Part shown: piece after piece, positions 1 to 64,000 of the stretch
How the letters are laid out: the number at the start of each line of letters is the position of its first letter
Position numbering within the stretch: position 1 is the first letter of the stretch
IMG/VR virus record: IMGVR_UViG_3300044730_001661
Coordinates: 3,997-67,996 of that record
Strand: one strand, 5' to 3'
Length of the DNA: 64,000 bases
Origin: a virus
Translations under genes and position numbers: made by a program
Notes under the pieces: generated by a model
The model's database searches: none
What the model was told of the DNA's origin: nothing
The model's input: only the letters and a program-made list of their open reading frames with translations

Positions 1-222
1 AAGACCACCCGCGTCGAACTCAACGATGCCGAACTGAACATCATTCAGTCCGCACTCTTCGATGGCTTGGTTCGTCTGATGCAGGATTCCAAGTCGTTCG
101 ACATAACGAATCCCGATGATGACGATTTCCTGATGGAGAGCAAGATGGAGGCGCACACCATCAAGGTTCTTCAGGATAAGTTGAAGTTTGCCCTGAAGCA
201 GATCGAACTTGACGGGGCTTGA
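1..222 (+). CDS. Hypothetical early protein, 5' end outside window
   Basis: Frame 1 is open from base 1 (KTTRVELNDAELNIIQSALF...) to TGA at 220-222, with GC3-rich codons like its neighbours. Confidence 0.75.
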   Translation, partial: KTTRVELNDAELNIIQSALFDGLVRLMQDSKSFDITNPDDDDFLMESKMEAHTIKVLQDKLKFALKQIELDGA

Positions 223-326
223 CAGCCCTTTGATGATATGTTACAATTGCCCCGGTGAAATAATTTATTTAAAGTTCTCACCGCTAGGCATTTGACATAC
301 GGCGACCCTCGTAGTATCATTCGGGC
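219..326 (+). promoter_or_regulatory. Tandem sigma70-type early promoters separated by an AT-rich UP-like tract
   Basis: TTGACA-17-TACAAT (219-247), then AATAATTTATTTAAAGTTCT, then TTGACA-17-TATCAT 6 nt before ATG 327. Near-duplicate at 854-962. Confidence 0.85.
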
Positions 327-476
327 ATGTACAGCACCGTCTACCGCCCCGCCCGTTTCGTCCACGAAGCCCTTCGCGGAGGGATCCGCCTCCGTCCCAA
401 GACTTGGGGCAAGAAGTCCCGCGACCCCCGCGCCGCCCGCCGCGCCGCGAAGCGTGACCTGATCCGTGGCACTTGA
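327..476 (+). CDS. Small basic protein (49 aa), leaderless
   Basis: MYSTVYRPARFVHEALRGGIRLRPKTWGKKSRDPRAARRAAKRDLIRGT*. ATG is 6 nt after the -10 box. Below the ORF-track cutoff. Confidence 0.75.
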   Translation: MYSTVYRPARFVHEALRGGIRLRPKTWGKKSRDPRAARRAAKRDLIRGT

Positions 477-507
477 CAGCCCCGAACCCGAAAGGTACAA
501 TTCAGCC

Positions 508-768
508 ATGAAGCGCACCACCAAGTTCGAACTAAACGCCGCCGTCCGTGTTCTCAACCAGTTGGTTGGAGCCAACCCAGTCGCCCACCAGCCCGGAACC
601 TATGTCCTCGCCGGAGCCTACGGCGGATGGCAGTTGCAGCGGATTCAGCCGCTCGGAGGGTACGAGGCGGTCACCACGGGCTACCGCAGCAAGCGGGAAC
701 TGCTCGACCTGATTCACGCCTACCGCGCCGGACTCCGGGAGGGCATGGGTATGCCCCTCACGAACTAA
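508..768 (+). CDS. Hypothetical early protein (86 aa), leaderless
   Basis: TTGACA(473)-17-TACAAT-6nt-ATG; MKRTTKFELNAAV... Confidence 0.85.
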   Translation: MKRTTKFELNAAVRVLNQLVGANPVAHQPGTYVLAGAYGGWQLQRIQPLGGYEAVTTGYRSKRELLDLIHAYRAGLREGMGMPLTN

Positions 769-853
769 CCAATAACCCCCAGCCGAAGAGGAGTCCGCAG
801 TTATGCGGCGATCCCTGCCCCGATTCGTTCGGGGCTAGGCTGTTTATGGGAAC

Positions 854-962
854 TTGACATATGCCAGATCCCATGATACAATTGCCTCGGTGGAATAATT
901 TATTTAAAGTTCTAATCGCTAGGGTACTTGACATAGAATCGACCATCGGTTACAATACGCGC
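854..962 (+). promoter_or_regulatory. Tandem sigma70-type early promoters (second copy)
   Basis: TTGACA...TACAATTGCCTCGGTGGAATAATTTATTTAAAGTTCTAATCGCTAGG...TTGACA...TACAAT, nearly identical to 219-326. Confidence 0.85.
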
Positions 963-1220
963 ATGACACCTCTGATCACCACCACCACCACCGACTCCCC
1001 GACCGTCAAGATCGTCTGCTCCTTTCAGGATCCCGGACAGCGGTACGCGTACCTCTACGGTCGCCTCTGCGGGATGATGATGATGGTGGAGCAGGTCTGC
1101 CGTCAGCACAACAACACCGGGACGAAGATCGACCCGGATGTGTTCACCAACGCGATCAAGGACTACCGCGAACTGGACGAAGCCCTCTTCATCGCCATCG
1201 ACCGCCGCATCAAAGCCTAA
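963..1220 (+). CDS. Hypothetical early protein (85 aa), leaderless
   Basis: ATG 6 nt after TACAAT; GC3-rich ORF; followed by a GC-rich hairpin at 1238-1261. Confidence 0.8.
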   Translation: MTPLITTTTTDSPTVKIVCSFQDPGQRYAYLYGRLCGMMMMVEQVCRQHNNTGTKIDPDVFTNAIKDYRELDEALFIAIDRRIKA

Positions 1221-1311
1221 AGGTTGTGCTCCAACCGGGAGGGGGATCGTTTCCCCCTCCCAACCGTACAAGTGACTTGACAGCCCCGAACCCCGAAGGT
1301 ACAATACGCCC

Positions 1312-1686
1312 ATGAAGAACACCCCGAACCGCCTCACCGAAGTCACCGAACTCGTCGCCGCCCTCGCCTCCTGCGGCAAGCAGATTGACCGCATCCGTTT
1401 CGATGACGAGGAGATCAACGCCACCCTCGCCATGTGCGAGATCGCCATCTCCTTCCCGCCGTCTTGGTTCACGAAGGAGGAGGCGGCTCTCGTCCTCGCC
1501 ATCGTGGAGGTGCTGTACGGCGACAGCAAGAAGTTCATCGACATGATCCACAGCGAGAACCTGTCGTTCTACGCGAAGGCAGCGGAGACTGCGCTGCGGG
1601 AAGCGAACCGCCCGGTCGCCCCGCTGAAGCAGATCGTGGAACGAGCATACGCGGCACACATTGCGAAGTTCGGCGCGGTGTGCTGA
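1312..1686 (+). CDS. Hypothetical early protein (124 aa), leaderless
   Basis: TTGACA(1277)-17-TACAAT-6nt-ATG; promoter nearly identical to the one at 473. Confidence 0.85.
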   Translation: MKNTPNRLTEVTELVAALASCGKQIDRIRFDDEEINATLAMCEIAISFPPSWFTKEEAALVLAIVEVLYGDSKKFIDMIHSENLSFYAKAAETALREANRPVAPLKQIVERAYAAHIAKFGAVC

Positions 1687-1875
1687 AGTCCCATAGGGCA
1701 TGGGACGCCCTCCCTGCCCCCGCAAGGGAGCAGGGAGGAAGGATAAACAACACGGGACGCCCTTGCTAGCGTGGCGTGTCTTAACGGAAGCACATTGCAA
1801 TGGGCTTCTGCAATGGAGGATGCCGTGCCTCCTAAACCTCTGACCCGTTCCTCTTTAGGGCGGGTCATGTTCTTT

Positions 1876-1979
1876 GACTACTATCAGCGTCCCCTCGGGG
1901 ACGCTGATTAATTTTGTTGGACAGGAAGTAATTTAAGGACTTTATTTTAATCAATTTGCATAGCAAATTGATAGTAGTC
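1876..1979. repeat. Symmetric hairpin element, copy 1
   Basis: GACTACTATCA + palindrome ATCAGCGTCCCC-TC-GGGGACGCTGAT; core TGGACAGG; palindrome ATCAATTTGC-ATA-GCAAATTGAT + AGTAGTC. Confidence 0.9.
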
Positions 1980-2113
1980 CGCCCACACACCCGTGTGCAG
2001 CCCAGTTGACAAACAAACAAGGACAGGATACAATTGCCTTGGTCACAAAAATAAAAATACTTCTCCCCGCTTTGCCGCTTGACATAGACGCAACCATGTG
2101 ATACCATGCACGC

Positions 2114-2344
2114 ATGAGCAATTCACCCGACACCAACGACACCGACAACGACATCGACCTCATCCCCTACGATGACACCTTCAACGACGAGGACTTCGTG
2201 GCTGAACTGGTCGCGGAGGGCTACAGCGAGGAGGAAGCCAAGCGCATGGCTGGCGAGTACGAGTTCGATGACGAGGACGAATACTGCTTCGGTGACAACG
2301 ACCGCGACATTCCGGACTTCGTTGACGAGGAGGACTTCGGATGA
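2114..2344 (+). CDS. Highly acidic small protein (76 aa), leaderless
   Basis: TTGACA-17-TACCAT-6nt-ATG; strongly D/E-rich sequence. Confidence 0.8.
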   Translation: MSNSPDTNDTDNDIDLIPYDDTFNDEDFVAELVAEGYSEEEAKRMAGEYEFDDEDEYCFGDNDRDIPDFVDEEDFG

Positions 2345-2649
2345 TCATTAAGGCAGAAGCCGCGTTCCCCGGAACCGCGAGCCGTGGATGGACGACCCGC
2401 AGACACAAGAAGTGCACGGGAAGCATCCTCCATGCCTTGGCTCTCGCGTTCCCGGCTGAACCGGGCATCATGCTCACGCTTGATGTGAGCACGACCTTCG
2501 GCATCGACAACTTCACCTACACGGTGGAGTTTCCGGAGGACACCTCAAAGAACCAGATCGACCTCTTCATCCGACTCGTAAAACAAGTCAAACACTTCTA
2601 CGCCGTGTTCTTGACAGACAACACTTCCCCGGTTACAATGCAGTCATGA
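2341..2649 (+). CDS. Hypothetical protein (102 aa)
   Basis: ATGA overlap with the upstream gene; codon bias like its neighbours. Confidence 0.75.
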   Translation: MIIKAEAAFPGTASRGWTTRRHKKCTGSILHALALAFPAEPGIMLTLDVSTTFGIDNFTYTVEFPEDTSKNQIDLFIRLVKQVKHFYAVFLTDNTSPVTMQS

Positions 2650-2891
2650 GAAAGCCACCGAACAACCGCCCCGAAACCCCGACCACCACCGATACGAGCG
2701 ACCTCCTCAACGAGATCTACAAGTTCGTGGATGACAACCCGAACTGGTACGAGGAGTCCGACCTGATGGCAAAGATGGCGATTGCCCTCTCCGTCCTCAA
2801 GATCGCCTGCCCCGACCCCAACTGCTGCACGGACGAGGAGTATGCGTTCGTGATCGACCTCTGCAAGACCCTCAACGAAAGCATGACATGA
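2646..2891 (+). CDS. Hypothetical protein (81 aa), leaderless from an internal promoter
   Basis: TTGACA(2611)-17-TACAAT-6nt-ATG inside the 3' end of the upstream gene. Confidence 0.8.
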   Translation: MRKPPNNRPETPTTTDTSDLLNEIYKFVDDNPNWYEESDLMAKMAIALSVLKIACPDPNCCTDEEYAFVIDLCKTLNESMT

Positions 2892-3256
2892 GCAAGAACA
2901 AGTTCGACAACTTCTTCAACGACCCGTCCTCCATCATCAAGGACGAGAAGTTTCAGCCCACCTTCGAACAGAAGATCCACGGTCTGATGCTCCTCGTCAG
3001 CAAGCGTCCGGACTGGTACTGCGACCCGGCGATCCGCCTCATCCTCGTCAACATCGTTGCCGATGTGAACAGCGAGTTGCAGGAGATCATGGAGCGTGGC
3101 GAGGAACCCAAGTGCCATGTGTTTGGCGGGGCATTCATGATGCTCCTCAACGACATGATTCGCCTGACGCGGGAGTTCGCCTGTGACGAGGAGAAGCAGA
3201 TGTATGTGGACGGCGAACTGGACGGTGACAAGGAAAACGAGGAAGAAGAGGATTGA
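2888..3256 (+). CDS. Hypothetical protein (122 aa) with acidic tail
   Basis: ATGA overlap; GC3-rich ORF. Confidence 0.8.
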   Translation: MSKNKFDNFFNDPSSIIKDEKFQPTFEQKIHGLMLLVSKRPDWYCDPAIRLILVNIVADVNSELQEIMERGEEPKCHVFGGAFMMLLNDMIRLTREFACDEEKQMYVDGELDGDKENEEEED

Positions 3257-3285
3257 CAAACCCGCGCCCATCGGTTACAATGGGC

Positions 3286-3440
3286 AAAGCCAATGAGCCT
3301 GACCGTAATCCCAGTTGGCGCCCCATAGGGGCAACGCTTCCCGCAAGGGAGAAACTGGTAGGCGCGGCGAATAGCAGTCAAGTCCCGACTGCCGTATGCA
3401 AAGGGTACGCGGGTGGGAACCCGGCTTCAACAGGGTTCCC
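3286..3440 (+). ncRNA. Candidate structured ncRNA in the tRNA-Lys leader
   Basis: Follows TTGACA-17-TACAAT. Nested stems GCCT/AGGC, CCAGTT/AACTGG, GCCCC/GGGGC, TCCC-GCAA-GGGA, GCAGTC/GACTGC, GGGAACCC/GGGTTCCC. Confidence 0.55.
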
Positions 3441-3446
3441 AAATTC

Positions 3447-3518
3447 GCCTTCGTAGCGCAATGGTAGCGCAGTAGACTTTTAATCTATTGGTTGTGGGTT
3501 CGAGTCCCACCGGAGGCA
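3447..3518 (+). tRNA. tRNA-Lys(TTT)
   Basis: Cloverleaf GCCTTCG/CGGAGGC; anticodon arm GTAGA-CTTTTAA-TCTAT; GGTTCGAGTCC T-arm. Confidence 0.95.
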
Positions 3519-3520
3519 TT

Positions 3521-3862
3521 ATGGCGAACGACAAGACAGAACAGAACAAGGCAATGGATCGACTCGCAAGATTGGATGACGAGTTGGATCTTCAGCCCAA
3601 ACCGCAGGACTTCGATGAAAAGATCTTTGCCCTGCAGATGTACGACAGGGTAGCCATCGTGGCAGACCTGATCATGGAGCATTGGCTTGAAGGCAATGCC
3701 AACCCGCCACAGGGACTGATCACCGCCTACTACGATGCCGTAGATCACGCACAAATTGCCCTAAATGGCAAACGGCTTCACGAACAGGTTGTTCCACCCA
3801 ACTCCGACTTCTACGACTCAATTCATTCTAGATTCGGACTTGACAGACGACCAAACGCCTGA
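3521..3862 (+). CDS. Hypothetical protein (113 aa)
   Basis: ATG 2 nt after the tRNA-Lys discriminator; MANDKTEQNKAM... Confidence 0.75.
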   Translation: MANDKTEQNKAMDRLARLDDELDLQPKPQDFDEKIFALQMYDRVAIVADLIMEHWLEGNANPPQGLITAYYDAVDHAQIALNGKRLHEQVVPPNSDFYDSIHSRFGLDRRPNA

Positions 3863-3876
3863 TATAATCAGGTCAC

Positions 3877-3949
3877 GGCACGGTAGACCAACGGCAGAGT
3901 CAGTTGACTCAAAATCAACAAAGTGTGGGTTCGAATCCCACCCGTGCTA
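3877..3949 (+). tRNA. tRNA-Leu(CAA), short variable arm
   Basis: GGCACGG/CCGTGCT acceptor; GTTGA-CTCAAAA-TCAAC anticodon arm; GGTTCGAATCC; own TTGACA..TATAAT promoter upstream. Confidence 0.88.
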
Positions 3950-4078
3950 CTAACGAGATGGATCTTCTTCAAGACCATCCAAGAAGGAAGGGCGAACAAG
4001 TCGGTCAATGGGTTCGCGGAATGTATTAAAATAAAAATGCATTCTTCCCCTCGTACCGTAGTAGTAGCCCTTCCGATT

Positions 4079-4152
4079 GTTCCCGTAGCCCAGCAGGATA
4101 GAGCAGCCGCCTTCTAAGCGGCAGGTCGTTGGTTCGAATCCAACCGGGAACG
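4079..4152 (+). tRNA. tRNA-Arg(TCT)
   Basis: GTTCCCG/CGGGAAC acceptor; GCCGC-CTTCTAA-GCGGC; GGTTCGAATCC. Confidence 0.95.
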
Positions 4153-4293
4153 CCTTGACAACCCCAAAATAGGAGGTACAATGTACCTGAATTGGATTAT
4201 ATTATAATTGAGTTTGGCGGGAACTACAATAACCGCACAGAGGCAACCTGTGGTTGCACGGACACGGGAGCATCCGTAAGAAGGCTCTCCCAC

Positions 4294-4369
4294 GGAAGGG
4301 TGGCTGAATCGTAGTTAGAGCGCATGCCTTATAAGCGTGAATATGTGGGTGCAACTCCCGCCCCTTCCA
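4294..4369 (+). tRNA. tRNA-Ile(TAT), atypical T-loop
   Basis: GGAAGGG/CCCTTCC acceptor; CATGC-CTTATAA-GCGTG; T-loop TGCAACT instead of TTCRANY. Confidence 0.85.
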
Positions 4370-4422
4370 CTAACAAACATCAAGGGCTTGACAGCCCACC
4401 GACCCAACGGTAGAATACCGAC

Positions 4423-4752
4423 ATGAAGACCAACCGCAACGCAATCCCCGACTCCGGTTCCGTGACGATTGGCTCCCACACCTACACCTGGCTGCGGCAC
4501 AAGGATAGCCCCTCGCGCTTCACCCTGACCAAGGATAACTTCGGTGATTGGGATACCGATCTTGACACGCAGGTGGAACTCCCTGAGGTGTTCAACTTCG
4601 TTGACCTCAACGAGGAAAACCTGTACCCCGTCTGCGAGAATTGCCGTGGAGGGTACGTCATTGAGTATGACACCGACTACATCGACCAGTTTGAGTGGCT
4701 CTTCGACTGGTTCAAGGAAAACTTTCCGGCAAACGTGACCGAAACCGCTTGA
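4423..4752 (+). CDS. Hypothetical protein (109 aa, CxxC), leaderless
   Basis: TTGACA-17-TAGAAT-6nt-ATG. Confidence 0.85.
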   Translation: MKTNRNAIPDSGSVTIGSHTYTWLRHKDSPSRFTLTKDNFGDWDTDLDTQVELPEVFNFVDLNEENLYPVCENCRGGYVIEYDTDYIDQFEWLFDWFKENFPANVTETA

Positions 4753-4783
4753 CACAACCCCGAACACAAGGTACAATAGGAAC

Positions 4784-5041
4784 ATGAACATCGACCTCAA
4801 CACGCTCTGCATCGTTGGTCTGTCCGTCACGACCGTTGCCTTCGCCGCTGCCTTCCTCCGCGAGATCATCCGCGACAAGTTCGACTCCGTTCACGACAAG
4901 ATCGAACAGAACACGGTTGACCTCTACTCCGAGCAGGAGAAGTTGTGGAAGCGGGTCACGGACTTGGAGAAGTGCTGCCAGACCCGTTGCAGCCCGTACC
5001 CGACCAACCACATCAAGAACCACTACAACACGGAAGCCTGA
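4784..5041 (+). CDS. Small membrane-anchored protein (85 aa), leaderless
   Basis: TTGACA-17-TACAAT-6nt-ATG; hydrophobic N-terminal segment followed by a coiled-coil-like stretch. Confidence 0.85.
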   Translation: MNIDLNTLCIVGLSVTTVAFAAAFLREIIRDKFDSVHDKIEQNTVDLYSEQEKLWKRVTDLEKCCQTRCSPYPTNHIKNHYNTEA

Positions 5042-5083
5042 ACGAGTTGTCAATGCATTAGTACATAGGCTTCCTCTCATAAC

Positions 5084-5120
5084 CAGAGAGCCCCGGCGCT
5101 ACGGGGCTCTCTGTTCTTTT
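5084..5120 (+). terminator. Rho-independent terminator
   Basis: CAGAGAGCCCCG-loop-CGGGGCTCTCTG followed by TTCTTTT, directly abutting element copy 2. Confidence 0.8.
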
Positions 5121-5213
5121 GACTACTATCAGCCAGCTCTAGAGCTGGCTGATTAAATTGGTGGACAGGATTCAAAGGAATTATAATTTCTTTCAGAAAT
5201 ATTGATAGTAGTC
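5121..5213. repeat. Symmetric hairpin element, copy 2
   Basis: GACTACTATCAGCCAGCTCTAGAGCTGGCTGAT (perfect palindrome); TGGACAGG; AGGAATTATAATTTCT-TTC-AGAAATATTGATAGTAGTC. Confidence 0.9.
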
Positions 5214-5344
5214 CAGAGAGCCACCTGGAGCCACTTGACATAACCTGCGCAGCATGTTACAATGGTCTCGGTATAAAAAATTTATTTACAAAACTTTCTG
5301 TGCGGGTGCTTGACATACAGAAGATTCGGTGGTAAGATTGGGGT

Positions 5345-6703
5345 ATGAGCAGCATCGACATTCGCAAGCGTAACTTCCTCAACGCCCTGTACATCCTGTA
5401 CGGCAACCCCACCTCCATCGGTGAGGCAACCTACACCCGTGAGCAGTGCATTGCCGCAATCGCGCAATCCTACGCTCTCGGAGGGCAGACCTACAGCGTC
5501 CTCCCGGCTTGGCTGACGCAGGACAAGAGCCGCCGCGTTGAGCGCGGCAAGTACAGCATTCCGGAGATGGTCGTGTTGGTTGACGCCATCATCGAAGAAA
5601 ACTCTGATGAAAACTCCACCGTGGAGTTGACAGTCCCCGAAACTTGTGATACCATGAGCAACATGAACAGCAACACTTTCAACCTCGTCGCCCCGTCCTC
5701 CGATGTTTCGCTCGTCCCCGTCAAGAACGACACTTTCGTTCCGTGGGGTCACCACGATGACATCAGCACCATCCTCAAGTCCAAGCAGTTCGCCCCCGTC
5801 TACATCACGGGCATGAGCGGCAACGGCAAGACCACGATGGTGGAGCAGATTTGCGCCGCCTCCGGTCGTGAGTGCATCCGCGTCAACATCACCGCCGAAA
5901 CGGACGAGGACGATCTCATCGGCGGCTTCCGGCTCATCAACGGCGAGACGAAGTTCGTGTTCGGCGGGGTCGTTCAGGCTATGCAGCGGGGTGCGATCCT
6001 GCTGCTTGACGAGATCGACCTCGGGACGGAGCGCATGATGTGCCTTCAGCCCGTCCTTGAGGGCAAGGGCATCTACATCAAGAAGATCGGGATGTTCGTC
6101 AAGCCCGTGCAGGGGTTCAATGTGGTCGCCACCGCGAACACGAAGGGCAAGGGCGAGTCTGACCGCTTTGTCGGGACGCGCTGCATGAACGAGGCTTTCC
6201 TTGACCGCTTCTCGTACTGGTTTGAGCAGGACTACGCGGACAAGACCATCGAAGCGCGCATCATCATCCGCAAGATGAAGGCGTACGGCAAGGAGGACAA
6301 GGAGTTCGCGCAGTACCTCGTCAAGTGGGCGGAAACGATCCGCCTCGGCTTCAAGGAGGGCGGCTTGGACGATATCATCACGACCCGCCGCTTGGAGGAG
6401 GTGTGCAAGGCGTTCGCCATCTTTAGCGACAAGCAGAAGGCGATCAAGTTGACGCTGACCCGGTTCGACCCGGCTACGCAGGAGGCGTTCTACAACCTCT
6501 ACACGAAGATCGACCCGACCATGCTCCCGACCCCGGAGGGCATGAAGGAGGAGAAGCCCTCCTCGCCGGGTTCCTGCTCGACCTCCGATGCTGACGAGAT
6601 CAAGAAGGCGGTCGATGCCGCCATTGCCAAGATGTTCCCGACCTCCACGGTCGTTGATCCCAACCTCACCAACCCCGGCACGGACTACGCCGTGACCGCC
6701 TAA
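5345..6703 (+). CDS. MoxR/CobS-like AAA+ ATPase with N-terminal accessory domain
   Basis: Walker A GMSGNGKT, Walker B LLLDEID, ATANTKG sensor, NEAFLDRF, ITTRRL; typical of the CobS-like ATPases of T4-like phages. Leaderless start. Confidence 0.92.
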   Translation: MSSIDIRKRNFLNALYILYGNPTSIGEATYTREQCIAAIAQSYALGGQTYSVLPAWLTQDKSRRVERGKYSIPEMVVLVDAIIEENSDENSTVELTVPETCDTMSNMNSNTFNLVAPSSDVSLVPVKNDTFVPWGHHDDISTILKSKQFAPVYITGMSGNGKTTMVEQICAASGRECIRVNITAETDEDDLIGGFRLINGETKFVFGGVVQAMQRGAILLLDEIDLGTERMMCLQPVLEGKGIYIKKIGMFVKPVQGFNVVATANTKGKGESDRFVGTRCMNEAFLDRFSYWFEQDYADKTIEARIIIRKMKAYGKEDKEFAQYLVKWAETIRLGFKEGGLDDIITTRRLEEVCKAFAIFSDKQKAIKLTLTRFDPATQEAFYNLYTKIDPTMLPTPEGMKEEKPSSPGSCSTSDADEIKKAVDAAIAKMFPTSTVVDPNLTNPGTDYAVTA

Positions 6704-6727
6704 CCAAGAAAGAGAAAGAAAAAGAAA

Positions 6728-6949
6728 ATGCCATACCTCAACAAGCGCAATCGTTTCGTCACCACCGCCAAGCACTACGCGGAAGTTCACAATCGCCCCA
6801 TCGACTGCTTCACGAAGGCAGACCTCCTCGCCATTGCGAAGTCGATCAACATGAAGGGGATTCCGACTTGGGTGCTGAAGGAACACCGCAGCGCGGTGAG
6901 CAAGGGAGTCTACGATCTCACCTCGCTCATCAACGCGGTTCCCGTCTGA
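6728..6949 (+). CDS. Small protein resembling the ATPase N-terminal domain
   Basis: Shares (F/Y)T(K/R)..., PxW(L/V), Vx(K/R)GxY motifs with residues 1-80 of the AAA protein. Confidence 0.8.
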   Translation: MPYLNKRNRFVTTAKHYAEVHNRPIDCFTKADLLAIAKSINMKGIPTWVLKEHRSAVSKGVYDLTSLINAVPV

Positions 6950-7001
6950 CGGATGCTGTTCATGCCCCTCCCCCCGAATGGGGGGAGGGGCGATAGCGTG
7001 G

Positions 7002-7107
7002 AACTACTATCAAATTCTTCCAGCTTCGCTGGAAGAATTTTTATTGGACGGTATTTAGATTCCTGCAAGGAATTATAATTTTCTGAAAGAAAATATTGAT
7101 AGTAGTT
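7002..7107. repeat. Symmetric hairpin element, copy 3
   Basis: AACTACTATCAAATTCTTCCAGC-TTC-GCTGGAAGAATTT; TGGACGGT; AGGAATTATAATTTTCT-GAA-AGAAAATATTGATAGTAGTT, with a compensatory A/T pair at the termini. Confidence 0.9.
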
Positions 7108-7218
7108 ATCGGACCCACCGATTTATTAAATTTCCCCGGAATTAAATTCTGCGATTATTTGTGCCTCCATGCGGACGAGGTACTTGACATACAGACGGGG
7201 GTGGGTTACAATACGCGC

Positions 7219-9366
7219 ATGAACAAGTCTCTCTCCATCTTTGCCCGCGCCCTCGCCACCGAGAACATCTCCTTTGCTTTCAGCAAGGAGGCGGAAACCG
7301 CATCGTTCGATGTGAAGAACCGCCACCTCGTCCTCCCGGTGTGGGATGTGTCCGAAACCGTGCAGACCATGCTCGTGGCGCACGAGATCAGCCATGCCCT
7401 GTGGACTCCCTACGAGCGCAGCGAGGCTCTGCTCAACGCTGCGGAGAAGGACGGCTACGACCGTACCCTGCTTCAGCGGATCGCCAATGTCGTGGAGGAT
7501 GTTCGCATTGAGAAGTTGATGAAGGCGAAGTACCCCGGTACGCGCCGCGACTTCTTCTTGGGCTACAAGGAGATCTACGAGATCGACCTCTTTGGCTTCA
7601 AGGGCAAGGACTTCAGCGACTCCAACACCATCACCCGCCTGAACCTCCATTGCAAGTGGGGCGTTCCCGGCTTCCTCACCATCGACCTCTCCAACGAGGA
7701 GCAGGGGTTTGTTGCCGACATTGACGCGGCGCAGACCATTGAGGATGTGTACGAGGTCGCCAAGCGCATCTACGATGACAAGGGCATGGACAAGACCCGC
7801 GAGAAGTTTGAGCAGGGCGGTGAGGATCAGCAGCAGGGCAGCAGCAAGACCGACAAGACCGACAAGGCGGACAAGATCGTGGAGGGCAACACGGACTCCA
7901 TCGGCAGGAAGAGCGGAGAAGATTATAACTTTCCTACGGTCGTGATCTCCCCGCTCAAGGACTACCACCGCTGCATCATCAGCAGCGAGATGATCCGCGA
8001 TAGCCTCAAGAACGCGAACACGGGCTACGACAATCCGCTCCCCGCCTACCGCGAGTTCGTCCGCGAGTCCGATGCGTTCGTGCGCCAGTTGGTCGCCCAG
8101 TTCGACCGCCGCAAGGCTGCGGACGAGATCCGCCGGGAGCGTCCGAAGCAGACGGGGATGCTGAACCTTGACCGCCTCCACCAGTACCGCACCCATGACG
8201 ATATCTTCATCAGCAAGATCGTCAAGCAGGACGGCAAGAGCCACGGCATCGTGTTCATGCTTGACTTCAGCGGGTCGATGCAGAGCAACATCCGCGACTG
8301 CTACCTTCAGATCCTCCAGTTGGTGTGGTTCTGCGAGAAGGCGAAGATCCCGTTTGAGGTGTTCGCGTTCACCGACCTCCATGTTCGCGCCCTGATCCCG
8401 ACCTTTGATGCGGACGAGAAGGCGTACTACCGTAACCCGGCGAACATGAACACGCAGTTCAAGCACCCGCTCATGCCGATCCCGGCGCAGGACAAGCCCA
8501 ATCAGATGAACTACGGGCAGGTTGGACTCATGCAGATCGCCTCCTCGCAGGACAGCGCGGAGAAGCGCGAGGAGATCCTTGCCTACCTGTACGGGGCTAT
8601 GGTTGCCGGGACGCACTCTCGCGGCGGTGACTACCTGAACATGAGCGGAACCCCGACCGTGGAAGCCGTTGCGGTGTGCAGCCAGTTCATGCAGGAGTGG
8701 GTCAAGGACAACAACATTCAGATCCCGACCCTCATGGTCGTGACGGACGGCTCCCCCAACGGCATCTGCATGAGGGATTCCAACTCCGACATTCTCTACT
8801 ACGGCTTGGGCAAGCAGGGTTCGCTCACGGTCGTGAACGAGATCATGGGTACGACCCACCAGTTGGACATTGCCGATATGCAGCACCTTGACTTGGGGAA
8901 CGCGATCCTCTACCCGATGTTGGACGCGCTCCGCACCAACCTCAACGCCCGTATCGTTGGGATGTATGTGGGCGGTCAGAGCCTCCATGAGAACGCCTTT
9001 GTGCAGTTCTGCATGGGAGCGCAGGAGCGCATGGCGTACTGGAATCAGCCGTGGAATCAGCGCAAGGATGTGAAGGAGACTCCCCGGTTCAAGGCGGCGA
9101 AGGAAACCTACAACGAGGGCGCGATCATCGTCCACCCCGATACCTTCCCCGGCTACGATGCCTACTTCCTCCTCAAGACCCCGAAGATCGTGAAGGACGA
9201 GGAGGCGTTCAAGGAGGGCAACTTCACGAAGGTCAAGAACGCCTTTATCAAGACGATGGCGAAGCGCGGAGGCTCCCGCGTGTTCCTCACCCGGTATGTG
9301 GATATCGTGGCGGGTCAGCCCCTCAACAAGAAGGGGGACGCCATCTACAACCACCCCGTGTTCTGA
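7219..9366 (+). CDS. CobT-like protein: HExxH metallopeptidase-like domain plus vWA domain (AAA+ partner)
   Basis: AHEISHAL...NVVEDVRIE; MIDAS motif LDFSGSM, GTPT, VTDG. Likely start ATG 7219, 6 nt after TACAAT. Confidence 0.9.
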   Translation: MNKSLSIFARALATENISFAFSKEAETASFDVKNRHLVLPVWDVSETVQTMLVAHEISHALWTPYERSEALLNAAEKDGYDRTLLQRIANVVEDVRIEKLMKAKYPGTRRDFFLGYKEIYEIDLFGFKGKDFSDSNTITRLNLHCKWGVPGFLTIDLSNEEQGFVADIDAAQTIEDVYEVAKRIYDDKGMDKTREKFEQGGEDQQQGSSKTDKTDKADKIVEGNTDSIGRKSGEDYNFPTVVISPLKDYHRCIISSEMIRDSLKNANTGYDNPLPAYREFVRESDAFVRQLVAQFDRRKAADEIRRERPKQTGMLNLDRLHQYRTHDDIFISKIVKQDGKSHGIVFMLDFSGSMQSNIRDCYLQILQLVWFCEKAKIPFEVFAFTDLHVRALIPTFDADEKAYYRNPANMNTQFKHPLMPIPAQDKPNQMNYGQVGLMQIASSQDSAEKREEILAYLYGAMVAGTHSRGGDYLNMSGTPTVEAVAVCSQFMQEWVKDNNIQIPTLMVVTDGSPNGICMRDSNSDILYYGLGKQGSLTVVNEIMGTTHQLDIADMQHLDLGNAILYPMLDALRTNLNARIVGMYVGGQSLHENAFVQFCMGAQERMAYWNQPWNQRKDVKETPRFKAAKETYNEGAIIVHPDTFPGYDAYFLLKTPKIVKDEEAFKEGNFTKVKNAFIKTMAKRGGSRVFLTRYVDIVAGQPLNKKGDAIYNHPVF

Positions 9367-9436
9367 CGGAGAGGGAAGGGAACCCCCCAGGACTGGAAGG
9401 AGAGAGCCAGTCCTGGGGGGCCTCGGGGGAGCTGCG

Positions 9437-9528
9437 GACTACTATCAAATTTCCTTAAAGGAAATTTGATTTTTTACATGGACGGGGCGCAGGAATTATA
9501 ATTTCTTTCAGAAATATTGATAGTAGTC
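9437..9528. repeat. Symmetric hairpin element, copy 4
   Basis: GACTACTATCAAATTTCCTT-A-AAGGAAATTTGAT; TGGACGGG; AGGAATTATAATTTCTTTCAGAAATATTGATAGTAGTC. Confidence 0.9.
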
Positions 9529-9529
9529 C

Positions 9530-10415
9530 CATACCTGGAAGGGGAGACCAGCACGCCAGACTCCTGGTTACCTGCGTGCTCGAGCACCGGCTGGACGGGA
9601 TCTAGCCAAATAATAAATTATTTTAATTATCGGGCACTTGACATAGCGTGCCGTCCCATGGTATAATTGCTCTTGGTGCCCTAATTTAATTTGCTTAACT
9701 CAGGTACGTCCACTGAGGTTATGGGACTTGTGGGTACCTACTTGACAACCCCCATATCTGGTGTATAGTTACCAGACTGTTCATGCGACCGATAACCTCC
9801 CAGTCCCTTGTGACCGATAATCATACCGGCGGGGCTGGGAGTTATCGGGCGTTCACCGTTACCGGACTCGACGGGTCTACGGTTATCGGGCTCAACAAAG
9901 TTTCAAATAATTTTGAAATTTTTATCGGACGGTCTCAGAGTCCGGGAACTACTATCCAGACTACTATCAGGGTCCGATAAGGACCCGTTACAAGCTGGCC
10001 CTGGACGGGATACAAAAATTTTAAGGATCTTATGGGACCCTGGACGGGATATAGAATGCCTGGACAGGATGTAGCTCCATTGTCATAGGACTGTCACATT
10101 TAATAATAATATTGTCATCGATTGGACGGGATAGAGCTCTCCTGGACGGTACCTGCAGGTGGCATTGTCAGTAGGCTCTCAAATATTATCAAAATTTTAT
10201 AAAATTTGTCTTTGTATAGTCGTTGTAGAATCGATTATACGGCGTTTTGTCGTTTAAGAGGCCTCGGGAGGCACTTTAAGGCTTCGGAGGGCTCTGAGGG
10301 GCCTTCTAGGGCTCTTAAAGAGGGTTTAAGAGAGGGGTACTAACTCAATCTTTCTCAAAAATTCTTATAAATTTCTTACCCACCCCACACTCTTTCATAC
10401 CCCCCTTTACCCCAC
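9530..10415. other. Non-coding control region with iterated motifs (candidate origin, terminus or DNA-entry signal)
   Basis: No credible ORF. TGGACRG x6, CCGATAA/TTATCGG x7, ACTACTATC x2, AT-rich palindromes; composition changes across it. Confidence 0.6.
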
Positions 10416-10417
10416 CC

Positions 10418-10822
10418 TTATTCCTCGTCCTCTACTGGCTTTATATTCTCCATATCAGCCTGATCTATGACATACGCTGGTATGGTTTTCTTCTTTTCTA
10501 TTGAATGTGCCTTCTTGATTCTATTCAATCCGTCTGTAATGGAAATAGTCCCGTCCTCTTGTCTTACGCCCAGTACGGGTACGCTGGTATCTGCCTTTTC
10601 CATTCTTGCCTTGTGTTCTTTGTTGTCCATGTCATATTGCTTTTCCCACCATTCTAGTGCGTCGGTATCTTCTATGGGCAAATCTTTTATTAATTTTGTA
10701 TTCTTCTTGGCGTATTCGTAGATGTCCTTGACTCGGTACTTCTTTCCAGTCTCATCGTTTTGGGCGAGTTGCTCGTCCCAATTTTCTACTGCCTCTCTCA
10801 AAAATTCTTTAAATTTCTTCAT
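10418..10822 (-). CDS. ParB/Srx-like domain protein with MKKFKEFLRE N-terminus
   Basis: ADTSVPVLG...ITDGLNRIKKA matches the ParB-like DGxHR core; N-terminus resembles the T4 capsid-targeting sequence. Confidence 0.75.
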   Translation of the reverse strand: MKKFKEFLREAVENWDEQLAQNDETGKKYRVKDIYEYAKKNTKLIKDLPIEDTDALEWWEKQYDMDNKEHKARMEKADTSVPVLGVRQEDGTISITDGLNRIKKAHSIEKKKTIPAYVIDQADMENIKPVEDEE

Positions 10823-11310
10823 ATTGTTATGTCGTTAAGGCTGTCGATCATTCTGAACTTGGGATTCTTGCGGGCCCTTGCACGGATCATGTTGCCTGCT
10901 CTGTCATTTATATGATCTGCATGGGCTTTGATGATATCCCTGAGTTCGTCTGGATCGGTGTTTTTAAATTTGGGTGAACGCCCAACCTTGTTGGTAACTC
11001 TGTAGAGAACATCGAAGAGTGTCGGTTTCTCGTAATCACCCTTCAGGTCAGCGTGCATTGCTTCAAAGTGTTTAGGATCTTCTCCCGTGATGGTGTCGAT
11101 GTGCTTTCCCAATTCTTCTTGATACATTCTCGATTCCGGAGAATCTTCTACGTCTATGTTCGGAAGTTCTGATTTAATAAAACTTAAAAATTGTCCCATT
11201 GGGTGTCTGCGGTGATCCTGCTTCGGTTCCCCTGTCTGGGTAACGATGTTTTTGGGTGTTGCGAGGACGATGTCATTTTCCTCGCTCAGGAATTGAAGAA
11301 AGCTTTTCAT
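10819..11310 (-). CDS. Putative internal head protein (163 aa)
   Basis: MKSFLQFLSEE N-terminus; TAAATA late promoter 5 nt upstream. Confidence 0.8.
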   Translation of the reverse strand: MKSFLQFLSEENDIVLATPKNIVTQTGEPKQDHRRHPMGQFLSFIKSELPNIDVEDSPESRMYQEELGKHIDTITGEDPKHFEAMHADLKGDYEKPTLFDVLYRVTNKVGRSPKFKNTDPDELRDIIKAHADHINDRAGNMIRARARKNPKFRMIDSLNDITI

Positions 11311-11357
11311 GTATGTATTTAGGTTGACTTGGGCTCTTTTGATGGTATGATGTGTGC

Positions 11358-11717
11358 ATGGAAACCAGAGACGTTCGTCGGCTCAAGGCAGAGATCCGTT
11401 ACTTGCGGAACTGCCTGATGGAAGCGTACAACGCGATCCCGACCCTTCCCTGCAATTCGCAGGACTCTTGGAAAGTGGTCAGCCCGATCATGCGAGCCAT
11501 CCGGGAATATCACACATCTTACGATGTCGAGTTCATTCAGTCCACGGTGAATGAAAAGCGCAAAGCCGTATCCGCCCATCTTACCCGCCCGATTACCGCG
11601 TCGGAGTTGGGAGGTACTGATGTTCCTCCTGTCGTTCAGGAGCCGGAACTCACCGTCAAGATAGACTCGTCCTTTATTCCCAAGAATGTTGCGTTGGCGA
11701 AGTCTTTTGGGTTTTGA
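11358..11717 (+). CDS. Hypothetical protein, leaderless
   Basis: TTGACT-16-TATGAT-6nt-ATG; METRDVRRLK... Confidence 0.8.
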   Translation: METRDVRRLKAEIRYLRNCLMEAYNAIPTLPCNSQDSWKVVSPIMRAIREYHTSYDVEFIQSTVNEKRKAVSAHLTRPITASELGGTDVPPVVQEPELTVKIDSSFIPKNVALAKSFGF

Positions 11718-11753
11718 CCTTGACCTGTCCTGACTCGGAGATATACTAGAACT

Positions 11754-12017
11754 ATGGCTACCAAGACCAAGAAAGAAACCAAGTACCACTACTTCTTTAA
11801 TTACGACCGGGGAAACTATTTTCAGATTTCCCGTGGGCTGGAAAAGCGTTACAGCCGCTATTTTTGCGGAAGGGGAATTGGAGTTAGTGGGTTCCACATT
11901 CACTTCTACTGCACTCCAAAGGAGTATAAGCGCATTGTGGCTTGCGCTCGTCGTCGCTACGGCAAGATCAAGAGTGTCACTCGTTATACCGAAGAAGCCT
12001 TTTACGGAGATGACTGA
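11754..12017 (+). CDS. Basic hypothetical protein (87 aa), leaderless
   Basis: TTGACC...TATACT-6nt-ATG. Confidence 0.8.
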   Translation: MATKTKKETKYHYFFNYDRGNYFQISRGLEKRYSRYFCGRGIGVSGFHIHFYCTPKEYKRIVACARRRYGKIKSVTRYTEEAFYGDD

Positions 12018-12018
12018 T

Positions 12019-12207
12019 ATGGCTACCAAGAACAAGACCAAAATCGAAAAAACTCCCCTCACCCTCCACGACCGCATGGATAAGATTCAGGAAATGATTG
12101 AATTTTTGTCCAATGACATCTTTGAGGGTAACATCACCACCAACGAGATCACCGATCAGTTGGAGCAGATTACCGTCAAGATTGAGAACTTCAAGGACTT
12201 GCTCTGA
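12019..12207 (+). CDS. Hypothetical protein (62 aa)
   Basis: ATG after GGAG; starts MATKNKTK, similar to the upstream MATKTKK. Confidence 0.7.
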   Translation: MATKNKTKIEKTPLTLHDRMDKIQEMIEFLSNDIFEGNITTNEITDQLEQITVKIENFKDLL

Positions 12208-12584
12208 TGCCCGACTACGAACCCCTAGACTATCGCCTACGCTGCCATAGCAAGCGCACCGATCTTCCCCCTGATGTTCTGCGGGATATCTGTGAGGCGT
12301 ATGAGTATATGGAACTTCTTCGTGATGAATTGACCGAGCGCATTCATATGTGTGATATGCGTTCTGAAAAGATTCTCGAACTTACTGCCGAGCGCGACGA
12401 GGCAAGACTAGAAGTGTGCGAATGGGTTGAGATGGATGGAGCGACGACTGCCAAGGAAGAGGCCGAGTTGCGTGGATGGGACTGCTTCAAGAACGCACCA
12501 GTCGTCAAGACGCTGAACGGCGTAGTTGTTTCCAAAGGCAAGGCACTACCACCAAAGTTTGAACTCGGAGAAGATGACAAATGA
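12207..12584 (+). CDS. Hypothetical phage protein (ERDEAR...RGWDCFK motif)
   Basis: Overlapping start/stop, operon-like packing. Confidence 0.75.
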   Translation: MPDYEPLDYRLRCHSKRTDLPPDVLRDICEAYEYMELLRDELTERIHMCDMRSEKILELTAERDEARLEVCEWVEMDGATTAKEEAELRGWDCFKNAPVVKTLNGVVVSKGKALPPKFELGEDDK

Positions 12585-12844
12585 ACAGAGAACGCTACAT
12601 CGAACTCAACACCACGGGACAGGATCTCACCCCCGAAGAGTGGGATCAGGGTTGGCATTGGTGTGTTGAATGGGATGGCTTGCTTGTAGGCCCGAACACC
12701 GAAGAGGCTCTTGTCTGCTCTTGCAACCATCCTGTCATCGAAGCATGGAAGCAGTCCGATGCTGGCAAGAAGTTGCAAGAGGAACTTGATAAGCGGTCTG
12801 AGGAAATTACTGAAAAAAACTTTTTTATGGGTGAAATGGACTAA
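12581..12844 (+). CDS. Hypothetical protein (87 aa)
   Basis: ATGA overlap; GWHWCxEWDGLLV motif. Confidence 0.75.
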   Translation: MNRERYIELNTTGQDLTPEEWDQGWHWCVEWDGLLVGPNTEEALVCSCNHPVIEAWKQSDAGKKLQEELDKRSEEITEKNFFMGEMD

Positions 12845-13296
12845 TGGGATACTCAGTTTCAACAATCTACGATATTGGACAGAAGTTTTCTTCGTCCATC
12901 GACCAGGGCTCCATGTACATGGAGGTGTCGTACACCAACCCATTGAAGTTTGATCCTACGCTGACGATCATGGAGCCTCGCTCCGAAGCAATCGTGGAGC
13001 CTACAGTGTCGAACTATGCTGCAGCCACTCGCCCGTTCTTCATGGGTTCGTTTGATGGCTTTTGGATTCACAAGGTCTTCAACGACGGCAACCTTGTGAT
13101 GACCGTGCAGACCGTCGATCAGGATATGTTCATCCCCGTGCAGCATGACCGCGTTGAGAGCGTGTCGATGGGCTACATGGAGAGCATTCCCTATGACGGT
13201 CCCGTGCGTCCTCCTGTGCCTGCTCCGGGCGTTGGAGCCATGCTTGGACTGGCTGCTCTGTTTGCGGTTGGACGGAAGCGGATAAATAGAAAGTGA
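12844..13296 (+). CDS. Protein with PEP-CTERM-like (VPAPG) sorting tail
   Basis: C-terminus VPAPG-VGAMLGLAALFAVG-RKRINRK: motif, transmembrane helix, basic cluster. Confidence 0.8.
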   Translation: MGYSVSTIYDIGQKFSSSIDQGSMYMEVSYTNPLKFDPTLTIMEPRSEAIVEPTVSNYAAATRPFFMGSFDGFWIHKVFNDGNLVMTVQTVDQDMFIPVQHDRVESVSMGYMESIPYDGPVRPPVPAPGVGAMLGLAALFAVGRKRINRK

Positions 13297-13421
13297 ATCA
13301 GCAAGGCATTCCATACATCATTCCTCTGTGGGCATTCATAGGTATTGTCTGTGCTCCTGCGCTTGGACTGTTTGTAGCAGAGGTTTTGATATGGTTTCGC
13401 AAACATAAAAATAAATATTGA
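13293..13421 (+). CDS. Small membrane protein (42 aa)
   Basis: GTGA overlap; hydrophobic IIPLWAFIGIVCAPALGLFVAEVLIWF then a basic tail. Confidence 0.5.
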   Translation: MNQQGIPYIIPLWAFIGIVCAPALGLFVAEVLIWFRKHKNKY

Positions 13422-13423
13422 TA

Positions 13424-13497
13424 CGGGCATTAACTCAGCTTGGTAGAGTGCTTGCTTTGGGAGCAAGATGCCGTTGGTTCAAATCCAGCATGCCCGA
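13424..13497 (+). tRNA. tRNA-Pro(TGG)
   Basis: CGGGCAT/ATGCCCG; CTTGC-TTTGGGA-GCAAG; GGTTCAAATCC. Confidence 0.95.
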
Positions 13498-13535
13498 TTA
13501 CTTGACTTTACACTTATAAAGGTCATAATAGACTT

Positions 13536-13700
13536 ATGAAAACTCTAATTAACAAACTCACTATTCCCGCTATCATTCTTCTTGCCATCAATTTGATTGG
13601 CCTTGTATTTCACAAGAACTATGAAGGTGCTATGATGGGAAGCATTGTCGGCGTACTCTGTGCGTTCCTTGCAACAGAGATCCGCGCAAAGTTTGACTGA
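13536..13700 (+). CDS. Small two-TM protein (54 aa), leaderless
   Basis: TTGACT...CATAAT-6nt-ATG; two hydrophobic segments. Confidence 0.65.
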   Translation: MKTLINKLTIPAIILLAINLIGLVFHKNYEGAMMGSIVGVLCAFLATEIRAKFD

Positions 13701-13705
13701 CTTTA

Positions 13706-13779
13706 GGCCCCATAGATTAAATGGCTAAATCGTCTCCCTTTCAAGGAGAAGAGTCCGAGTTCGATCCTCGGTGGGGTCA
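13706..13779 (+). tRNA. tRNA-Glu(TTC)
   Basis: GGCCCCA/TGGGGTC; TCTCC-CTTTCAA-GGAGA; GTTCGATC. Confidence 0.93.
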
Positions 13780-13793
13780 TTGAGCATATTACC

Positions 13794-14048
13794 ATGAGCG
13801 ATATTGAAACAAAAATAAGAGAACTTTCAAACAAGTGGAAGAGTGCCCACATGGAAGCTTCCGCAATCTGCCGAGATGCTGCAGAGGAACTTCGTGTGCT
13901 TCGCCTTCAACTTCAGGCTGCAAATCGTGAGTTGGAGCTCTATCGTCATATGGATCGTCCACATTATTATCCAAATATTCCTGAGAAGGAGTATAGAGTT
14001 ACTTGCTCTACCAACATTCTCGGATGGGGAAAAGGAAAAGACGAATGA
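13794..14048 (+). CDS. Hypothetical protein (84 aa)
   Basis: Co-oriented ORF overlapping the next start. Confidence 0.7.
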   Translation: MSDIETKIRELSNKWKSAHMEASAICRDAAEELRVLRLQLQAANRELELYRHMDRPHYYPNIPEKEYRVTCSTNILGWGKGKDE

Positions 14049-14491
14049 ACCCTTTTGTTGAAAATCATCCCGATCAGATCGACAAGTTGATCCAGGATTA
14101 TCCTGTTGTCTTTCGACACATGGACACCACTACGGTTTCCAGCCTTCCTGCTGGCTGGTACACGATCATGGACAAACTCTGCTCCGATCTCACTCCGCTT
14201 CTTGAGGAAGCCCTGCAAGAGAATCCCGAGACTCCTGAAGAGCCTCTGTTCAGCATACTGCAGATCAAGGAGAAGTTCGGTGGTCTTCGTTTTTATTATA
14301 CGATGAACACAAAGAACGATGATCTCTACAGAAAAGTTCAGTCAATGGTTGACAATGCAGAGGATGCTTCCTACGAAACTTGTCAGATCACGGGAAAGCC
14401 AGGTGTCCTGTGCAAGAGTGGTAGTTGGTACATGACTCTATGCGAAGAGTCCAGAATCTCCATGGGTTACAAGATCATCGGCAATGGATAA
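14045..14491 (+). CDS. Conserved phage hypothetical protein (QIKEKFGGLRFY family)
   Basis: GWY...QIKEKFGGLRFY...TCQITGKPG...W..TLC motif set. Confidence 0.8.
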   Translation: MNPFVENHPDQIDKLIQDYPVVFRHMDTTTVSSLPAGWYTIMDKLCSDLTPLLEEALQENPETPEEPLFSILQIKEKFGGLRFYYTMNTKNDDLYRKVQSMVDNAEDASYETCQITGKPGVLCKSGSWYMTLCEESRISMGYKIIGNG

Positions 14492-15038
14492 TAGAAACCT
14501 AATCGATCACTACAAGTATTGGACCGACGATGCAATTCGTGCAGATTTGGATGTACGCCGTTTTAATTATTCAGTTGTTTGTTGCAATATTGGCAATGAT
14601 TTTAATATTGCAACCGTCATTCGAAATGCTAATGCGTTTCTTGCGCAGGAGGTGGTAATCTATGGTAATAAGAAGTATGATCGAAGGGGCACGGTGGGTA
14701 CTCACCATTATAGCAATTTTCGTCATGTCAGGAGCATTGATTCTCTTGGAGACTATCTGCGGGAGCGACGAGAGCAGCATAGAGGACAGATTCGACTATT
14801 GGGAATAGACAATATTCCCGAGGCAAAGGATGTCAATGCCTTTGACTTTGATCCAAATGTCCATTATGTAATGATCTTCGGGCAGGAGCAGATTGGCGTT
14901 CCTACGGACGTGCTAAGTATGTGTGATGACGTTCTCTACATTCCCCAGTACGGGTCCGTGAGAAGCATCAATGTCGGTTGCGCAAGTTCAATCATAATGA
15001 ACAATTACTGCGCCAAAATTCACTCCTCGGTGGTGTAA
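14484..15038 (+). CDS. SpoU/TrmH-family (SPOUT) RNA 2'-O-methyltransferase
   Basis: NIATVIRNANAF, IFGQEQIGV, YIPQYGSVRSINVGCAS correspond to SPOUT motifs 1-3. Confidence 0.9.
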   Translation: MDNRNLIDHYKYWTDDAIRADLDVRRFNYSVVCCNIGNDFNIATVIRNANAFLAQEVVIYGNKKYDRRGTVGTHHYSNFRHVRSIDSLGDYLRERREQHRGQIRLLGIDNIPEAKDVNAFDFDPNVHYVMIFGQEQIGVPTDVLSMCDDVLYIPQYGSVRSINVGCASSIIMNNYCAKIHSSVV

Positions 15039-15094
15039 AGGTAGCACAAGAGGCTTTGAACCTCTTTGTCTTGGTTCGAATCCAAGCTGAGGAA
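15024..15094 (+). tRNA. tRNA-Gln(TTG)
   Basis: TCCTCGG/CTGAGGA; AGAGG-CTTTGAA-CCTCT; GGTTCGAATCC; overlaps the 3' end of the methyltransferase. Confidence 0.93.
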
Positions 15095-15096
15095 TT

Positions 15097-15207
15097 ATGG
15101 TTACTAAGATACTCATCTGGACCGCAATCGGTTCAGTAATAATGACAGGATTTGGAATAATTTTATACGGAATCTTTTGTATGATCCGTGACTCGCAAAG
15201 GAACTAA
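15097..15207 (+). CDS. Small membrane protein (36 aa)
   Basis: MVTKILIWTAIGSVIMTGFGIILYGIFCMIRDSQRN*; ATG 2 nt after tRNA-Gln. Confidence 0.5.
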   Translation: MVTKILIWTAIGSVIMTGFGIILYGIFCMIRDSQRN

Positions 15208-15208
15208 A

Positions 15209-15466
15209 ATGAAGCCTATTGGTAAATGGATTGTTGCATCGTCTTTGATCGGTGGTGAAAAGAAGACCTCTGCCGGTATCATCTTTCAGGAGAAGTCCAA
15301 GAGCAAGATCATCCCTGCAAAGGTGATTGCTGTTGGAAACAAACTCACCGAAGATATCAAAGTCGGTGACGTTATCTGGTGGGATGTCAGTAAATTAAAA
15401 GATGGCTTCCGAGGAAACCATCTAGTCCACCAAGACTGGGTTGAGTTGGTAGAGCGAGAGGCTTAA
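15209..15466 (+). CDS. groES: GroES/gp31-like co-chaperonin
   Basis: MKPIGKWI...EKKTSAGII...AKVIAVG...IKVGDVI is the Cpn10 signature. Confidence 0.88.
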   Translation: MKPIGKWIVASSLIGGEKKTSAGIIFQEKSKSKIIPAKVIAVGNKLTEDIKVGDVIWWDVSKLKDGFRGNHLVHQDWVELVEREA

Positions 15467-16230
15467 GTTCCCTCTCGGCTGGAATCTATTACGGTACCTG
15501 GAGCGTATGTTGCGCTATTTATTGGACGATTTCTTTGTGAAGGATGGCCTTCCTGAAACTCCATAAAATGTGGATGTTTATAGAGTTGCATTTGGGCGTT
15601 ATAAGCTTGTCTACCTAATGCTGTTCCAGCAGGTGATCTTTCAAAATTTGGAGAGTTTCTTCTTTGTGCAACATATTGTTGTTGCAGGATTTCTGCTTGC
15701 TGTGCTAAACTCATCAAAGCTTTTGATGGGTATCTTTTACCCCCGTGAACTAAAGAAGGATCGCTCCATAGCACTTCTTGTGCATCGGTCATTGTAGCAA
15801 CACTTGGTTCACCTGGACCATCATTAGCATCATTAAACCCGTTAGTTGCATGTTCATCTGGGCGTCCAGCCAACTCACGTTCTTCATCTGGATTTGCATT
15901 TGTTGTGGCTAGACGAACCTCTACTTCGTTCAAAACTCTCGGGAACCCACCGTAAACAAAGTTTCCGGCCTGCACTTCAGTGCCTTCCTTCAATTGCTTC
16001 TTTTTCTTCTTTGCTTTCTTGACAGGCTTCTTGGACTTGTCGTTCTTCTTGGCCATATTAGCCTTGATTGCCTTGTCTCTGGAACCTAGGAACTCTTCGG
16101 ATCCGGTTTCAACTTCTCCGTCTCCATCATAGTCCTTGTCTGCAAGCTTGGAAAGCTTCTTCTCAAGAATATTAATTTGTTCTTGCAATTGTTCGCAGAG
16201 ATTTTTATAGTAATTTTGAAGGTAGTGCAT
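15463..16230 (-). CDS. Putative internal/virion protein with DxDGDG motif
   Basis: MHYLQNYYKNLCEQLQE coiled N-terminus; DYDGDGEVE; TATAAATA upstream. Confidence 0.75.
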   Translation of the reverse strand: MHYLQNYYKNLCEQLQEQINILEKKLSKLADKDYDGDGEVETGSEEFLGSRDKAIKANMAKKNDKSKKPVKKAKKKKKQLKEGTEVQAGNFVYGGFPRVLNEVEVRLATTNANPDEERELAGRPDEHATNGFNDANDGPGEPSVATMTDAQEVLWSDPSLVHGGKRYPSKALMSLAQQAEILQQQYVAQRRNSPNFERSPAGTALGRQAYNAQMQLYKHPHFMEFQEGHPSQRNRPINSATYAPGTVIDSSREGT

Positions 16231-16251
16231 TTAATTTGTCCTTAATGATAT

Positions 16252-19200
16252 TTATAAATTTGGAAGATAATGGTTGTAAGTTGGGTATGTGCCAAACGTA
16301 TACGATCCAACATTCTTCAATTGATTCAAAATCTCACTATAGTTTGCTGGCTTAATGGAATCAAAAGTTATTCCGTTTGCATAGCGGTCAGTAGGATAAC
16401 ATGGTCCCCAGAAAGGATCGAATACGAAACCATCACGGTCCAAACTTCTTTGAGACAACAGATCTATGGTTCCATCTAAACGAATACCGTAGGCCAAATC
16501 TCCTACGCTTCTGATCCAAGCAAACGGATTATCCAAAATATTATCATCGGCAACAGCAAGCACGGGAATGTTGCTACCAGCTAAAGTGTATCCCGTATTT
16601 GCAGAACCACCACTCAAGACTGGATAATTTCCTGCAGTATCTCCATAAGCAAATACTTTAACAATTACGTCATTTGTGATGTAATTTGTTTCTTTCACCA
16701 TCCACGGTGGTGGGTCCGATGCAGTGCTTCCAAAATAATCAAAATAAGAAAATCCAAATAAAGAGTCGGGTGCAGTTCCATCCAATGGGATTTCATATAC
16801 AGAAAGATATTCTCCATTGACTTTAGGAGGATTACCCCAACCTCCAGAAGTATTTGACATAGATGCTCTAGTATTAAGCCACATTGTGGACTCGTCATAA
16901 GTTTCTAAAGTAGGAGTTGGAATAACTAAACCTGGTGAAAGCGGATTGGGTCCATTTCCTATTTTCCATCTTGAACCACCCGGAGATGCTGGTGCATAAG
17001 CAAAATTAAATATTGGTGAGAATCCATATCTAGAATAATCAAAAGAAGCTGTACCAAGAGTAAAATCACCTTTCATGGTAACTCTACCATGATCCAATAT
17101 TTCTTGAGCGTAATTTGGATTGGTTGTAATATCAAAAATACATGGAACATATACATCATTACCCGCAAACGGAGTCCACGTTCCATTATTACTCAATATT
17201 CCAACCAATCCAGGTCCTCGTGCAGACTCATTATTTGCCAATCCACTACAAAAACGCTGTAGACTTACACATCTCGGGGGAACATAAACCAATTGCTGTG
17301 TATTATTAACTTCCAAAACAACTCCATAAATCATATCATAAAGTTGTTGGTCAAAATTAGAATTTTCTGGATAAGACCAAGTTTGTGAACCAGAATTATA
17401 AGTTGCTGTATAATGTTGTACCCTGCTCAGCAATCTTCTAACATATGGGTTTGAAGTAGCAACATCTTGGAATTTTACTACTTCACACATTTGAGTAGGA
17501 TGTGGAAAAGACGAACGTGAAGGAATATAACCTGTATAAGTTGGGTTGATGCAAGTTGCAACACCCCCACTGATATATCCACCCCAAACGGAGGTCACGG
17601 GGAAACGGACACCATCAATTTTTGGAATAAAGTTTAGAACATAAGCAATCTCCTTGCATGTTCCATTTATTATACTTCCAGTTACAGTACTTCCGCTCCA
17701 AGCATAATATTGCTTAAATTCATCTGGTCTAGCTCCAGGAGGGGGTCCTAAAGGTGGTGTTTCTAGGGTTCCAAATTCAGATGCTCTTCCAGATTCTGGA
17801 TCTTGTGGGTCCACAAATTTATTTTTTTTCTGGTTATATGAATTATAATAGTTGTTAGATCCAGTATTACCAGCTACACTTGTTATTTCGACTCCGTAAA
17901 GGCGACCAGATTTATGAAGGCACCACACATAAATCAAACTACCGAGTAGACCACCGGATACGGTTACTGATACAAAGTCCCTATTTTCTATAGTAACAGG
18001 ATTGTTTTCGTCATCTGTTAAAAACCCATTCGCAATCCAGTCTTCATCAAAATATGTCAAATACTCCCATGCAGCTGAAGTGCTTGCTATTCCCTGTGGA
18101 GTAGTATCGCTATTATACAATATTCTCACAGTTCCATTTTCATCTAACATTGCCAAACATTGATCTGTTGATAGATCAACTGATACCAGATTAATTTCAC
18201 CCGTAGCACCAACATCATCGACGCCATCCATATCCAGATCGTTGCCATATAAACCGGCAACCGGTGCAATTTTTCCTCCATTTGTGAGTACTACTGAATG
18301 GTAGTGACCTGCTCCTAAACGATATGGTGTCTGGTTAACGCCAGTGTATACAGTAGATGGAACCGTTGCCTGATTTGTAGTAACACCATCAAAGTTTGTA
18401 TTCGCTCCCCACGCTACGATAAAATTACCAGCATCATATCCTGTTGGTCCGACCGCCGCTAAAGCATGGGCAGCACCCGCAGCAATATCCACAATTCTGC
18501 CTTGTATTTCGGATGGGACCTCTACTACAGTTCCACCCACTATACTGAGAACACTATTTTCGCCAGTAAATCCCCAAGCATATAGAGTATTATTGATATC
18601 TAAAGCCATTGCAAAATAATCACCGGCTGCAATTTTTTTAATATCTGCAGAGAAAGATGGTCCAGTTAATCCAGACGGTACATCGTATATACCAATATAA
18701 GCAGGAAGATCTCCTGGATCTTTTGCTCCTCCCCAAATAAATATACGTCCAGAATCATTTAAAGCCATGGAATAATATTGACGAGCATCTATCTGTACTA
18801 TATTTCCAAGCCCAGTCATTCCACTCGGGACAGTGCACTGTCCAAAATCATTGCTTCCCCAGCAAATTACATCATTGGTATCTGTTAACACGACGGCGTG
18901 CTTCCAACCTGCGGCAACCTGTGTCACAACCTTGGATGAAAGAGATGGAGGTACGTTTTCTACTACACCCGAAGAACCTGGAGATCTACCCCATACGGAA
19001 ATTTGACCATTTTCTTTGGCTGCAATTGCCCAATCCGACCCAGCGTCTCCACCCATCGCTATATCAATAAAACCGGTACCGGATGGGAGATCGTCACGAA
19101 CTTTTCCAAATAGGTCAAATCCAGTAAATCCTAAAGATCCGTCTATTTTTATTACAAGAGTATTTTTGACGTTAGGGGCAACTTCTTTCAGTTCTCCAAA

Positions 19201-20424
19201 TGGAGCTAAGTTAAGTTCTTTGTTAGAAGTTTGGCCAAATCCGTGAGTAATATTATATGCAGAGGCCCCGCTGATCAAACTAGGATTTTTGCATTCTAGT
19301 GACCATACAGATGGCTGATTTAATATCAAATCATAGATTGCGCTAGTTATAGTAAAACTGGTAGTATATCCTGTTCGAGGAACAGAAAGCTTTTTATTGT
19401 TTTCTGTTATAAATACGCCACCACCATATCCGGCCGCTATTGAAATATGATTTGCACCTTTCACTTCTCCTGTTGCAAAATCATACCATTGATATTTGTT
19501 AAAAGTTGATGGTTCGATATATTCCGACCCAACACCTCTTCTAGCTGTATCGCCAATATCATACAAAGATCCCGGAACAGCATTTTGGGTTATCCAGTTA
19601 GTAGCCCATGTTCTTCCAGAAGTTCCAGGTTCATCGTATTCAATTGCTCCGGAAATATCACCTTTAGTTCCAAGAGCACCGCCCATAAACGCACGGCCTG
19701 CCAATCCGGAATCCCATTGAGTTGCAACATCTTGAACGCCTATTTCCAAAAAGTTAAATACACCACCAAAAGTTGATAAACCATTTGCAAGTAATGTATA
19801 TGGGAATTCTGGATAATATTCGTCAATACTATTAAAGTCATGGTTTCTTTCAACCATGTATCCGTAAATGTCACCGTCAACAACACGCAAAAGCGGTAGC
19901 GAAGACTCAAATGGTATTTCTCCGGTTGAACCAGAAATAAATGGTCCTTGCCCATCCATCGATGACATATCAAATAATGACAAGAAGTCATTTAAAGTAT
20001 TTTTGATTATACCAAAATTATTCATCCATTGATTGGTATCTTTGTTAAAGTAAAAAATACCAAATGGTGTTTTGAACGGTTGCCAGTCTTTGTATTCTAC
20101 TTGAGCAGGGGCCTTGAATGCCAAGGCATTTTGTTCAACCAGTTCCTTTGGCGAAATGCTCTTATATTTTTTCTCGATTGCCTTTTCTTTTAACAGGATA
20201 TCTTTTTTGGTTGGAAGATGTCTTTTATCTGTTACAATTGGCTTTTCTTTCTTTGGTAAAAATACTTTTTCTACCTTTATCGGATTTTTTGAAGATTCCT
20301 CAATTTCCTTTTGAGATTTTATAATAACTTCTTTAAAAGCTTCTTCTATAATTGGCTTTTTTGTTTGATTTTCAAAATTTTGCTTTGTAAATCTTTTTAT
20401 AAAATCTTCATTTGGGTGCGACAT
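16252..20424 (-). CDS. Large RCC1-repeat (beta-propeller) virion-associated protein
   Basis: Repeats such as VAAGWKHAVVL..CWGSNDFGQC, IAAGDYFAMAL..YAWG, IAAGAAHALA; TATAAATA 5 nt upstream. Confidence 0.85.
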   Translation of the reverse strand: MSHPNEDFIKRFTKQNFENQTKKPIIEEAFKEVIIKSQKEIEESSKNPIKVEKVFLPKKEKPIVTDKRHLPTKKDILLKEKAIEKKYKSISPKELVEQNALAFKAPAQVEYKDWQPFKTPFGIFYFNKDTNQWMNNFGIIKNTLNDFLSLFDMSSMDGQGPFISGSTGEIPFESSLPLLRVVDGDIYGYMVERNHDFNSIDEYYPEFPYTLLANGLSTFGGVFNFLEIGVQDVATQWDSGLAGRAFMGGALGTKGDISGAIEYDEPGTSGRTWATNWITQNAVPGSLYDIGDTARRGVGSEYIEPSTFNKYQWYDFATGEVKGANHISIAAGYGGGVFITENNKKLSVPRTGYTTSFTITSAIYDLILNQPSVWSLECKNPSLISGASAYNITHGFGQTSNKELNLAPFGELKEVAPNVKNTLVIKIDGSLGFTGFDLFGKVRDDLPSGTGFIDIAMGGDAGSDWAIAAKENGQISVWGRSPGSSGVVENVPPSLSSKVVTQVAAGWKHAVVLTDTNDVICWGSNDFGQCTVPSGMTGLGNIVQIDARQYYSMALNDSGRIFIWGGAKDPGDLPAYIGIYDVPSGLTGPSFSADIKKIAAGDYFAMALDINNTLYAWGFTGENSVLSIVGGTVVEVPSEIQGRIVDIAAGAAHALAAVGPTGYDAGNFIVAWGANTNFDGVTTNQATVPSTVYTGVNQTPYRLGAGHYHSVVLTNGGKIAPVAGLYGNDLDMDGVDDVGATGEINLVSVDLSTDQCLAMLDENGTVRILYNSDTTPQGIASTSAAWEYLTYFDEDWIANGFLTDDENNPVTIENRDFVSVTVSGGLLGSLIYVWCLHKSGRLYGVEITSVAGNTGSNNYYNSYNQKKNKFVDPQDPESGRASEFGTLETPPLGPPPGARPDEFKQYYAWSGSTVTGSIINGTCKEIAYVLNFIPKIDGVRFPVTSVWGGYISGGVATCINPTYTGYIPSRSSFPHPTQMCEVVKFQDVATSNPYVRRLLSRVQHYTATYNSGSQTWSYPENSNFDQQLYDMIYGVVLEVNNTQQLVYVPPRCVSLQRFCSGLANNESARGPGLVGILSNNGTWTPFAGNDVYVPCIFDITTNPNYAQEILDHGRVTMKGDFTLGTASFDYSRYGFSPIFNFAYAPASPGGSRWKIGNGPNPLSPGLVIPTPTLETYDESTMWLNTRASMSNTSGGWGNPPKVNGEYLSVYEIPLDGTAPDSLFGFSYFDYFGSTASDPPPWMVKETNYITNDVIVKVFAYGDTAGNYPVLSGGSANTGYTLAGSNIPVLAVADDNILDNPFAWIRSVGDLAYGIRLDGTIDLLSQRSLDRDGFVFDPFWGPCYPTDRYANGITFDSIKPANYSEILNQLKNVGSYTFGTYPTYNHYLPNL

Positions 20425-20478
20425 AGAAATATTTATACCTATCTTTGACTTGGTTAAACTATACTATATAATCCGTAA

Positions 20479-20646
20479 ATGAGAAATAATAATTTAGAAG
20501 AACTATTTTACGAGTATGGCCATATCCAATATAAAATTGGAAGAATGGAAACCGATGAAAAATCAAATACGAAAGATTACAGCAAAGCGGTAGCAGAAAA
20601 AGAAAGATTGGCAGAAGCCTTCAGAATGGTATGTAAAAAGAATTAA
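20479..20646 (+). CDS. Small hypothetical protein (55 aa), leaderless
   Basis: TTGACT...TATAAT-6nt-ATG; MRNNNLEELFYEYG... Confidence 0.65.
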   Translation: MRNNNLEELFYEYGHIQYKIGRMETDEKSNTKDYSKAVAEKERLAEAFRMVCKKN

Positions 20647-20834
20647 ATCACAGAATCGCCTATAGTTGTTTTAATAATGCTATTAACATATCGGGGTGCA
20701 TATCCCCTCAATTTTTCAAGAAGCTGCTTTCTCACTTCTGCTTTCCACTGTTCGAGACCAATGTTCGTTTGATCCTGCCCCGAAGCAACTTCCGAAGGCG
20801 TACTGATCTGCTCTACATTATATAAGTTTCCCAT
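20643..20834 (-). CDS. Small late protein (63 aa)
   Basis: TAAATA-5nt-ATG gives MGNLYNVEQ... Confidence 0.55.
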   Translation of the reverse strand: MGNLYNVEQISTPSEVASGQDQTNIGLEQWKAEVRKQLLEKLRGYAPRYVNSIIKTTIGDSVI

Positions 20835-20847
20835 AGGATTATTTATC

Positions 20848-21120
20848 ATGGCAAAATCAAAGAAAAAATCAAAATCCAAAGTAACCCCAAAGCCAAAATA
20901 TCCAGATTATATTGAGGCTTTCATTCAAAAAGTCCACTCCGAAACACCTTTTATTGTCAGAGTGGATCAATATCAGAATGACAAGTCATATCATGTGGGG
21001 GTGATTAAAAAATCTCCAAGAACTCGGCATTGCATATGGATGGTCGGTTATGTAGACAAACCAGAATATCTTTCTCAATTTTGGACCTCTAACGCTTTTA
21101 AGTCCAATCAAAAAGACTAA
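20848..21120 (+). CDS. Basic hypothetical protein (90 aa)
   Basis: Open ORF whose stop lies in the TAAATA preceding the next gene. Confidence 0.65.
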   Translation: MAKSKKKSKSKVTPKPKYPDYIEAFIQKVHSETPFIVRVDQYQNDKSYHVGVIKKSPRTRHCIWMVGYVDKPEYLSQFWTSNAFKSNQKD

Positions 21121-21131
21121 ATATTTGTACC

Positions 21132-21374
21132 ATGTACGACAAATATTTTTTAGTAAATCGTCTTCCAGCAGTAAACGTAGCTATCCCAAAGCATAAGGGT
21201 ATCATTGTTAGCGCAAATACAAACGCTCAACTTTCATTCAATTTTTATAGTGAAATTGGAGTTACGATGACGGCAGGATTCACTTTCTCTGCCGGAACAT
21301 CCATTCTTCCAATACAGCCACAATCTTTGGCCGCTGCCGTTCCCGCTGGTGTGACTGCTTTTTATCTAAACTGA
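21132..21374 (+). CDS. Small putative virion protein (80 aa)
   Basis: TAAATA upstream; beta-strand-rich composition. Confidence 0.7.
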   Translation: MYDKYFLVNRLPAVNVAIPKHKGIIVSANTNAQLSFNFYSEIGVTMTAGFTFSAGTSILPIQPQSLAAAVPAGVTAFYLN

Positions 21375-21377
21375 TAA

Positions 21378-21818
21378 ATGCCAAGTTTAAATTTATCCAT
21401 CAATCTTGGTGCCAGTGAACCAGGTTCGGCTCCCGAACCACCTCAATTTACAGCAGATTGGGGAAATATCAATACAATGGATAATACAGCCACTGTTTAT
21501 TGGGCAAGTACAACAGGTGCGCAATTAAATAAAGCACATGCAACCCAAATAACATTTTCTGGCTTAGGAAAAACTATTACAGTAACTTTATCTATAAGTG
21601 GTGATAGTGCAGGGGTATCAAGTGTTCGGCATGAAAAAAATGGTGGAGGTATCAAAACCACTTCAACGGTTCCTGTTACAGACGGGGATACTTTAATAGT
21701 CGGTGTTGTTTCACCAGTCTTCGCTCCTAGTAATGGCGGTGGAAATCTTATAGTTACAAATACAACCGATGGATATGTGATAGACACTATACCATATACA
21801 GCTGACATTGGAATATAA
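21378..21818 (+). CDS. Putative Ig-like virion protein (146 aa)
   Basis: G/S/T-rich; C-terminus (V..GD.L..G...G.L.V.N......D.I.Y) resembles the end of 50905-52407. Confidence 0.7.
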   Translation: MPSLNLSINLGASEPGSAPEPPQFTADWGNINTMDNTATVYWASTTGAQLNKAHATQITFSGLGKTITVTLSISGDSAGVSSVRHEKNGGGIKTTSTVPVTDGDTLIVGVVSPVFAPSNGGGNLIVTNTTDGYVIDTIPYTADIGI

Positions 21819-22017
21819 AGAAATACGTTGCCTAGTCACCAATAAAATTTTAAATTCCGATGAATGGTATTGGTATTCATGGGAAATGGAAGCCGTTATT
21901 TCAGCACCGGGTCTTGCCGAAATAGAAATTCGCCGTCATGATCCTGACGACGAATTTGCTAAAATGTTATGGGAAGAGTGGGAATGGACCCGAGAGATCG
22001 GGTACCCGGATCTTTAA
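21808..22017 (+). CDS. Hypothetical Trp-rich protein (69 aa)
   Basis: ORF with TTG start; natural-looking composition. Confidence 0.55.
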   Translation: MEYKEIRCLVTNKILNSDEWYWYSWEMEAVISAPGLAEIEIRRHDPDDEFAKMLWEEWEWTREIGYPDL

Positions 22018-23063
22018 GCTCCGAAGAACTTATTAATCTTATCCGATACGCTCTCGTTGGTAGCCCCTCTGGTGACAACTCTTGCTGTTCTGCCGCCCGG
22101 AAGAACGACACGACCTTCTGTATCTGGTTTTAACCCAGAGACTGCTTTCTTGGTTCTTTCTCTTCTAGTTGGTGCAGGTGCAGAAACAGTTGATCTTGGA
22201 GTGGGTTGTGGTGCGCCCAATCCTTGGGCAATTAATGCTTGGTTGGCTGCTGAGGTACTAACATTCATTGCTTCTCTGCCGACTGGTGTAGGGAGAGATC
22301 CCATGCCACCCATGCTCGGTGCAGGTTCATCTCCGACAGAGAATTTTGGAACGCGGCTAATATTTACATCTACTACGCGGTCCAATCTTCCGTCCTTTAC
22401 ATCGGCTGAAACGTCAAAGGCATCTGCGTCTCCATCACCATCTACGTCTACCGGGCGAAGATCTGGTGTTGCATCAACCATAGCGTTTTCTGCATCCGGT
22501 GTTCTGTTGGGGGTTTGCATTCTACGAAGTCTTTCCATTGCCTCGTATGTTCTGCGATTTGTCCAGGTGGACAACGGCCCGGGAGAAGGTGTGTCGGGCA
22601 AAGCTTCAAAATCTTCTCTTCCAACGGATCCAGGTCCGATTACAGCTTCACCCTGGCCAATTGCATAGGCTTGTGCTGCCGCAGCTTTCGCAATATTTCT
22701 TGCACCTTTTTCTCCAATTTTAAGAGCCTCGCTGGGTTTCAACGCTGGATTTGGATTTTTTAAAGTTCCTTTTCCTCTGTTTCCTGAACCTTCACCTTGT
22801 TCTGTTGGTCTTACGCCAGTATTTACAGTTTGAATAAGATCAAAGATTCCTTTAGCAATTCTGCCAGCAATTTCGTTTTCTGCAGAACCTTGACCGATTG
22901 TTCCGGGTCTGGTACGACCACCGATACTGGTTTGCCCTTGCTTTAAACCAGTCTCACCAGAAATCTGTTGTGCTTCTGAGAGAAGTTTGGCATGATTGTG
23001 CTGTACAGTGTTAGCAGCATTTTTAAGATCGTGGATCCAATTATAATAGCCTTGATTACTCAT
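22014..23063 (-). CDS. Putative internal head protein, low complexity, DVDGDGD motif
   Basis: TATAAATA-5nt-ATG; LLSE and TNE possible prohead-protease sites. Confidence 0.75.
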   Translation of the reverse strand: MSNQGYYNWIHDLKNAANTVQHNHAKLLSEAQQISGETGLKQGQTSIGGRTRPGTIGQGSAENEIAGRIAKGIFDLIQTVNTGVRPTEQGEGSGNRGKGTLKNPNPALKPSEALKIGEKGARNIAKAAAAQAYAIGQGEAVIGPGSVGREDFEALPDTPSPGPLSTWTNRRTYEAMERLRRMQTPNRTPDAENAMVDATPDLRPVDVDGDGDADAFDVSADVKDGRLDRVVDVNISRVPKFSVGDEPAPSMGGMGSLPTPVGREAMNVSTSAANQALIAQGLGAPQPTPRSTVSAPAPTRRERTKKAVSGLKPDTEGRVVLPGGRTARVVTRGATNESVSDKINKFFGA

Positions 23064-23111
23064 ACAATTATTTATACTTGACTTTAGTTCAACGTGCTAT
23101 ATAGTACTGGC

Positions 23112-23246
23112 ATGGATTATGGATCACATGGTGCAGGCAAAGGTGACGGATATCGGGCAGTAAATCTTGCCCAGTACCAGAAGAATTATGAAGCTATTTT
23201 TGGCAAGAAAAAGGCTAAGACTAAACCCAAAAAGCCAAAAAAGTAA
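23112..23246 (+). CDS. Small basic phage protein (GAGKGD..R.V...Y..NY..IF family), leaderless
   Basis: TTGACT...TATAGT-6nt-ATG; 44 aa. Confidence 0.7.
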   Translation: MDYGSHGAGKGDGYRAVNLAQYQKNYEAIFGKKKAKTKPKKPKK

Positions 23247-23251
23247 AATTT

Positions 23252-23323
23252 GCGGATGTAACTCAATGGTAGAGTGCTAGCCTTCCAAGCTTGCTGTTGA
23301 GGGTTCGAGTCCCTTCATCCGCT
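23252..23323 (+). tRNA. tRNA-Gly(TCC)
   Basis: GCGGATG/CATCCGC; AGC-CTTCCAA-GCT; GGTTCGAGTCC. Confidence 0.93.
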
Positions 23324-23339
23324 TTGACAATTGAAGACC

Positions 23340-23470
23340 ATTAAGCTGCTCGGGATAACTGATACCCTGCAGCAATCAGAGGTGGGGCGCGAATACCTCA
23401 GAAGAACGCGAAGGGCTAGTATTATACTTCCCAAGGCTTGATCGGCCTTGGAAAAAGGATTCAATGCCCG
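23340..23470 (+). ncRNA. Candidate pseudoknotted ncRNA between tRNA-Gly and tRNA-Tyr
   Basis: GCTGC/GCAGC with loop CTGAT pairing to ATCAG; GAGGT/ACCTC with CGCG/CGCG; CCAAGGC/GCCTTGG inside GGGC/GCCC. Confidence 0.5.
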
Positions 23471-23476
23471 TTTTTA

Positions 23477-23558
23477 GCGAGTTTACTCAAGCGGTCAACG
23501 AGGGCAGACTGTAAATCTGCTGGCATTGCCTACGAAGGTTCGAATCCTTCAGCTCGCA
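23477..23558 (+). tRNA. tRNA-Tyr(GTA)
   Basis: GCGAGTT/AGCTCGC; GCAGA-CTGTAAA-TCTGC; long variable arm; GGTTCGAATCC. Confidence 0.95.
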
Positions 23559-23572
23559 CTAAATAGTTTTAT

Positions 23573-23661
23573 GCGTAGTTCAGTCAACGCTGACTAGAAT
23601 CGCCTACTTGCAAGGGGTGATTTGATACAGAGCAACAGAGGTGCAAGTCCTCCACTACGCT
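23573..23661 (+). ncRNA. Aberrant tRNA-like RNA
   Basis: Acceptor GCGTAGT/ACTACGC; T-arm GAGG-TGCAAGT-CCTC; AGTCA/TGACT arm; ATCGCCT/GGGTGAT arm with CTTGCAA in the loop; TAAATA upstream. Confidence 0.55.
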
Positions 23662-23663
23662 TT

Positions 23664-23723
23664 GGTATTGTTGAGCTTGGATAGAAATACGGCAACACAG
23701 GGGTTCGATTCCCCTCGGCTCCA
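23664..23723 (+). ncRNA. ssrA: Permuted tmRNA, acceptor piece (3' part)
   Basis: TACGGCA helix-2 strand; T-arm AGGGG-TTCGATT-CCCCT; acceptor strand CGGCTCC-A. Confidence 0.88.
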
Positions 23724-23820
23724 TTAGCCTAACCCAGAGTCCCTGCAACCTCTGGAGACGGCGAAACAAGTCCTCGTAGCAGCGGGGCACGACCTGAAGT
23801 CCTAGGCTTCAGGTCAATAA

Positions 23821-23984
23821 GGGGCTGAACTGGCTTCGACTGTCGTAAAGTATTGAAGAAGGAGATACCCGACACGGGTAACAAGTGTCGTAAATAAACA
23901 GTTGCAAATATAAAAGCCGCACCAATGCGGATGGCTGCTTAAAGCAGTGGGGTTTCCCGGTTTTCCCGCATCTGAAAAACCGGG
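23821..23984 (+). ncRNA. ssrA: Permuted tmRNA, coding piece (5' part); tag ANIKAAPMRMAA*
   Basis: GGGGCTGAACTGGCTTCGAC 5' end; G3:U70 with the acceptor piece; TGTCGTA pairs with TACGGCA; tag frame 23904-23942 ending AA-stop; terminal hairpin plus T-run. Confidence 0.9.
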
Positions 23985-24007
23985 TTTTTTATTGGATAAA
24001 TATTTGT

Positions 24008-24175
24008 ATGATTGTACACAAAGGTAACAAATGGATGGTTATGGACTCCGAAGGTGAAAAAGTCCTCGGGACTCATGAAACAGAAAAAGATGCCAAAAAA
24101 CAATTGGCTGCTATTGAAATTTCAAAGCATAAAAAATTAAAGACTTTCAAGGAACACCTAGAAGATAATTCTTGA
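24008..24175 (+). CDS. Small late protein (55 aa; LGTH.T...A..QL.AIE family)
   Basis: TAAATA-5nt-ATG; MIVHKGNKWMVMDSEGEKVLGTHETEKDAKKQLAAIEISK... Confidence 0.75.
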   Translation: MIVHKGNKWMVMDSEGEKVLGTHETEKDAKKQLAAIEISKHKKLKTFKEHLEDNS

Positions 24176-24205
24176 CTAGTCTGCTCCTTAGTGCATATTA
24201 TCGTC

Positions 24206-24379
24206 ATGCCAAACTCTAAGCAACGTATTACTGCTCGTCGTCACAAGAAGCGTAAGGACCGTCTTGCACGGAACCGCGCTAATAGCCTCATGGAGGCAAA
24301 AGTTGGTACACTTCGTGCGCTTGACGCGATTGGCCAACTCCCCAAGTCTGTCAAGCAAAAGAGACTGCCTAATGGCTAA
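24206..24379 (+). CDS. Small very basic protein (57 aa), leaderless
   Basis: TTGACT...CATATT-6nt-ATG; R/K-rich. Confidence 0.7.
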   Translation: MPNSKQRITARRHKKRKDRLARNRANSLMEAKVGTLRALDAIGQLPKSVKQKRLPNG

Positions 24380-24671
24380 GACTGAAACTCAGATGTCTCT
24401 TGCGGATGTTCGCAAGACCTATGACTCTATTGATTGTTTTTTTACTTACTATGATGGTGACAAATCTACGTTTGATTTTTATGGAACTAATGCTACTGGT
24501 GCAGAGGTGCGCATTTCCCTTGGCGGATGCCCCGCTTGGATCAAGCATATGTCTTTTGGTCCTCAAGACCCACTAAATATTTCCGATGCCATTGAGCGTC
24601 ATGTTCGTTATATCTCTGTCACGGATAACCGTGGCAAGGTTGTTTACGAGCAGTTCTTCGACACTAACTAA
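24372..24671 (+). CDS. Hypothetical protein (99 aa)
   Basis: ATG overlapping the upstream stop; MAKTETQMS... Confidence 0.75.
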   Translation: MAKTETQMSLADVRKTYDSIDCFFTYYDGDKSTFDFYGTNATGAEVRISLGGCPAWIKHMSFGPQDPLNISDAIERHVRYISVTDNRGKVVYEQFFDTN

Positions 24672-24679
24672 AGGATACC

Positions 24680-25087
24680 ATGAATAATTCTGATTACAAT
24701 GATTTCAATAACTGGCAAAACGGGGATGAGAACGAGATGAATAATCCCAATAACTGGTTCCCGAAGAATGGTTTCTTCTATTATGGATCCAGCAGTGATG
24801 CCTTCAAGAAGATGTGGGAAAACATCAATAATGGTGAAAATCCAATGGAATACATGAAGGAGTATTTCCATTTGGATGATATCACTAAAAAGTACAATAA
24901 AAATAATAAGAGACCCAAGCCAAGCCGTCCTACCGCCAATAAGATGGTTGTTTTTAGCCAAGAGGACTATCTCAAGCTAATTGAGATTCGTGGTTATCTG
25001 AATATCACTGAGCAATATGCTCACGTAAAGGCTTTGGATAAACTTATCAATCAGATTCAAATTTTGCCAAAAGGTGGTAATCCATGA
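24680..25087 (+). CDS. Asn-rich hypothetical protein (135 aa)
   Basis: AAGGA RBS; co-oriented operon. Confidence 0.75.
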   Translation: MNNSDYNDFNNWQNGDENEMNNPNNWFPKNGFFYYGSSSDAFKKMWENINNGENPMEYMKEYFHLDDITKKYNKNNKRPKPSRPTANKMVVFSQEDYLKLIEIRGYLNITEQYAHVKALDKLINQIQILPKGGNP

Positions 25088-25296
25088 CATACGTACCGGG
25101 ATCGGCCTATAATGCAGGCTTCAAGGCTCGAATGGAAGGCAGTGCCAGAGATGTGCTTTCTGCAGACCATAATAACGTTTATATTCAAGAATGGTTGACT
25201 GGCTGGGATGATGCCCACAAGAAGATCATTGCGGAAGCCAGAGAAAACTCTGGATGCAATAAACCAAAATGCTGTAAAAAGTTTTTACAGGATTGA
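25084..25296 (+). CDS. Rmf-like (ribosome modulation factor fold) small protein
   Basis: AYxxGxxAxxxG...WLxGW pattern (AYNAGFKARMEG...EWLTGWDDA). Confidence 0.6.
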   Translation: MTYVPGSAYNAGFKARMEGSARDVLSADHNNVYIQEWLTGWDDAHKKIIAEARENSGCNKPKCCKKFLQD

Positions 25297-25322
25297 AAAA
25301 GCCCCGCAAGGGGCTTTTTTTT
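25296..25322. terminator. Bidirectional intrinsic terminator
   Basis: AAAAAGCCCC-GCAA-GGGGCTTTTTTT between convergent genes. Confidence 0.9.
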
Positions 25323-26046
25323 ATTCAAACTCCAGATTATACTCTTCCATGAAACTCTTTGGATTATACTGAATCCAGTGATAATTTGTTTCATTGGTAT
25401 CTGGATTTACAGATCTGAGAATATATTTCTTTGTTGGATTGCTTCTCTGCATTCTCTGCAAATAAGACTTGCTGGGAAGTTCATTTGGAACGTGGCTCCA
25501 TGCCTTCGCAGAACTGAAATGCTTGAATTCTTCTGGGCACACATCAAACATCTCACAGTTATCAAGTCCTGCTATTACGGGTTCTTTTCTTCTGGTGGTT
25601 CCCATCACAGGATCGTATCCAGATACGGAACCGTTATTGTAACCGGGTGAGGTGGCTGGTGTGCCCATGCCTCCGGCATCCATGTCTTCGGTCAATTCAA
25701 AATAACTTAAGTCTGGGCTAACTTGAAGGGCCAGCGTTGCTTCCATGAGCCCAGAGTATTCAGAAGTTGTTATTCCAAATTTTTCAGCTTCTTCACCGAA
25801 GAGTTGCAAGGTAGTCATAAAGTTCCCCAATTTGCTCTTTGTCATTCCTTGGGGAAGTTCTTCGAATATTTTTTTCAATTTGATAATCAGATATTCCAGA
25901 GGATCGATGCTGCTCTCTGGTTTGACTATATTTCCTCTGCTGTCGATTGCACCGGAACTATATGCAGTCAATGAAGTATAAGGTGCGGAGATTCCCTCTG
26001 CAAACTTATAAAAGTAAAAGGATGGTACGTATTGTATTTTATCCAT
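25321..26046 (-). CDS. Conserved T4-like hypothetical late protein
   Basis: AY..GAID..GN motif; TAAATA upstream. Confidence 0.8.
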   Translation of the reverse strand: MDKIQYVPSFYFYKFAEGISAPYTSLTAYSSGAIDSRGNIVKPESSIDPLEYLIIKLKKIFEELPQGMTKSKLGNFMTTLQLFGEEAEKFGITTSEYSGLMEATLALQVSPDLSYFELTEDMDAGGMGTPATSPGYNNGSVSGYDPVMGTTRRKEPVIAGLDNCEMFDVCPEEFKHFSSAKAWSHVPNELPSKSYLQRMQRSNPTKKYILRSVNPDTNETNYHWIQYNPKSFMEEYNLEFE

Positions 26047-26055
26047 TTTAATTAT

Positions 26056-26454
26056 TTATTTTTCTGTTTGCTGCAACTTTCTGTCAACTCTGGGGTCTGT
26101 ATTGATTTCTGAATATCGCAACTCTGGTATTGATTTTATATTAAAATTCAAGAAAACTAAAAACGATTTTAGATAAGAATACAATCTCGGTTCAAGTTTA
26201 TAAAAAAGTATTCGGCTTGCATTTTCCTCACCGAATACGTTTCCGAGAATTATTATGTGATTTAATATAAGACGTTCTCTGATTGATTTTAATGTCTTAT
26301 ACTTGTGTATCTTTTGCAATAGCCTTTTTACGTACTTGACTCGTTTCATGTCATCCATGAACTCCGTCTTTCCGGAACATTCTTTGTTAAAATAACAAGC
26401 CTGACAGAATTCTGGAAAGCTTTCTTCTGTCAGAGGCTTGTTTTTATCTAGCAT
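26056..26454 (-). CDS. Conserved T4-like hypothetical protein (ERLILNHIIIL.NVFG family)
   Basis: EF.DD.KR.KY.KRLL, ERLILNHII..NVFG, LK.FL.FLN motifs. Confidence 0.85.
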   Translation of the reverse strand: MLDKNKPLTEESFPEFCQACYFNKECSGKTEFMDDMKRVKYVKRLLQKIHKYKTLKSIRERLILNHIIILGNVFGEENASRILFYKLEPRLYSYLKSFLVFLNFNIKSIPELRYSEINTDPRVDRKLQQTEK

Positions 26455-26461
26455 CGATTGT

Positions 26462-27022
26462 TCAGTGCTGGCAACCACAGTCAGCTTGTCCTGCATCCGA
26501 ATTATATGAAGATGATTCAGTCGGAGCAATGACAAACATTACTTTACGTAGATGATTGGGTTGCTTTTGCACGTTTACGGTCAATGCAAGCGAATGGCCT
26601 AATTTTTCCTTGATTCCATCGCCTTGCTTGAATCCTGTCTTGTTAACGTCATCGTACGGATTTTGACCGTATACACCCAGCTGAGGACTTCCATATTGAA
26701 CCAATTCAAAAGAGGACAATCCGTCGCTGAGAACCATTGTTGGTGCATCAAAATCCAAACCAAAGAGATTCAGCTTTTGCTTGACTACTGCCAAAACACT
26801 GTCTGGATCAATATAGTCTCTATTCGAGAATCCATAAAGCATAGCATTGATTGCATCGATTTGGTGTGATTTATTTAAATTAAAAGTTCCACGATCAGTT
26901 ACGGGAGATGGTCCCAATTTGCCTTGAGGATCACCGACGTAAAGACCACCGCCGAAGGTGTGTTCACCTGCTGCGGATTCGTAGATATCATTGATTGTTT
27001 GTACTAGTTTCTTGAATTTCAT
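26462..27022 (-). CDS. Hypothetical late protein (186 aa)
   Basis: MKFKKLV...IYE N-terminus; TAAATA plus AGGA upstream. Confidence 0.8.
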   Translation of the reverse strand: MKFKKLVQTINDIYESAAGEHTFGGGLYVGDPQGKLGPSPVTDRGTFNLNKSHQIDAINAMLYGFSNRDYIDPDSVLAVVKQKLNLFGLDFDAPTMVLSDGLSSFELVQYGSPQLGVYGQNPYDDVNKTGFKQGDGIKEKLGHSLALTVNVQKQPNHLRKVMFVIAPTESSSYNSDAGQADCGCQH

Positions 27023-27031
27023 GGCTTTCCT

Positions 27032-28174
27032 TTATTTAGTTCTCTGTTCTATTAACCCATATAGATCTGGATCGTATTTTTTATTAGTGGTAAGAGCACT
27101 ATTTTCTATGCTTTCCATGACCTTCTTCCACTTTCCACCCTTGCTCTTGTAGCATTTCGCTGCCCACGCATTTGCATATGCCGAGGGATATACATCAAAC
27201 TTATTCTTGGCTTGTTCAATGCAGGCACTCCATTTTTTTGGATCTTTTGCCTTATTCTTCTTGCCTTCGGTGAGCTCGGTTGATTCTTTCAACATCGAAG
27301 ACACGGATTGAGTGCTCCAGGTCTTGCAGGCCCAGTATCTTGCCTTCCATCTTGGTCCCGGATTATCGCAATTGTGTCTTGCTCTGAAGTTCTTTCTGCG
27401 AGCTGGGTCATCACGCTTTATTTCCATATTGGGATCACCAAAGTTTACTTTGACAACATTTCCTTTGTCATTCTTTACATAAACTTTGTATTTCTTTACA
27501 TCGCCGCGCATGATTTTGTTTAGCTTGACCTTTTTTCCTTCCTCTTCATAGATCTCGACAAAATCACCATACTGATTTTTTTCCTCTCCCTCTGTGATGT
27601 CAACGAAACCCATGATGGTGTCAGGTAAAAAAGTCTCGGATATCTCACATCCGTTCTCGTCTGAGAAGACAACTTTATATTCTGATTCGGTATACTCAAC
27701 GAGATCTACGTTCAAAATATTACCAGATTCATTTATGATTACATCACAAGGCAAAAGATCTCTTGCTTCTATGGAAGAAAAAGAAATGTTCTTTACTACA
27801 TTTAAATTTTCCACAATAAAAAACTCAAAGGTTTCTTTTATCTCGGTGACGCCTGTTTTTACGTAAACTGGCTTTTTGCCCTTTGTATCAGATTCGCCTT
27901 TTTTTCCGTGACCGGCTTCTCTTTGTGCTAATCTTTTTCTACGAACAAAGCTGCCTATCTTATCCTTGCCGAGTTTCTTTGCTTTTTGTCGGCTCAGGCA
28001 TGCTGAATATGCATCACCTTCTTCAGCATCTCCGCATTTGCCGACTCTTTCGCCTTTGGTATTGTAACGATCCCAACCAGGACCCCCGCCAGCTGATTCT
28101 TTGTTGAACCATTTGCCGAGTCCCGATTTTGCATATACTTTTTCTAAAATCAATTCGAGATCGTTATTAGTCAT
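27032..28174 (-). CDS. Multi-module basic virion/internal protein
   Basis: Modules GLGKWF, VNFGDPNMEIK..RRKNFRARHNC..ARYWAC and KFDVYPSAYAN..GGKW, separated by xxE linkers. Confidence 0.8.
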   Translation of the reverse strand: MTNNDLELILEKVYAKSGLGKWFNKESAGGGPGWDRYNTKGERVGKCGDAEEGDAYSACLSRQKAKKLGKDKIGSFVRRKRLAQREAGHGKKGESDTKGKKPVYVKTGVTEIKETFEFFIVENLNVVKNISFSSIEARDLLPCDVIINESGNILNVDLVEYTESEYKVVFSDENGCEISETFLPDTIMGFVDITEGEEKNQYGDFVEIYEEEGKKVKLNKIMRGDVKKYKVYVKNDKGNVVKVNFGDPNMEIKRDDPARRKNFRARHNCDNPGPRWKARYWACKTWSTQSVSSMLKESTELTEGKKNKAKDPKKWSACIEQAKNKFDVYPSAYANAWAAKCYKSKGGKWKKVMESIENSALTTNKKYDPDLYGLIEQRTK

Positions 28175-30537
28175 TTCCAATCCTTGTTTTGTTTCTCGCC
28201 CTTTTTGTGTCCATTATCTGCCCTGTTTTCAGAGCGATCACGGAGCCGTAAATTATTTAGCTTGTTGCTACCACCATTTCTCAATGGGTTTTTGTGGTCA
28301 ACGTCAACCTTGGATCCTTTTTTGACCTTGCCCTTTCTTATGAGTTTATCTCTGGCTGTGGTCCTTTTGGATCTTTCTTTTCTTTGCTTTGGCTTTCCGT
28401 GATAATTTTTATATTCTTTTTTATAATTTCTCTTGGAAGCCTCGACCAGAATGTCGCGGGCCAGATTCATTACAAGTTCTGGACATTCATAAAGTCTTTC
28501 TATGATATTATCATATATCGTCTTTAGATTTATGTAATCTGCTTCGGTCTGCTCTGTAAGCATACCGTCTTGAATCAATACAGAAGCCTGAACATCGTCA
28601 ATCAAATTATTTTGCAGGAGCTTGGCCAAAACAAAATTATTAGTCAAAGATTCAACCAAAAGATCATTCATCAGCATCGCACATTCACCCAAAACTTCTT
28701 GGCTGATGTTTTCACCTTTTATTACTGGAATCTTGATGGTCTTCTTTCCTATGGTTATATAATTGTACTGAACTGCATTCAGGTCAGTTGCCTTGAAGCC
28801 AGGAAGCAAGCTGGCGTTCAATAAGAAATCACTGTTTCTTGTGAGATAGTTTACCATTATATTGATGGGTTCGATGGTATCTCTTTGAACCAATAATTTT
28901 TCTAGATCTTGTTCTCCCGACTCTTCCTTTTTCTTTGCTTCTACGATGGTTGTAAACTTTTTAAGCATTTCCGCAGCAGATGGCTTAAAATTGGAAATAT
29001 TGGAAGATGTAATGGGATCTTTGGCTGGCTTCACATCAAGTGAAGACATCTTAGTTACGTTATCAAAATATTCATCTGTTAGCGGGAAAATTCCATTTGC
29101 TGTTATCAGATGGTTTGGAGCCATTGCAGGATCTGTAATATTGTCACCACGCAAAACAGTCTTCAGAACATTCTTTATTATTTCTTTCTTAAGAATGTTC
29201 TGGCTTCCTTTCATAAGGTCACGAGCACCTTCTTCCCATGCTTTAGTATAATACGCTAATGAAGCCAGATTGTTCAATTGGCCATTTTCATCAAAAATAG
29301 TTCCCACAACCTTGCCGTCTGGAGAGGTTATCTTTGCTTGTTGAAGCTTGGCAAGAAGAGCTGGGTTATTTTGGATTTGTCCAACCAATTCATCTGGAAT
29401 CAAAACTTGAGAGAAAGATTGCTTTCCTGCTTGCATTTTTTGGAATGCAGCTGCCATCTTTGGGTCCGAAGATACTATTTGAGGGTTACTTAATGCTTGA
29501 GTTAGTGCACTAGAAATCAATCCTTTTACGTTTTTATTTGATTGATCAAATGAATTTGTCGAAAGAGATATCTCACCACCAGCAGAAACCTTAAACTTAT
29601 AGTTTCCACATTCCATATCAGGACTGCCTTCTGAATTTACAGGCTTACCTACAGTCTCAATATTTGTCAAGAGATTCTGAATGCACTGATCACCGATTTG
29701 AGATAGAATCTTGCGTGCAGTATAGAAAGCAGATTTAGTGAAGTCTCTTACATCCGGTGCCAAAGCCATATAGGTTTGAATCTCTTGGTCACTGGCACCG
29801 GCCTTCATCTTTGCCAAGAAAACAAGAGCGTTCAGCACCTGTTGGTTGTATGGAGCAGAGCTGATATTGCTTAGACCGAAATCGACGCTAAGATTTTCAT
29901 AAGAAAGTCTGTCGAAGTCGCTATTGGCCGGAGGCTTACGAGTCATCTTAAAGAACTCGTTGCGCAAATCAGGCGGCATGCTCATCAGCTGTTCAGGTGT
30001 CATTTGAGACATGTTGTTGAACACATCTTCCTTGGAAAGGCGTTTTGCCTTTCCTTCTTTCTTCTCATCCTTTGCCTGCGGTCTTACTTCTTCTCTTTCC
30101 TTTTCTTCGTCTTTCTTCGCATCCTTCTTTGGCTTGTCGTCTTTTTTCTTTTCTTTTACGTCATTGAAAAGAAGTTTAGAAGCCCGAGTTTGCTCAAAAT
30201 TTTCATTGCGAGTTACTTGTTCGGCCTCTCCCAGCGAAACAGCACCCTGGCTAACCCTTTCGTGCACGCTTTCATTGAAGGAATCTTTGAAGATAAGCTG
30301 TAAAGTTCCGCTCTTTGTGCGGACTATGATAATATCCTTCAATAATTCTTGCTTTGGTTTTTTATCGCGTGGAACTTGTCTGGAACGCTCTACACGCTTT
30401 CTTGCCGCATCACGAGCCTTAAAATCGGCTGTAGATGCCTTGGCCCGTTCTTTTTTCTCTGCTGCTCCCGGGCCCTCGGAAGCTTCATTTAGAACTGATT
30501 CTGTAACAATTTGCTGTAATAAGGTCTTGAAGTTCAT
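28171..30537 (-). CDS. Large late protein with C-terminal HNH module
   Basis: C-terminal RNYKKEY...DVDHKNPL..GGSN...NLR...SENRADN; N-terminal MNFKTLLQQIVTE; TAAATA upstream. Confidence 0.8.
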   Translation of the reverse strand: MNFKTLLQQIVTESVLNEASEGPGAAEKKERAKASTADFKARDAARKRVERSRQVPRDKKPKQELLKDIIIVRTKSGTLQLIFKDSFNESVHERVSQGAVSLGEAEQVTRNENFEQTRASKLLFNDVKEKKKDDKPKKDAKKDEEKEREEVRPQAKDEKKEGKAKRLSKEDVFNNMSQMTPEQLMSMPPDLRNEFFKMTRKPPANSDFDRLSYENLSVDFGLSNISSAPYNQQVLNALVFLAKMKAGASDQEIQTYMALAPDVRDFTKSAFYTARKILSQIGDQCIQNLLTNIETVGKPVNSEGSPDMECGNYKFKVSAGGEISLSTNSFDQSNKNVKGLISSALTQALSNPQIVSSDPKMAAAFQKMQAGKQSFSQVLIPDELVGQIQNNPALLAKLQQAKITSPDGKVVGTIFDENGQLNNLASLAYYTKAWEEGARDLMKGSQNILKKEIIKNVLKTVLRGDNITDPAMAPNHLITANGIFPLTDEYFDNVTKMSSLDVKPAKDPITSSNISNFKPSAAEMLKKFTTIVEAKKKEESGEQDLEKLLVQRDTIEPINIMVNYLTRNSDFLLNASLLPGFKATDLNAVQYNYITIGKKTIKIPVIKGENISQEVLGECAMLMNDLLVESLTNNFVLAKLLQNNLIDDVQASVLIQDGMLTEQTEADYINLKTIYDNIIERLYECPELVMNLARDILVEASKRNYKKEYKNYHGKPKQRKERSKRTTARDKLIRKGKVKKGSKVDVDHKNPLRNGGSNKLNNLRLRDRSENRADNGHKKGEKQNKDWK

Positions 30538-30543
30538 CTCCAA

Positions 30544-31146
30544 TTATTTAGGCTCTGGAGATTCCTTATAAATTTCAAGCGGATTGTAAAGTTTGATGTT
30601 TTTGCAGCTTTTTACTTTTCCGCTGGCTAGTTTTTTAATACAGCCGTAATCTATGTTATTTGCTTCTGCAAACTGTTTTAAATTAGTGACTGTAAATACT
30701 TGCCCGCTTAATTTATCTTGGAAGATGGCCGATTTTAAGATTTTAATTTTTTGTGGTTTTGGTTCTTCAATTTTCTCTCTGGAACCAGTTCTTTCCTGAA
30801 CAGCCCTTACTTCTACCGCAGTCCATCCCTTGTAGGTCTTTCTTTTTCCATTCAAGAGTTCACAAATTTTTACTGGAGTGAGACCGTGCTTCTTTCCGAA
30901 TTCAGTAAGATTCTCAAAGAATATTTTTTCTCCAGTATCAACTCGCTTGAGCCAGTTTCCATTTTGTTCTTTTACTGGGTTAGTCCATACCCAGTTTTTG
31001 TTTTCATAGGTAAAGAAACCACCATGCTGATTGATGAAATTTTGACGGTTTTTGGCAGCTTTTGAATTGTCATTCATGGCAACCCATAATTTTGAATTTC
31101 TTCGGTTTACATCCTGCCAAGGAGTATTTACGTTATGAAATTCCAT
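30544..31146 (-). CDS. Protein with two NUMOD1-like DNA-binding repeats
   Basis: ENLTEFGKKHGL..ICELLNGKRKTYKGW and TNLKQFAEANNI..IKKLASGKVKSCK. Confidence 0.65.
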   Translation of the reverse strand: MEFHNVNTPWQDVNRRNSKLWVAMNDNSKAAKNRQNFINQHGGFFTYENKNWVWTNPVKEQNGNWLKRVDTGEKIFFENLTEFGKKHGLTPVKICELLNGKRKTYKGWTAVEVRAVQERTGSREKIEEPKPQKIKILKSAIFQDKLSGQVFTVTNLKQFAEANNIDYGCIKKLASGKVKSCKNIKLYNPLEIYKESPEPK

Positions 31147-31801
31147 TTTGTTTTCCGTATGATGTTATCAGTGATTTTAATCTTTTTACGTGATTTATTG
31201 GTTTGTCCTGGAATACTTGTTTCATTCCATCTTCACAAGCAATTAAAATAGCAAAATTATCTACTATGATTCCTGTTCTCTCTTGGAACATAAGTGCGTA
31301 TGCCGTTGCTTGAGCCAAGTAATTGTCAATGTGCGATAATTGTTTTTCTTTGGTGCTTGCTTTGAAATCTATGATCGACAGCTTTCCATCGTACTCTGCG
31401 ATACAGTCTGTTCTTCCGGCAAGACCTAAAGTTTTTGACCATAAAGGTGTTTCTAAAGCAATTATGTTATCAATTTTATCTAATTCTGGTTTTAAAATTG
31501 AAAATAATGATTTAAAAGAAGAATGCACATTATCGTAATCCAGATCTTCGTTTTTTAAGTATTTCTCAATAAGACTATGAAATTTTGTACCACGTGAAGT
31601 AACTCTTTTACTCTCTTCTGGATTTTTTTGTCTCCATTCGGCAAAGAATTGTTGTTTTTGAAAACCGACGACAGTGGTAACAGAAGGAAATATCCCTTCC
31701 GGTGTCTGGTATAATCGTTTTCCGTTTTCGGAAACTTCTTTCAATTCACCAGTAATTTCAATCGGTTTATGTATAAATTGTTTTGTAAAACTAATACTCA
31801 T
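31133..31801 (-). CDS. PD-(D/E)XK exonuclease (Cas4-like phage exonuclease)
   Basis: PSVTTV, RGTKFH, LAGRTDCIAE, IIDFK, QATAYA motifs. Confidence 0.9.
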   Translation of the reverse strand: MSISFTKQFIHKPIEITGELKEVSENGKRLYQTPEGIFPSVTTVVGFQKQQFFAEWRQKNPEESKRVTSRGTKFHSLIEKYLKNEDLDYDNVHSSFKSLFSILKPELDKIDNIIALETPLWSKTLGLAGRTDCIAEYDGKLSIIDFKASTKEKQLSHIDNYLAQATAYALMFQERTGIIVDNFAILIACEDGMKQVFQDKPINHVKRLKSLITSYGKQNGIS

Positions 31802-31844
31802 ATATGGCGATAATTATAACACAAATTTTAAATTATACAATTAT

Positions 31845-34220
31845 TTATGCCAAATAATGGGTAAGTGCATAGCTTCCGGCTTGCTTGGTTCTTAGCCTTA
31901 CATCAATATTTGATGGTGCATTTGCCCGAGAATCTTGTTGTCCGCGATTATCACCACCACCTTCACTTCCGGGTATGGATGGCAATCTACCTTTTCCACC
32001 TTCTTCTGTTGTTTTTCCAGAACTAGCGGGGGGTGGTACAGGTGGTGGAGGTCCTGGTGGAGTTCTATTATTATTTGTGTTTGCGGTTGCGCGGGCCGTG
32101 GAGCGAGCTGTCGCAGGAGCTACGGCAGGAGCTACGGCAGGAGCTGTGACGGGAGCCGTGAAGGGGGCCGTAGTCGAGGCTGTGGTGGAAACTGTGTCCG
32201 TAGCCTTGTCTGTAGCCTTGTCTGTAGCCTTGTCTGTAGCCTTGTCTGTAGCCTTGTCTGTAGCCTTTTCTGTAGCCTTATCAGCAGACGTTACAGTAAC
32301 TGTTTTGGCAACCGTAGAAGCACTAGCACTTGAACTACCGGATGCGGCTATTATCTGTGATGCTCTAGATGGAGTTGCTGTAGTTGTGTTAGTTGTTCTT
32401 GACGATCCAGGTTTTGGTGTACCTGGTTTAGGCGCAGATGGTTGAGATGTCGGCTGTACAGACCTTGGGGCAGTCTGCGGTTCATAAACAACTTTTGGTC
32501 CTGAAGGTGTTTTTGGAGCGGTAGAAACAATGGCAGGTGGTCTTGGGGGTACAACTGGAGCGTTGGGAATTGCTTCACCGACAGTTACTGTACCTGAAGC
32601 TACGGTCGCGGCGGCTTTTGCTACTTGTTTTACTGGTTCTGGTACAATTGGTTCTGTTTTGGGAGCAGGTGGCGATAATGACGGAGCCTTTTCGCCTCGG
32701 CGGGCCCAGAATTCTGATTGCTTTTTATGAATATCGTCTTCGTATTCTTTAGCGAGTTTTTGCATGTCTTCATCTGATAATGCTTTTCCTCTTTCTCTCC
32801 AACTTTGCTCGTTCGCAGTTTTTTGAAGATCTTCAAGTGTTTCAAAGTCGGCCAATCGCTTGGGTACAATTACCATTGAAGGATCCATAAGAAATTGCGA
32901 TCTCTTACTTCCAGGTTTTGGTGGATTATAAACATATTGTGGTAATTCACCTGCTGGAAGTGGTTTGGTTAATCCTCCTTCTAAAGGCTGATTAATAAAA
33001 CTTTGTTGTTCTCCTTGAGATAATTCTTGTTCTAATTTTTCTTTGGGTGATCTTGGTCCAAAATTTTGACCTTCTCCTTGATTTCCTTTTGTTATTCTTG
33101 AAACAGTTTTATTAAAGCCCATCAACTTGAACAATTCTTTGGCAGTATATTGTTCGGGTTTCGAAATTACTGTACCGTCAGGTTTAAAATGTATTGGTGA
33201 CCATTGGCCTTGATTCAACCCATATTCTGGTATTATGGGTTCAGTAGCCCTAGCCCAAGAAAGTCTTCCACCTTCAACTCCTTTGACTGGGCCACTCCAA
33301 ACTTCTGGTTTTTCAGGAGCAGTCCATTCAATTCCTTTAAATTTATCACCAAACGTTGGTTCGGGTGCTGGTTTAGCTGCTTTAAATTCCTTTGGTACTA
33401 CCGGTGCATTGGACTGAGTTCTTACCCTTCCACCTCTGCCGGGAATTAAAAAGTTTAAGAGATACGGAATATTTTGACCGACGATATCTTGCCATTTTGA
33501 TGGAGCTGCTGCTATTTGCTCTACTGCTTGTTTTACAAGCAAACCTCCTGCGCCAGTGGCTAAGACAGGAGCAACAAACGGAGCCGCTGCTGCGGGAAGA
33601 GCCGCTGCGGCTGCGCCCAATACAAGTGGTGCAGCAACAACTGCGGCAGCTGTTCCTTTTATAAATTCCGGATTGGTTGCTGTTTTTAATGCGCCCTTTC
33701 CCAACTTATACGCACTGGAGCTTGCATCATATGATGGGTGACTCGGAGATACTTCAATTATTTCTGATCCCTCTTCTTGGCTTTTTACAATATCTTCGGG
33801 ATCCAAGAATGATTGATGGGTTATGAATCCGCCTTTGGTTTTTTTAATATAAAGAGGTCTATCAATATCTCCGGCAAGTTCTTTATAAGATTCTGGATCC
33901 AGAGCAGAAACTAGTTTTGGATTATCGGCAAGCATTTGCTTGTGGACTTCCATTTTAGTTGGATTGTATTGCTGACCAAGAATTGCCCGAGTTTGTGCCG
34001 AGACTTGAGCAAGAGCTCTGGCATATGCCTTATTATATTCACCAGTAAGTTGCTTTGGATCCACAGCAGGTGCTGGTTGGTTTCCGCCTACCTTTATGGA
34101 TTCGCCACCTGCTTTTGGCTTAAATTTATCTAAACCAACGTCTTCCTTTTCCATCAACAAAGCGTTTTGCTGATAGCGTTTCTCTAGAAAATATTCGACT
34201 AAAATTCGTTGGTTGGCCAT
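31845..34220 (-). CDS. Large Pro/Ala/Thr-rich protein with hydrophobic segment and DKAT repeats
   Basis: 791-aa ORF; hydrophobic A/V/G stretch near residues 190-230; tandem KATD repeats. Confidence 0.8.
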   Translation of the reverse strand: MANQRILVEYFLEKRYQQNALLMEKEDVGLDKFKPKAGGESIKVGGNQPAPAVDPKQLTGEYNKAYARALAQVSAQTRAILGQQYNPTKMEVHKQMLADNPKLVSALDPESYKELAGDIDRPLYIKKTKGGFITHQSFLDPEDIVKSQEEGSEIIEVSPSHPSYDASSSAYKLGKGALKTATNPEFIKGTAAAVVAAPLVLGAAAAALPAAAAPFVAPVLATGAGGLLVKQAVEQIAAAPSKWQDIVGQNIPYLLNFLIPGRGGRVRTQSNAPVVPKEFKAAKPAPEPTFGDKFKGIEWTAPEKPEVWSGPVKGVEGGRLSWARATEPIIPEYGLNQGQWSPIHFKPDGTVISKPEQYTAKELFKLMGFNKTVSRITKGNQGEGQNFGPRSPKEKLEQELSQGEQQSFINQPLEGGLTKPLPAGELPQYVYNPPKPGSKRSQFLMDPSMVIVPKRLADFETLEDLQKTANEQSWRERGKALSDEDMQKLAKEYEDDIHKKQSEFWARRGEKAPSLSPPAPKTEPIVPEPVKQVAKAAATVASGTVTVGEAIPNAPVVPPRPPAIVSTAPKTPSGPKVVYEPQTAPRSVQPTSQPSAPKPGTPKPGSSRTTNTTTATPSRASQIIAASGSSSASASTVAKTVTVTSADKATEKATDKATDKATDKATDKATDKATDTVSTTASTTAPFTAPVTAPAVAPAVAPATARSTARATANTNNNRTPPGPPPPVPPPASSGKTTEEGGKGRLPSIPGSEGGGDNRGQQDSRANAPSNIDVRLRTKQAGSYALTHYLA
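32200..32281 (-). repeat. Coding 12-bp tandem repeat (GTAGCCTTGTCT)n
   Basis: About 7 units encoding DKAT/EKAT in 31845-34220. Confidence 0.9.
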
Positions 34221-34224
34221 ATTA

Positions 34225-35724
34225 TTATCTATACGGTACGTCTTTTAACTTATCTGTAATTGCGTCAATTTCCTTTTGACGTTTGGCATCCTGTTCGGCT
34301 TTGAAGCTGGCTCTTTGATTTGCTCTTTCTTCTGCTTCTCTTGCTCTGAGCTGATCTGCTTTGGCTCTCTTTTCTGCTTCTTCCTTTTTAATTCTTTGAC
34401 GAAGAGCCTCGTCTTCAACTGCCTTTGCCTCATCTTCTTGCTTGATTTTGTCTTGTGTAGATGTTCTAAGATCTTCAGTCGATCTACCAACAGTTTTTCC
34501 AAACATTTCATCGGCTTTTTGATTTACTATAGAGCTTCCGGCTTCGCCCATGGCAGCACCAGCACCACTGAGAGCAGCACCGGCATCACCACCAATCAAT
34601 CCACCGATTGCTCCCAATGCTCTAGATGCAGCCTGCGATCCTTGACCGACGTTTCCGGATTGAGCATTGATGCTGTCCTTTACTTTTGTTTCGGTTGCGG
34701 ATGCAATCTTCTCGTCTCTGCTCATTACCGAACGAGCAAAAGCAAGTTTTGATGTTTCTGCTGCAGTCAATTCTGATGGATCTTTGCCAGATAGATTTTC
34801 AATATCGCTTGCAAAAGCACTACTCATCTTGTTTGTCTGCTTTTGATCTCTGAATGCTTTCAATGCGGCACGGTTTTCAGCAGTATCTGCTGGAACTGTT
34901 CCGTCCTTTGCAAGAGTCTTTCCGGTTTCTTTTTCGTATTCAAGAGCTTCGTCTTCTTTATATCTGCGCTTTCTTTCTTCTGCTCTTGCAGCTCTTTCTT
35001 CGTCTTGTATTGCTCTCAAACCTATGTTTCCTGCAGCTATCTGTTTATTTCTGTCTGCCCGAGCAATTCTATTTACTGCACGACCTTCTGGTGTTAGTTC
35101 ATCACCTGGTTTTGTATTCATGGAAAGACCCTGACGAACCATCTTTGTATAATCGCTTTTTTCCATGTTTCCACCGAAAATAGGAGGTGCTGAATCAGGT
35201 TGTGCTCCGAACACGCTTGGTGAAGCTCCACTCTGTGAAGGAGCCCCCGCTGGTGCTCCGGAAGTTGATTGAATTTGAGAAAGACCGACACCAGCTCCTT
35301 GAGCTGCTTGGTTAGCATTGGAAGCGGTAGGTAAACCCATACCAACATTTGCAACAGTTGATAATGTTTTTAGGCCAGTTCCCATTCCAGGAGCAGCAGC
35401 GTTAACAGCATCTGCAACATCATCAAAAATGCCTTCTTTGATCATGCCGAACAAATTGCGATCAATATTCTTCGTAAAGGCTTTTGATTGTGGGGTTCCC
35501 TTATTCTTTGCATACTCTGCTGCAGAAATAGCTTGACTTATTAGATTTGGTGTGCTAATATTTGGATCAAAAGGTTTTTTCTCTTTTGGTCTACTATTCT
35601 CCAACATCATGTCGATTGTTTTACGAAAATCACTTTTTTTTAATTTTATTTGATCAGTTGAATGTTGCTGGCCAATAAAATTTTTAATATCCGAATAAAT
35701 TTTTCTATCGTTTTTATTATCCAT
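34225..35724 (-). CDS. Ala/Gly-rich coiled-coil late protein (499 aa) with glycine-zipper-like segments
   Basis: ALGAIGGLIGGDAGAALSGAGAAMG; IKE/LE possible cleavage sites; TAAATA upstream. Confidence 0.8.
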   Translation of the reverse strand: MDNKNDRKIYSDIKNFIGQQHSTDQIKLKKSDFRKTIDMMLENSRPKEKKPFDPNISTPNLISQAISAAEYAKNKGTPQSKAFTKNIDRNLFGMIKEGIFDDVADAVNAAAPGMGTGLKTLSTVANVGMGLPTASNANQAAQGAGVGLSQIQSTSGAPAGAPSQSGASPSVFGAQPDSAPPIFGGNMEKSDYTKMVRQGLSMNTKPGDELTPEGRAVNRIARADRNKQIAAGNIGLRAIQDEERAARAEERKRRYKEDEALEYEKETGKTLAKDGTVPADTAENRAALKAFRDQKQTNKMSSAFASDIENLSGKDPSELTAAETSKLAFARSVMSRDEKIASATETKVKDSINAQSGNVGQGSQAASRALGAIGGLIGGDAGAALSGAGAAMGEAGSSIVNQKADEMFGKTVGRSTEDLRTSTQDKIKQEDEAKAVEDEALRQRIKKEEAEKRAKADQLRAREAEERANQRASFKAEQDAKRQKEIDAITDKLKDVPYR

Positions 35725-35764
35725 GGCTGTAAAATATTTAGATTTTCATAAATACTTAAAAGGT

Positions 35765-36250
35765 ATGAAGAAACAGGTACTCTTGCTCAATCAAGACAAT
35801 ACCCCCCTGAATATCATTACCGTCAGTAAAGCCTATAAATTGATGTCCCGTGACAAGGTTTGGGGGGATGAAACCAACGAGTGTTATGAAGTCGCATCAG
35901 TATCAAAGATTGTCAAAATTCCTAAAATTTTGATTCTTAAATACTATGTAAAATTGCCTTATAAAAAGGCAGCACCTTCCAGACAAAACATCCTACGAAG
36001 AGATCATTTCTGTTGTCAGTATTGCGGTATTGACATGACTCCAAAAGAGGCTACCGTGGATCACGTTATACCTAGATCTAAAGGTGGGGCATCATCGTGG
36101 GTTAACATGGTTGCTGCCTGCAGAGACTGTAATTTGGCAAAGGGAAACCGAACTCCAAAAGAAGCAAAGATGGATCTAAAATCAAAGCCAAAAGAACCAT
36201 CCTACGGATTCTTGTTTGAAAACATGCTAATTAGTTTTAGGAAGAAATAA
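35765..36250 (+). CDS. HNH endonuclease (McrA-like)
   Basis: VLLLN..PL, NILRRD..CQYCG, TVDHVIPRSKGG..WVNMVAAC..CN..KG. Confidence 0.92.
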   Translation: MKKQVLLLNQDNTPLNIITVSKAYKLMSRDKVWGDETNECYEVASVSKIVKIPKILILKYYVKLPYKKAAPSRQNILRRDHFCCQYCGIDMTPKEATVDHVIPRSKGGASSWVNMVAACRDCNLAKGNRTPKEAKMDLKSKPKEPSYGFLFENMLISFRKK

Positions 36251-36251
36251 C

Positions 36252-36557
36252 ATGCCTAATTATGCTTATAAGTGTGAAAAATGTGATCATTCATTTGACG
36301 AAATGATGAAATATGAAGAACGCGACACACCGACCAAGAAACCTTGTCCAAAGTGTAAAAAAAAGAAAATAATAAGAGATTGGGCTGCTGGAACCCCCTC
36401 ATTGGCAATGGATACCACTCTTACTCCAAGTAAGGTTGTCGGAAGCCAATTTAAAGAAGTTATCGATAGAATCAAGAGCAGTGGACATGTTCCAAAGCGC
36501 CATCATGCAAAACTTGATGCCAGTGCTAATATGAATGCTGGGCGGATTGTCCGTTAA
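36252..36557 (+). CDS. FmdB-family zinc-ribbon protein
   Basis: MPNYAYKCEKCDHSF...CPKC. Confidence 0.88.
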   Translation: MPNYAYKCEKCDHSFDEMMKYEERDTPTKKPCPKCKKKKIIRDWAAGTPSLAMDTTLTPSKVVGSQFKEVIDRIKSSGHVPKRHHAKLDASANMNAGRIVR

Positions 36558-37102
36558 GACTTTGCCTGCATCATCGCCTTCAAAATATAATAACTGTCTA
36601 TAACATCCGTAACAGGATTAGTCAGTGAATTTTGACCAAAGACCGAGATCAAATCGGTCTTTGTTTCTTTGCTGAAGGCTTCGTACATTGCCTGTTTATC
36701 CGCGTTTCCCTTGCCCGTGGCGAGTTTCTTGACCTTGGACGGCTCTACGATGGTCACGGGAACGGCGAGCTTATGGAGCTTGTATTTCAGGATTCCGCAG
36801 TTCTCTGCAAGATTAAAAACTCGTCCATGGGAACCGTAAGAATAGCCTTCAATGGCTACGTCTGCAGCACCTATGCATAAATTTGTGGCCCATTCCGAAA
36901 TCGTATCAAATCTTTCGGTATCGTAGGCATATTCCTCAAAACCTTCCCCGTTGATATTTGGGGCAATTTTTGTGGCATATTTCTTTGTATTGGTTAAAAA
37001 ATAAAATGAGCAATTAGCAAAACAGAATTCTCGCTTCTCGTCATAAAGACAAATTGCTGGGCTTGTTATAGAATAGTCAATGCCTACTAACATGGAGAAC
37101 AT
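36554..37102 (-). CDS. RuvC-like Holliday junction resolvase
   Basis: GIDYS..SP, AIEGYSY, LAEN.G.LK, PSKVKK.ATGKGNADK, D..DS motifs. Confidence 0.85.
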   Translation of the reverse strand: MFSMLVGIDYSITSPAICLYDEKREFCFANCSFYFLTNTKKYATKIAPNINGEGFEEYAYDTERFDTISEWATNLCIGAADVAIEGYSYGSHGRVFNLAENCGILKYKLHKLAVPVTIVEPSKVKKLATGKGNADKQAMYEAFSKETKTDLISVFGQNSLTNPVTDVIDSYYILKAMMQAKS

Positions 37103-37115
37103 ATATATTTATACC

Positions 37116-37210
37116 TTGGCCAGCAGCGGTGGTTCCTGAGCATTACGATGAGCGTTTACTTCGATTGGCCCAAAAGGGATGCGTGGAACAAACCCACCGC
37201 TGCTGGCTAA
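37116..37210. ncRNA. Candidate ~95-nt RNA closed by a long terminal stem
   Basis: GCCAGCAGCGGTGG/CCACCGCTGCTGGC 14-bp perfect stem with inner GTTCC/GGAAC and GCAT/ATGC; flanked by TAAATA motifs. Confidence 0.55.
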
Positions 37211-37245
37211 AATATTTATAAATATTTGCATCAAAAGGAAATATT

Positions 37246-38373
37246 ATGGCAGTATATTACTGGCGCGGAGCAATAGATAGTGATGTCAACAACCCGTTAA
37301 ACTGGTCTCTTTGGTATAGTAGTGGATCTACTGCTACACCACCACCAGCAACATCAAAACCTGTATGGGGATCGGATGTACAATTTGTAAAATATACAGC
37401 CCCAGCAGGAAGCACTGTCACATATCCAATTTATGGGCCAAGTGGAACTTTATCTGGGACAAGTGCATCTGCTGGCTCCACTTCTGGTTTAAGATATCTA
37501 AAATCCATAAGAGTAGATGAAAACTTTCCAAAAAATATAGGATCTTCAGGTGGTTCTGGATATCTTAATATCTATGCCGATAATATCTATCTTTACCATG
37601 CGGCCAATAGCCACTCAAACGTTTATCTAAATGTTCCTTCAGATAGCCCAGCTGTTTCCGGACGTTTAGCTTATATATATGTTTCAAGCAAGGCTACCGG
37701 AGTAAATTATTTTATTCGAGGATATGGTCTATTAAATGCTGATGCCACGGCATACCCAACATATTCAAACATTTATCTTTATAATTTTACTGGTGGTGCA
37801 AATGCATTCTCAGCTGGATCAAACGATACCTTTTTCTTAGATTCAACTTCTTCCATAGATCAAAATATGTATTTCTATGGCAAGGGAAATAGCATTGTAT
37901 TAGATAAAGGATTTTCAATAAATAACGATAACAGCATGTATCTTTTTGCTCTGCAAAGTGATTCAAGCCAATTATTATATCTGAGACCATTAGGATTTTC
38001 AGGTTCATCGGGACCTTCAGAAATTACAAATACCACACTAAAATTGGTCACACAGGGAATTAATAATCAGAGACCTTACATTTTAGTCGAACATGGAACC
38101 GATTTTACTAATTTGCAAATGCAAGCAGGACACATATCTTTCAATCCAGGTGGAGCAAACGATGGTTGCAGAATTTGGCAAGGAACCATGAACAGTGCAA
38201 CATCAAAAATGACTATTGCAAATACTGGCGATGTAACCATTCTTGAAGCATCTGGTGGGTATGATGGTTTTGCAATTCAGAGTGCCTCAACAAGCAGTCC
38301 CGTTCCGATTTATTATAATGGTAACTATTCAATAGTAATGTCAGACTCAAGTTATTACTGGGGAAATACTTAA
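37246..38373 (+). CDS. Putative virion structural protein (375 aa)
   Basis: N-terminal YYWRG....N...NW module; S/G/Y/N-rich; TATAAATA plus AGGA upstream. Confidence 0.75.
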   Translation: MAVYYWRGAIDSDVNNPLNWSLWYSSGSTATPPPATSKPVWGSDVQFVKYTAPAGSTVTYPIYGPSGTLSGTSASAGSTSGLRYLKSIRVDENFPKNIGSSGGSGYLNIYADNIYLYHAANSHSNVYLNVPSDSPAVSGRLAYIYVSSKATGVNYFIRGYGLLNADATAYPTYSNIYLYNFTGGANAFSAGSNDTFFLDSTSSIDQNMYFYGKGNSIVLDKGFSINNDNSMYLFALQSDSSQLLYLRPLGFSGSSGPSEITNTTLKLVTQGINNQRPYILVEHGTDFTNLQMQAGHISFNPGGANDGCRIWQGTMNSATSKMTIANTGDVTILEASGGYDGFAIQSASTSSPVPIYYNGNYSIVMSDSSYYWGNT

Positions 38374-38394
38374 TAAATTTTTATAAAATATTAT

Positions 38395-38426
38395 AAAAAA
38401 TCCTCCCCATTAAGGGGAGGATTTTT
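38395..38426. terminator. Bidirectional intrinsic terminator
   Basis: AAAAAATCCTCCCC-ATTAA-GGGGAGGATTTTT between convergent units. Confidence 0.88.
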
Positions 38427-38433
38427 ATTTATG

Positions 38434-38506
38434 CTCCTCCGACTGGAATCGAACCAGTGACATGGAAGTTAACAGCTTCCCGCTCTACCTACTGAGCTAC
38501 AGAGGA
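38434..38506 (-). tRNA. tRNA-Asn(GTT)
   Basis: Reverse complement TCCTCTG...GGAAG-CTGTTAA-CTTCC...GGTTCGATTCC...CGGAGGA-G. Confidence 0.95.
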
Positions 38507-38513
38507 GTGAGGA

Positions 38514-40403
38514 TCAGACTATCTGGCAACCTCCAGCACTGCAGGCAAATTCCTTTGCCGACTCAGTATTGTCTTCTGCCTCATATTTAGAGAGCTCCTT
38601 GAAGTTAACCTTAACCTTCGGATGCGCTGCATATGTTGCGGAATCAATTTGCTCAAATGGAGCCTGAGCGTATGTGTGATTGTCGCCACCGGGAAGGAAC
38701 GAGATGCCTGTTGCGACATCGAAGTTCTCCCAGAGCCAGTTACCGACCTCAAGGAACTCGGAGTCCTTGTAGTTGACGGTGATCGATGGCTTGTGATGGC
38801 AGTAATGTTCCTGATAAGTCTTCCACAGATCCAAGTGATCCAATGCACGGAGATCTTCCGTGGTGATTGTGCCTCTTGGAGCCTTCATGGCAAATGTGAA
38901 GACAGCCGTGTTATTAGGATTGATCACATCATCTTCGCAAGGAACGCCTTGATCCTTCATAAGATTGTAAATTGGGTCCTTCTTGTCAATGCGAATTCTA
39001 CGGTAATAGTGTTCCGCATAGCGTGGGTGAAGACCGGATGCCGAATCGACCAAGCACGAAGTAGTGCCCTCTGGCTTGATACATGTGATGGACTTGCTTG
39101 GATTGATGCCAAGCTTCTCTGCCCACTTCATGTTGGTTGCCGTTGCATGGTCCCGGAGGGTTTCAAGTAGACGCACCAATTTGGGCTTACCTTCGAGACC
39201 GCTGGTCAATTTATTATCATAAATTCCTGTCATGCTGACACCCAGCAGACGCTCCTCTTCGCAGTTCTTCTTCCACTCGGGACGAAGGTATGGGAAGTGA
39301 GTGAAAGTCGATTGAACCGTACCGATAATGGTGGCGATCTCAATCTTCTTCTTCAGGGAAGCGGCAGTGTCATCAGGACGAACAACGACTGTTGAAAGAT
39401 TGCAGAACTCAAATGGCTTGAGAATAATCTCCGAGCATGGATTCGTACCATACTCGCAGTTCTCGTCACGACCCCACTTGGCTGCTTGTTCCTGCAATGC
39501 CTTGCGGTTGATCATTCCACGCTCACCGCTATGGCTATTGTAGAGCGAAGTCCACTCCTCAAGGAACTGACCCATCGGAGGACGACCACGGTAGACAGCA
39601 GAGTTGTTTGCGTAGGAACGGAAGCCAGCCTGCTCCCACCATGCGCCGCTCTTGCAGAGAGCCATCTCACGATCCGAAAGATCGCTGAGAGAAATCATGG
39701 CAGAACGACGAACACCACCGACGATAACTGCGTTTGCAATTGCACAGCAAATATCATGGCACTCAAGAGCAGTGAGTCTGCGTCCCTGTGCGTTGTAGAA
39801 CACCTTGACGATGAACTTGAACAGATTGTCAAGAGGAGCAGGACCACTTGCACGACCACCAAAAGTCTTCAGTCTTGCACCAGCTGGACGAATGTTCGAC
39901 AGATCCCACTTAACATGGCGACCTGCATACAAGTGATCCATGATGAACTTGACTGCGTTGCCCCAACCCTCCTTCGAGTCCTCAACAACATAAGTGATCT
40001 CGAAAGCCTTTTCAATCTTGTTCGCAACCTGTGGGAGCTTGTCGGTGTACTGATGTTCAACCGAATAGCCAACACCAGTGCCGTTCATGAGAACGACAAA
40101 CAGTTCTGCAAACGAATCAAGACTGTCAATCGGCAAGTACGAGCAATTGTACAGGCAAGTGTTGTCGTGATCCAGAGCAGGTCCAGCAGTCATCAGACTG
40201 CGCATAGAAGGCAATACCTCAAGATTGAGAATTGCTTCCTTTACGTCAGGACGCTCTGCAAGCTGAGGAACCTTAGTGGTAAAGTACTTCCACCAGCGGT
40301 CAACGCATTCCTCCCAGGATTCACGCCGATTGTAGTCCGGCATCCAGCGAGAATAGCGAGAGATAAAAATAAACGATTGAAAAGGTGATAAAATTTCTGC
40401 CAT
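38514..40403 (-). CDS. nrdJ: Class II (adenosylcobalamin-dependent) ribonucleotide reductase, monomeric type
   Basis: VGGVRRSAMI, GTNPCSEI, FCNL, ITCIKPEGT, HKPSIT, C-terminal ACSAGGC; no NrdB nearby. Confidence 0.93.
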   Translation of the reverse strand: MAEILSPFQSFIFISRYSRWMPDYNRRESWEECVDRWWKYFTTKVPQLAERPDVKEAILNLEVLPSMRSLMTAGPALDHDNTCLYNCSYLPIDSLDSFAELFVVLMNGTGVGYSVEHQYTDKLPQVANKIEKAFEITYVVEDSKEGWGNAVKFIMDHLYAGRHVKWDLSNIRPAGARLKTFGGRASGPAPLDNLFKFIVKVFYNAQGRRLTALECHDICCAIANAVIVGGVRRSAMISLSDLSDREMALCKSGAWWEQAGFRSYANNSAVYRGRPPMGQFLEEWTSLYNSHSGERGMINRKALQEQAAKWGRDENCEYGTNPCSEIILKPFEFCNLSTVVVRPDDTAASLKKKIEIATIIGTVQSTFTHFPYLRPEWKKNCEEERLLGVSMTGIYDNKLTSGLEGKPKLVRLLETLRDHATATNMKWAEKLGINPSKSITCIKPEGTTSCLVDSASGLHPRYAEHYYRRIRIDKKDPIYNLMKDQGVPCEDDVINPNNTAVFTFAMKAPRGTITTEDLRALDHLDLWKTYQEHYCHHKPSITVNYKDSEFLEVGNWLWENFDVATGISFLPGGDNHTYAQAPFEQIDSATYAAHPKVKVNFKELSKYEAEDNTESAKEFACSAGGCQIV

Positions 40404-40429
40404 ATTTGAGACTCCTTTGGTGGGTGTCT

Positions 40430-41140
40430 TTATTTAGTTGTTAGAGTTTGCCACGAAACCGGGAAAAGTGGAGCAATAAGTTGTCCGATTGCCTCGGCAA
40501 ATTTTTGAATTTCCCATTGTGCATGACTGTCGATTCTCAGGTTATAAACGCGGGCAAATGCGTAGAGAGAACCAGTCCACACAAATTCCGTATAAGTTCC
40601 TTGTGGCAAGATTGAACGGGCTTGCTCAGGAGCAACACCGTCTGCCAAAAGTTTGTTGTAAAGATCAAGACACTCGTTGACGACACCTTGGTATTCCTGT
40701 CGCAACTTAATGCAGAGATCCATATCTTCAATTGCACCACTGCTCCCCTGCTTGGCTCCATCGGTAGGAGCACCACGCCACATCGGAACATAGACTTCCG
40801 GTTCAAATGTGACATATCTACGGCTGACCTCGTTCATGACAAGACCAATCTGGTGCTTTCCAAGTTGTGCACGAACAAAGATCGGGCACTTGATGCGCAA
40901 GCTGATCTGCGGATGACAGAAAGGAGTGAAGTGATTATGCTTTGCAAGATACTTGATAAGTTTTGTATCTTTCTCCAGCAACTTCTGTTCCTGATATCCG
41001 GTCCAGTTTCTCTCTGAATCCCAATAGCTTTCCTTGTTGAAGGAAACTCTTGCGGCGTTGACAACGCTAAGATCCGATCCCATGTAGTCCATTAGATCAA
41101 CATGTCCGTGATCCAAAACAAAATACTTAGTCTGAGCCAT
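40430..41140 (-). CDS. thyX: Flavin-dependent thymidylate synthase
   Basis: VNAARVSF, HFTPF, PIFV..Q..KH....NEVSRRY, PEQARSILP, HAQWEI. Confidence 0.95.
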   Translation of the reverse strand: MAQTKYFVLDHGHVDLMDYMGSDLSVVNAARVSFNKESYWDSERNWTGYQEQKLLEKDTKLIKYLAKHNHFTPFCHPQISLRIKCPIFVRAQLGKHQIGLVMNEVSRRYVTFEPEVYVPMWRGAPTDGAKQGSSGAIEDMDLCIKLRQEYQGVVNECLDLYNKLLADGVAPEQARSILPQGTYTEFVWTGSLYAFARVYNLRIDSHAQWEIQKFAEAIGQLIAPLFPVSWQTLTTK

Positions 41141-41357
41141 TTTTATTGGTTGGATCTCTGTCATCTTCTTCCTCATCATCATCAACAAGTTCAACTTTAA
41201 CACCGGGGATCTTTGTAAAATCGGCAGCATACTCTCTTGCACGTGCCCAAAGCTTTGGATCCATTTCCTTTACATATTCACCAAAGCGCTGAACAAACGT
41301 TAAATAAGCTTCGCTAGCCTTGAGGATATCTTCCTCTGAGATTTCTTCTTCATCCAT
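41127..41357 (-). CDS. Acidic hypothetical protein (76 aa)
   Basis: Packed between primase and thyX. Confidence 0.75.
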   Translation of the reverse strand: MDEEEISEEDILKASEAYLTFVQRFGEYVKEMDPKLWARAREYAADFTKIPGVKVELVDDDEEEDDRDPTNKNGSD

Positions 41358-41358
41358 T

Positions 41359-42336
41359 TTAAACCTTCTTCCAGTTAGTATATTTCATCTTAGCCTTAAG
41401 TCCAGAATAAACATTGTTGATAATGAGCTTGTAGGTTATTTCCAAGCCGTAAGCCATTACCATGTCATTAATGTCCTTCTTGTTTATTTCAGAAGGCCAT
41501 ATAACGACATTTCTTCCAGAGTCAATGTACTTTCCAATGAGGTGGACTATCTCTGAATTTCTAGGCTCATTGTCGAATATGAACACCACATTCGATTTTT
41601 TGATCTTTTCTGGAAGTGTCTCAATCCATCCCGCACCTTGGAGTGCAACTCCGTTCGGCAGGAACATCGAATCAATCGGCCCTTCGGTGACATACACCGT
41701 AGAACGTGGATCTACCTTATCTAGGTTATACCAAAGACGCTCGCAACCTTGCTGTTTAAGCGTGATATAGCGGATTGCATTCTCGCTGAACGCTCGTCCC
41801 TGTACGCCCAAAAGCTCTCCGCTTTCGTCGTAGAAGGGGATGACGAGCCGTTCCTCCGTCTTGCCATCCCTATCAAAGGATCGCATGATCTTGCCAAAAT
41901 CAGCAGTGTAATAAAAGTTGCTGTACTTTTCTTTCGGAATAAATCTAGACTGAACATATTTTACCGCCTTGTGGTCTGCGTTGAGCAGGTCCAGTCTTGT
42001 CCCGAGTTCTGTAAACACAGGCTGACGCTTCTCGGGCTTGGTTTCTTCTTCCAAGACTGGATTTTTTTCTTTGTAGACTTCGAATGCGTATTCCTTGCAG
42101 AGAGATGGGCTGACACTTTCAAGTACAGAATATAGATTGCAAGCAACACCGCAATTGTGACATTTGTATACATAATTTCCTTTGTGCTCGAAGAAGTATC
42201 CCCTTGTCTTGGACTTGTTCTTCTGCGAGTCGCCACACTTGAAACATCTGCATGTGGCTAAAGTATCCTTTTTCCACTTGAACTTTTCAAGTGAACCTGA
42301 CAGAAGATTAACATACTTCTTGTCAATGTATAGCAT
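41359..42336 (-). CDS. gp61: DNA primase (T4 gp61-like)
   Basis: CFKCGDS..NK.K.RG zinc finger, CHNCG, TEGPIDS, FDNEPRN, KDINDM. Confidence 0.95.
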   Translation of the reverse strand: MLYIDKKYVNLLSGSLEKFKWKKDTLATCRCFKCGDSQKNKSKTRGYFFEHKGNYVYKCHNCGVACNLYSVLESVSPSLCKEYAFEVYKEKNPVLEEETKPEKRQPVFTELGTRLDLLNADHKAVKYVQSRFIPKEKYSNFYYTADFGKIMRSFDRDGKTEERLVIPFYDESGELLGVQGRAFSENAIRYITLKQQGCERLWYNLDKVDPRSTVYVTEGPIDSMFLPNGVALQGAGWIETLPEKIKKSNVVFIFDNEPRNSEIVHLIGKYIDSGRNVVIWPSEINKKDINDMVMAYGLEITYKLIINNVYSGLKAKMKYTNWKKV

Positions 42337-43751
42337 TATTTAGCGCCTTCGAAGGTCCAGTTGATGGCCTTGTTCTTCTTCTTTCCGAACTGTGGGTTGA
42401 ATGCCTGACCATCTGACCCTGAGCCAAACGCCTCCTCATCGGTATTATTTGCATTGATGAGATTATTATTTGTGTTATCAACATCGAAGAACTTCATCTT
42501 GGACTTGTTGACTCCGACCAAGAACTTTCTGTTCTTTGTTAGATCATTGCCACGGTTCTTCAGCTGCTTGACCATCAGATGACCACCCTCTGCAAGTTCT
42601 TCATTCTCAATCAGAGCAAAGAAAAAGTCTGCCGTCTGAGGCAAACCAAAGCTTTCGGATGTATCGGTCATCTCCATGTCGCTGCTCTTTGCACCTTCGC
42701 GGTTGACCTGGGTGGCCGTCCAGAGAGGTACGTTGAACTGCTTGGCGAGGCCACGGAGCTCTTCTGCAATACCCTTAACGTAAGTATAGCTGTTCATGCC
42801 GTTGCCCAGCTTAAAACGAGCACATGAACAAATGTTCAGATAGTCAACGAAGATTACGTCTGGGGTAAACTTCTTTTTAATCTTCAGCTCTTCCATAAGA
42901 TTACGGAAGTGAGTAACGTTGGCTGCTGCTGTAGGATACTCCTTGATGATGAGCTTTCCACGGCAGGTCTTTTTGAGGTTTTCAACCTTGCTCTCATACT
43001 TGGTAAGAGGCATCTGCTCAAGGATGTGCATCTCTGTATCCAATAGATTTGCATCGATGCGCTTTGCAATTTCCTCTTCAGCCATCTCAAGCGTGATGTA
43101 GAGAACATTCAGATTCTGTGACAGACATGCTGCTGCATGATGGCATAGGAATGCACTCTTTCCGACACCAGACGCTGCCATGACAACATTTAAGGTCTTC
43201 TTGCGGGTTCCGCCACGTGTGATGAGATTGAACATTTCCAAGTCAAAGGGAACCTTCTCTTCCACCCTGTGGTAATACTCGTATCGCTCGTCAACGTCCT
43301 CAAGGAAGTCGTGACCGACTCGGGTGTCAAAGGACACAGACAATGCCTTAGACATGATCTCTGGAATAGCATTCTGTGTCTGTTCCTTGTCCTTGCCTTC
43401 AATGATACCGATAGATGCCATGATACCATTGTAGATGGCTTTTTCCTTGCAGAACTTTTCAGTGTTCTCAACTAGCCAAATGGTGTCCGACTTCTCCCCC
43501 TCCTTGTACATTTCATCGGAGATAGAAACGCACTTCTTGAATTCTACCTCACCAAGACCCTTCTCGTTCTCCAGAGAGATGAGAATAGCATCCTTGGTGG
43601 GAATGTTGTTGTACTTTAGGATAAACTTGCTGACGATGTTGAACACCGTCTTCTCGGCTTTATCGTGGAAGTACTCTTCCTGAAGGAACGGAACGACCTT
43701 TCTTGCGTACTCCTCATTAAGTACCAAGTTCTTTAGAATGACTGTTTCCAT
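42336..43751 (-). CDS. gp41: Replicative DnaB-like helicase (T4 gp41-like)
   Basis: ASGVGKS, YITLEMAEE.IA.RIDAN, IKEYPT, DYLNIC, IAEELRGLA, TSESFGLP. Confidence 0.96.
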   Translation of the reverse strand: METVILKNLVLNEEYARKVVPFLQEEYFHDKAEKTVFNIVSKFILKYNNIPTKDAILISLENEKGLGEVEFKKCVSISDEMYKEGEKSDTIWLVENTEKFCKEKAIYNGIMASIGIIEGKDKEQTQNAIPEIMSKALSVSFDTRVGHDFLEDVDERYEYYHRVEEKVPFDLEMFNLITRGGTRKKTLNVVMAASGVGKSAFLCHHAAACLSQNLNVLYITLEMAEEEIAKRIDANLLDTEMHILEQMPLTKYESKVENLKKTCRGKLIIKEYPTAAANVTHFRNLMEELKIKKKFTPDVIFVDYLNICSCARFKLGNGMNSYTYVKGIAEELRGLAKQFNVPLWTATQVNREGAKSSDMEMTDTSESFGLPQTADFFFALIENEELAEGGHLMVKQLKNRGNDLTKNRKFLVGVNKSKMKFFDVDNTNNNLINANNTDEEAFGSGSDGQAFNPQFGKKKNKAINWTFEGAK

Positions 43752-43788
43752 ATTTTTATCTTATCACAAAGTCTTCACAAGTCCACCA

Positions 43789-44106
43789 TTAATCCTGATG
43801 AACGTCGTCTTCAAGATCTACGGGATCTTTCTGTGTAATTTCCATTGCATTTTTTTCAACAATATCAACAAAAATTTCACCAACAGTTTGAGTAAAAACT
43901 TCATCCTGTTGATTAAATCCTTCCGGAGCCTCTACCATTGTGATATCCATATTAACCTTGAGATTTTCGCCTTCGACTTCTTCTAATGAAATCTTTCCAT
44001 ACTTGTAAACGATGCCAGCAAACTGCCCTTCCATAATCCGGATAGGGCAGGTGTCGTGACCGACCATCATTTCATCTATAAACTTATACTCAGGTACCTT
44101 GGCCAT
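43789..44106 (-). CDS. gp40-like protein (between uvsX and gene 41)
   Basis: T4-like synteny uvsX-40-41; G.F.GIVYKYGKI motif. Confidence 0.6.
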   Translation of the reverse strand: MAKVPEYKFIDEMMVGHDTCPIRIMEGQFAGIVYKYGKISLEEVEGENLKVNMDITMVEAPEGFNQQDEVFTQTVGEIFVDIVEKNAMEITQKDPVDLEDDVHQD

Positions 44107-45112
44107 ACTTAAAGTCCTTTTGAATCTCTTCGTCCAACTTAGTTAGGATATCTTTAGTAAAGTACTTCTCGGGATCCTCATCGATGTTCTTCTCGAACGC
44201 CTTGGTTCCATCCGGCAATTCGATGCGAGTGGATACCTTCTTGAAGATGTTATACTTTAGTGCAAGATCGGTCAGACCATAATATCTGCTCAGACCAGAA
44301 GTATAGTTCAGGCGAGTCTCGACATTCATGTTCTCCTTAACAAAACGATTCTTATAGTTGGTGCACTTGATAAAGTTTCCGACAACGCCCTCCTCAGTTT
44401 TGTCCTTGCTCTTGGAAAGTGTAAGGATATTACTGGCTGCATACTTAAGGCCAATACCACCACCAAGTTCCTTTGTGGGAACATATGCACCGATGACCTG
44501 ATATGTGTGATTGGTCAGCAACATGGGGATCTTTGCCTTGCCAAGCTTCAGCGTTAGAACGCGGAAGGTTGCCTTGGTCTGCTGTGCCTTGGTCATGTCA
44601 CGGACATTCTTGCCCTCTGCAGAATCATTCATTTCCTTCTCGGTTGACAACATGCCCAGAGAATCCAAAACCATGAAGACTGGCTTGCGCTCTTCCTCGG
44701 GCTGCTCTAGAATGTCATTGACGATCTTGAGAGCCTGTGTCTTGAACTCCTCAATCGTTGCAACGGGAATGACTGCAACGCGCTCAGGATCAACGCCACG
44801 GGCAGTAAACATATCAGATGTCACTGCTTGCTCCGTGTCAAAGTAGACGACTACGCCATCTTTGTGATCCTTGAGGAACTGGCCTGCGATACCGATTGCA
44901 TAAAAGGTCTTTCCCGTGGCAGGATCTCCAGCCAAGCAGGAGATCTTGTTGTTGGGCAGACCACCAAAGATTGAACCGGACAGCAATGCATTCAGTGCAT
45001 ATGAGCCAGTATCGATAAACCCAGTAACATCAGCACCGTCGATGCCGTCAGATACTAGGGTTGCGTCAGGATTGTTTATTTTGCTTATCAGTGTTTTTAG
45101 ATACTTCGACAT
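44090..45112 (-). CDS. uvsX: RecA-like recombinase UvsX
   Basis: IDTGSY.LNALLSGS, GDPATGKT, FDTE, LDSLG, NHTY, GG.G.KYAAS. Confidence 0.95.
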   Translation of the reverse strand: MSKYLKTLISKINNPDATLVSDGIDGADVTGFIDTGSYALNALLSGSIFGGLPNNKISCLAGDPATGKTFYAIGIAGQFLKDHKDGVVVYFDTEQAVTSDMFTARGVDPERVAVIPVATIEEFKTQALKIVNDILEQPEEERKPVFMVLDSLGMLSTEKEMNDSAEGKNVRDMTKAQQTKATFRVLTLKLGKAKIPMLLTNHTYQVIGAYVPTKELGGGIGLKYAASNILTLSKSKDKTEEGVVGNFIKCTNYKNRFVKENMNVETRLNYTSGLSRYYGLTDLALKYNIFKKVSTRIELPDGTKAFEKNIDEDPEKYFTKDILTKLDEEIQKDFKYGQGT

Positions 45113-45446
45113 TCTTTTCCTTTTTTTCCATAAGCCGATATGCTTCGTCTGTTTGATATTCTGCCATCGAAAGGTGATCTTGCAAGGAATGCACGATATG
45201 CATGATTCTGTCCCTGACCGCCATCATCTTGTCGAAGACACCCATCGTTGGTCCCGTAAACCAATCTTCATTTTTTTTCTGTAGGGTACCATAATACTCG
45301 GAGAGCGTCTGATGCTCCATGAGCAGCATATGTACTGGCATCCCAGTAATACGATCTTTCAATTCTTCCAAAGATTCCTGCGGAATCTGGTCGTATTGAT
45401 TATAGCGAATAAGTTTGCTGTTCTTTCTAATTTTTTTCTTTGGCAT
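45066..45446 (-). CDS. Hypothetical protein
   Basis: Co-oriented ORF in the replication operon (MPKKKIRK...). Confidence 0.7.
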   Translation of the reverse strand: MPKKKIRKNSKLIRYNQYDQIPQESLEELKDRITGMPVHMLLMEHQTLSEYYGTLQKKNEDWFTGPTMGVFDKMMAVRDRIMHIVHSLQDHLSMAEYQTDEAYRLMEKKEKNVEVSKNTDKQNKQS

Positions 45447-45450
45447 AGGA

Positions 45451-45642
45451 TTACTCGTCAAACCAACGGGGATCGATCAGAGAAACAAGAAGCATGCAGC
45501 AACCAAGTTCCCAGCCACCCAGCATAAACGCCAAAAATGTAACTGCGCCCATCAGCAAACGCTGAACATGCTCAAAGTACTCGGAGATCTTAAAATTACG
45601 CTTGAGCGAATCCTTGATATAATTAAAGATTTTCTTGATCAT
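45451..45642 (-). CDS. Small membrane protein (63 aa)
   Basis: Hydrophobic C-terminal half. Confidence 0.6.
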   Translation of the reverse strand: MIKKIFNYIKDSLKRNFKISEYFEHVQRLLMGAVTFLAFMLGGWELGCCMLLVSLIDPRWFDE

Positions 45643-45871
45643 TCAATTTTTCCTTTAAAAGTTTTATTTCCTGTTTTAGTGACTTGATTTCTTCCGATGC
45701 AACCCGTAAGGTATCTTGGATTTCATACCAAAAACTAAACATTGGGCAAAGTGATGCCGTATCCAATCGTTCTTCAATAGAAGAAAGATTTAACCTCATG
45801 TGTAAAAGTTTACTATTTTCATCCGTACATATGTTTTGTACGGGATGGCAATCAATTTTGTTTTTTTCCAT
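45623..45871 (-). CDS. Hypothetical protein (82 aa)
   Basis: Overlapping chain of co-oriented ORFs. Confidence 0.65.
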   Translation of the reverse strand: MEKNKIDCHPVQNICTDENSKLLHMRLNLSSIEERLDTASLCPMFSFWYEIQDTLRVASEEIKSLKQEIKLLKEKLNDQENL

Positions 45872-46133
45872 TATTCAGTTTTCTTACAGTAATTATAGCA
45901 CCTGCGTAGTTGTCTGCAACTACTGATTCATCAATTTCTATGTTTTCGATGATTACATTATTGCCAGTGTCAAGAAATCTATCGCCAACCATAAGGCATG
46001 GGCCACCTTCAAAATCAAATAGCCCATCGCCATGGCGAGTATAGAGAGACCTACCTTCGATTCTGTAACGTCCGTCTTCAAGAAGCGTGATAATTCGTTC
46101 ATCACCATATCTAGATTTAAGTTTCTTCACCAT
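45852..46133 (-). CDS. Hypothetical protein (SRYGD.R / DFEGGP family)
   Basis: 93-aa ORF with conserved-looking motifs. Confidence 0.75.
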   Translation of the reverse strand: MVKKLKSRYGDERIITLLEDGRYRIEGRSLYTRHGDGLFDFEGGPCLMVGDRFLDTGNNVIIENIEIDESVVADNYAGAIITVRKLNNGKKQN

Positions 46134-46136
46134 TTC

Positions 46137-46691
46137 TTAACACTCCTGATTAACTGCCTTAAGCATTTCAATCTCTTCTTTGAGATCTTTTATTTCTTCT
46201 TCCAGTTCCTTGATACGGGCATCCCTATCACTCGAATAAGCGTCACCGTGAACGGGTGCCTGTTGATAGACTTTACTAAAATTTTTGGGAGTAGTATACG
46301 TGGAATATGACGGAGCGGACTTTAATGTGGTATTCATTTTTTTACTCCAACGCTGTGCATCGCTTGTAACTTTTATAAGATTGATCAACAGTCTTTCCGG
46401 ATCTGCTGCGACTGCAGTATAATCAAGAATGTTGATACCAAAAAATTCAAGAAATTCTTTTGAAAATTCTTCACTCATTACAACTGGTGGGGCAACACCA
46501 AGTTTGTTTTCTGGGACTGCCTTAACCGTAATTTTTACAGACCAGGCGTAATCAAAATATTCAATATAAACCTCAAGGAAATCAACTCCATCATAAATCA
46601 TCTTGGAAACATTGCCTGGGCCAAAACGCCCCCAGTCAATTGTATAACCAGTTTTACTTTTCTTAAAGATCATACTACCAATATAACTCAT
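46137..46691 (-). CDS. Hypothetical protein (184 aa), C-terminal coiled coil
   Basis: ATGA overlap with the polymerase stop. Confidence 0.75.
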   Translation of the reverse strand: MSYIGSMIFKKSKTGYTIDWGRFGPGNVSKMIYDGVDFLEVYIEYFDYAWSVKITVKAVPENKLGVAPPVVMSEEFSKEFLEFFGINILDYTAVAADPERLLINLIKVTSDAQRWSKKMNTTLKSAPSYSTYTTPKNFSKVYQQAPVHGDAYSSDRDARIKELEEEIKDLKEEIEMLKAVNQEC

Positions 46692-49189
46692 CCAAAGAAG
46701 GATTCAAGTGTGACTTGCTGATTTATCGACCACCCAATAGCCTGAAGAACGTTGTCAAGCGGTTCACCGAAAGTCTTATCAAACTGCTTCTTTCGGTCAA
46801 TGTACTTCTCCAACTGAAACTGCTCTGGTGGCTTGCCAATGAATCCGATGACTGCATCTCGTCCTCCCATTCCGTAAGGATTGGGTACCTTGACGAAGAC
46901 GAACTTCATCTTGTCGTTCTCCTTGATTGCAGGAATGTCCTTATCAAGTTTTAGTTTCTTAACATAGGCATTGTGAAGCAATGCAGCCTTGGTTGCAATC
47001 GGGGTTCCTGACTTGTAGATGTCAGAGGAGTCGATATACTTTCCCATACCCTTAACTCCGCGAGGAGACGCAACATCTTCGATGGGCAGATTCATAAACG
47101 CATCATAAAATTCATCGACGTATGCGCGAAGCTCCTCGGGAGTCTTGGTCAGAATGATCTTAATGCAGTCCTTGAGTTTAGAACGCACGACTGCAGGCGT
47201 ACTGCTTCGTGCAGTTTCCAGACCCATGATCTTGAGTTTTGGATCGGCAAACCGAACACCTTCAAGGTCTTGCATGAGGAGTGCATATCGCTTCTTGGCA
47301 ATAAACATCCCAGCAGAAGCAATCGCCTCACGCTTGAAGAAGATCTTGTTCTCCGGGCATCCTAGAGTGGACGCCAGCAATTCCATTTCTTTCTTGAACT
47401 GCGGTTGGATCTTGTGTTCACACACTTCATGAATGAACTGTGTTACGTCTGGGATGTCTGTCTTTGCAGAAACCTTCTCCACGACAGCATTCAGATTCAG
47501 ATAGACCGAGTCGGTATCCACCGCCAGTACATAGTCCTTGTCATCCTTCGTAAGGTGCTGAATATAGTCGTTCATGGCCATCTCTGCCTTGCGAATAATG
47601 ACCTGACCAGTTACGGTCACGGCGGTAGCAAGTTCCGGAGATGAGTAGACGAAAGCAGGATTTCCAAGGCAACCGTATAGGCTGTTTGCAAGAATCTTCT
47701 TGACTGACTGACGAATTTTCAATGCCGCAATACGAGGAAGAAGATCCTTGTCCTTAGTCTTCTCGTATTCCTTTTCCAACTCAATCATCTTGTTCTTCGC
47801 TTCCTTGCGCTGATTGAAAGTCCTTTCGATCAGAATAGGAATAAACCCCTTGAGTTTGGTGGTAAAAGCCGATCCGTTACAAGCAAGCGAACTATTATTC
47901 GCAATTGCTTCCTTGACCAAATCAGGAATATCTTTTCTCTTGCTTCGAAGGAAGTCATCTGCATTCAAAGACGAATCCTTGTGCACACAAGTCTCCGGAG
48001 AGATGTTCCACTGCATGATGATGCTGGGATACAGACTGGTGGCGTCAAAGCTGACAACGTTCTTGTACAGACCCGGAGTCACTTCCTTGACATATGCACC
48101 GACAAACTGGTCATCCTTTGCATAACTACGCTTTAGGGGAGGAACAATGTTCTTTTGTGCGAGATAGTCACAGCAGATGGTTTCCCAGATCCGTGTGGCA
48201 AAGAATACTGTATCATAGGTGATCTTTGCCTCATAAGCAATGGATACCGCCAAATCAATCAGCTTTAGCTTATCGTCAAGTCGCTCAACCAGGATAGCGT
48301 CTTGGACGTTATACTCCGCAAACTTTTGAAAGTTCTGGCGATAAAACTCACGCATCGATCCATATTCGCTGTAATCCAGTTTCTGTGCATCGAGTTCTAC
48401 CTTTGCAATGTTTTGCAGGGCGTAACTTTCCTGACTGGTTCCGGAAAACTTCTTATATAGATCCATGTAATCCAAGATCGTGTAGCCGGGGAACTCGTAG
48501 ATCTTGTAATTCTTGCCACCGATGTCCGTTTCACGCATCTTGAGAAAGCCAAACGGAAGCCAACTCTGTATTTCCTTCTCCTCGAAGTAAAGCAGTGCCC
48601 TACCCATTATGTAGGGAATATCGAACAACTTGATATTCCATCCGGTAAGAATGTCTGCTCCCTCCTTGGCAAGGATATCGAAGGTCTTCTTGAGAAGTTC
48701 CTTCTCGTTGGCAACCATATGGACTTTGCAGTCCGGTAGGTTGATCGGAGTAAAACTAATAACGTGAGTCACTCCGGAGATGCGAATGCTCATCAAGTTG
48801 ACTCTCTCGTTCGGAGAATCTAGATCTGGGAATCCGTTTTCGGATTCACATTCCAAGTCTAGGTATGCTACTTTGATCTGGGAAAGATCGTATTCCACCT
48901 CAGACGGATAAGTCTCCATGAGGTATTGAGTAATGAAATCAGTGTTGCCATAGATCGGACAATCCTCCAGTTCTCTGTACTGGTCGATGAACTCCCTGCA
49001 ATCATAAAGGCTGTCAAAGATCATTCGCTTGACCTTGACTCCGTTGAGAGTCCGGTACTTGGAATCCTTCTCCGAACGAATGTACATGGATGGCTTAAAC
49101 ACGATGGAGTCAGTAAATCGTTCTCCATTGCGATAGCCACGAACCAGTACTTTGTTGCCCTTTAGGGCGCAGGCAGTGTAAAATTTCAT
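46688..49189 (-). CDS. gp43: Family B DNA polymerase (T4 gp43-like)
   Basis: DLE exonuclease motif, GWN..FDIPY, SFDATSLYPS, K..ANSLYG, DTDS, KKRY, GLE. Confidence 0.97.
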   Translation of the reverse strand: MKFYTACALKGNKVLVRGYRNGERFTDSIVFKPSMYIRSEKDSKYRTLNGVKVKRMIFDSLYDCREFIDQYRELEDCPIYGNTDFITQYLMETYPSEVEYDLSQIKVAYLDLECESENGFPDLDSPNERVNLMSIRISGVTHVISFTPINLPDCKVHMVANEKELLKKTFDILAKEGADILTGWNIKLFDIPYIMGRALLYFEEKEIQSWLPFGFLKMRETDIGGKNYKIYEFPGYTILDYMDLYKKFSGTSQESYALQNIAKVELDAQKLDYSEYGSMREFYRQNFQKFAEYNVQDAILVERLDDKLKLIDLAVSIAYEAKITYDTVFFATRIWETICCDYLAQKNIVPPLKRSYAKDDQFVGAYVKEVTPGLYKNVVSFDATSLYPSIIMQWNISPETCVHKDSSLNADDFLRSKRKDIPDLVKEAIANNSSLACNGSAFTTKLKGFIPILIERTFNQRKEAKNKMIELEKEYEKTKDKDLLPRIAALKIRQSVKKILANSLYGCLGNPAFVYSSPELATAVTVTGQVIIRKAEMAMNDYIQHLTKDDKDYVLAVDTDSVYLNLNAVVEKVSAKTDIPDVTQFIHEVCEHKIQPQFKKEMELLASTLGCPENKIFFKREAIASAGMFIAKKRYALLMQDLEGVRFADPKLKIMGLETARSSTPAVVRSKLKDCIKIILTKTPEELRAYVDEFYDAFMNLPIEDVASPRGVKGMGKYIDSSDIYKSGTPIATKAALLHNAYVKKLKLDKDIPAIKENDKMKFVFVKVPNPYGMGGRDAVIGFIGKPPEQFQLEKYIDRKKQFDKTFGEPLDNVLQAIGWSINQQVTLESFFG

Positions 49190-49509
49190 TAAATCTTCCG
49201 ATTGTCTTTATCAGCCAGCAAACCGTGCAATAGTATCATATAATTAATGACATCCAAGATACTGTCTTCCACGGTTTCGTTGCTGACCTTCAGTTCACCC
49301 TTTTTGAGGAAGGTAGAAATACGAGAAACCTTGTCCACAACCCGAAGCATGAGCCCCTCTTCTGCTGTGGCGAAGCCCAGGATCTCTCCGCGCTTAAAAT
49401 TAGCAAAAGGATCGGTTCCCGATGCGTAATCTGCGGATTTGTGACGCATTATAATTAATGCCCGGTTGCAAATTTCTTGGTGTAAAGCAAATAATTCGTC
49501 TCTAGTCAT
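49189..49509 (-). CDS. DUF1599/nucleotide-modification-associated alpha-helical domain protein
   Basis: K..DY...DPF.NF, R..DK..R, E...DS.LD..NY; leaderless (TTGACA-16-TATAAT-6nt-ATG). Confidence 0.75.
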   Translation of the reverse strand: MTRDELFALHQEICNRALIIMRHKSADYASGTDPFANFKRGEILGFATAEEGLMLRVVDKVSRISTFLKKGELKVSNETVEDSILDVINYMILLHGLLADKDNRKI

Positions 49510-49573
49510 GTAGACATTATAGACCCTAATAGGGGGGTGTCAAGAATCTAAATATTAAGACACGGAGATTTTA

Positions 49574-50182
49574 ATGTCATTTGGATTCCTAGAAGTACCT
49601 AAAACCGTAGAGAGCATTGCATGGTGGGTCGCAGGAGTGCTTGGAATAAGCCTTGGCGTCCACAGATTCTGGAAATCCAAAACAAAAACCGACAATTTTA
49701 TTTTAATTCACAGTGAGATCAATGAGCGTCTTACAGAGCTCCGTGTCGCTTCAAATTCCATGCGGGCTAGCGTCATGCAGTTTCACAATGGTGAGTACTA
49801 TATGGATGGAATTTCCATGAGAAAATTTTCAGTTTCTCATGAGTCTTCCCACAAGGGCTATACATCTCAAGCACTAAAATTTAAAAATACACTTTGTTCT
49901 TTGTTTATTCCACTAATCACCAAAGTTCTAGAAAACAGACCTTTGATTTATTCGGTCGAAGCATTGCCAGAAAATAGCTATGTCAAACATTTCTTTGAAG
50001 ATGAATTTACATCACACTTTGCATGTCTTCCTCTTAAAAATAAAAATGTCAATGTTGGATTCATTCTAGTTCAATGGCACAAAGACTATTCTCCAGACCT
50101 TATTCAAGAACAAAATTTGATGAATCATTTTGAAGAAGTCCGTGGATCAATAGAATTACAACTTTCATATCAAAAGAATTGA
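49574..50182 (+). CDS. Putative T4 gp t-like holin (one TM plus GAF-like domain)
   Basis: Single N-terminal TM; FHNG..., ACLPL..GF GAF-like C-terminus; TAAATA plus GGAG upstream. Confidence 0.55.
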   Translation: MSFGFLEVPKTVESIAWWVAGVLGISLGVHRFWKSKTKTDNFILIHSEINERLTELRVASNSMRASVMQFHNGEYYMDGISMRKFSVSHESSHKGYTSQALKFKNTLCSLFIPLITKVLENRPLIYSVEALPENSYVKHFFEDEFTSHFACLPLKNKNVNVGFILVQWHKDYSPDLIQEQNLMNHFEEVRGSIELQLSYQKN

Positions 50183-50188
50183 GGTAAT

Positions 50189-50623
50189 ATGCCGACAGAA
50201 CTTATATCTTTGCTCGGAGGTGGTGTGACGGGATTCCTGTTCCGTTACTGGGCACAGCGAGCCCAAGACCAAAAAGACATGTTCAAGATGGTCATTGAAG
50301 CAAATAAGCAAACTACAGACAACCAAGACAAGGCAGCACAGAGAGTTCCTCTGGATGTCGGTAAAGGTGTTCGCCAGTTGATTGTTCTATCCTGCCTTTT
50401 TGCTGTTGTTGCTGCACCGTTTGTCCTACCATTTTTTGGAATTTCCACGTTTGCCGAATTTACTCAAAAACAACCTGAAAGTTTCTTTGGTTTGGTCCCA
50501 GAGACAACTCGGAAGTATTTTGTAGAAATTCCAGGATATTTGTTTGCTGAAGAAAATCGTCAAGTTCTCTTGGCTGTCGTCGGATTCTACTTTGGTACAG
50601 CTGCAGGAGGAAATAAATCATGA
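50189..50623 (+). CDS. Membrane protein, holin-like
   Basis: Hydrophobic segments; ending AVVGFYFG as in 3-TM phage holin families. Confidence 0.6.
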   Translation: MPTELISLLGGGVTGFLFRYWAQRAQDQKDMFKMVIEANKQTTDNQDKAAQRVPLDVGKGVRQLIVLSCLFAVVAAPFVLPFFGISTFAEFTQKQPESFFGLVPETTRKYFVEIPGYLFAEENRQVLLAVVGFYFGTAAGGNKS

Positions 50624-50859
50624 AATATCTTCTATCGCTTATTTTTCTCGCTTCCTGCACAAATCCCCAAATTGTATCTTCCTTGGATAAACAGGGAAAC
50701 CCAGTACATAGCGTACTCAAAGAACCTTTCTTTGGGGCACCAAACCAAGGATCTGAATGGAGTTTTTGGTATGTTGTGATATGCCTTATTACCTTTTGGG
50801 CCGTCTGGAAAGAATTTAAATCAGTAAAATGGCCAAAATCAAAGAATAAAGACCAATAA
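50620..50859 (+). CDS. Lipoprotein with C-terminal TM (unimolecular-spanin topology)
   Basis: Lipobox LAS-C at residue 13; TM WSFWYVVICLITFWAVW; basic tail. Confidence 0.6.
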   Translation: MKYLLSLIFLASCTNPQIVSSLDKQGNPVHSVLKEPFFGAPNQGSEWSFWYVVICLITFWAVWKEFKSVKWPKSKNKDQ

Positions 50860-50904
50860 AATTCAAATTAATATCATTATAAATATAAAAAAGGACTACT
50901 AAAC

Positions 50905-52407
50905 ATGTATACTACTAGACAGATGGCTACTTTTTTTGCTTCTTTGGTTGAACAAACCAATACAGTTGCTTCTCCGGGCTCTCCTATCGTTAACACAATG
51001 ATGGGTCCATTTACTTTTAATGCAGCAACTCAATCTTGGACAAACGTAAATAACGGCATGAGAATCAGCAATGCTGAATTCCAAAATATGATGAGTGCCG
51101 GTGATTATACTACAACTTCCTCGGATTCCGGAACTGCAATTTCAGTAGTTGTCCCACCAACTCCAGGGGAGCCATCAAATTTTACAATTACAAAATTAAA
51201 TTTTACCGGTGGACCGTATTCAACTTCTTCCAATTATGGAACGGGCGCTTCTGCATGGACTTCAGTTGGAACCATTGCGGGTAATACCACCGGAACAAAG
51301 TTAAAATGGGGACTTTCCGGTACCACTTCCAACGCTTTAATTGGTGAGCTCTATTATCGTAGAAATGGTGTAGAATTTAGTAATGCATTGGCTGAAGGAA
51401 CTGCATTCCCATTCGTTCCGCCATCGGCCAACTGGACCAGCGGTCAAACCATTCAATTGGGTGTAAAAGCAAATAGTCTATTTAATGGAGTATTTACACA
51501 AAGTATAGAATTGTTTAACGTAAATGATGGAAATACTTCATGCAGTAATAAAATTACATTTATAATTAATTGCCCAGCTAATAGAAATGCTTTTATATTG
51601 GGTTCAGATTTTGGTACCAAAAATTACCTAAATATGCCTGTAGCTGGCACTACTTATTTTGCATCCGGCGCCGGGCCAACCCCAGTGTTTGCATTTGGAA
51701 ATAGCAATCTTGTAGGTGGAAATAACGCGGCCTTTAGATTAACTGCTTCACTTACAGGTGTACAAGGAACAACCCCAGGAATATTTGGAACAACTTCCGG
51801 TACTGGCGCTATGTTTAATCTGTTAACTTCAGGTCTTACAGTTGGATTGTTTACAGATCCATTTTTAAATTTACAAAACAATAGAGAAGCATTCCAAGTA
51901 GCCATCGTTACTCCCACAACGCCCGGATCAGGTTCAGGGTTCTTGCAATTGGTAAACACATCAAATGGACAAAATTTTTCAACAGGTGTGACATATAGTT
52001 ATGCAACAGGTGATATAACTCCAACACTATCACCGAGTAGCTGGGGAGGATTGACCGGAATGAGTGTTGTAGATATTGAATATTATGCCGCATCCGGTGG
52101 AGCTAGCACTGATGAATTTGCCGCATCTGTAGTAGAATTCCTTAATATGAATACTACAATTCAAGTTTCTATAACAGATATCAATTCCACTGGAGGACCA
52201 CTTGAAAGAATTGAGATCAATATTAATGGCAAGGCATGGGGTGAGATTGTTAGTGGTAACCAATTTGGTGTACAGCCGAATGATAATCTAAGAATTAGAG
52301 CCGTTCCTAACACACCTTGTTCTGGTATACTCCGAGTCAGAAACGAGTCTGCCGGTACCATCTTGCAGGATATTAGCTACGGTTTCTCTGAAGTAGAACC
52401 AATTTAA
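50905..52407 (+). CDS. Putative virion surface protein (500 aa, Ig-like repeats)
   Basis: TATAAATA plus AGGA upstream; G/T/S/N-rich beta composition. Confidence 0.8.
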   Translation: MYTTRQMATFFASLVEQTNTVASPGSPIVNTMMGPFTFNAATQSWTNVNNGMRISNAEFQNMMSAGDYTTTSSDSGTAISVVVPPTPGEPSNFTITKLNFTGGPYSTSSNYGTGASAWTSVGTIAGNTTGTKLKWGLSGTTSNALIGELYYRRNGVEFSNALAEGTAFPFVPPSANWTSGQTIQLGVKANSLFNGVFTQSIELFNVNDGNTSCSNKITFIINCPANRNAFILGSDFGTKNYLNMPVAGTTYFASGAGPTPVFAFGNSNLVGGNNAAFRLTASLTGVQGTTPGIFGTTSGTGAMFNLLTSGLTVGLFTDPFLNLQNNREAFQVAIVTPTTPGSGSGFLQLVNTSNGQNFSTGVTYSYATGDITPTLSPSSWGGLTGMSVVDIEYYAASGGASTDEFAASVVEFLNMNTTIQVSITDINSTGGPLERIEININGKAWGEIVSGNQFGVQPNDNLRIRAVPNTPCSGILRVRNESAGTILQDISYGFSEVEPI

Positions 52408-52409
52408 TT

Positions 52410-52925
52410 TTACTTCCCAGTACTTCCAAACCCGCCAACCCGGTCAGACTTCTGGCCGGGTTTGTCGTATGTCTCCATGAGCTTAATTTGCTCATACTTG
52501 ACAACCTCGGCTTGAGCAATCCTATCACGGTCATAGATTCGAACAGCCTCTTGGGTATTCGTGTTCATCATAATGACCTTGGTTTCATGGGTATAATCTT
52601 CGTCCACAACACCTTCACAGTTTGCAAGAGTAAGACCAAACTTTAAAGCCATTCCGGAACGTGGATGGAGACGAATGGAGTATCCGGCAGGAATATCAAA
52701 GGTGAGCCCTGTACGGATCAATGCACGCTCTCCGGGAAGCAGAAGGATGCAGTTTCCCTTTCCGCTCTCAAAGGAGGGGATAACATCCACAAACTCCTTA
52801 CCAGAGTAGACCCGAACCTTTTCACTATCGGGAATGTATGCAGCAAGATCAAAGCATGCGGCAAGACCAGTTTGATAATTGGGATCAACGACAGAGGGAT
52901 CGGCTTTGTGGTAGTTTAGAAACAT
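52410..52925 (-). CDS. dut: Trimeric dUTPase
   Basis: AACFDL, RTGL, PRSG, GVVDEDY, RIAQ, RVGGFGSTG; leaderless start at 52925. Confidence 0.95.
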   Translation of the reverse strand: MFLNYHKADPSVVDPNYQTGLAACFDLAAYIPDSEKVRVYSGKEFVDVIPSFESGKGNCILLLPGERALIRTGLTFDIPAGYSIRLHPRSGMALKFGLTLANCEGVVDEDYTHETKVIMMNTNTQEAVRIYDRDRIAQAEVVKYEQIKLMETYDKPGQKSDRVGGFGSTGK

Positions 52926-52955
52926 CCCCACAGTATACCAATCAATAAATTATTG

Positions 52956-53276
52956 TCAAGTAATTTCCATTACGGATACGACAACATGTGTACTAAAAGT
53001 ATATCCAGATGTATATCTCAGCTGATTACCACTTTCAAGTGCCAGTGGGGCATCCAATACCTGAAAACTTGTTCTGGAAGGCAACTGCGCTTGAGTAATA
53101 AGAGAATATGCAGTGCTTCCCTTTAAAAGTTCTACGGTAACATAATTTATATTATTTACATCATTGTTAGCAATTTGAATCGAATTTACCAACGCTGTTC
53201 CAGTCACTCCACTATAAATTGTTGTAGCAGCAGTACTGCCGACCAAAGTTCCAAAACTTTTATATGCTTCAGGCAT
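52956..53276 (-). CDS. Small virion structural protein (106 aa)
   Basis: I.IAN, L.LESG..L, V.S.MEIT pattern seen in T4-like fibre-associated proteins. Confidence 0.75.
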   Translation of the reverse strand: MPEAYKSFGTLVGSTAATTIYSGVTGTALVNSIQIANNDVNNINYVTVELLKGSTAYSLITQAQLPSRTSFQVLDAPLALESGNQLRYTSGYTFSTHVVVSVMEIT

Positions 53277-53490
53277 AAGGATTTCCTTCTTCAGTATTTA
53301 TCTGTAATTCAGGAAGACCAAAAAATACTCTAGCTGCACCTTCTGTATCAAACCAATACCAGCCCCCTACAGGGTAGGTATAATCATCTTTATTTTCTGC
53401 ATACAGATTATAACCGCCAGATAAGACATAATTTGGTCCATGCAGTAAATCTTCATTATCTAATTTATAAAATCCTGGTCCTCTATCCAT
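53269..53490 (-). CDS. Small protein (GFYK...YTYPV.GWYWFD family), possible fibre chaperone
   Basis: Directly follows the BspA-like gene. Confidence 0.7.
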   Translation of the reverse strand: MDRGPGFYKLDNEDLLHGPNYVLSGGYNLYAENKDDYTYPVGGWYWFDTEGAARVFFGLPELQINTEEGNPYA

Positions 53491-53494
53491 AATT

Positions 53495-55186
53495 TTATCC
53501 TGTTACTGTCCATCCTTTAGCAATTGCGATTGCTGGATTGTCTGCTGCGTTTCCCCAGTTGCCTGATACTGTAATTGTTCTTGCTCCTGCGCCAGATGCA
53601 CCAACTGTTCCTAGATTGGTATAAATTGTATTTAAAGCAGTGGCCCCCAAAGAATTGTTACTGAAGTCCACATTCGCTCCCGTAAATCCACTCATACCAC
53701 ATGAACTTAAACTCCAGTTCTGGAAGAACATATTTGTGTAGGTTCCTGCGGTATTTGTTCTTAATTGAATATTTGGAATTTCTTTAATTCCACGACAATC
53801 GTAGAAAATTTCAGAGATATTTGCAACACCACTTAAATTTATATTTGGGCAATTTGTTAATTTATAACATCCATAGAACATAGCATTTGCAGTAGTAAGT
53901 GTTGCCCCAGTAACAAATGTATTTGGAACTCTTTCAAGAGTTCGACCAAATCTAAACATATTTGATGTATTTGTTGCATTGGGCATATTGAAAGTATTTC
54001 CCCATGCATCGAGATTTGTTATTGCCGAAGTATTAAACATGTCATTAAATAAAGTTCCTGCAGTTGTATCAAGATAAGGAACTTGTTCTAATGATCTAGT
54101 CTGGGCAAACATCAATGAAAAATTAGTAATGTTAGAGGTATTTTTAATTTTTGGTAAGTATCTTAAATTATCACAACCAAAAAACAAACTTCCCAAACTT
54201 GTAGCGGATACCGCGTCTATTTCTCCCGGAATTTCCTCTAAGGCTCTACATCCCGCAAAAAGCCCAGCCATATTTGTACTTGTTACTTTTGAAGTATTAA
54301 TGGCCGGTACTCTTTTCAGAGCTTGACAATCTTGAAATAACTGTGACATGAAAGTACAGTTACTTGTATTAAATGTACCGGGAACTTTTTTAAGTGAAGA
54401 ACACAAATAAAACATAAAGTTTAAATTTGGTGCGTTTTGAGTTTCACAAATGCTTGGAGGTATCCATTCCAGTGCATGGCAGCTGTGAAACAAACTTTGA
54501 AAATCTGTTATTCTTGATGTTGATGGAAATGCACTTATAATTTTAAGATTATTACAACCAATAAATGCAGCACCCAAAGATGTTAAATTAGATGTGCCAA
54601 TCCATCTAAAGTGTTCAAGGAGTCTTGACGCAGATCTATTATTAAATGTTGTATCGGAAACAGTCAACCCACCTGTTGCAAAAGGAGCTGACATGATAAT
54701 TTCAAGGTAACCGTTGTTGTAGTAACTTTGCAATCCAGATTGTGGATTTTTCAGAGCAAAGTTAAAAAATCCATTAAAAGTTGCCCCGGCTTGGGGTATA
54801 ATTACAATATTAAGAGTTTTATAACCACGGAAGACATCACTTGTTAATCCCGCATAAGTTGTTTTGTCATAATTTTTTGAAGCTGTTGAGGCTGAAGAGT
54901 ATGCTCCTGTTGTTCCATCACCCCAGTCAACACTAAAATTTCCAGTCATTGTAAATGCAGTAAAGTTATTATCAGTATTGTATACTGCATTTGTTATTAC
55001 AATTTTTTGTTCTCCTTCGGATACAGTTGGTCCCTGTCTCCAAGCACTAGGTCTTATCCAAGCGGTTTCAGAGCTATAGTCGTTAACTAGATATTTTTTA
55101 TTTAAACTAACAGTACCTGTGACATCATCATGTGCCGTATAATCCCCGATATACCCGTTATTAAGACGACTTGATCTTGTTCTCAT
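53495..55186 (-). CDS. BspA/DUF285-like leucine-rich repeat protein
   Basis: Repeats of the form TS..T....MF..C..L..VP; VDWGDG; ends IAIAKGWTVTG. Confidence 0.85.
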   Translation of the reverse strand: MRTRSSRLNNGYIGDYTAHDDVTGTVSLNKKYLVNDYSSETAWIRPSAWRQGPTVSEGEQKIVITNAVYNTDNNFTAFTMTGNFSVDWGDGTTGAYSSASTASKNYDKTTYAGLTSDVFRGYKTLNIVIIPQAGATFNGFFNFALKNPQSGLQSYYNNGYLEIIMSAPFATGGLTVSDTTFNNRSASRLLEHFRWIGTSNLTSLGAAFIGCNNLKIISAFPSTSRITDFQSLFHSCHALEWIPPSICETQNAPNLNFMFYLCSSLKKVPGTFNTSNCTFMSQLFQDCQALKRVPAINTSKVTSTNMAGLFAGCRALEEIPGEIDAVSATSLGSLFFGCDNLRYLPKIKNTSNITNFSLMFAQTRSLEQVPYLDTTAGTLFNDMFNTSAITNLDAWGNTFNMPNATNTSNMFRFGRTLERVPNTFVTGATLTTANAMFYGCYKLTNCPNINLSGVANISEIFYDCRGIKEIPNIQLRTNTAGTYTNMFFQNWSLSSCGMSGFTGANVDFSNNSLGATALNTIYTNLGTVGASGAGARTITVSGNWGNAADNPAIAIAKGWTVTG

Positions 55187-55911
55187 AAGAACCAACTCCT
55201 AGCATTGTTTGTCACGTAAATTTGATTTTGTAAAACTTGAATATTTCCTGATACACCTACAATACCGGAACCGGGCTCTAGACTGATTCCAGAAGTGCCT
55301 CCAGATACAATCTCACCATTGGTTCCATCATGCTCAAGTCTTATAAAATCGGTTGCCCTTAGTGATCCGGATCGGTAAACATAAAGATTTGGATTTATGT
55401 GTGTAGCACCCGGAGATCTGTTAGCGTTTCCCAACCCAGCTTTATCAACTATAGCAACCGCTCCGCTGTTTATTCCAGTTGATGTGTCAATAAAAAATTG
55501 AATTGTATCATTTCCAGTAGAGCTGCACACCACACCATTTTGCCCGTTTGATCCAAAATTAAATCGTACATCTGAGCCTATTACTAGCCCCGTATCAAAC
55601 AGTATATTTGATTGATTCAATGCAGCATCTGACGATCTAATTGTACCAAATCTTGGTCCATAACCCCAAGAAGTAAAATCTAAATACATTCCATAGTGCG
55701 TAGACCCGCCCGGAGCAGGCATGAAGTCCATACGACCGTTGGTGGTGTTTTGAATATACTCTGCGTTTTGGAGGCTTATGTTACCACTAAAAGTTCCGCC
55801 TGCTGAACTGATACCTGCTAAAGCATTAACAAGCCCAGACTCAAGAATAATATTATACCCGGTTCTACCAGTAGAATATCCTCCAACGGAATTGAACGGC
55901 ATTAGTGGCAT
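55183..55911 (-). CDS. Tail-fibre-like protein (242 aa)
   Basis: PFNSVGGYS N-terminus; GISSAGGTFSG module shared with neighbouring fibres. Confidence 0.75.
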   Translation of the reverse strand: MPLMPFNSVGGYSTGRTGYNIILESGLVNALAGISSAGGTFSGNISLQNAEYIQNTTNGRMDFMPAPGGSTHYGMYLDFTSWGYGPRFGTIRSSDAALNQSNILFDTGLVIGSDVRFNFGSNGQNGVVCSSTGNDTIQFFIDTSTGINSGAVAIVDKAGLGNANRSPGATHINPNLYVYRSGSLRATDFIRLEHDGTNGEIVSGGTSGISLEPGSGIVGVSGNIQVLQNQIYVTNNARSWFL

Positions 55912-56300
55912 TATTCAGTAATTTCCTCTGTATTTATGGCATTTACTTGAAGTCTTGTTCCCATCAATTGATAAATGTTATCTTTTTGTTGATTGTTTGT
56001 TTGATATTTGTATTCGGTTACACCTGTTAAATTTTTGTAATGTTCTACTGCGAGCATAACCTTTGAAAAAACTTCATGTGCATTTATGTTTTTATTGTTT
56101 ACATTATTAAAATTTACATTTTCAGCTTGTTTAAATGCTACACAAGTTTTTTCACTAGAATCATGAAAAAACAACACATTATATTCTACTTGATTTACTG
56201 TAAACTGATATACAATCCAAAAATGTTGAAAACTATTTGATGTATTGCCGTTTTCTACAAAAATATTATTTTCTAAAATATATGAAGTATTATATATCAT
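55911..56300 (-). CDS. Hypothetical protein (129 aa), very AT-rich
   Basis: Overlaps both neighbours by 1-4 nt. Confidence 0.65.
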   Translation of the reverse strand: MIYNTSYILENNIFVENGNTSNSFQHFWIVYQFTVNQVEYNVLFFHDSSEKTCVAFKQAENVNFNNVNNKNINAHEVFSKVMLAVEHYKNLTGVTEYKYQTNNQQKDNIYQLMGTRLQVNAINTEEITE

Positions 56301-59300
56301 CCTATTCTCTCTATTTCAATCATATAGTTTAATGTTCCAGCCTTTGGAATCGGTTGTGTAACAGAAATTGAAATGTAATCTCCATCATATGATAAACTAT
56401 ATACAGGAGCACTCAATCCATTAAATAAGGATATTTCAGACCAATTTAAAGTATTAGAATCTGATAAAGTTACCATAAAAGTTGATAAATTATCATAAGG
56501 AGTTGCAAACGATGTTTCTTTATTGGCTATCGTTATTTTAAATGATCCACTTACATCATCAACAATAGTATCATATGATATTTTACAAATTGTTACTCCA
56601 ACCAAAGCTGATGTTGAAGTGTAGTAACTATAAAGTTTATTAACTGCTGTGTAATTAAACGAACTATATTGTACAGCAAAACGAGATTCTGCTGTAATTC
56701 CAAAAGCTGATGATTTATTTATAGTCACCGGACCACTAAATGACGCAGTGGAACCCTGTAAAGATCCCGCAAGAGTCATCCCACCAGAAGCACTAATCCC
56801 CGCAGTAAATCTTGTAAGTGCACTGAAGGTTCCTCCTGCAGCACTCAATCCACCGTTGGCAGCTAACAATCCGGTGACCGTAATGGCATCGGTTACTGCA
56901 TCACCAAGATTGACATTTCCATTGGCAACAAAGTTTCCATTGACGGTAAGAGTTGAACCAGAAGGAATTATTATGTTTGATGATAAAGTTGCTCCAGAAG
57001 CACTAATACCACTTGGTGCATTCACCAATCCGTATATTGTTGCGGAGGTTTGTGTATTTCTACCAATGACTGCCGTATTGGAGCCTAAACCAACGGCTAA
57101 ATTACCAATTACAATCTCGTTAGTTTGTGCGTCTGCGGATGCACGGGCATCGTAACCAATGTAAATTCCACCAGTTGCTGATGAAAGAGAACCAGCACCC
57201 GTACCTCTTCTTCTTCCAGCCAGTGCTCCGATTGCAGTGTTTTGACTTCCTGAGTTAAGGAATAATAGAGATTGATTACCTATTGCAGTATTATCAGAAC
57301 TGAATGTATTACCAGCAGAGGTTAATGAAAAACTTCCTATTGCAGTATTTCTATATCCTGTTTCATTTCCATCAAGCGTATTGTGACCTATTGCCACATT
57401 ATCACTTCCACTCGTATTAAACTCTAAACTACTCTCTCCTATTGCAATATTCCTAAAACCTGCATTATTATTAAGTGCAAAACTACTTATTGCCACATTA
57501 GCGAAACCAGCATCGGTACTATTACTCATTGCGGCAGCACCAATTGCCACATTATTATCACCAGCAGTTGCCGATGCAAGAGCACTATGACCAACAGCTG
57601 TGTTGGATAAACCGCCCTCCATTACTCCTAATGCAAATGCTCCTATTACAGTATTGCTAGATCCCGAAACTGGTCCCTGACCAATTCTCAAACTATTTAC
57701 AAAAATATCATTGGCAAAGGTTATTCCACCTGCGGCAGAAATTCCTGATGTAAAGGATTGAAGAGCAACAAAGGTATTTGCCGTTCCTGTGGTTACGCCA
57801 GTAACATCGCCAGTAAGACCGTTGAAAGATGTTACCGTACCGAGTCTAATTTGATTTATGAATGATGTTCCGCTAATAGCCTTGGAAGTTGTAGAAGAAG
57901 CTCCGTCATCGGTAAATACTTTTATAAACTCAGAACTAATTGTATTCAGTTTACTCACGACACCGGATGTTGCATACCCAACACCTTCTATGTCGGTCAA
58001 GTACATTACATTGGTACCCGGTCTTTGAACTAAAATTTTATCAGCAAGATCTGGATTTTTTAAACCAGTTATTGCAGAAGCGCCTTGAATGTAATTCAAG
58101 GTAAATGAGTATGTTGAACCAGAAATACTAGAAGTTATTCCCTGTCCTGCATTTAAAATAATATTTTGCGTAGCACCATTTACACTCAAAACTCCAGTAT
58201 TCGAAACAGTCAGAGTGTTTCCAGAGACAGATAGACCGATACCAGAGCCATTGGTGATACCGACAGCACCAGTAAGACCACGCAAAGAACTTACAAGCGG
58301 TAAACTTGTGACACTTAAATTTTCCCATCCAGTGACACCATCCACATAAGTCAACACCTGATAATTTTGAGGAGATGTTATTATAACATCCGTCAAATCA
58401 TCAAGAGTCAACGATACTGATCCACCGCCACTCGTCGTGCTTCTAAAGTTTCCTGCCTGAAGAATAAGAGCATCAGATGTATTTGTTAAATCGGTGGCAC
58501 CGCTTTTTACCAGCAAATATCCGGCAAAGATCGCATTTGTTCTGGTATTTTCAATTTCAGTAAAGTTTTCAAAGTTTATGTTTGCAGCAGCATCTGCCAA
58601 ACTTGTATACTCTGCACGACCATAATAAACACCCAAAAGAGTCGGTGTATTTGGATAATAGAATAGTCTTTGAATTGTGTATTTACCACCGGGAACTGTT
58701 TGTAAAGTTCCGCTACCATTATCATACTTGGTAGGATCTATTGCAGTTTGGTTGGGAACCGTTATAAAACTTCCTGCGGTTACTCCACGATAATATCTGT
58801 AGAAAATGCAATCTGTGTAAGCCCCATCCGACACAACGCTTGGATTGTCCGTATCATTGATCCAGTTTCTACCAAGGCTAAAAGCGGTTCCAGAAGTTCT
58901 GTTTAGTTTTAAGTTTGCACCATTTGGTTGGATGGTGTGCCCAGAGACTTTAATTGGACCGAAGGAACGAATGAATTGCTCGTACTGCTTGTCCGTTGCG
59001 TATGCCACGTTTGGATTTGTTCTTGCAAGATTGATAAATGTTCTTGAAGGGTGTACGAGCTGACCAATAATTATAGTAGTTTCTAGCTGTTGATCCGTAT
59101 AGTAAGTTGGTCTCTGTTGGACAAGACCAGCAGAATCCACATAAATCCAAGTAGTATCACTAGTTGCGAGATGTGTTAACGTTATTCCAGTTTGGCCTGC
59201 CCAATCAACATAGTGGAATGTTGGAAATGGGCCAGATGTATAGGTAGATCCAGAGGCGTGTATTTGTCCTCTTCCGGCAGTAATGTCAAAATGTGCACTG

Positions 59301-59515
59301 TTTCCCGCATTTATAGAAATAATTCCACCATACAAAAGACCTGTTGCTAGATTTGATGCATAAATGCTTCCAGAAATTCCGTAAAGGGCGTTCGAATCAT
59401 TTGCAATATCTGCTGTAACGATTTTATCCCAAGCAACTCCATTGTATTGCCACTGCTGTCCCGCGTAGGAATACGTCTGTCCTGATGATGGGGTTGATGG
59501 AAAATCAATAGGCAT
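56297..59515 (-). CDS. Long tail-fibre protein with YadA-head-like NTAIG repeats
   Basis: MPIDFPSTPSSGQTY..WQYNGVAW anchor; LDDLTDV; (N(T/V)AIG..AL)n repeats. Confidence 0.85.
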   Translation of the reverse strand: MPIDFPSTPSSGQTYSYAGQQWQYNGVAWDKIVTADIANDSNALYGISGSIYASNLATGLLYGGIISINAGNSAHFDITAGRGQIHASGSTYTSGPFPTFHYVDWAGQTGITLTHLATSDTTWIYVDSAGLVQQRPTYYTDQQLETTIIIGQLVHPSRTFINLARTNPNVAYATDKQYEQFIRSFGPIKVSGHTIQPNGANLKLNRTSGTAFSLGRNWINDTDNPSVVSDGAYTDCIFYRYYRGVTAGSFITVPNQTAIDPTKYDNGSGTLQTVPGGKYTIQRLFYYPNTPTLLGVYYGRAEYTSLADAAANINFENFTEIENTRTNAIFAGYLLVKSGATDLTNTSDALILQAGNFRSTTSGGGSVSLTLDDLTDVIITSPQNYQVLTYVDGVTGWENLSVTSLPLVSSLRGLTGAVGITNGSGIGLSVSGNTLTVSNTGVLSVNGATQNIILNAGQGITSSISGSTYSFTLNYIQGASAITGLKNPDLADKILVQRPGTNVMYLTDIEGVGYATSGVVSKLNTISSEFIKVFTDDGASSTTSKAISGTSFINQIRLGTVTSFNGLTGDVTGVTTGTANTFVALQSFTSGISAAGGITFANDIFVNSLRIGQGPVSGSSNTVIGAFALGVMEGGLSNTAVGHSALASATAGDNNVAIGAAAMSNSTDAGFANVAISSFALNNNAGFRNIAIGESSLEFNTSGSDNVAIGHNTLDGNETGYRNTAIGSFSLTSAGNTFSSDNTAIGNQSLLFLNSGSQNTAIGALAGRRRGTGAGSLSSATGGIYIGYDARASADAQTNEIVIGNLAVGLGSNTAVIGRNTQTSATIYGLVNAPSGISASGATLSSNIIIPSGSTLTVNGNFVANGNVNLGDAVTDAITVTGLLAANGGLSAAGGTFSALTRFTAGISASGGMTLAGSLQGSTASFSGPVTINKSSAFGITAESRFAVQYSSFNYTAVNKLYSYYTSTSALVGVTICKISYDTIVDDVSGSFKITIANKETSFATPYDNLSTFMVTLSDSNTLNWSEISLFNGLSAPVYSLSYDGDYISISVTQPIPKAGTLNYMIEIERIG

Positions 59516-59542
59516 TGTCTAATATTTATCTTAAATTACAAA

Positions 59543-59758
59543 TTAATAGTCTGAAGGATCTGCTTCAACAAATTCCGAAGGAGATAACCAGATCAGTCTT
59601 TTTCCACAGTATACACCTTCAACCAAACATTTTGTTGGATCCTGTGCAATTTCTCCCCAGTATATGAACCGATCATCAGCTGAAAGCTGAAAGTTTATAG
59701 CCTGTGTTGAATTTGCATCAACTAATTTTACGATGGATAATGGTCTTGGGTTTGGCAT
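59543..59758 (-). CDS. Hypothetical protein (71 aa)
   Basis: Co-oriented, packed after the paralog pair. Confidence 0.7.
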   Translation of the reverse strand: MPNPRPLSIVKLVDANSTQAINFQLSADDRFIYWGEIAQDPTKCLVEGVYCGKRLIWLSPSEFVEADPSDY

Positions 59759-59761
59759 AGT

Positions 59762-60619
59762 TTATGAGAATATTAAAATTTCCCTTGCTACTGGTCGGCG
59801 TATTCTGATGCCGATGTAATCCAGGAATATAAGTCTTGCGGTTGCTGTAGCCGTTACTGTCTTGGAATTGGTTATAAAGCCACCCATGTAGTCTCCAGCT
59901 GCCGTTGGAATTCTTGCTGTTGTGGTAGGTGTTGCCGTACCTTCTGTATTTATATTATCTGTGAGATTTTTGATTTTATAGGTCGTCGTATATGTCCCAT
60001 CAGAATTTGCCTGTACTGATAGATACATTCTATAAGTTTTGCTTGCAGCCACCGTTACAGTGGTGTTTACCCGGTCTACGGTGCCACCATCTTTTCTGAA
60101 TGCTACGAACCATGTCGTATCAGTTAGGGTTCCATTACATATAAATTCAAAATAAACTCCATCACTCTGATCAGCGTTTGAGATAGAGTTGCCGAAACCC
60201 ATTCTATAATAGCCTCTTAGAGTATTGTCATGTATTGTAGTATCAGTTCTTAGAAGAACTTCATATTCATATATTGTAACCAAACCTGCGCTTGGGGTCG
60301 GAAGTCCCGGCAATATGTTATTGCTGGTATAAATGGACGCATATCCTGTGGTATTGGATGTTGTTCCGGTTGACAGAGATACTACACCAGACGCAGCAGT
60401 AATACCAAAAGCCGTGAAGTGTGCGGTGGTGTTGGAGGTTAATGCTCCACCGTTTGCTGCGTTGGCATACAAAACTCCACCCTGAGCGGTAATAGCAGCG
60501 CTTGGTACCGCAACCGAGTGAAAATCCGTAAATATGATTGTATCCAATTGTGTTGGATTTTCTGTCTGGGAACTTCCGATTAAAACTAGTTCGTTGATTG
60601 AATTTACGCCGTATGCCAT
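59762..60619 (-). CDS. Lectin-like/beta-sandwich virion protein, paralog A (285 aa)
   Basis: Collinear and highly similar to 60624-61481. Confidence 0.8.
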   Translation of the reverse strand: MAYGVNSINELVLIGSSQTENPTQLDTIIFTDFHSVAVPSAAITAQGGVLYANAANGGALTSNTTAHFTAFGITAASGVVSLSTGTTSNTTGYASIYTSNNILPGLPTPSAGLVTIYEYEVLLRTDTTIHDNTLRGYYRMGFGNSISNADQSDGVYFEFICNGTLTDTTWFVAFRKDGGTVDRVNTTVTVAASKTYRMYLSVQANSDGTYTTTYKIKNLTDNINTEGTATPTTTARIPTAAGDYMGGFITNSKTVTATATARLIFLDYIGIRIRRPVAREILIFS

Positions 60620-60623
60620 ATTG

Positions 60624-61481
60624 TTATGAAAATATTAATATTTCCCTCGTTAAAGGTCTTCTGATTCTGCAAGCAATATAATCTATATACACTGAAGTGG
60701 AGTTTATTGTTGCCACACCCTGTTTTAATACAGTGATTGCTGGACCCATATAATCGGTTGTTGCGGTTGGATAAAAACTATTATTTGAAGGGGATGCTGT
60801 CGATTCCGTATTGGTGTTATCTGTTAAATTTTTAATCTTATAAGTTGTTGTATAAGTTCCATCCAGACTCACTTCAACGCACAAATACATCCTGTATGTT
60901 TTGCTTGCTGCATAGGTAACTCCAGTATTTACACGTGACTGCGAAACTGCGCTGCTTCGAAATACAATATTCCATGTGGTGTCTGTTGTCGTTCCATCGC
61001 TAACAAATTCAAAATAAACACCATCCGTTGGCGTTCCCGATACAGATTGCATAAAGCCCAAACGGATTAACCCCCACCGAGTGCTTCCATCAAAAATAAA
61101 TGTATCGGTTCTTATTAGAGCTTCATATTCGTATTTTGTTACCAATCCCGTTGAAGGTGTAGGCAATCCTGGGAGAATATTTAATGCTGTACAAAGCCCA
61201 GAATATGCAGTGGTATTGCTGGTTGTACCCGTATTAAGAGAACATATTCCATGTGCTGCTGTAATTCCAAATACAGCAAATACAGCTGTAGAATTGTTCG
61301 TAACGCCCCCGCCGGTTCCACTTTGCAGAAAAAAAACACCACCTTGTGCGGGCGAGACTGTTGATGGGCCAGTAGCTTGTATCAAATCAGTAAAAAAAAT
61401 CATGTCCAACTGCGAAGAGTTTTCGCTTTGGGAAGTATGCTTCAAAACTTGCTGATTTATGGAACTTACTGCGTATGCCAT
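60624..61481 (-). CDS. Lectin-like/beta-sandwich virion protein, paralog B (285 aa)
   Basis: Shared ILPGLPTPS.GLVT.YEYE, DGVYFEF, ASKTYRMYL, REILIFS. Confidence 0.8.
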   Translation of the reverse strand: MAYAVSSINQQVLKHTSQSENSSQLDMIFFTDLIQATGPSTVSPAQGGVFFLQSGTGGGVTNNSTAVFAVFGITAAHGICSLNTGTTSNTTAYSGLCTALNILPGLPTPSTGLVTKYEYEALIRTDTFIFDGSTRWGLIRLGFMQSVSGTPTDGVYFEFVSDGTTTDTTWNIVFRSSAVSQSRVNTGVTYAASKTYRMYLCVEVSLDGTYTTTYKIKNLTDNTNTESTASPSNNSFYPTATTDYMGPAITVLKQGVATINSTSVYIDYIACRIRRPLTREILIFS

Positions 61482-61482
61482 A

Positions 61483-63999
61483 TTAGACTATGAACCAGTT
61501 AGAGTTATCACTGAGCAAATCAATTGCCTGATATTGCTTGTTTAGATTGTAGAAAGTAGCCCCATCGATGGTTTGAGAAGATGTAGTAGCTATACTTAAA
61601 ATTCCCGTATTTGAATTTTTTATAGTATATCTGTTCGTATTGCTGGCTGCTGTTGGCATTGTGAGAGTTATGTTTCCCGTGGTATTTCCGTTATAGACAT
61701 AATCCGTAGATGCTGCAGATCCTGCTGTTGTGGAGCCAGTTATGGTAGTGATGGTTCTGCTGATTCCACCCGATCCACTTATAGTTGCCCAAGTTATTCC
61801 TGACCCGGTAGATGTCAAAACTTGGTTGTTTGAGCCTTGCGAACCGTTTATTTTTAGAGAAGAAGTTGCAAGGTTTACGGTCCCATTAAAATTATGGTTG
61901 GTGGCAAAATGATCAATTATTTGTGTAGTATCGTTTACTCCAATATGGGTATTATTACTCGCACCGTCACCATCTCCAATGTACACTGGACCTACTGTGC
62001 TTTGTAAAAGTATATCTAGGTTGTTTATAGCTAAATAACTGGCACTCGGTGTATATGCTAATGAAACGGGAGTGTTGGATCTTATCTCCAAGAAACCAGA
62101 TTCTTGTGATATTATGCTGCTTTGGGCAGCACATACTCCAACAAGGTTTATATCTCCACCATTACCTATGGTTATTCCAGAAGCACTGATACCATTAGTA
62201 AAACTTTGAACTGGACCAAAAATATTTGCAGTTCCTGTGGTTACGCCTGTAACATCACCGGTTAGTCCATTAAAAGTCAGAACTCCCGTATTGCTGAATT
62301 GCAGAGAATTCAGAGCAAGCCCGGTTCCAGCCGTATAAACAGGAGGTGTGCTGAATAAGGCAAATGTTATGGCCGTTGTTCCAAATGTTATTCCATCAGG
62401 AACGCTGCAGATATATGCGTTTCCTTTTAAGGTTGTTCCATTTTGAACGAAGAAATAATCATTTTCACCAAGTCCATCTTGATCGTGTGGGTGGTAATTA
62501 TTTGCATCGGCAGATCTTGTCAGTATCCATCCAGTGCTACCACTTCCTTGATTTGTAACATCATATATACCGTTCCACTGTTGGGTACTTGCAGATCTTA
62601 CAAGAATTCTGTCTCCAGTTGAACCATCAATGCCGTCGATGTTTATTCTGGAAAAAGAAGAAGTTTTTCTTAAGAAAGCACCAACTCCACTTGCACCATT
62701 GTCATAAGTTACGCCAGAAGCAAAAGTTTCGGCATCAGTTGATGCAAGTGCTACTGGTTGGTGATAGTGAATTCCGGTAGAAGCTACCGAATCAACATAG
62801 AATTTATTGGCAGCATCCAAATCTGTGGTCGGTGTTACGACTCCAGTAATAGATACTGTTCCAGACATCGTTGCACCGGTAACGATAATACCATTAGTAA
62901 AACTTTGAACTGGACCAAATGTATTTGCAGTTCCGGTGGTTACACCAGTAACCGAACCCGTAAGTCCATTAAAAGAACTTACAACATTTTTAGTAAGTGC
63001 CAGAGTTCCAGATTCATTCGGAAGAAGTAGTAAAATACTGTTGGAGCCATTATAAGTAAATTGTAGGGTAGAATCACCAGTGCTATCTGTTGAGTAGATA
63101 TTTGGAGTAAAACCTGTTACTAGATCTATTTGTGTGCTATTTGCAGCATCGATTATACTTAATTTAGTTTCATCACCACCAGAAATAGTTTGGCTAGCAC
63201 TAAAGTTGTTATCTACATTTGTTTTAGCGACATTCGTAATTGTACCAGTAGTACCATTAACACTCAAAACTCCAGTATTCGAAACAGTCAGAGTGTTTCC
63301 AGAGACAGACAGACCGATGCCAGAGCCATTGGTGATACCAACAGCACCAGTAAGCCCGCGAATTGATATAACATAATCACCCACGGGACCCGTGGCTCCA
63401 GTGTTTCCTTGTGGTCCTTGTTCACCAGTGGCTCCAGTGTTTCCTTGTGGTCCCTGAGAACCCGTGGCACCAGTTGCTCCAGTGTTTCCTTGTGGTCCCT
63501 GAATACCTTGTTCGCCAGTTGCTCCGGTGTTTCCTTGCAGACCTTGAATACCCTGTGAACCAGTGGCTCCGGTATTTCCTTGTGCTCCTGTTGCACCAGC
63601 AGAGCCAGTTGCACCGGTATTACCCTGGGGACCGACTGGACCCTCGGATCCAGTTGCTCCAGTATTTCCTTGAATTCCAGTTGCACCTGCTGGGCCTGTT
63701 GCTCCAGTGTTTCCTTGTGGTCCCTGAGAACCCGTGGCACCAGTATTTCCCTGTGTTCCTGTAGAACCAGTGGGTCCAGTTGCACCCGTATTGCCTTGTA
63801 GCATTGCCGTGCCCTGTGTGGTTCCATCGGCAAATTCAATATAAGGTACGCTTCCACTACCTATTTTTAAACCGTTAGGTATTTGAAATTGTTTACTCGA
63901 TGGGTCTAGTATAAAACCAGCTTGGGCTGCAAACCCTCCACTAGCTGCAGCAAATTGAATCGCCCCCAGAGTTCCTTTAGACGTGGTTGTGGTAGAAAT
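61483..63999 (-). CDS. Collagen-repeat tail-fibre protein, 5' end outside window
   Basis: Frame stays open from the window end through 63804; (G-X-Y)n with QGNTGATG units at ~63380-63800; DAANKFYVD; fibre-tip C-terminus. Confidence 0.88.
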
Positions 64000-64000
64000 T

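Follow-up and report, generated by a model that had tools for sequence, protein, structure and literature searches.

Promoter-early stem-loop (PeSL) cassettes are known from T4-type phages (Arbiol 2010; Comeau 2014, PMC4122927), and are composite terminator-promoter modules repeated between small early genes of the variable region; the stem-loop leads straight into a promoter, which is the conserved part, and then into a Shine-Dalgarno sequence and a start codon. PMC4122927 also reports that these cassettes mediate insertions and deletions in the variable early region of T4-like phages. In cluster A mycobacteriophages (PMC9283540), repressors halt elongation at many asymmetric sites; these "stoperators" are short words dispersed in intergenic phage DNA that act on elongating RNA polymerase as single sites in one orientation, bound by the known immunity repressor of the temperate phage. 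The left terminal repeat of T5 (bioRxiv 10.1101/866236) carries inverted repeats and palindromes that are non-coding and conserved and lie scattered through the early-gene region, including an injection stop signal and a repeat region straddling the repeat boundary; these are long composite blocks with DnaA boxes, whose order is kept across relatives despite gene divergence. Integron attC sites combine inverted core words with a centre variable in sequence and length but conserved in structure, and their palindromes are imperfect with extrahelical bases. REP/BIME/REPIN elements and DUS/USS terminator pairs are inverted word pairs downstream of genes, often terminators and recognized as DNA by proteins, with near-identical copies that number from tens to thousands throughout a bacterial genome.

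The window, a 64,000-nt stretch of a 67,996-bp IMG/VR record, derives from a freshwater (lake-water) T4-like myophage with PolB, CobS/CobT and TATAAATA late promoters. Its early region is GC-rich and expresses leaderless mRNAs from genes with no Shine-Dalgarno sequence, and a promoter scan of positions 1-10500 returned 27 promoter-like sites where 5.5 were expected. A sequence-only reading of this region had described four copies of a dispersed element, and all four were recovered on the plus strand at 1876-1979 (104 bp), 5121-5213 (93 bp), 7002-7107 (106 bp) and 9437-9528 (92 bp), each with inverted words, a palindrome and a predicted fold. The sequence ACTACTATCA, with up to one mismatch, matches the window 11 times, a number reached in none of 100 dinucleotide shuffles (mean 2.82, sd 1.59, largest 9); the four inverted pairs account for eight of the exact matches and are the only such pairs in the whole record. 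Copy 1, which matches model R1 with 42.9 bits on the plus strand, has the left word, then a palindrome with 12-bp arms, a T-rich stretch and TGGACAG; another hairpin, which is anchored on the right word, and the inverted word complete it. The palindrome arms in copies 1-4 measure 12, 13, 13 and 13 bp around centres of 2, 0, 3 and 1 nt, in agreement with the earlier description: that of copy 2 (5128-5153) is perfect over all 26 bp and lacks a spacer, that of copy 3 (7012-7040) has the centre TTC, and that of copy 4 (9444-9470) has a single centre base, with TTTTTT after the palindrome. Folded as single-stranded DNA, these palindromes yield z-scores of -6.9, -5.4, -7.2 and -4.5, and for each of them none of 200 shuffles folds as well. 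The central TGGACRG was likewise found in every copy (at 1918, 5162, 7045 and 9479) and AGGAATTATAATTT in three (at 5176, 7068 and 9491), while the GCGAAGC mini-hairpin noted in copy 3 is present on the minus strand only, the plus strand reading GCTTCGC.

Each copy begins 9-19 nt after an upstream hairpin and precedes sigma-70-like promoters, as had been proposed. Ordinary terminator hairpins with T-runs lie just upstream of copy 1 (hairpin-1, 1841-1867, plus strand) and copy 2 (5084-5113, plus strand), and GC-rich hairpins lie upstream of copy 3 (6964-6991, plus strand, tetraloop GAAT) and copy 4 (9383-9420, plus strand, with the conserved 10-nt loop AAGGAGAGAG). Downstream of copy 1, tandem plus-strand promoters occupy 2006-2107 (the first at 2006-2034), the second of which leads to a leaderless ATG at 2114. 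The tandem plus-strand promoters after copy 2 (5235-5338, the first at 5235-5263) precede a leaderless cobS-like gene starting at 5345, the plus-strand promoter after copy 3 (7184-7212) precedes a leaderless cobT-like gene starting at 7219, and copy 4 is followed by a promoter at 9638-9667. The gap to the next -35 box is 27, 22, 77 and 110 nt for copies 1-4; because this spacing is not fixed, the word is not part of a promoter. The earlier view that the copies fall exactly at transcription-unit boundaries holds in so far as each lies between a hairpin and promoters, but the converse does not, as only four elements accompany the 27 promoter-like sites and not every boundary has one.

With PeSL cassettes these intergenic regions share the T4-like setting and the composite terminator-promoter build repeated between small early genes of the variable region. 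They differ from a PeSL cassette in that the element is an extra module placed after hairpin-1 and ahead of the promoter, at 22-110 nt from the -35 box, with its own inverted words and a DNA-type perfect palindrome, and no Shine-Dalgarno sequence follows. PeSL-type breakpoints at the motif were also not found: block order is conserved, no element-bounded indel was seen among the 15 of 34 joints listed, and the only clean indel in the population (4367->4747) has a tRNA at one end and a promoter at the other, with no element at either.

Related sites are present at the end of the early region. Two tandem forward half-sites, CTACTATCC and CTACTATCA, start at 9948 and 9960 (9948-9969, plus strand), 12 bp apart and with no inverted partner, and nearly all relatives have a solitary forward site at this position. 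An array of five YTGGACRGGAT-type direct repeats (10002-10149, plus strand), carrying the GGAC word of the element centres, opens a conserved non-coding region of ~500 bp that closes the early region. One more half-site, in reverse orientation, is located outside the window, 139 bp ahead of its start.

The element is a clade-wide family in freshwater T4-like phages, and 73 distinct copies were collected from the window's record and 15 related IMG/VR loci. A single phage carries 4-8 copies, whose palindromes differ from one another, and the interiors of copies in one genome are not near-identical. Even in contigs of 117-137 kb the element is restricted to a single early region of 10-12 kb, where it marks the boundaries of syntenic blocks, always between a terminator hairpin and promoters, and full-length model matches lie on the gene strand in all but two cases. 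Block order is the same in at least 15 loci, among phages whose CobT proteins are only 51-61% identical, and gene gain and loss are located within the blocks. Three loci (L022, L029 and L030) have no element upstream of cobT, and the window's record lacks two elements present in relatives. A scan of 185,579 species genomes returned only 13 single matches, against ~17 expected by a rough estimate, and no multi-copy family, and Rfam covariance models run on window positions 1-11000 (E<=1) found tRNAs and chance matches, none on the element. The element is a real and structured cis element that is apparently undescribed.

One part is an asymmetric word of 9-10 bp, R-CTACTATC-M (M = A/C), which is conserved as sequence and not as a pair. 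Positions 1 and 3-8 are invariant in 73/73 elements, although this invariance owes part to selection, because elements were chosen with no more than one mismatch per 8-mer. The arms are complementary at position 0 in 38/73 elements and at position 10 in 41/73, and position 2 reads T/T or A/A in 10/73; the covariation earlier seen at the outermost base of copy 3 is therefore not a property of the family. At locus L028 the left word has CTAC and the right word CAAC in 7/7 copies. Arm variants are lineage-specific and extend across all copies of a genome, as they should if a single trans factor is tracked by the sites. The spacing of the inverted words spreads continuously from 35 to 102 bp. The window and L020 contain tandem forward words 11-12 bp apart, the element positions of L022 are occupied by collapsed or direct GATAGTAG sites, and L029 and L030 have solitary GTACTATC sites, which suggests that the word may also work alone or as direct repeats.

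Fused to the left word is a site-specific palindrome, followed by a T-run in about half of the copies, the GGAC word and the inverted word. Perfect anchored stems of at least 10 bp are found in 50/73 elements, compared to 0.07% of 1460 shuffles, and the mean stem GC is 0.47. All 369 of 369 cells are Watson-Crick with no wobble pairs, compensatory changes are seen in 9/12 pairs and one-sided changes in none, and in the whole set there are 15 G-T among 671 pairs. The symmetry runs through a centre of 0-1 nt in 31/67 palindromes compared to 1/64 adjacent terminator hairpins (31/66 palindromes in a wider viral contig set that overlaps the first in part), and from one relative to another a centre may be flipped into its reverse complement (AGAC/GTCT, A/T). 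Because the symmetry crosses the centres, the centres flip and wobble is absent from the 369 cells, the constraint looks DNA-level rather than RNA-level, in line with the original proposal.

From these sequence comparisons, the reading we tentatively prefer, at a probability of roughly 0.35, is that the elements are binding sites for a candidate factor and form a DNA-level boundary between early transcription units; of the functions first suggested, it is loading of a phage protein that fits best here. A putative factor, probably phage-encoded, would read the word as sequence in duplex DNA, and the palindrome bracketed by the two inverted words could extrude as a hairpin or cruciform or, if transcribed, act as a fail-safe terminator through its own T-run. 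Bound factor and hairpin together would stop RNA polymerase that has passed the real terminator, and the resulting roadblock would either insulate the next promoter or allow the phage to shut off its early units, as repressor-bound stoperators do. The likeness to stoperators extends to short asymmetric words dispersed in intergenic phage DNA, with the differences that the words here are paired in inverted orientation about a palindrome, that the phage is of a lytic, T4-like type, that the binder is putative, and that action on elongating polymerase is only proposed. Several observations weigh against parts of this reading. Inverted words with a spacing spread of 35-102 bp do not suggest a cooperative dimer on duplex DNA, a roadblock leaves the perfect palindrome between the words unexplained, and, since many unit boundaries in the window have no element, insulation in general does not depend on it. 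Pfam and PHROGs searches of the small early-region proteins of the window's record and related loci found only WYL_2 and domains of unknown function, with no DNA-binding domain among the early proteins scanned, and a host factor may be the reader of the word.

The T-run (at least 5 T in the 8 nt after the palindrome), found in 33/57 non-minimal elements, also fits a pure RNA-level terminator, and bears against the DNA-level reading. The palindrome and T-run would then be a second, fail-safe intrinsic terminator, and upon read-through the whole element would form a long hairpin that undergoes processing, as RNase III sites do between the early genes of T7, with the words serving as an RNA recognition or stability motif. 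The strict polarity with transcription, the position just past the upstream hairpin and a terminator scan that called the hairpins of copies 1 and 4 terminator-like are consistent with this, yet it remains unlikely in our estimation: wobble is absent from the 369 cells and G-T pairs are few in the whole set, symmetry through the loop is useless to an RNA hairpin while the true terminators nearby carry GNRA/UUCG-like loops, the T-run is missing from 10 minimal elements and 18 others, the word arms do not covary, solitary and direct-repeat words are unable to pair, and no Rfam family matched in window 1-11000. The palindromes might instead be functionless by-products of template switching beside the binding word, tolerated in non-transcribed gaps. 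That process characteristically leaves perfect symmetry across the centre as well as flipped centres, and Ripley's quasi-palindrome model in T4 is reportedly a precedent for it; the right-hand TGAT, or even the entire inverted word, could be interpreted as mirroring the left word. Against it, palindromes persist at syntenic sites between the diverged phages and turn over in sequence by paired changes, and the constant order of T-run, GGAC and right word, together with the strict polarity, argues for selection; we consider this account very improbable.

Recombination was the use of the element first suggested, as a means of cassette excision and shuffling, and it would involve modular block exchange in the manner of attC, REPIN/RAYT or T4-type PeSL, by a hairpin-binding recombinase or by cruciform cleavage followed by homologous repair. 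The build resembles attC, with conserved inverted core words, a variable structured centre, a length of 35-106 bp and one element per gene block; cruciforms form readily at perfect palindromes; the setting is the variable early region of a T4-like phage, in which PeSL cassettes reportedly mediate indels; and some loci lack individual copies, as noted above. Shuffling is nonetheless unsupported, because block order is conserved in at least 15 divergent phages and no recombinase was found: in four records, 39-76% complete, there were no matches to Y1_Tnp, the Y1/HUH transposase family expected with REP/RAYT (PF01797; control matches in 6 genomes), or to Phage_integrase, the tyrosine recombinases (PF00589; control matches in 14/14 genomes). 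Contrary to the expectation of breakpoints at the element, indels fall inside blocks, and among the 15 joints listed (of 34) not one runs from element to element. To our knowledge the words match neither the attC core nor the REP GTAG layout, and, compared to mobile promoterless attC cassettes, the blocks here have their own promoters and the palindromes are perfect. REP/REPIN elements and DUS/USS pairs share the inverted short words in gaps downstream of genes, but here there are a few copies per phage in one region, with individual palindromes and no bacterial multi-copy family. A MITE-like element is rejected as well, since the flanks of the four copies have no target-site duplication, the interiors differ and the positions are syntenic across divergent phages. 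We regard recombination sites as quite an unlikely explanation.

Staged DNA entry, also raised at the outset, stays a candidate because the early region has about twice the read depth of its neighbour. On this view the early region would form a direct terminal repeat, 13 kb or longer, of the kind found in T5 or SPO1, in which words and palindromes serve as cis signals for staged entry, for protection of the ends (the words being Chi-like or uptake-sequence-like, in both orientations) or for duplication and replication of the repeat. Contigs that match the window at 100% identity show ~2x depth left of 9419 relative to right of 9500 in two runs from different years (25-33 vs 15 and 11-16 vs 6-9, as contig mean depths), and the DNA contigs of both runs break at copy 4; GC content falls from 55% to 45% at the same place, so sequencing bias is possible. 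The restriction of the elements to the early region, its closure by a conserved non-coding repeat block that resembles the T5 repeat regions, and the presence of the word in both orientations, as a repeat at both genome ends would need, are in keeping with a terminal repeat. T4-like phages normally package by headful, we know of no two-step DNA entry in them, and nothing ties dispersed copies, as opposed to a terminal array, to DNA entry. The elements share with the T5 repeats their dispersal in an early-gene region and an order kept across relatives, but differ from those long composite blocks. We consider a terminal repeat quite unlikely.

The boundary mark bound by a factor thus remains the preferred reading. 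At the strength just given to the terminal repeat, host-takeover genes would reside in a long GC-rich direct terminal repeat punctuated by a dedicated hairpin-DNA recognition system, with word and extruding palindrome read by a phage factor that controls entry, protection or copying of the genome ends. If this is true, the element would represent a DNA signal that is dispersed and combines structure with sequence, a type for which no counterpart has been described in T4-like phages.

Judged by its large genes, the window belongs to a distant T4-like myophage. The family B DNA polymerase is 43% identical to cyanomyophage counterparts, the CobS/CobT-like pair shares 45–55% identity with pelagiphage and cyanophage proteins, and further large genes encode a ribonucleotide reductase and tail fibres; a 1390-aa protein with RCC1 repeats is found at 16252–20424 and a collagen-repeat tail-fibre protein at 61483–63804. 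The record, of which the window forms bases 3997–67996, is 67,996 bp long with a completeness of 39% (CheckV), and the runs containing this DNA stretch are lake-water metagenomes. Megablast of window positions 1–12000 against phage records gave no match. An early region extends over ~14 kb from the start of the record, window −3995 to ~10100, with a GC content of 54–57%, compared to 36–48% in the remainder, and with small ORFan products encoded, two genes excepted, on the plus strand. The junction with the low-GC part was seen again in more than 10 independent contigs and is therefore not an assembly chimera. A promoter scan found 27 sigma-70-like promoters in 1–10500 where 5.5 are expected; most early genes begin 6–7 nt past the −10 box (typically TACAAT, 6–7 nt, ATG), and their mRNAs are accordingly leaderless. 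A repeated tandem-promoter cassette, composed of a promoter, a conserved spacer (GGTGGAATAATTTATTT ... TATCGTTGGGGTAC), a second promoter and a leaderless ATG, occurs at 853–960 and 5234–5340 of the window and, in the record upstream of it (L031), at 1470–1590, 2440–2480 and 3140–3250. Another short word, TTATCGGAC, recurs in both orientations 5' of promoters, at 9783–9980 and between genes in relatives; an A6 tract ~55–75 nt ahead of the start often comes after it.

The element under study, a pair of inverted ten-letter words with a palindrome at the left, is present in the early region in four copies (1876–1979, 5121–5213, 7002–7107 and 9437–9528), and both these coordinates and the termini are exactly those given by the sequence-only reading, as are the central TGGACRG of all copies and the AGGAATTATAATTT of three. 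With one mismatch or fewer, the ten-letter word occurs 11 times against 2.8 expected, a number attained by 0 of 100 shuffles. Each copy is structured, with ssDNA folding z-scores of −4.5 to −7.2 and none of 200 shuffles equalling any copy, and the left palindromes have the reported arms of 12–13 bp with 0–3 unpaired bases at the centre. The copies had also been described as following a terminator-like hairpin, preceding promoters, and thereby falling exactly at transcription-unit boundaries; hairpin and promoters were indeed found around each copy, but the element does not mark every unit boundary.

Searching IMG/VR for the exact ten-letter termini separated by 60–90 nt recovered only 8 loci, all of them AT-rich or coding chance matches, whereas loci reached via the CobT-like protein (n=18; 16 at 51–61% identity and two at 34–35%) revealed the family. 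In the window's record and 15 loci, 73 distinct elements of 35–102 bp were identified. A looser pattern matched 52 stretches on 32 viral contigs by our count, against ~7 expected by our estimate, and roughly two dozen of these contigs, again by our count, carry convincing elements. In contigs of 117–137 kb the word is restricted to a single 10–12 kb region, which holds 15 of 17 sites in one long contig (G001) and 13 of 14 in another (G002), with 0–1 for reversed-pattern controls. On the gene strand, the general form is R-CTACT-ATC(A/C), variable arm, centre, complementary arm, (T/G)GAT, T-run, (T)GGAC(G/A)G, 0–30 nt and C-(T/G)GATAGTAG-Y; a reduced form, one hairpin of 35–42 bp with the words within its stem, is found in the related locus L028 and in part of L020. 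A host repeat family was rejected, bacterial genomes yielding 13 single matches where our estimate of chance is ~17, and no such repeat family was present among the bacterial genomes scanned. Literature searches for the words as text gave only primer matches among the matches listed, and those on T4-like intergenic palindromes or terminal repeats gave nothing relevant among the matches listed.

Comparison of these elements indicates that palindrome and words are under two different, opposite constraints. The earlier claim that structure is conserved rather than sequence is true of the palindrome, whose pairing is kept while its sequence changes: perfect anchored stems of at least 10 bp are present in 50 of 73 elements, compared to 0.07% of 1460 shuffles. 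When 14 copies were used to build a covariance model, its full-length matches fell almost exclusively on the gene strand. In the 33 best matches, the alignment of which was fitted to the model and is thus biased towards pairing, every one of the 369 cells is a standard pair; in 9 of 12 pairs both partners have changed (97 cells), and in no pair has a single partner changed alone. The covariation score is 0.69, whereas shuffles score 0.19 and sliding the partners gives no more than 0.15. Wobble pairs are almost absent from the palindromes.

The hairpin directly upstream of each element (stem of at least 6 bp, n=64) served as an internal control for DNA versus RNA. These upstream hairpins look like ordinary RNA terminators, with loops including GCAA, GAAA, GAAT and TTCG and a T-run after many; four-base loops are found in 19/64 and a centre of 0–1 nt in 1/64, whereas in 31 of 67 element palindromes (31/66 in the wider set) the symmetry extends across the centre, leaving no more than one base unpaired. 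Such loop complementarity is useless to an RNA hairpin, yet is the expected product of DNA template switching. Five element pairs have identical arms and different centres, two of which are exact reverse-complement flips (AGAC/GTCT and A/T), and two paralogous minimal copies in L020 likewise differ by a G/C flip of the centre. Centre symmetry, flips and the scarcity of wobbles thus support the proposal that the hairpins suit recognition as DNA better than as RNA. A T-run follows the palindrome in 33 of 57 non-minimal elements, which, together with the strict polarity with transcription, suggests that the palindrome may also terminate arriving RNA. In one RNA run, contigs end near 1878, 6956 and 9413, where the hairpins preceding copies 1, 3 and 4 lie; the elements are uncovered among the RNA contig pieces listed, although these are contigs of a single study, in which gaps prove nothing. 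The terminator hairpin 3' of the cobT-like gene (9383–9420) has a covarying stem and, in at least 8 relatives, a 10-nt loop, AAGGAGAGAG, that is Shine-Dalgarno-like even though the early mRNAs of this phage are leaderless.

The word core is invariant over the 73 elements, in part due to their selection at no more than one mismatch per 8-mer. Variable word positions are not kept complementary (position 0 is complementary in only 38/73 and position 10 in 41/73); position 2 is T/T or A/A in 10/73, and all seven L028 copies have CTAC at the left and CAAC at the right. Words also occur unpaired. A solitary forward site past the last element is conserved in nearly all relatives and is doubled, at a spacing of 11–12 bp, in the window and L020; the element positions of locus L022 hold a collapsed CTACT-GAT-AGTAG and additional GATAGTAG sites, and the distant loci L029 and L030 have solitary GTACTATC sites beside TTATCGGAC. 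It follows that the words, non-complementary where they vary and also found unpaired, are recognised through their sequence, with a protein on duplex DNA as the simplest putative reader. A late-promoter role was ruled out, as T4-type TATAAATA late promoters stand directly 5' of the minus-strand genes. Neither the word nor TGGAC behaves as a −35 or −10 part, since the distance to TATAAT or the next −35 box varies; only copy 4 has a promoter-like score (TTTACA-18-TATAAT), and this TATAAT is absent from relatives. Nor do the words fit the IHF or DnaA box consensus sequences.

The sequence-only reading also proposed cassette excision or shuffling. With plus-strand ORFs clustered across loci (letters; t, tRNA gene), almost all share the order element, J(O)I, element, N/V(Q)GL, element, E(P)HF-t-D-ttt(M/U), element, cobS-B, element, cobT, element, and then the array of YTGGACRGGAT direct repeats. 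The four tRNA genes (Lys-TTT, Leu-CAA, Arg-TCT and Ile-TAT; 3447–4370), between copies 1 and 2, are syntenic among relatives. Gene gain and loss are located within blocks; two elements found in relatives have no counterpart in the window's record, and L022, L029 and L030 lack the one upstream of cobT. In two DNA runs, part of the population is missing a promoter and 109-aa ORF at 4423–4752, being joined 4367→4747 with 16 other letters instead, and the ends of this indel are a tRNA and a promoter, not an element. No Y1 transposase or tyrosine recombinase was found in four incomplete records. Because the map is almost constant, indels fall within blocks (as judged, in incomplete records, among the 15 joints listed of 34), and neither a recombinase nor a bacterial repeat family was found, excision or shuffling is not supported.

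Our preferred reading, tentative at a probability of roughly one in three, is that the element is a DNA-level mark at the boundaries of early units, insulating or silencing them. Some factor would recognise the word, the inverted pair of which would flank a self-renewing palindrome able to extrude and, when transcribed, to terminate; factor, word pair and palindrome together would insulate or silence the early units. The proposed effect is comparable to that of stoperators, the repressor-bound dispersed sites of mycobacteriophages (PMC9283540), and the position to that of the PeSL cassettes of T4-type phages (PMC4122927). Against a boundary mark, many unit boundaries have no element, the reading gives no reason why the palindrome must be perfect, and no binding protein was found in the scanned early ORFs, where the only Pfam or PHROGs matches were WYL_2 (cluster G), DUF7178 and DUF3846. 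The small, basic WYL_2 (Sm-like SH3 barrel) protein, encoded at L031 1585–1857 and at 2152–2565 of locus L021, is the sole early protein with a nucleic-acid-related Pfam match and is conserved across 13 loci, the distant L029 and L030 among them.

Alternatively, the early region may be a long terminal repeat, with the elements serving DNA entry, end protection or repeat copying. Among contigs 100% identical to the window, depth left of 9419 is about twice that right of 9500 (1–9419 versus 9500–12000: 25–33 versus 15, and 11–16 versus 6–9) in each of two DNA runs, dating from different years; a long direct terminal repeat may be the cause, but GC bias could also be the source of a step at the end of the early region. 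A terminal repeat is also favoured by the conserved non-coding block of ~500 bp that closes the region (9940–10420, with an equivalent in loci L014–L028). In this block, one or more forward half-sites and 4–7 YTGGACRGGAT direct repeats (10002–10149 in the window) are accompanied by an AT-rich stretch in which TTGTCAAAA recurs, by a TTGAC..TATAA motif and by G-rich repeats of GGGCY. The block could be an origin of replication or mark a repeat boundary, and it recalls the conserved repeat regions within the terminal repeat of T5 (bioRxiv 10.1101/866236). If the terminal repeat is true, the understanding of genome ends in this T4-like group would be changed.

A lineage of roughly two dozen viral contigs, by our count, has kept word and palindrome at the same block borders amid diverging genes, which points to a factor acting in trans and to a step of regulation or DNA handling; to our knowledge, neither has been described so far in uncultured lake T4-like phages. 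Set against the neighbouring RNA-type terminators, the element provides a clear-cut and testable instance of a hairpin signal at the level of DNA in a dsDNA phage.

Follow-up and report, generated by a model that had tools for sequence, protein, structure and literature searches.

At the end of the GC-rich early-gene island of an uncultured lake-water T4-like phage lies a control region of about 1 kb, here called the hub, and the question that it raises is what role so dense a set of short repeats plays at that place. An earlier note on this DNA had read the region as one motif-dense, non-coding array, a candidate origin, terminus or entry-stop signal. The window analysed here is the whole stretch of 64,000 nucleotides that contains it. 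The phage has a T4-type DNA polymerase, and its early island, in which small genes under host-type promoters fill about 13.5 kb, terminates at the hub and holds 32 consensus promoter-like sites, every one of them rightward. The change of composition and gene orientation described earlier is present at the hub, where GC drops from 0.53-0.60 to 0.43-0.49 and genes turn from the plus to the minus strand. The hub is a composite end-piece of this island, tripartite (9638-9980, 10002-10157 and 10076-10426) rather than a single non-coding array, and it probably serves as a transcription-boundary or replication-origin-like site.

Anatomy of the hub and its relatives

The features of the hub and of the DNA immediately upstream are as follows.

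9383-9420, plus strand: GC-rich hairpin past the stop of a VWA/CobT-like gene; arms 9383-9396 and 9407-9420, loop GGAAGGAGAGAGCC kept in relatives
9436-9529, plus strand: fourth copy of the dispersed hairpin element; ACTACTATCA, hairpin and T-run, TGGACGG, TTTACA-18-TATAAT, hairpin, TGATAGTAGT
9592-9606, plus strand: outlying iteron copy TGGACGGGATCTAGC, within a lineage-specific insert
9638-9667, plus strand: promoter-like site P1, TTGACA-18-TATAAT, 12/12 consensus
9742-9769, plus strand: promoter-like site P2, TTGACA-16-TATAGT, 11/12 consensus
9783-9980, plus strand: remnant small membrane-protein ORF, 65 codons from ATG 9783, helix shortened by a 30-column gap
9789-9848, plus strand: mRNA hairpin beginning 3 nt past the ATG; arms 9789-9806 and 9832-9848, base CCGATAAC / GTTATCGG
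9901-9918, no strand: AT palindrome TTTCAAATAATTTTGAAA; relatives retain a palindrome with altered arms
9917-10024, plus strand: out-of-frame C-terminal ORF remnant NYYPDYYQG...LDGIQKF*, holding the ACTACTATC half-sites at 9948 and 9960 and a GGGTCC/GGACCC hairpin
10002-10157, plus strand: array of iterons, YGGACRGGATNNARA five times in the same orientation, from 10002, 10041, 10061, 10123 and 10143
10076-10250, no strand: AT-rich tract carrying four TGTCA copies and the palindrome 10192-10207, its left end within the iteron array
10250-10337, plus strand: G-tract array, period about 11 bp
10338-10426, plus strand: G-free C-rich block of 89 nt, abutting the stop codon of the convergent gene 10418-10822 (minus strand)

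An identical module order after the VWA gene was found in seven viral-contig relatives and also in additional loci from metagenomes (41 loci, 35 unique cores). The relatives were fetched through a conserved 21-nt word, and because of this retrieval and of common ancestry the counts given below are not independent of one another. None of the 18 pattern matches from a related-locus search with the VWA protein was confirmed, and by megablast and blastn the region had no nucleotide match among 50,697 phage records. When viral contigs were scanned with AATATTGATAGTAGT and CCTGGACRGGATRTAG, each matching contig had a single match, which was taken as chance, although L127 proved to be a true relative. 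Four sequencing runs were also compared, all of them as contigs, so that starts, ends and termini are unreadable; X15 and X18 are probably DNA. The sole certain RNA run, X19, has contigs over 6215-9413 and 12332-14592 and no depth in bins 9676-12013, a hole that proves nothing about expression.

The motif coordinates and spacings of the earlier note proved exact throughout. TGGACRG lies on the plus strand at 9592, 10002, 10041, 10061, 10123 and 10143, the last five spaced by 39, 20, 62 and 20 bp; TTATCGG/CCGATAA lies at 9627, 9789, 9814, 9842, 9883, 9922 and 9974, and also at 7106; the ACTACTATC half-sites stand at 9948 and 9960, and TGTCA at 10081, 10092, 10113 and 10166. The AT-rich palindromes were likewise recovered, at 9901-9918 and 10192-10207, and a close variant of the first, TTTCAAATAAATTTGAAA, is found at base 40 of the record. 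The proposed check of motif enrichment was carried out with a divided outcome. Neither 7-mer is enriched window-wide, TGGACRG occurring 18 times where 12.3 +/- 3.9 are expected (as many in 9 of 100 shuffles) and TTATCGG 12 times where 6.9 +/- 2.8 are expected (as many in 7 of 100 shuffles), but their local clustering is far beyond chance, with six TGGACRG within 558 bp (Poisson P about 2e-9) and seven TTATCGG within 354 bp (P about 2e-14). Clustering, not window-wide frequency, is thus the exceptional property of the 7-mers. Four TGTCA copies fall within 90 bp (P about 3e-6, or about 2e-3 once position-corrected), and ACTACTATC has 10 matches in the window against 0.33 expected, a count reached by none of 100 shuffles.

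A decayed small gene and a conserved iteron array

The left part of the hub, 9638-9980, is by its predicted features the last transcription unit of the early island, a tandem promoter module with a small membrane-protein gene that has decayed in this genome. P1 and its leader can be aligned with the 'Pa + leader' modules found at four other places in the early island, and at the place of P2 a site of the form TTGACN-15..19-TAnnnT is present in 40 of the 41 related loci. The two sigma70 promoters described earlier as orphans are thus both in place but form the island's standard tandem promoter module, and the one at 9742, once counted as part of the array, belongs to the small gene. Its product, in relatives, has 74-127 codons and one transmembrane helix. 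An open frame with an MRPIT..GGYR motif, the helix and a KVS..EN tail is found in 34 of 35 unique relatives, and these features define an unnamed family of 93 clusters. The window copy departs from them; its frame is broken, with 65 codons, a shortened helix and the tail in a different frame. That the region has no credible gene is accordingly true of the window genome and not of its relatives, where the small ORF from the ATG at 9783 is conserved.

This gene also accounts for several of the apparent binding motifs. The CCGATAA/TTATCGG copies, previously assigned to an iteron-like binding array, are V-I-G codons and the stem of the hairpin at 9789-9848, a 16-bp, covarying structure that is the sole conserved RNA fold found in the hub. 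ACTACTATC encodes YYQG or YYPG in relatives, and the iterons can be translated as GRD, GQD and LDGI. A general lesson of the locus is that some apparent binding motifs are codons and an mRNA hairpin.

The iterons themselves are of another kind. They occur in all three frames, both within and past the ORF, they stand entirely outside it in the L227/L247 subgroup, and they are retained in the window despite the broken ORF, all of which identifies them as a nucleic-acid signal and not a peptide repeat. All 30 unique relatives examined have the array, with 4-8 copies each, and the proposed conservation check found it kept in relatives whose VWA protein is only 55-58% identical. The iteron-like array of the earlier note is real, and YGGACRGGATNNARA is a word of about 15 nt that also marks the dispersed hairpin elements. 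In these elements the word has a terminator-like hairpin on one side and a -10-like TATAAT on the other and overlaps the -35 region of TTTACA-18-TATAAT, and its distance to the TATAAT differs from element to element (8, 10 and 19 nt). Positions 9491-9529 of the fourth element are an exact 39-nt repeat of 5176-5214. Around the outlying iteron copy, a run contig of a relative omits 9448-9751.

GGACRGGAT was counted in five records of 82-137 kb, and the share of copies within the hub was 5/5 in G002, 3/3 in G006, 4/5 in G007, 5/7 in G003 and 5/13 in G001, whose remaining eight copies are all inside the early island or next to it; with the reversed pattern as a control, a record had 0-1 match. In every one of the five records searched the word thus has one cluster only, and for this reason the earlier term 'master site' is a fair description. 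Orientation is uniform, at 13 forward and none reverse in G001 and 5/5 co-oriented in both G002 and G007, and the dispersed copies all lie on the transcribed strand, which is also compatible with an RNA-level or transcription-coupled role. Spacing is irregular. Among 153 successive spacings, 29 measure 19-21 bp and 23 measure 11-13 bp, and the full span runs from 11 to more than 100 bp. In the matrix of the relatives' copies the word contains GGA, often as CAGGAU, and the iteron stretch folds with a z of +0.98, 164 of 200 shuffles folding as well.

The AT-rich tract and the strand switch

To the right of the array, the AT-rich tract is only moderately AT-rich. Its GC is 0.37 overall and 0.31 at 10160-10250 (0.24-0.40 in 20 relatives), in a surrounding genome of about 0.40; the 80-nt segment at 10177 ties the lowest GC of the first 16 kb, a value that is not extreme. 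In relatives the A/T and G tracts are helically phased. The best period of the A/T tracts is 10-10.5 bp in 20 of 21 relatives, matched by at most 5 of 300 shuffles in 19 of the 21, and that of the G tracts is 10-11 bp in 20 of 21. Phasing is weak in the window, where the AT part was matched by 88 and the G part by 19 of 1000 shuffles. In relatives the tract ends in a TTGCTTGAC...TATAGG box that the window has lost. Sigma-70 and T4 MotA-box spacings were tried by eye on this box as a promoter and none fits; at none of the standard spacings does the box have a -10 that ends in T.

The G-rich to C-rich switch pointed out earlier is real, with G 35 and C 16 at 10245-10340, then C 39 and G 3 at 10341-10440. 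Of 29 relatives, only 13 have G-quadruplex motifs on the plus strand, against 24 on the minus strand. The 89-nt G-free run from 10338 is the longest of the window (the runner-up has 50 nt), and a G-free C-rich block of this kind occurs only once in the window and only once in the 137-kb relative. Identity over the block is 68% when the window is compared with relatives and 73% when relatives are compared with one another, and the block is kept whatever gene comes next; in 16 of 18 relatives the next ORF on its right is a minus-strand one. It is at 10076-10426 that the rightward early transcription meets the leftward transcription. Being 89 nt without G, C-rich, without a consensus fold and set between convergent genes, the block shows rut-like features and is a candidate Rho-dependent terminator. 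RNAalifold found no consensus structure on either strand of the hub's right half, and Rfam gave no gathering-score match in the hub, only chance-level miRNA matches at E up to 5 across 9300-10600. The unremarkable folding of the iteron stretch, the missing RNAalifold consensus and the 10-11-bp tract phasing together suggest that the array and the right half act at the DNA level and not as folded RNA.

An origin-like reading, its rivals and known systems

A review of T4 gives three descriptions of its origins: at oriE, direct repeats called 'iterons' are clustered and an early promoter is required, oriF and oriG pair a promoter with an A+T-rich unwinding element that forms an R-loop, and active origins lie at switches of transcribed strand and base composition (PMC3016281). 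By analogy, all three descriptions apply at the hub. Our tentative preference is to read it as an origin-like nucleoprotein site comparable to T4 oriE, equipped with a Rho-type two-way stop. The iterons, on bent DNA, would be the binding sites of an early phage protein; transcripts from P1 and P2 would run into the AT-rich tract and the G-rich non-template tract; an RNA-DNA hybrid left there would prime leading-strand synthesis; and the C-rich, G-poor RNA made in either direction, that of the leftward transcript being C-rich because the plus strand of the G-tract array is G-rich, would load Rho and halt both converging transcripts. The origin analogy drawn earlier thus holds for anatomy (early promoter, iterons, AT-rich phased tract, strand and composition switch) but not for skew or for a binder. 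Cumulative GC skew, computed as had been proposed, has no global extremum at the hub in the 64-kb window or in the 137-kb relative. A Pfam scan of 42 window ORFs found no ParB-like, Rep or other DNA-binding domain, and so no initiator or regulator, and the adjacent ParB-like product of the earlier note found no support in it. The iteron-type anatomy of at least three co-oriented direct repeats at one site is present (five copies here, 4-8 in 30 of 30 relatives), and an initiator that would bind them was not found by Pfam among the 42 ORFs. Against an origin, P2 lies some 400 nt upstream of the AT-rich tract (its -10 ends at 9769, the tract is at 10160-10250) and not adjacent to it; the arrangement of oriF and oriG, in which the unwinding element follows the promoter within about 100 bp, is not seen at the hub. 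The iteron spacings that gather at 19-21 and 11-13 bp count in favour of an origin, while their wide overall span, unlike the even spacing of the T4 oriE repeats or plasmid iterons, counts against it, as do the moderate AT content of the tract, the weak phasing in the window and the lost box.

A reading without any replication role is almost as probable, and likewise tentative. Here the hub would be a transcription boundary or switch, with the iterons as operators for a phage or host regulator of early transcription, a single site in every dispersed terminator/promoter element and their high-affinity cluster on bent DNA closing the island and the G/C-rich end serving only as a two-way insulator. 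The place of the word over the -35 of the hairpin elements, the 32 rightward sites of the island that the hub closes, the convergence in 16 of 18 relatives, the phased A/T tracts upstream of a conserved TTGAC-containing box and the uniqueness of the G-free block all agree with it. It is weakened by the want of a regulator among the 42 ORFs, by the box having no -10 with a final T at standard spacing, by the inconstant distance from word to TATAAT and by the number of sites, 5-8 clustered copies with no obvious downstream target being unusual for an operator. An RNA-level element appears improbable. In that case P1 and P2 would give a short mRNA whose 3' part, with its 5-8 copies of the word, titrates an RNA-binding protein as a CsrB-like decoy, or is cut or bound by a factor that acts also on the single copies in early polycistronic RNAs. 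The placement of all true copies on the transcribed strand, their variable spacing, the GGA within the word and the two consensus promoters upstream of the array speak for it, but the array folds no better than shuffles, so that the GGA motifs are not in stable hairpin loops, CsrA was found in none of five phage records (all fragments; the host is not identified), Rfam has nothing beyond chance in 9300-10600, and the adjoining A/T and G tracts are phased at 10-11 bp, which is a feature of duplex DNA.

The two remaining readings are much less probable still. A site at a physical DNA end, whether a T5-like injection stop or a packaging (pac) or terminus site, is very doubtful. The early island, which ends at the hub, makes up about 8% of a genome estimated at 180 kb (from 137,341 bp at 76% completeness), a layout that we take to be similar to that of T5 first-step transfer, and for 14 of 33 metagenome contigs the first base falls 18-266 nt upstream of the core. 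These breaks, however, coincide with the exact repeat shared by 5176-5214 and 9491-9529; contigs of the DNA run X2 start at 5185 and 9500, inside the two repeat copies, and one ends at 9415, yet another covers 9500-10694 unbroken and with no change at all. The island of G001 lies well inside its 137-kb contig (at 81-93.5 kb, 81 kb and 43 kb from the contig ends), and IMG/VR lists no end repeats for these records. The polymerase is of T4 type, and T4 DNA is described in the same review as circularly permuted, without fixed ends (PMC3016281). The T5 injection-stop analogy offered earlier is not supported, the island being internal and the DNA contig unbroken, and such a stop is unlikely. Nor is it at all probable that the hub is only a decaying gene, its motif density being the leftover of the small ORF and debris of repeated elements. 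The TTATCGG and ACTACTATC copies do read as codons or hairpin stem, the iterons can be read as peptide, and the ORF is broken in the window, but in many relatives the iterons and the entire right half lie past the ORF and are nevertheless conserved, the C-rich block included, and the word clusters at a single locus per record.

The origin-like and the boundary functions may also be one. The co-oriented 15-nt word would then be a phage-wide code, present as single copies in the hairpin elements of every early operon and as a once-per-genome master array on phased, bent DNA that couples early shut-off to the start of replication, the array overlapping a decayable small gene and being sealed by back-to-back Rho-loading tracts. 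We offer this as a conjecture that is improbable as a whole. To our knowledge, and from a limited literature search, a module that joins an origin to a transcription boundary in this way is not on record for T4-type phages.

Among known systems, the decoy RNAs of the CsrB/RsmZ type carry many GGA-containing repeats per transcript, as the hub does, but the hub repeats are not in stable hairpin loops, and neither CsrA (0 of 5 phage records) nor an Rfam match was found. The T5 injection-stop region is repeat-dense non-coding DNA that ends a block of host-promoter-driven first genes, and so is the hub, which differs in having no evidence of a fixed genome end, the island being internal in a 137-kb contig. 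The rut sites of Rho-dependent terminators are C-rich, G-poor and unstructured in their RNA, over some 70-80 nt or more at the end of a transcription unit. The hub resembles them in its 89-nt G-free, C-rich rightward RNA, in a leftward RNA with C 35 against G 16, in the lack of a conserved fold and in its place at the end of converging units; unlike them it has two putative rut-like tracts back to back, a 10-11-nt periodicity and high conservation. Co-oriented repeats adjoining an AT-rich tract recall the iteron origins of plasmids and lambdoid phages (R6K gamma), and lambda ori lies inside gene O, to which the partial overlap of the hub repeats with a coding frame is comparable. Unlike those origins, the hub has no recognisable initiator gene, the overlapped ORF encodes a small membrane protein, and the spacing is not fixed.

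The T4 origins are compared in the same way. With oriF and oriG the hub shares a promoter and a downstream AT-rich tract, and its G-rich non-template tract would favour an RNA-DNA hybrid; those origins, however, take up about 100 bp and are MotA-dependent, whereas the hub promoter stands some 400 nt from the AT tract. A MotA search of five fragmentary phage records, run without a positive control, found none. The likeness to oriE (repEA/repEB) lies in a T4-type phage with a short direct-repeat cluster beside a small early ORF, a host-type early promoter and a switch of strand and composition (PMC3016281). The T4 repeats are 12 nt long and evenly spaced, in contrast to the irregularly spaced hub word of about 15 nt, and what the iterons of oriE do in T4 itself is, according to the review, unresolved (PMC3016281). 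For the large clade of uncultured freshwater T4-type phages without known origins or early-to-middle control sites, the hub provides a conserved, sharply bounded candidate of 400 bp with a defined 15-nt word. We know of no replication origins or early-to-middle control sites in their cyanophage relatives either. The hub is also an example of how a cis-acting array can overlap a coding frame and outlast it.

The hub and the GC-rich early island

The hub (window about 9530-10426) was described in the earlier note as one non-coding motif array. The observation is real and conserved, although a decayed gene makes up part of the hub: the array and the asymmetric right end stand, while the left third is what is left of a coding frame. 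The motif coordinates that had been listed are all correct. The motifs are not enriched window-wide (TGGACRG, 18 observed vs 12.3 expected; TTATCGG, 12 vs 6.9), but their clustering in the hub is extreme, with Poisson P of ~2e-9 and ~2e-14, respectively. ACTACTATC occurs 10 times in the window against 0.33 expected, and eight of these copies serve as outer arms in four dispersed hairpin elements. Judged from sequence, the array together with its phased, G/C-asymmetric end is a genuine cis-element, clustered at one locus per record, and its function is a matter of candidates.

Related loci were fetched first with a conserved hub word of 28 nt and then with one of 21 nt, which gave 6 viral and 33 metagenome loci; the total set holds 41 loci with 35 unique cores and, being picked through the hub word and sharing ancestry, yields counts that are not independent events. 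Four of five large related records encode a homologue (55-58% identity) of the VWA/CobT-like protein (756 aa) whose gene lies upstream of the hub. The same module order follows the gene in each of the four; the conservation in relatives proposed as a check is borne out.

The window spans bases 3997-67996 of a 67,996-bp virus record. That record is 39% complete (CheckV), and its IMG/VR relatives reach 137 kb and 76%. Its family-B DNA polymerase is T4-type, with 43% identity to Synechococcus myovirus polymerases, and it also encodes a DnaB-like helicase, primase, UvsX-like recombinase, ribonucleotide reductase and tail fibres. Those DNA runs in which the stretch occurs come from lake-water metagenomes. 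An island with GC of 0.53-0.60, vs ~0.40 elsewhere, takes up the window's left 9.4 kb and the preceding 4 kb (3996 bases). It carries 32 promoter-like sites (TTGACW-N16-18-TAnnnT), all on the + strand; 17 have, 6 nt past the -10 box, an ATG that begins an ORF of 30 codons or more, and those genes are therefore leaderless. Two genes of the island have a GC3 of 0.85-0.87, vs 0.25-0.58 for seven genes outside. Together with phage tRNAs that all read A- or U-ending codons (below), this suggests that early genes follow host codon usage, with later genes relying on phage tRNAs. G001, the 137-kb relative, has this island at 81-93.5 kb, inside the contig, with the hub at its right edge; the composition jump is thus conserved, not the product of a chimeric assembly.

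Features of the window
219-330, 854-966, 2006-2117, 5235-5348, 9638-9780: tandem promoter modules (Pa and leader, then Pb); three more lie before the window
1877-1978, 5122-5212, 7003-7106, 9438-9527: the four dispersed hairpin elements, ~90-100 nt each
5345-6703: MoxR/CbbQ-type AAA_5 ATPase
7096-9366: VWA/CobT-like "peptidase"
14484-15038: SpoU-type methylase
15188-15466: Cpn10/GroES-like protein
16252-20424: RCC1-repeat protein, 1390 aa
23634-24033: permuted (two-piece) tmRNA gene (ARAGORN; Rfam RF04321, 67 bits)
30544-31146 and 35723-36250: two HNH endonuclease ORFs

In the tandem modules, the leader of Pa (TGCCTCGGTGGAATAATTTATTTAAAG) is non-coding and conserved; Pb lies ~73 nt further on and has a leaderless ATG. 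Each hairpin element has outer arms ACTACTATCA...TGATAGTAGT and contains a terminator-like hairpin, a single copy of the iteron word, a -10-like TATAAT and another hairpin; a three-way junction could form in its RNA. At the island's left edge in G001 (80900-81350, locus L264) there is likewise ~450 bp of non-coding DNA, with three GGGGACCCAT-like repeats, one iteron copy and divergent promoter-like sites. Base 40 of the window's own record carries TTTCAAATAAATTTGAAA, a close variant of the hub palindrome.

The AAA_5 ATPase and VWA/CobT-like genes are paired as in cyanomyoviruses (phrog_249, phrog_459), and both lie under contigs of metatranscriptome run X19. The VWA/CobT-like gene probably starts within 7184-7221, at a leaderless ATG 6 nt past the promoter-like site of 7184-7212, and not at the ORF-finder TTG at 7096. 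The tmRNA gene adjoins tRNA-Gly and tRNA-Tyr, and all ten phage tRNAs read A- or U-ending codons. The permuted tmRNA, given the taxonomic range of that form, the cyanophage-like DNA polymerase and VWA matches and the lake-water source hint at a high-GC picocyanobacterial or alphaproteobacterial host.

A decayed gene, an iteron array and phased DNA

In the left third, promoter-like site P1 (9638-9667, + strand) and its leader align with the window's four other Pa and leader modules. P2 (9742-9769, + strand) takes the second-promoter position of this usual island layout, where 40 of the 41 loci have a promoter-like site. From ATG 9783 the frame runs uninterrupted for 74 codons or more in 34 of 35 unique sequences; per 75 codons, there are 3.5 and 4.1 stops in the two remaining frames. 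Its product is part of a family of 93 unnamed protein clusters in which no Pfam domain was found, with MRPIT.Q, GGYR, one hydrophobic helix (VIGAxLIxLxVIGLAGAMVI) and a polar tail (KVSKISENI.GRD..GQ..YYxG.LG..R). TTATCGG, previously taken for a binding array, instead supplies V-I-G codons of the helix and the 3' arm of an mRNA hairpin.

This 16-bp hairpin begins 3 nt past ATG 9783. Its pairing holds in 98.4% of cells (0/500 shuffles reach this), against 36-59% with slid partners, and compensatory changes occur in four pairs and 13 cells (0/500 shuffles). G:U pairs are tolerated on the + strand only (consensus energy -24.8 vs -11.1 on the - strand), and 9776-9930 of the window folds with z = -4.2. 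The window's own ORF is broken: 30 alignment columns are missing from the helix, a stop follows after 65 codons, and the YYQG...LDGIQ tail can be read in a different frame only (9917-10024). An error in this one assembly is an unlikely cause of the break, since a DNA-run contig from a different sample is identical over 9500-10694. A contig of run X18 joins 9447 to 9752; some relatives therefore lack the 304-nt stretch carrying P1 and an outlying iteron. Records G002, G003 and G005 also have a shorter form.

The iteron word of the middle third (10002-10157), YGGACRGGATNNARA, was derived from all GGACRG sites (183 sites in 30 unique hubs, 4-8 copies per hub). The ORF tail reads across the first copies. 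Iterons occur in all three frames, inside and past the ORF, and wholly outside it in the subgroup of loci L227 and L247, which marks them as a nucleic-acid signal. Across five records of 82-137 kb, the copies of GGACRGGAT gather at the hub and are scarce elsewhere, with 0-1 copies of a reversed control word per record; G001 has eight further copies in or beside its early island. In the window, the extended word is confined to the hub and the hairpin elements, with one weaker copy in each of the latter. Copies at 3207, 3219, 12876, 13269 and 36736 are without the extension and look like chance. Successive spacings are most often 19-21 bp (29 of 153 cases), 11-13 bp (23) or 15 bp (14), the remainder being irregular. 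Folded as RNA, 9985-10175 is no more stable than its shuffles (z +0.98).

In the right third, relatives have A/T tracts phased at 10-10.5 bp, the best period in 20 of 21, and at most 5 of 300 shuffles match this in 19 of the 21. They are followed in relatives by a nearly invariant TTGCTTGAC...TATAGG box, G tracts (period 10-11 bp, 20/21) and a C-rich block. Of these features, the window retains the composition and the C-block (68% identity to relatives); the box is lost and the phasing weaker (88 and 19 of 1000 shuffles); TRF reports short arrays of 10-12 bp periods. RNAalifold found no consensus RNA structure in this third on either strand. An 89-nt G-free run, the longest in the window, is also the sole 70-nt C-rich, G-poor stretch in the 64 kb, and is likewise unique in the 137-kb relative. 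Rightward RNA is therefore C-rich and G-free over 10338-10426, and leftward RNA is C-rich (35 C, 16 G) over 10340-10245. Given what is established about rut sites, the simplest reading would be a back-to-back Rho-type stop at 10245-10426. Right of the block, the nearest ORF of 70 codons or more runs on the minus strand in 16 of 18 relatives; which gene it is differs between them.

Candidate functions of the hub

By analogy, the hub may be an origin-like site of the T4 oriE kind, sealed by the two-way Rho-type stop; this reading is ranked first and is held tentatively. Against it, cumulative GC skew, suggested earlier as a check, has no extremum at the hub in the window or in G001, and no initiator protein was found among 42 window ORFs scanned against Pfam. 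The iteron spacing is irregular, P2 lies ~400 nt from the AT tract, and that tract is only moderately AT-rich (GC 0.31). A somewhat more doubtful alternative is a regulator-binding boundary, which would account for the word standing singly next to the promoter-like sites of the hairpin elements. That the array acts as an RNA-level decoy is improbable, even though a decoy would explain the strict co-orientation of the word with transcription.

An injection-stop, pac or terminus site is very improbable, and the T5-like analogy drawn in the earlier note is weakened accordingly. The island is contig-internal in G001, and the polymerase is T4-type, T4 DNA being circularly permuted according to a T4 review (PMC3016281). 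Contig breaks upstream of the hub fall at an exact 39-nt repeat (5176-5214 = 9491-9529): contigs of DNA run X2 start at 5185 and 9500, inside the repeat copies, and one ends at 9415. Of the related metagenome contigs, 14 of 33 start 18-266 nt upstream of the hub core, an assembly effect mistakable for a genome end. X19, the one certain RNA run, is contig-free over the hub, a gap that carries no weight on expression.

The origin-like reading owes its rank to the ingredients of T4 origins together with the helical phasing, which points to a DNA-level nucleoprotein structure. In the same review (PMC3016281), oriE has a cluster of direct-repeat iterons and is early-promoter-dependent, oriF and oriG combine a promoter with an A+T-rich unwinding element where the transcript makes a persistent R-loop, and all three sit where transcribed strand and nucleotide bias switch. 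Each ingredient named there has a candidate counterpart in the hub, which adds the phasing, and its architecture is classed as a variant of known origin and boundary architectures.
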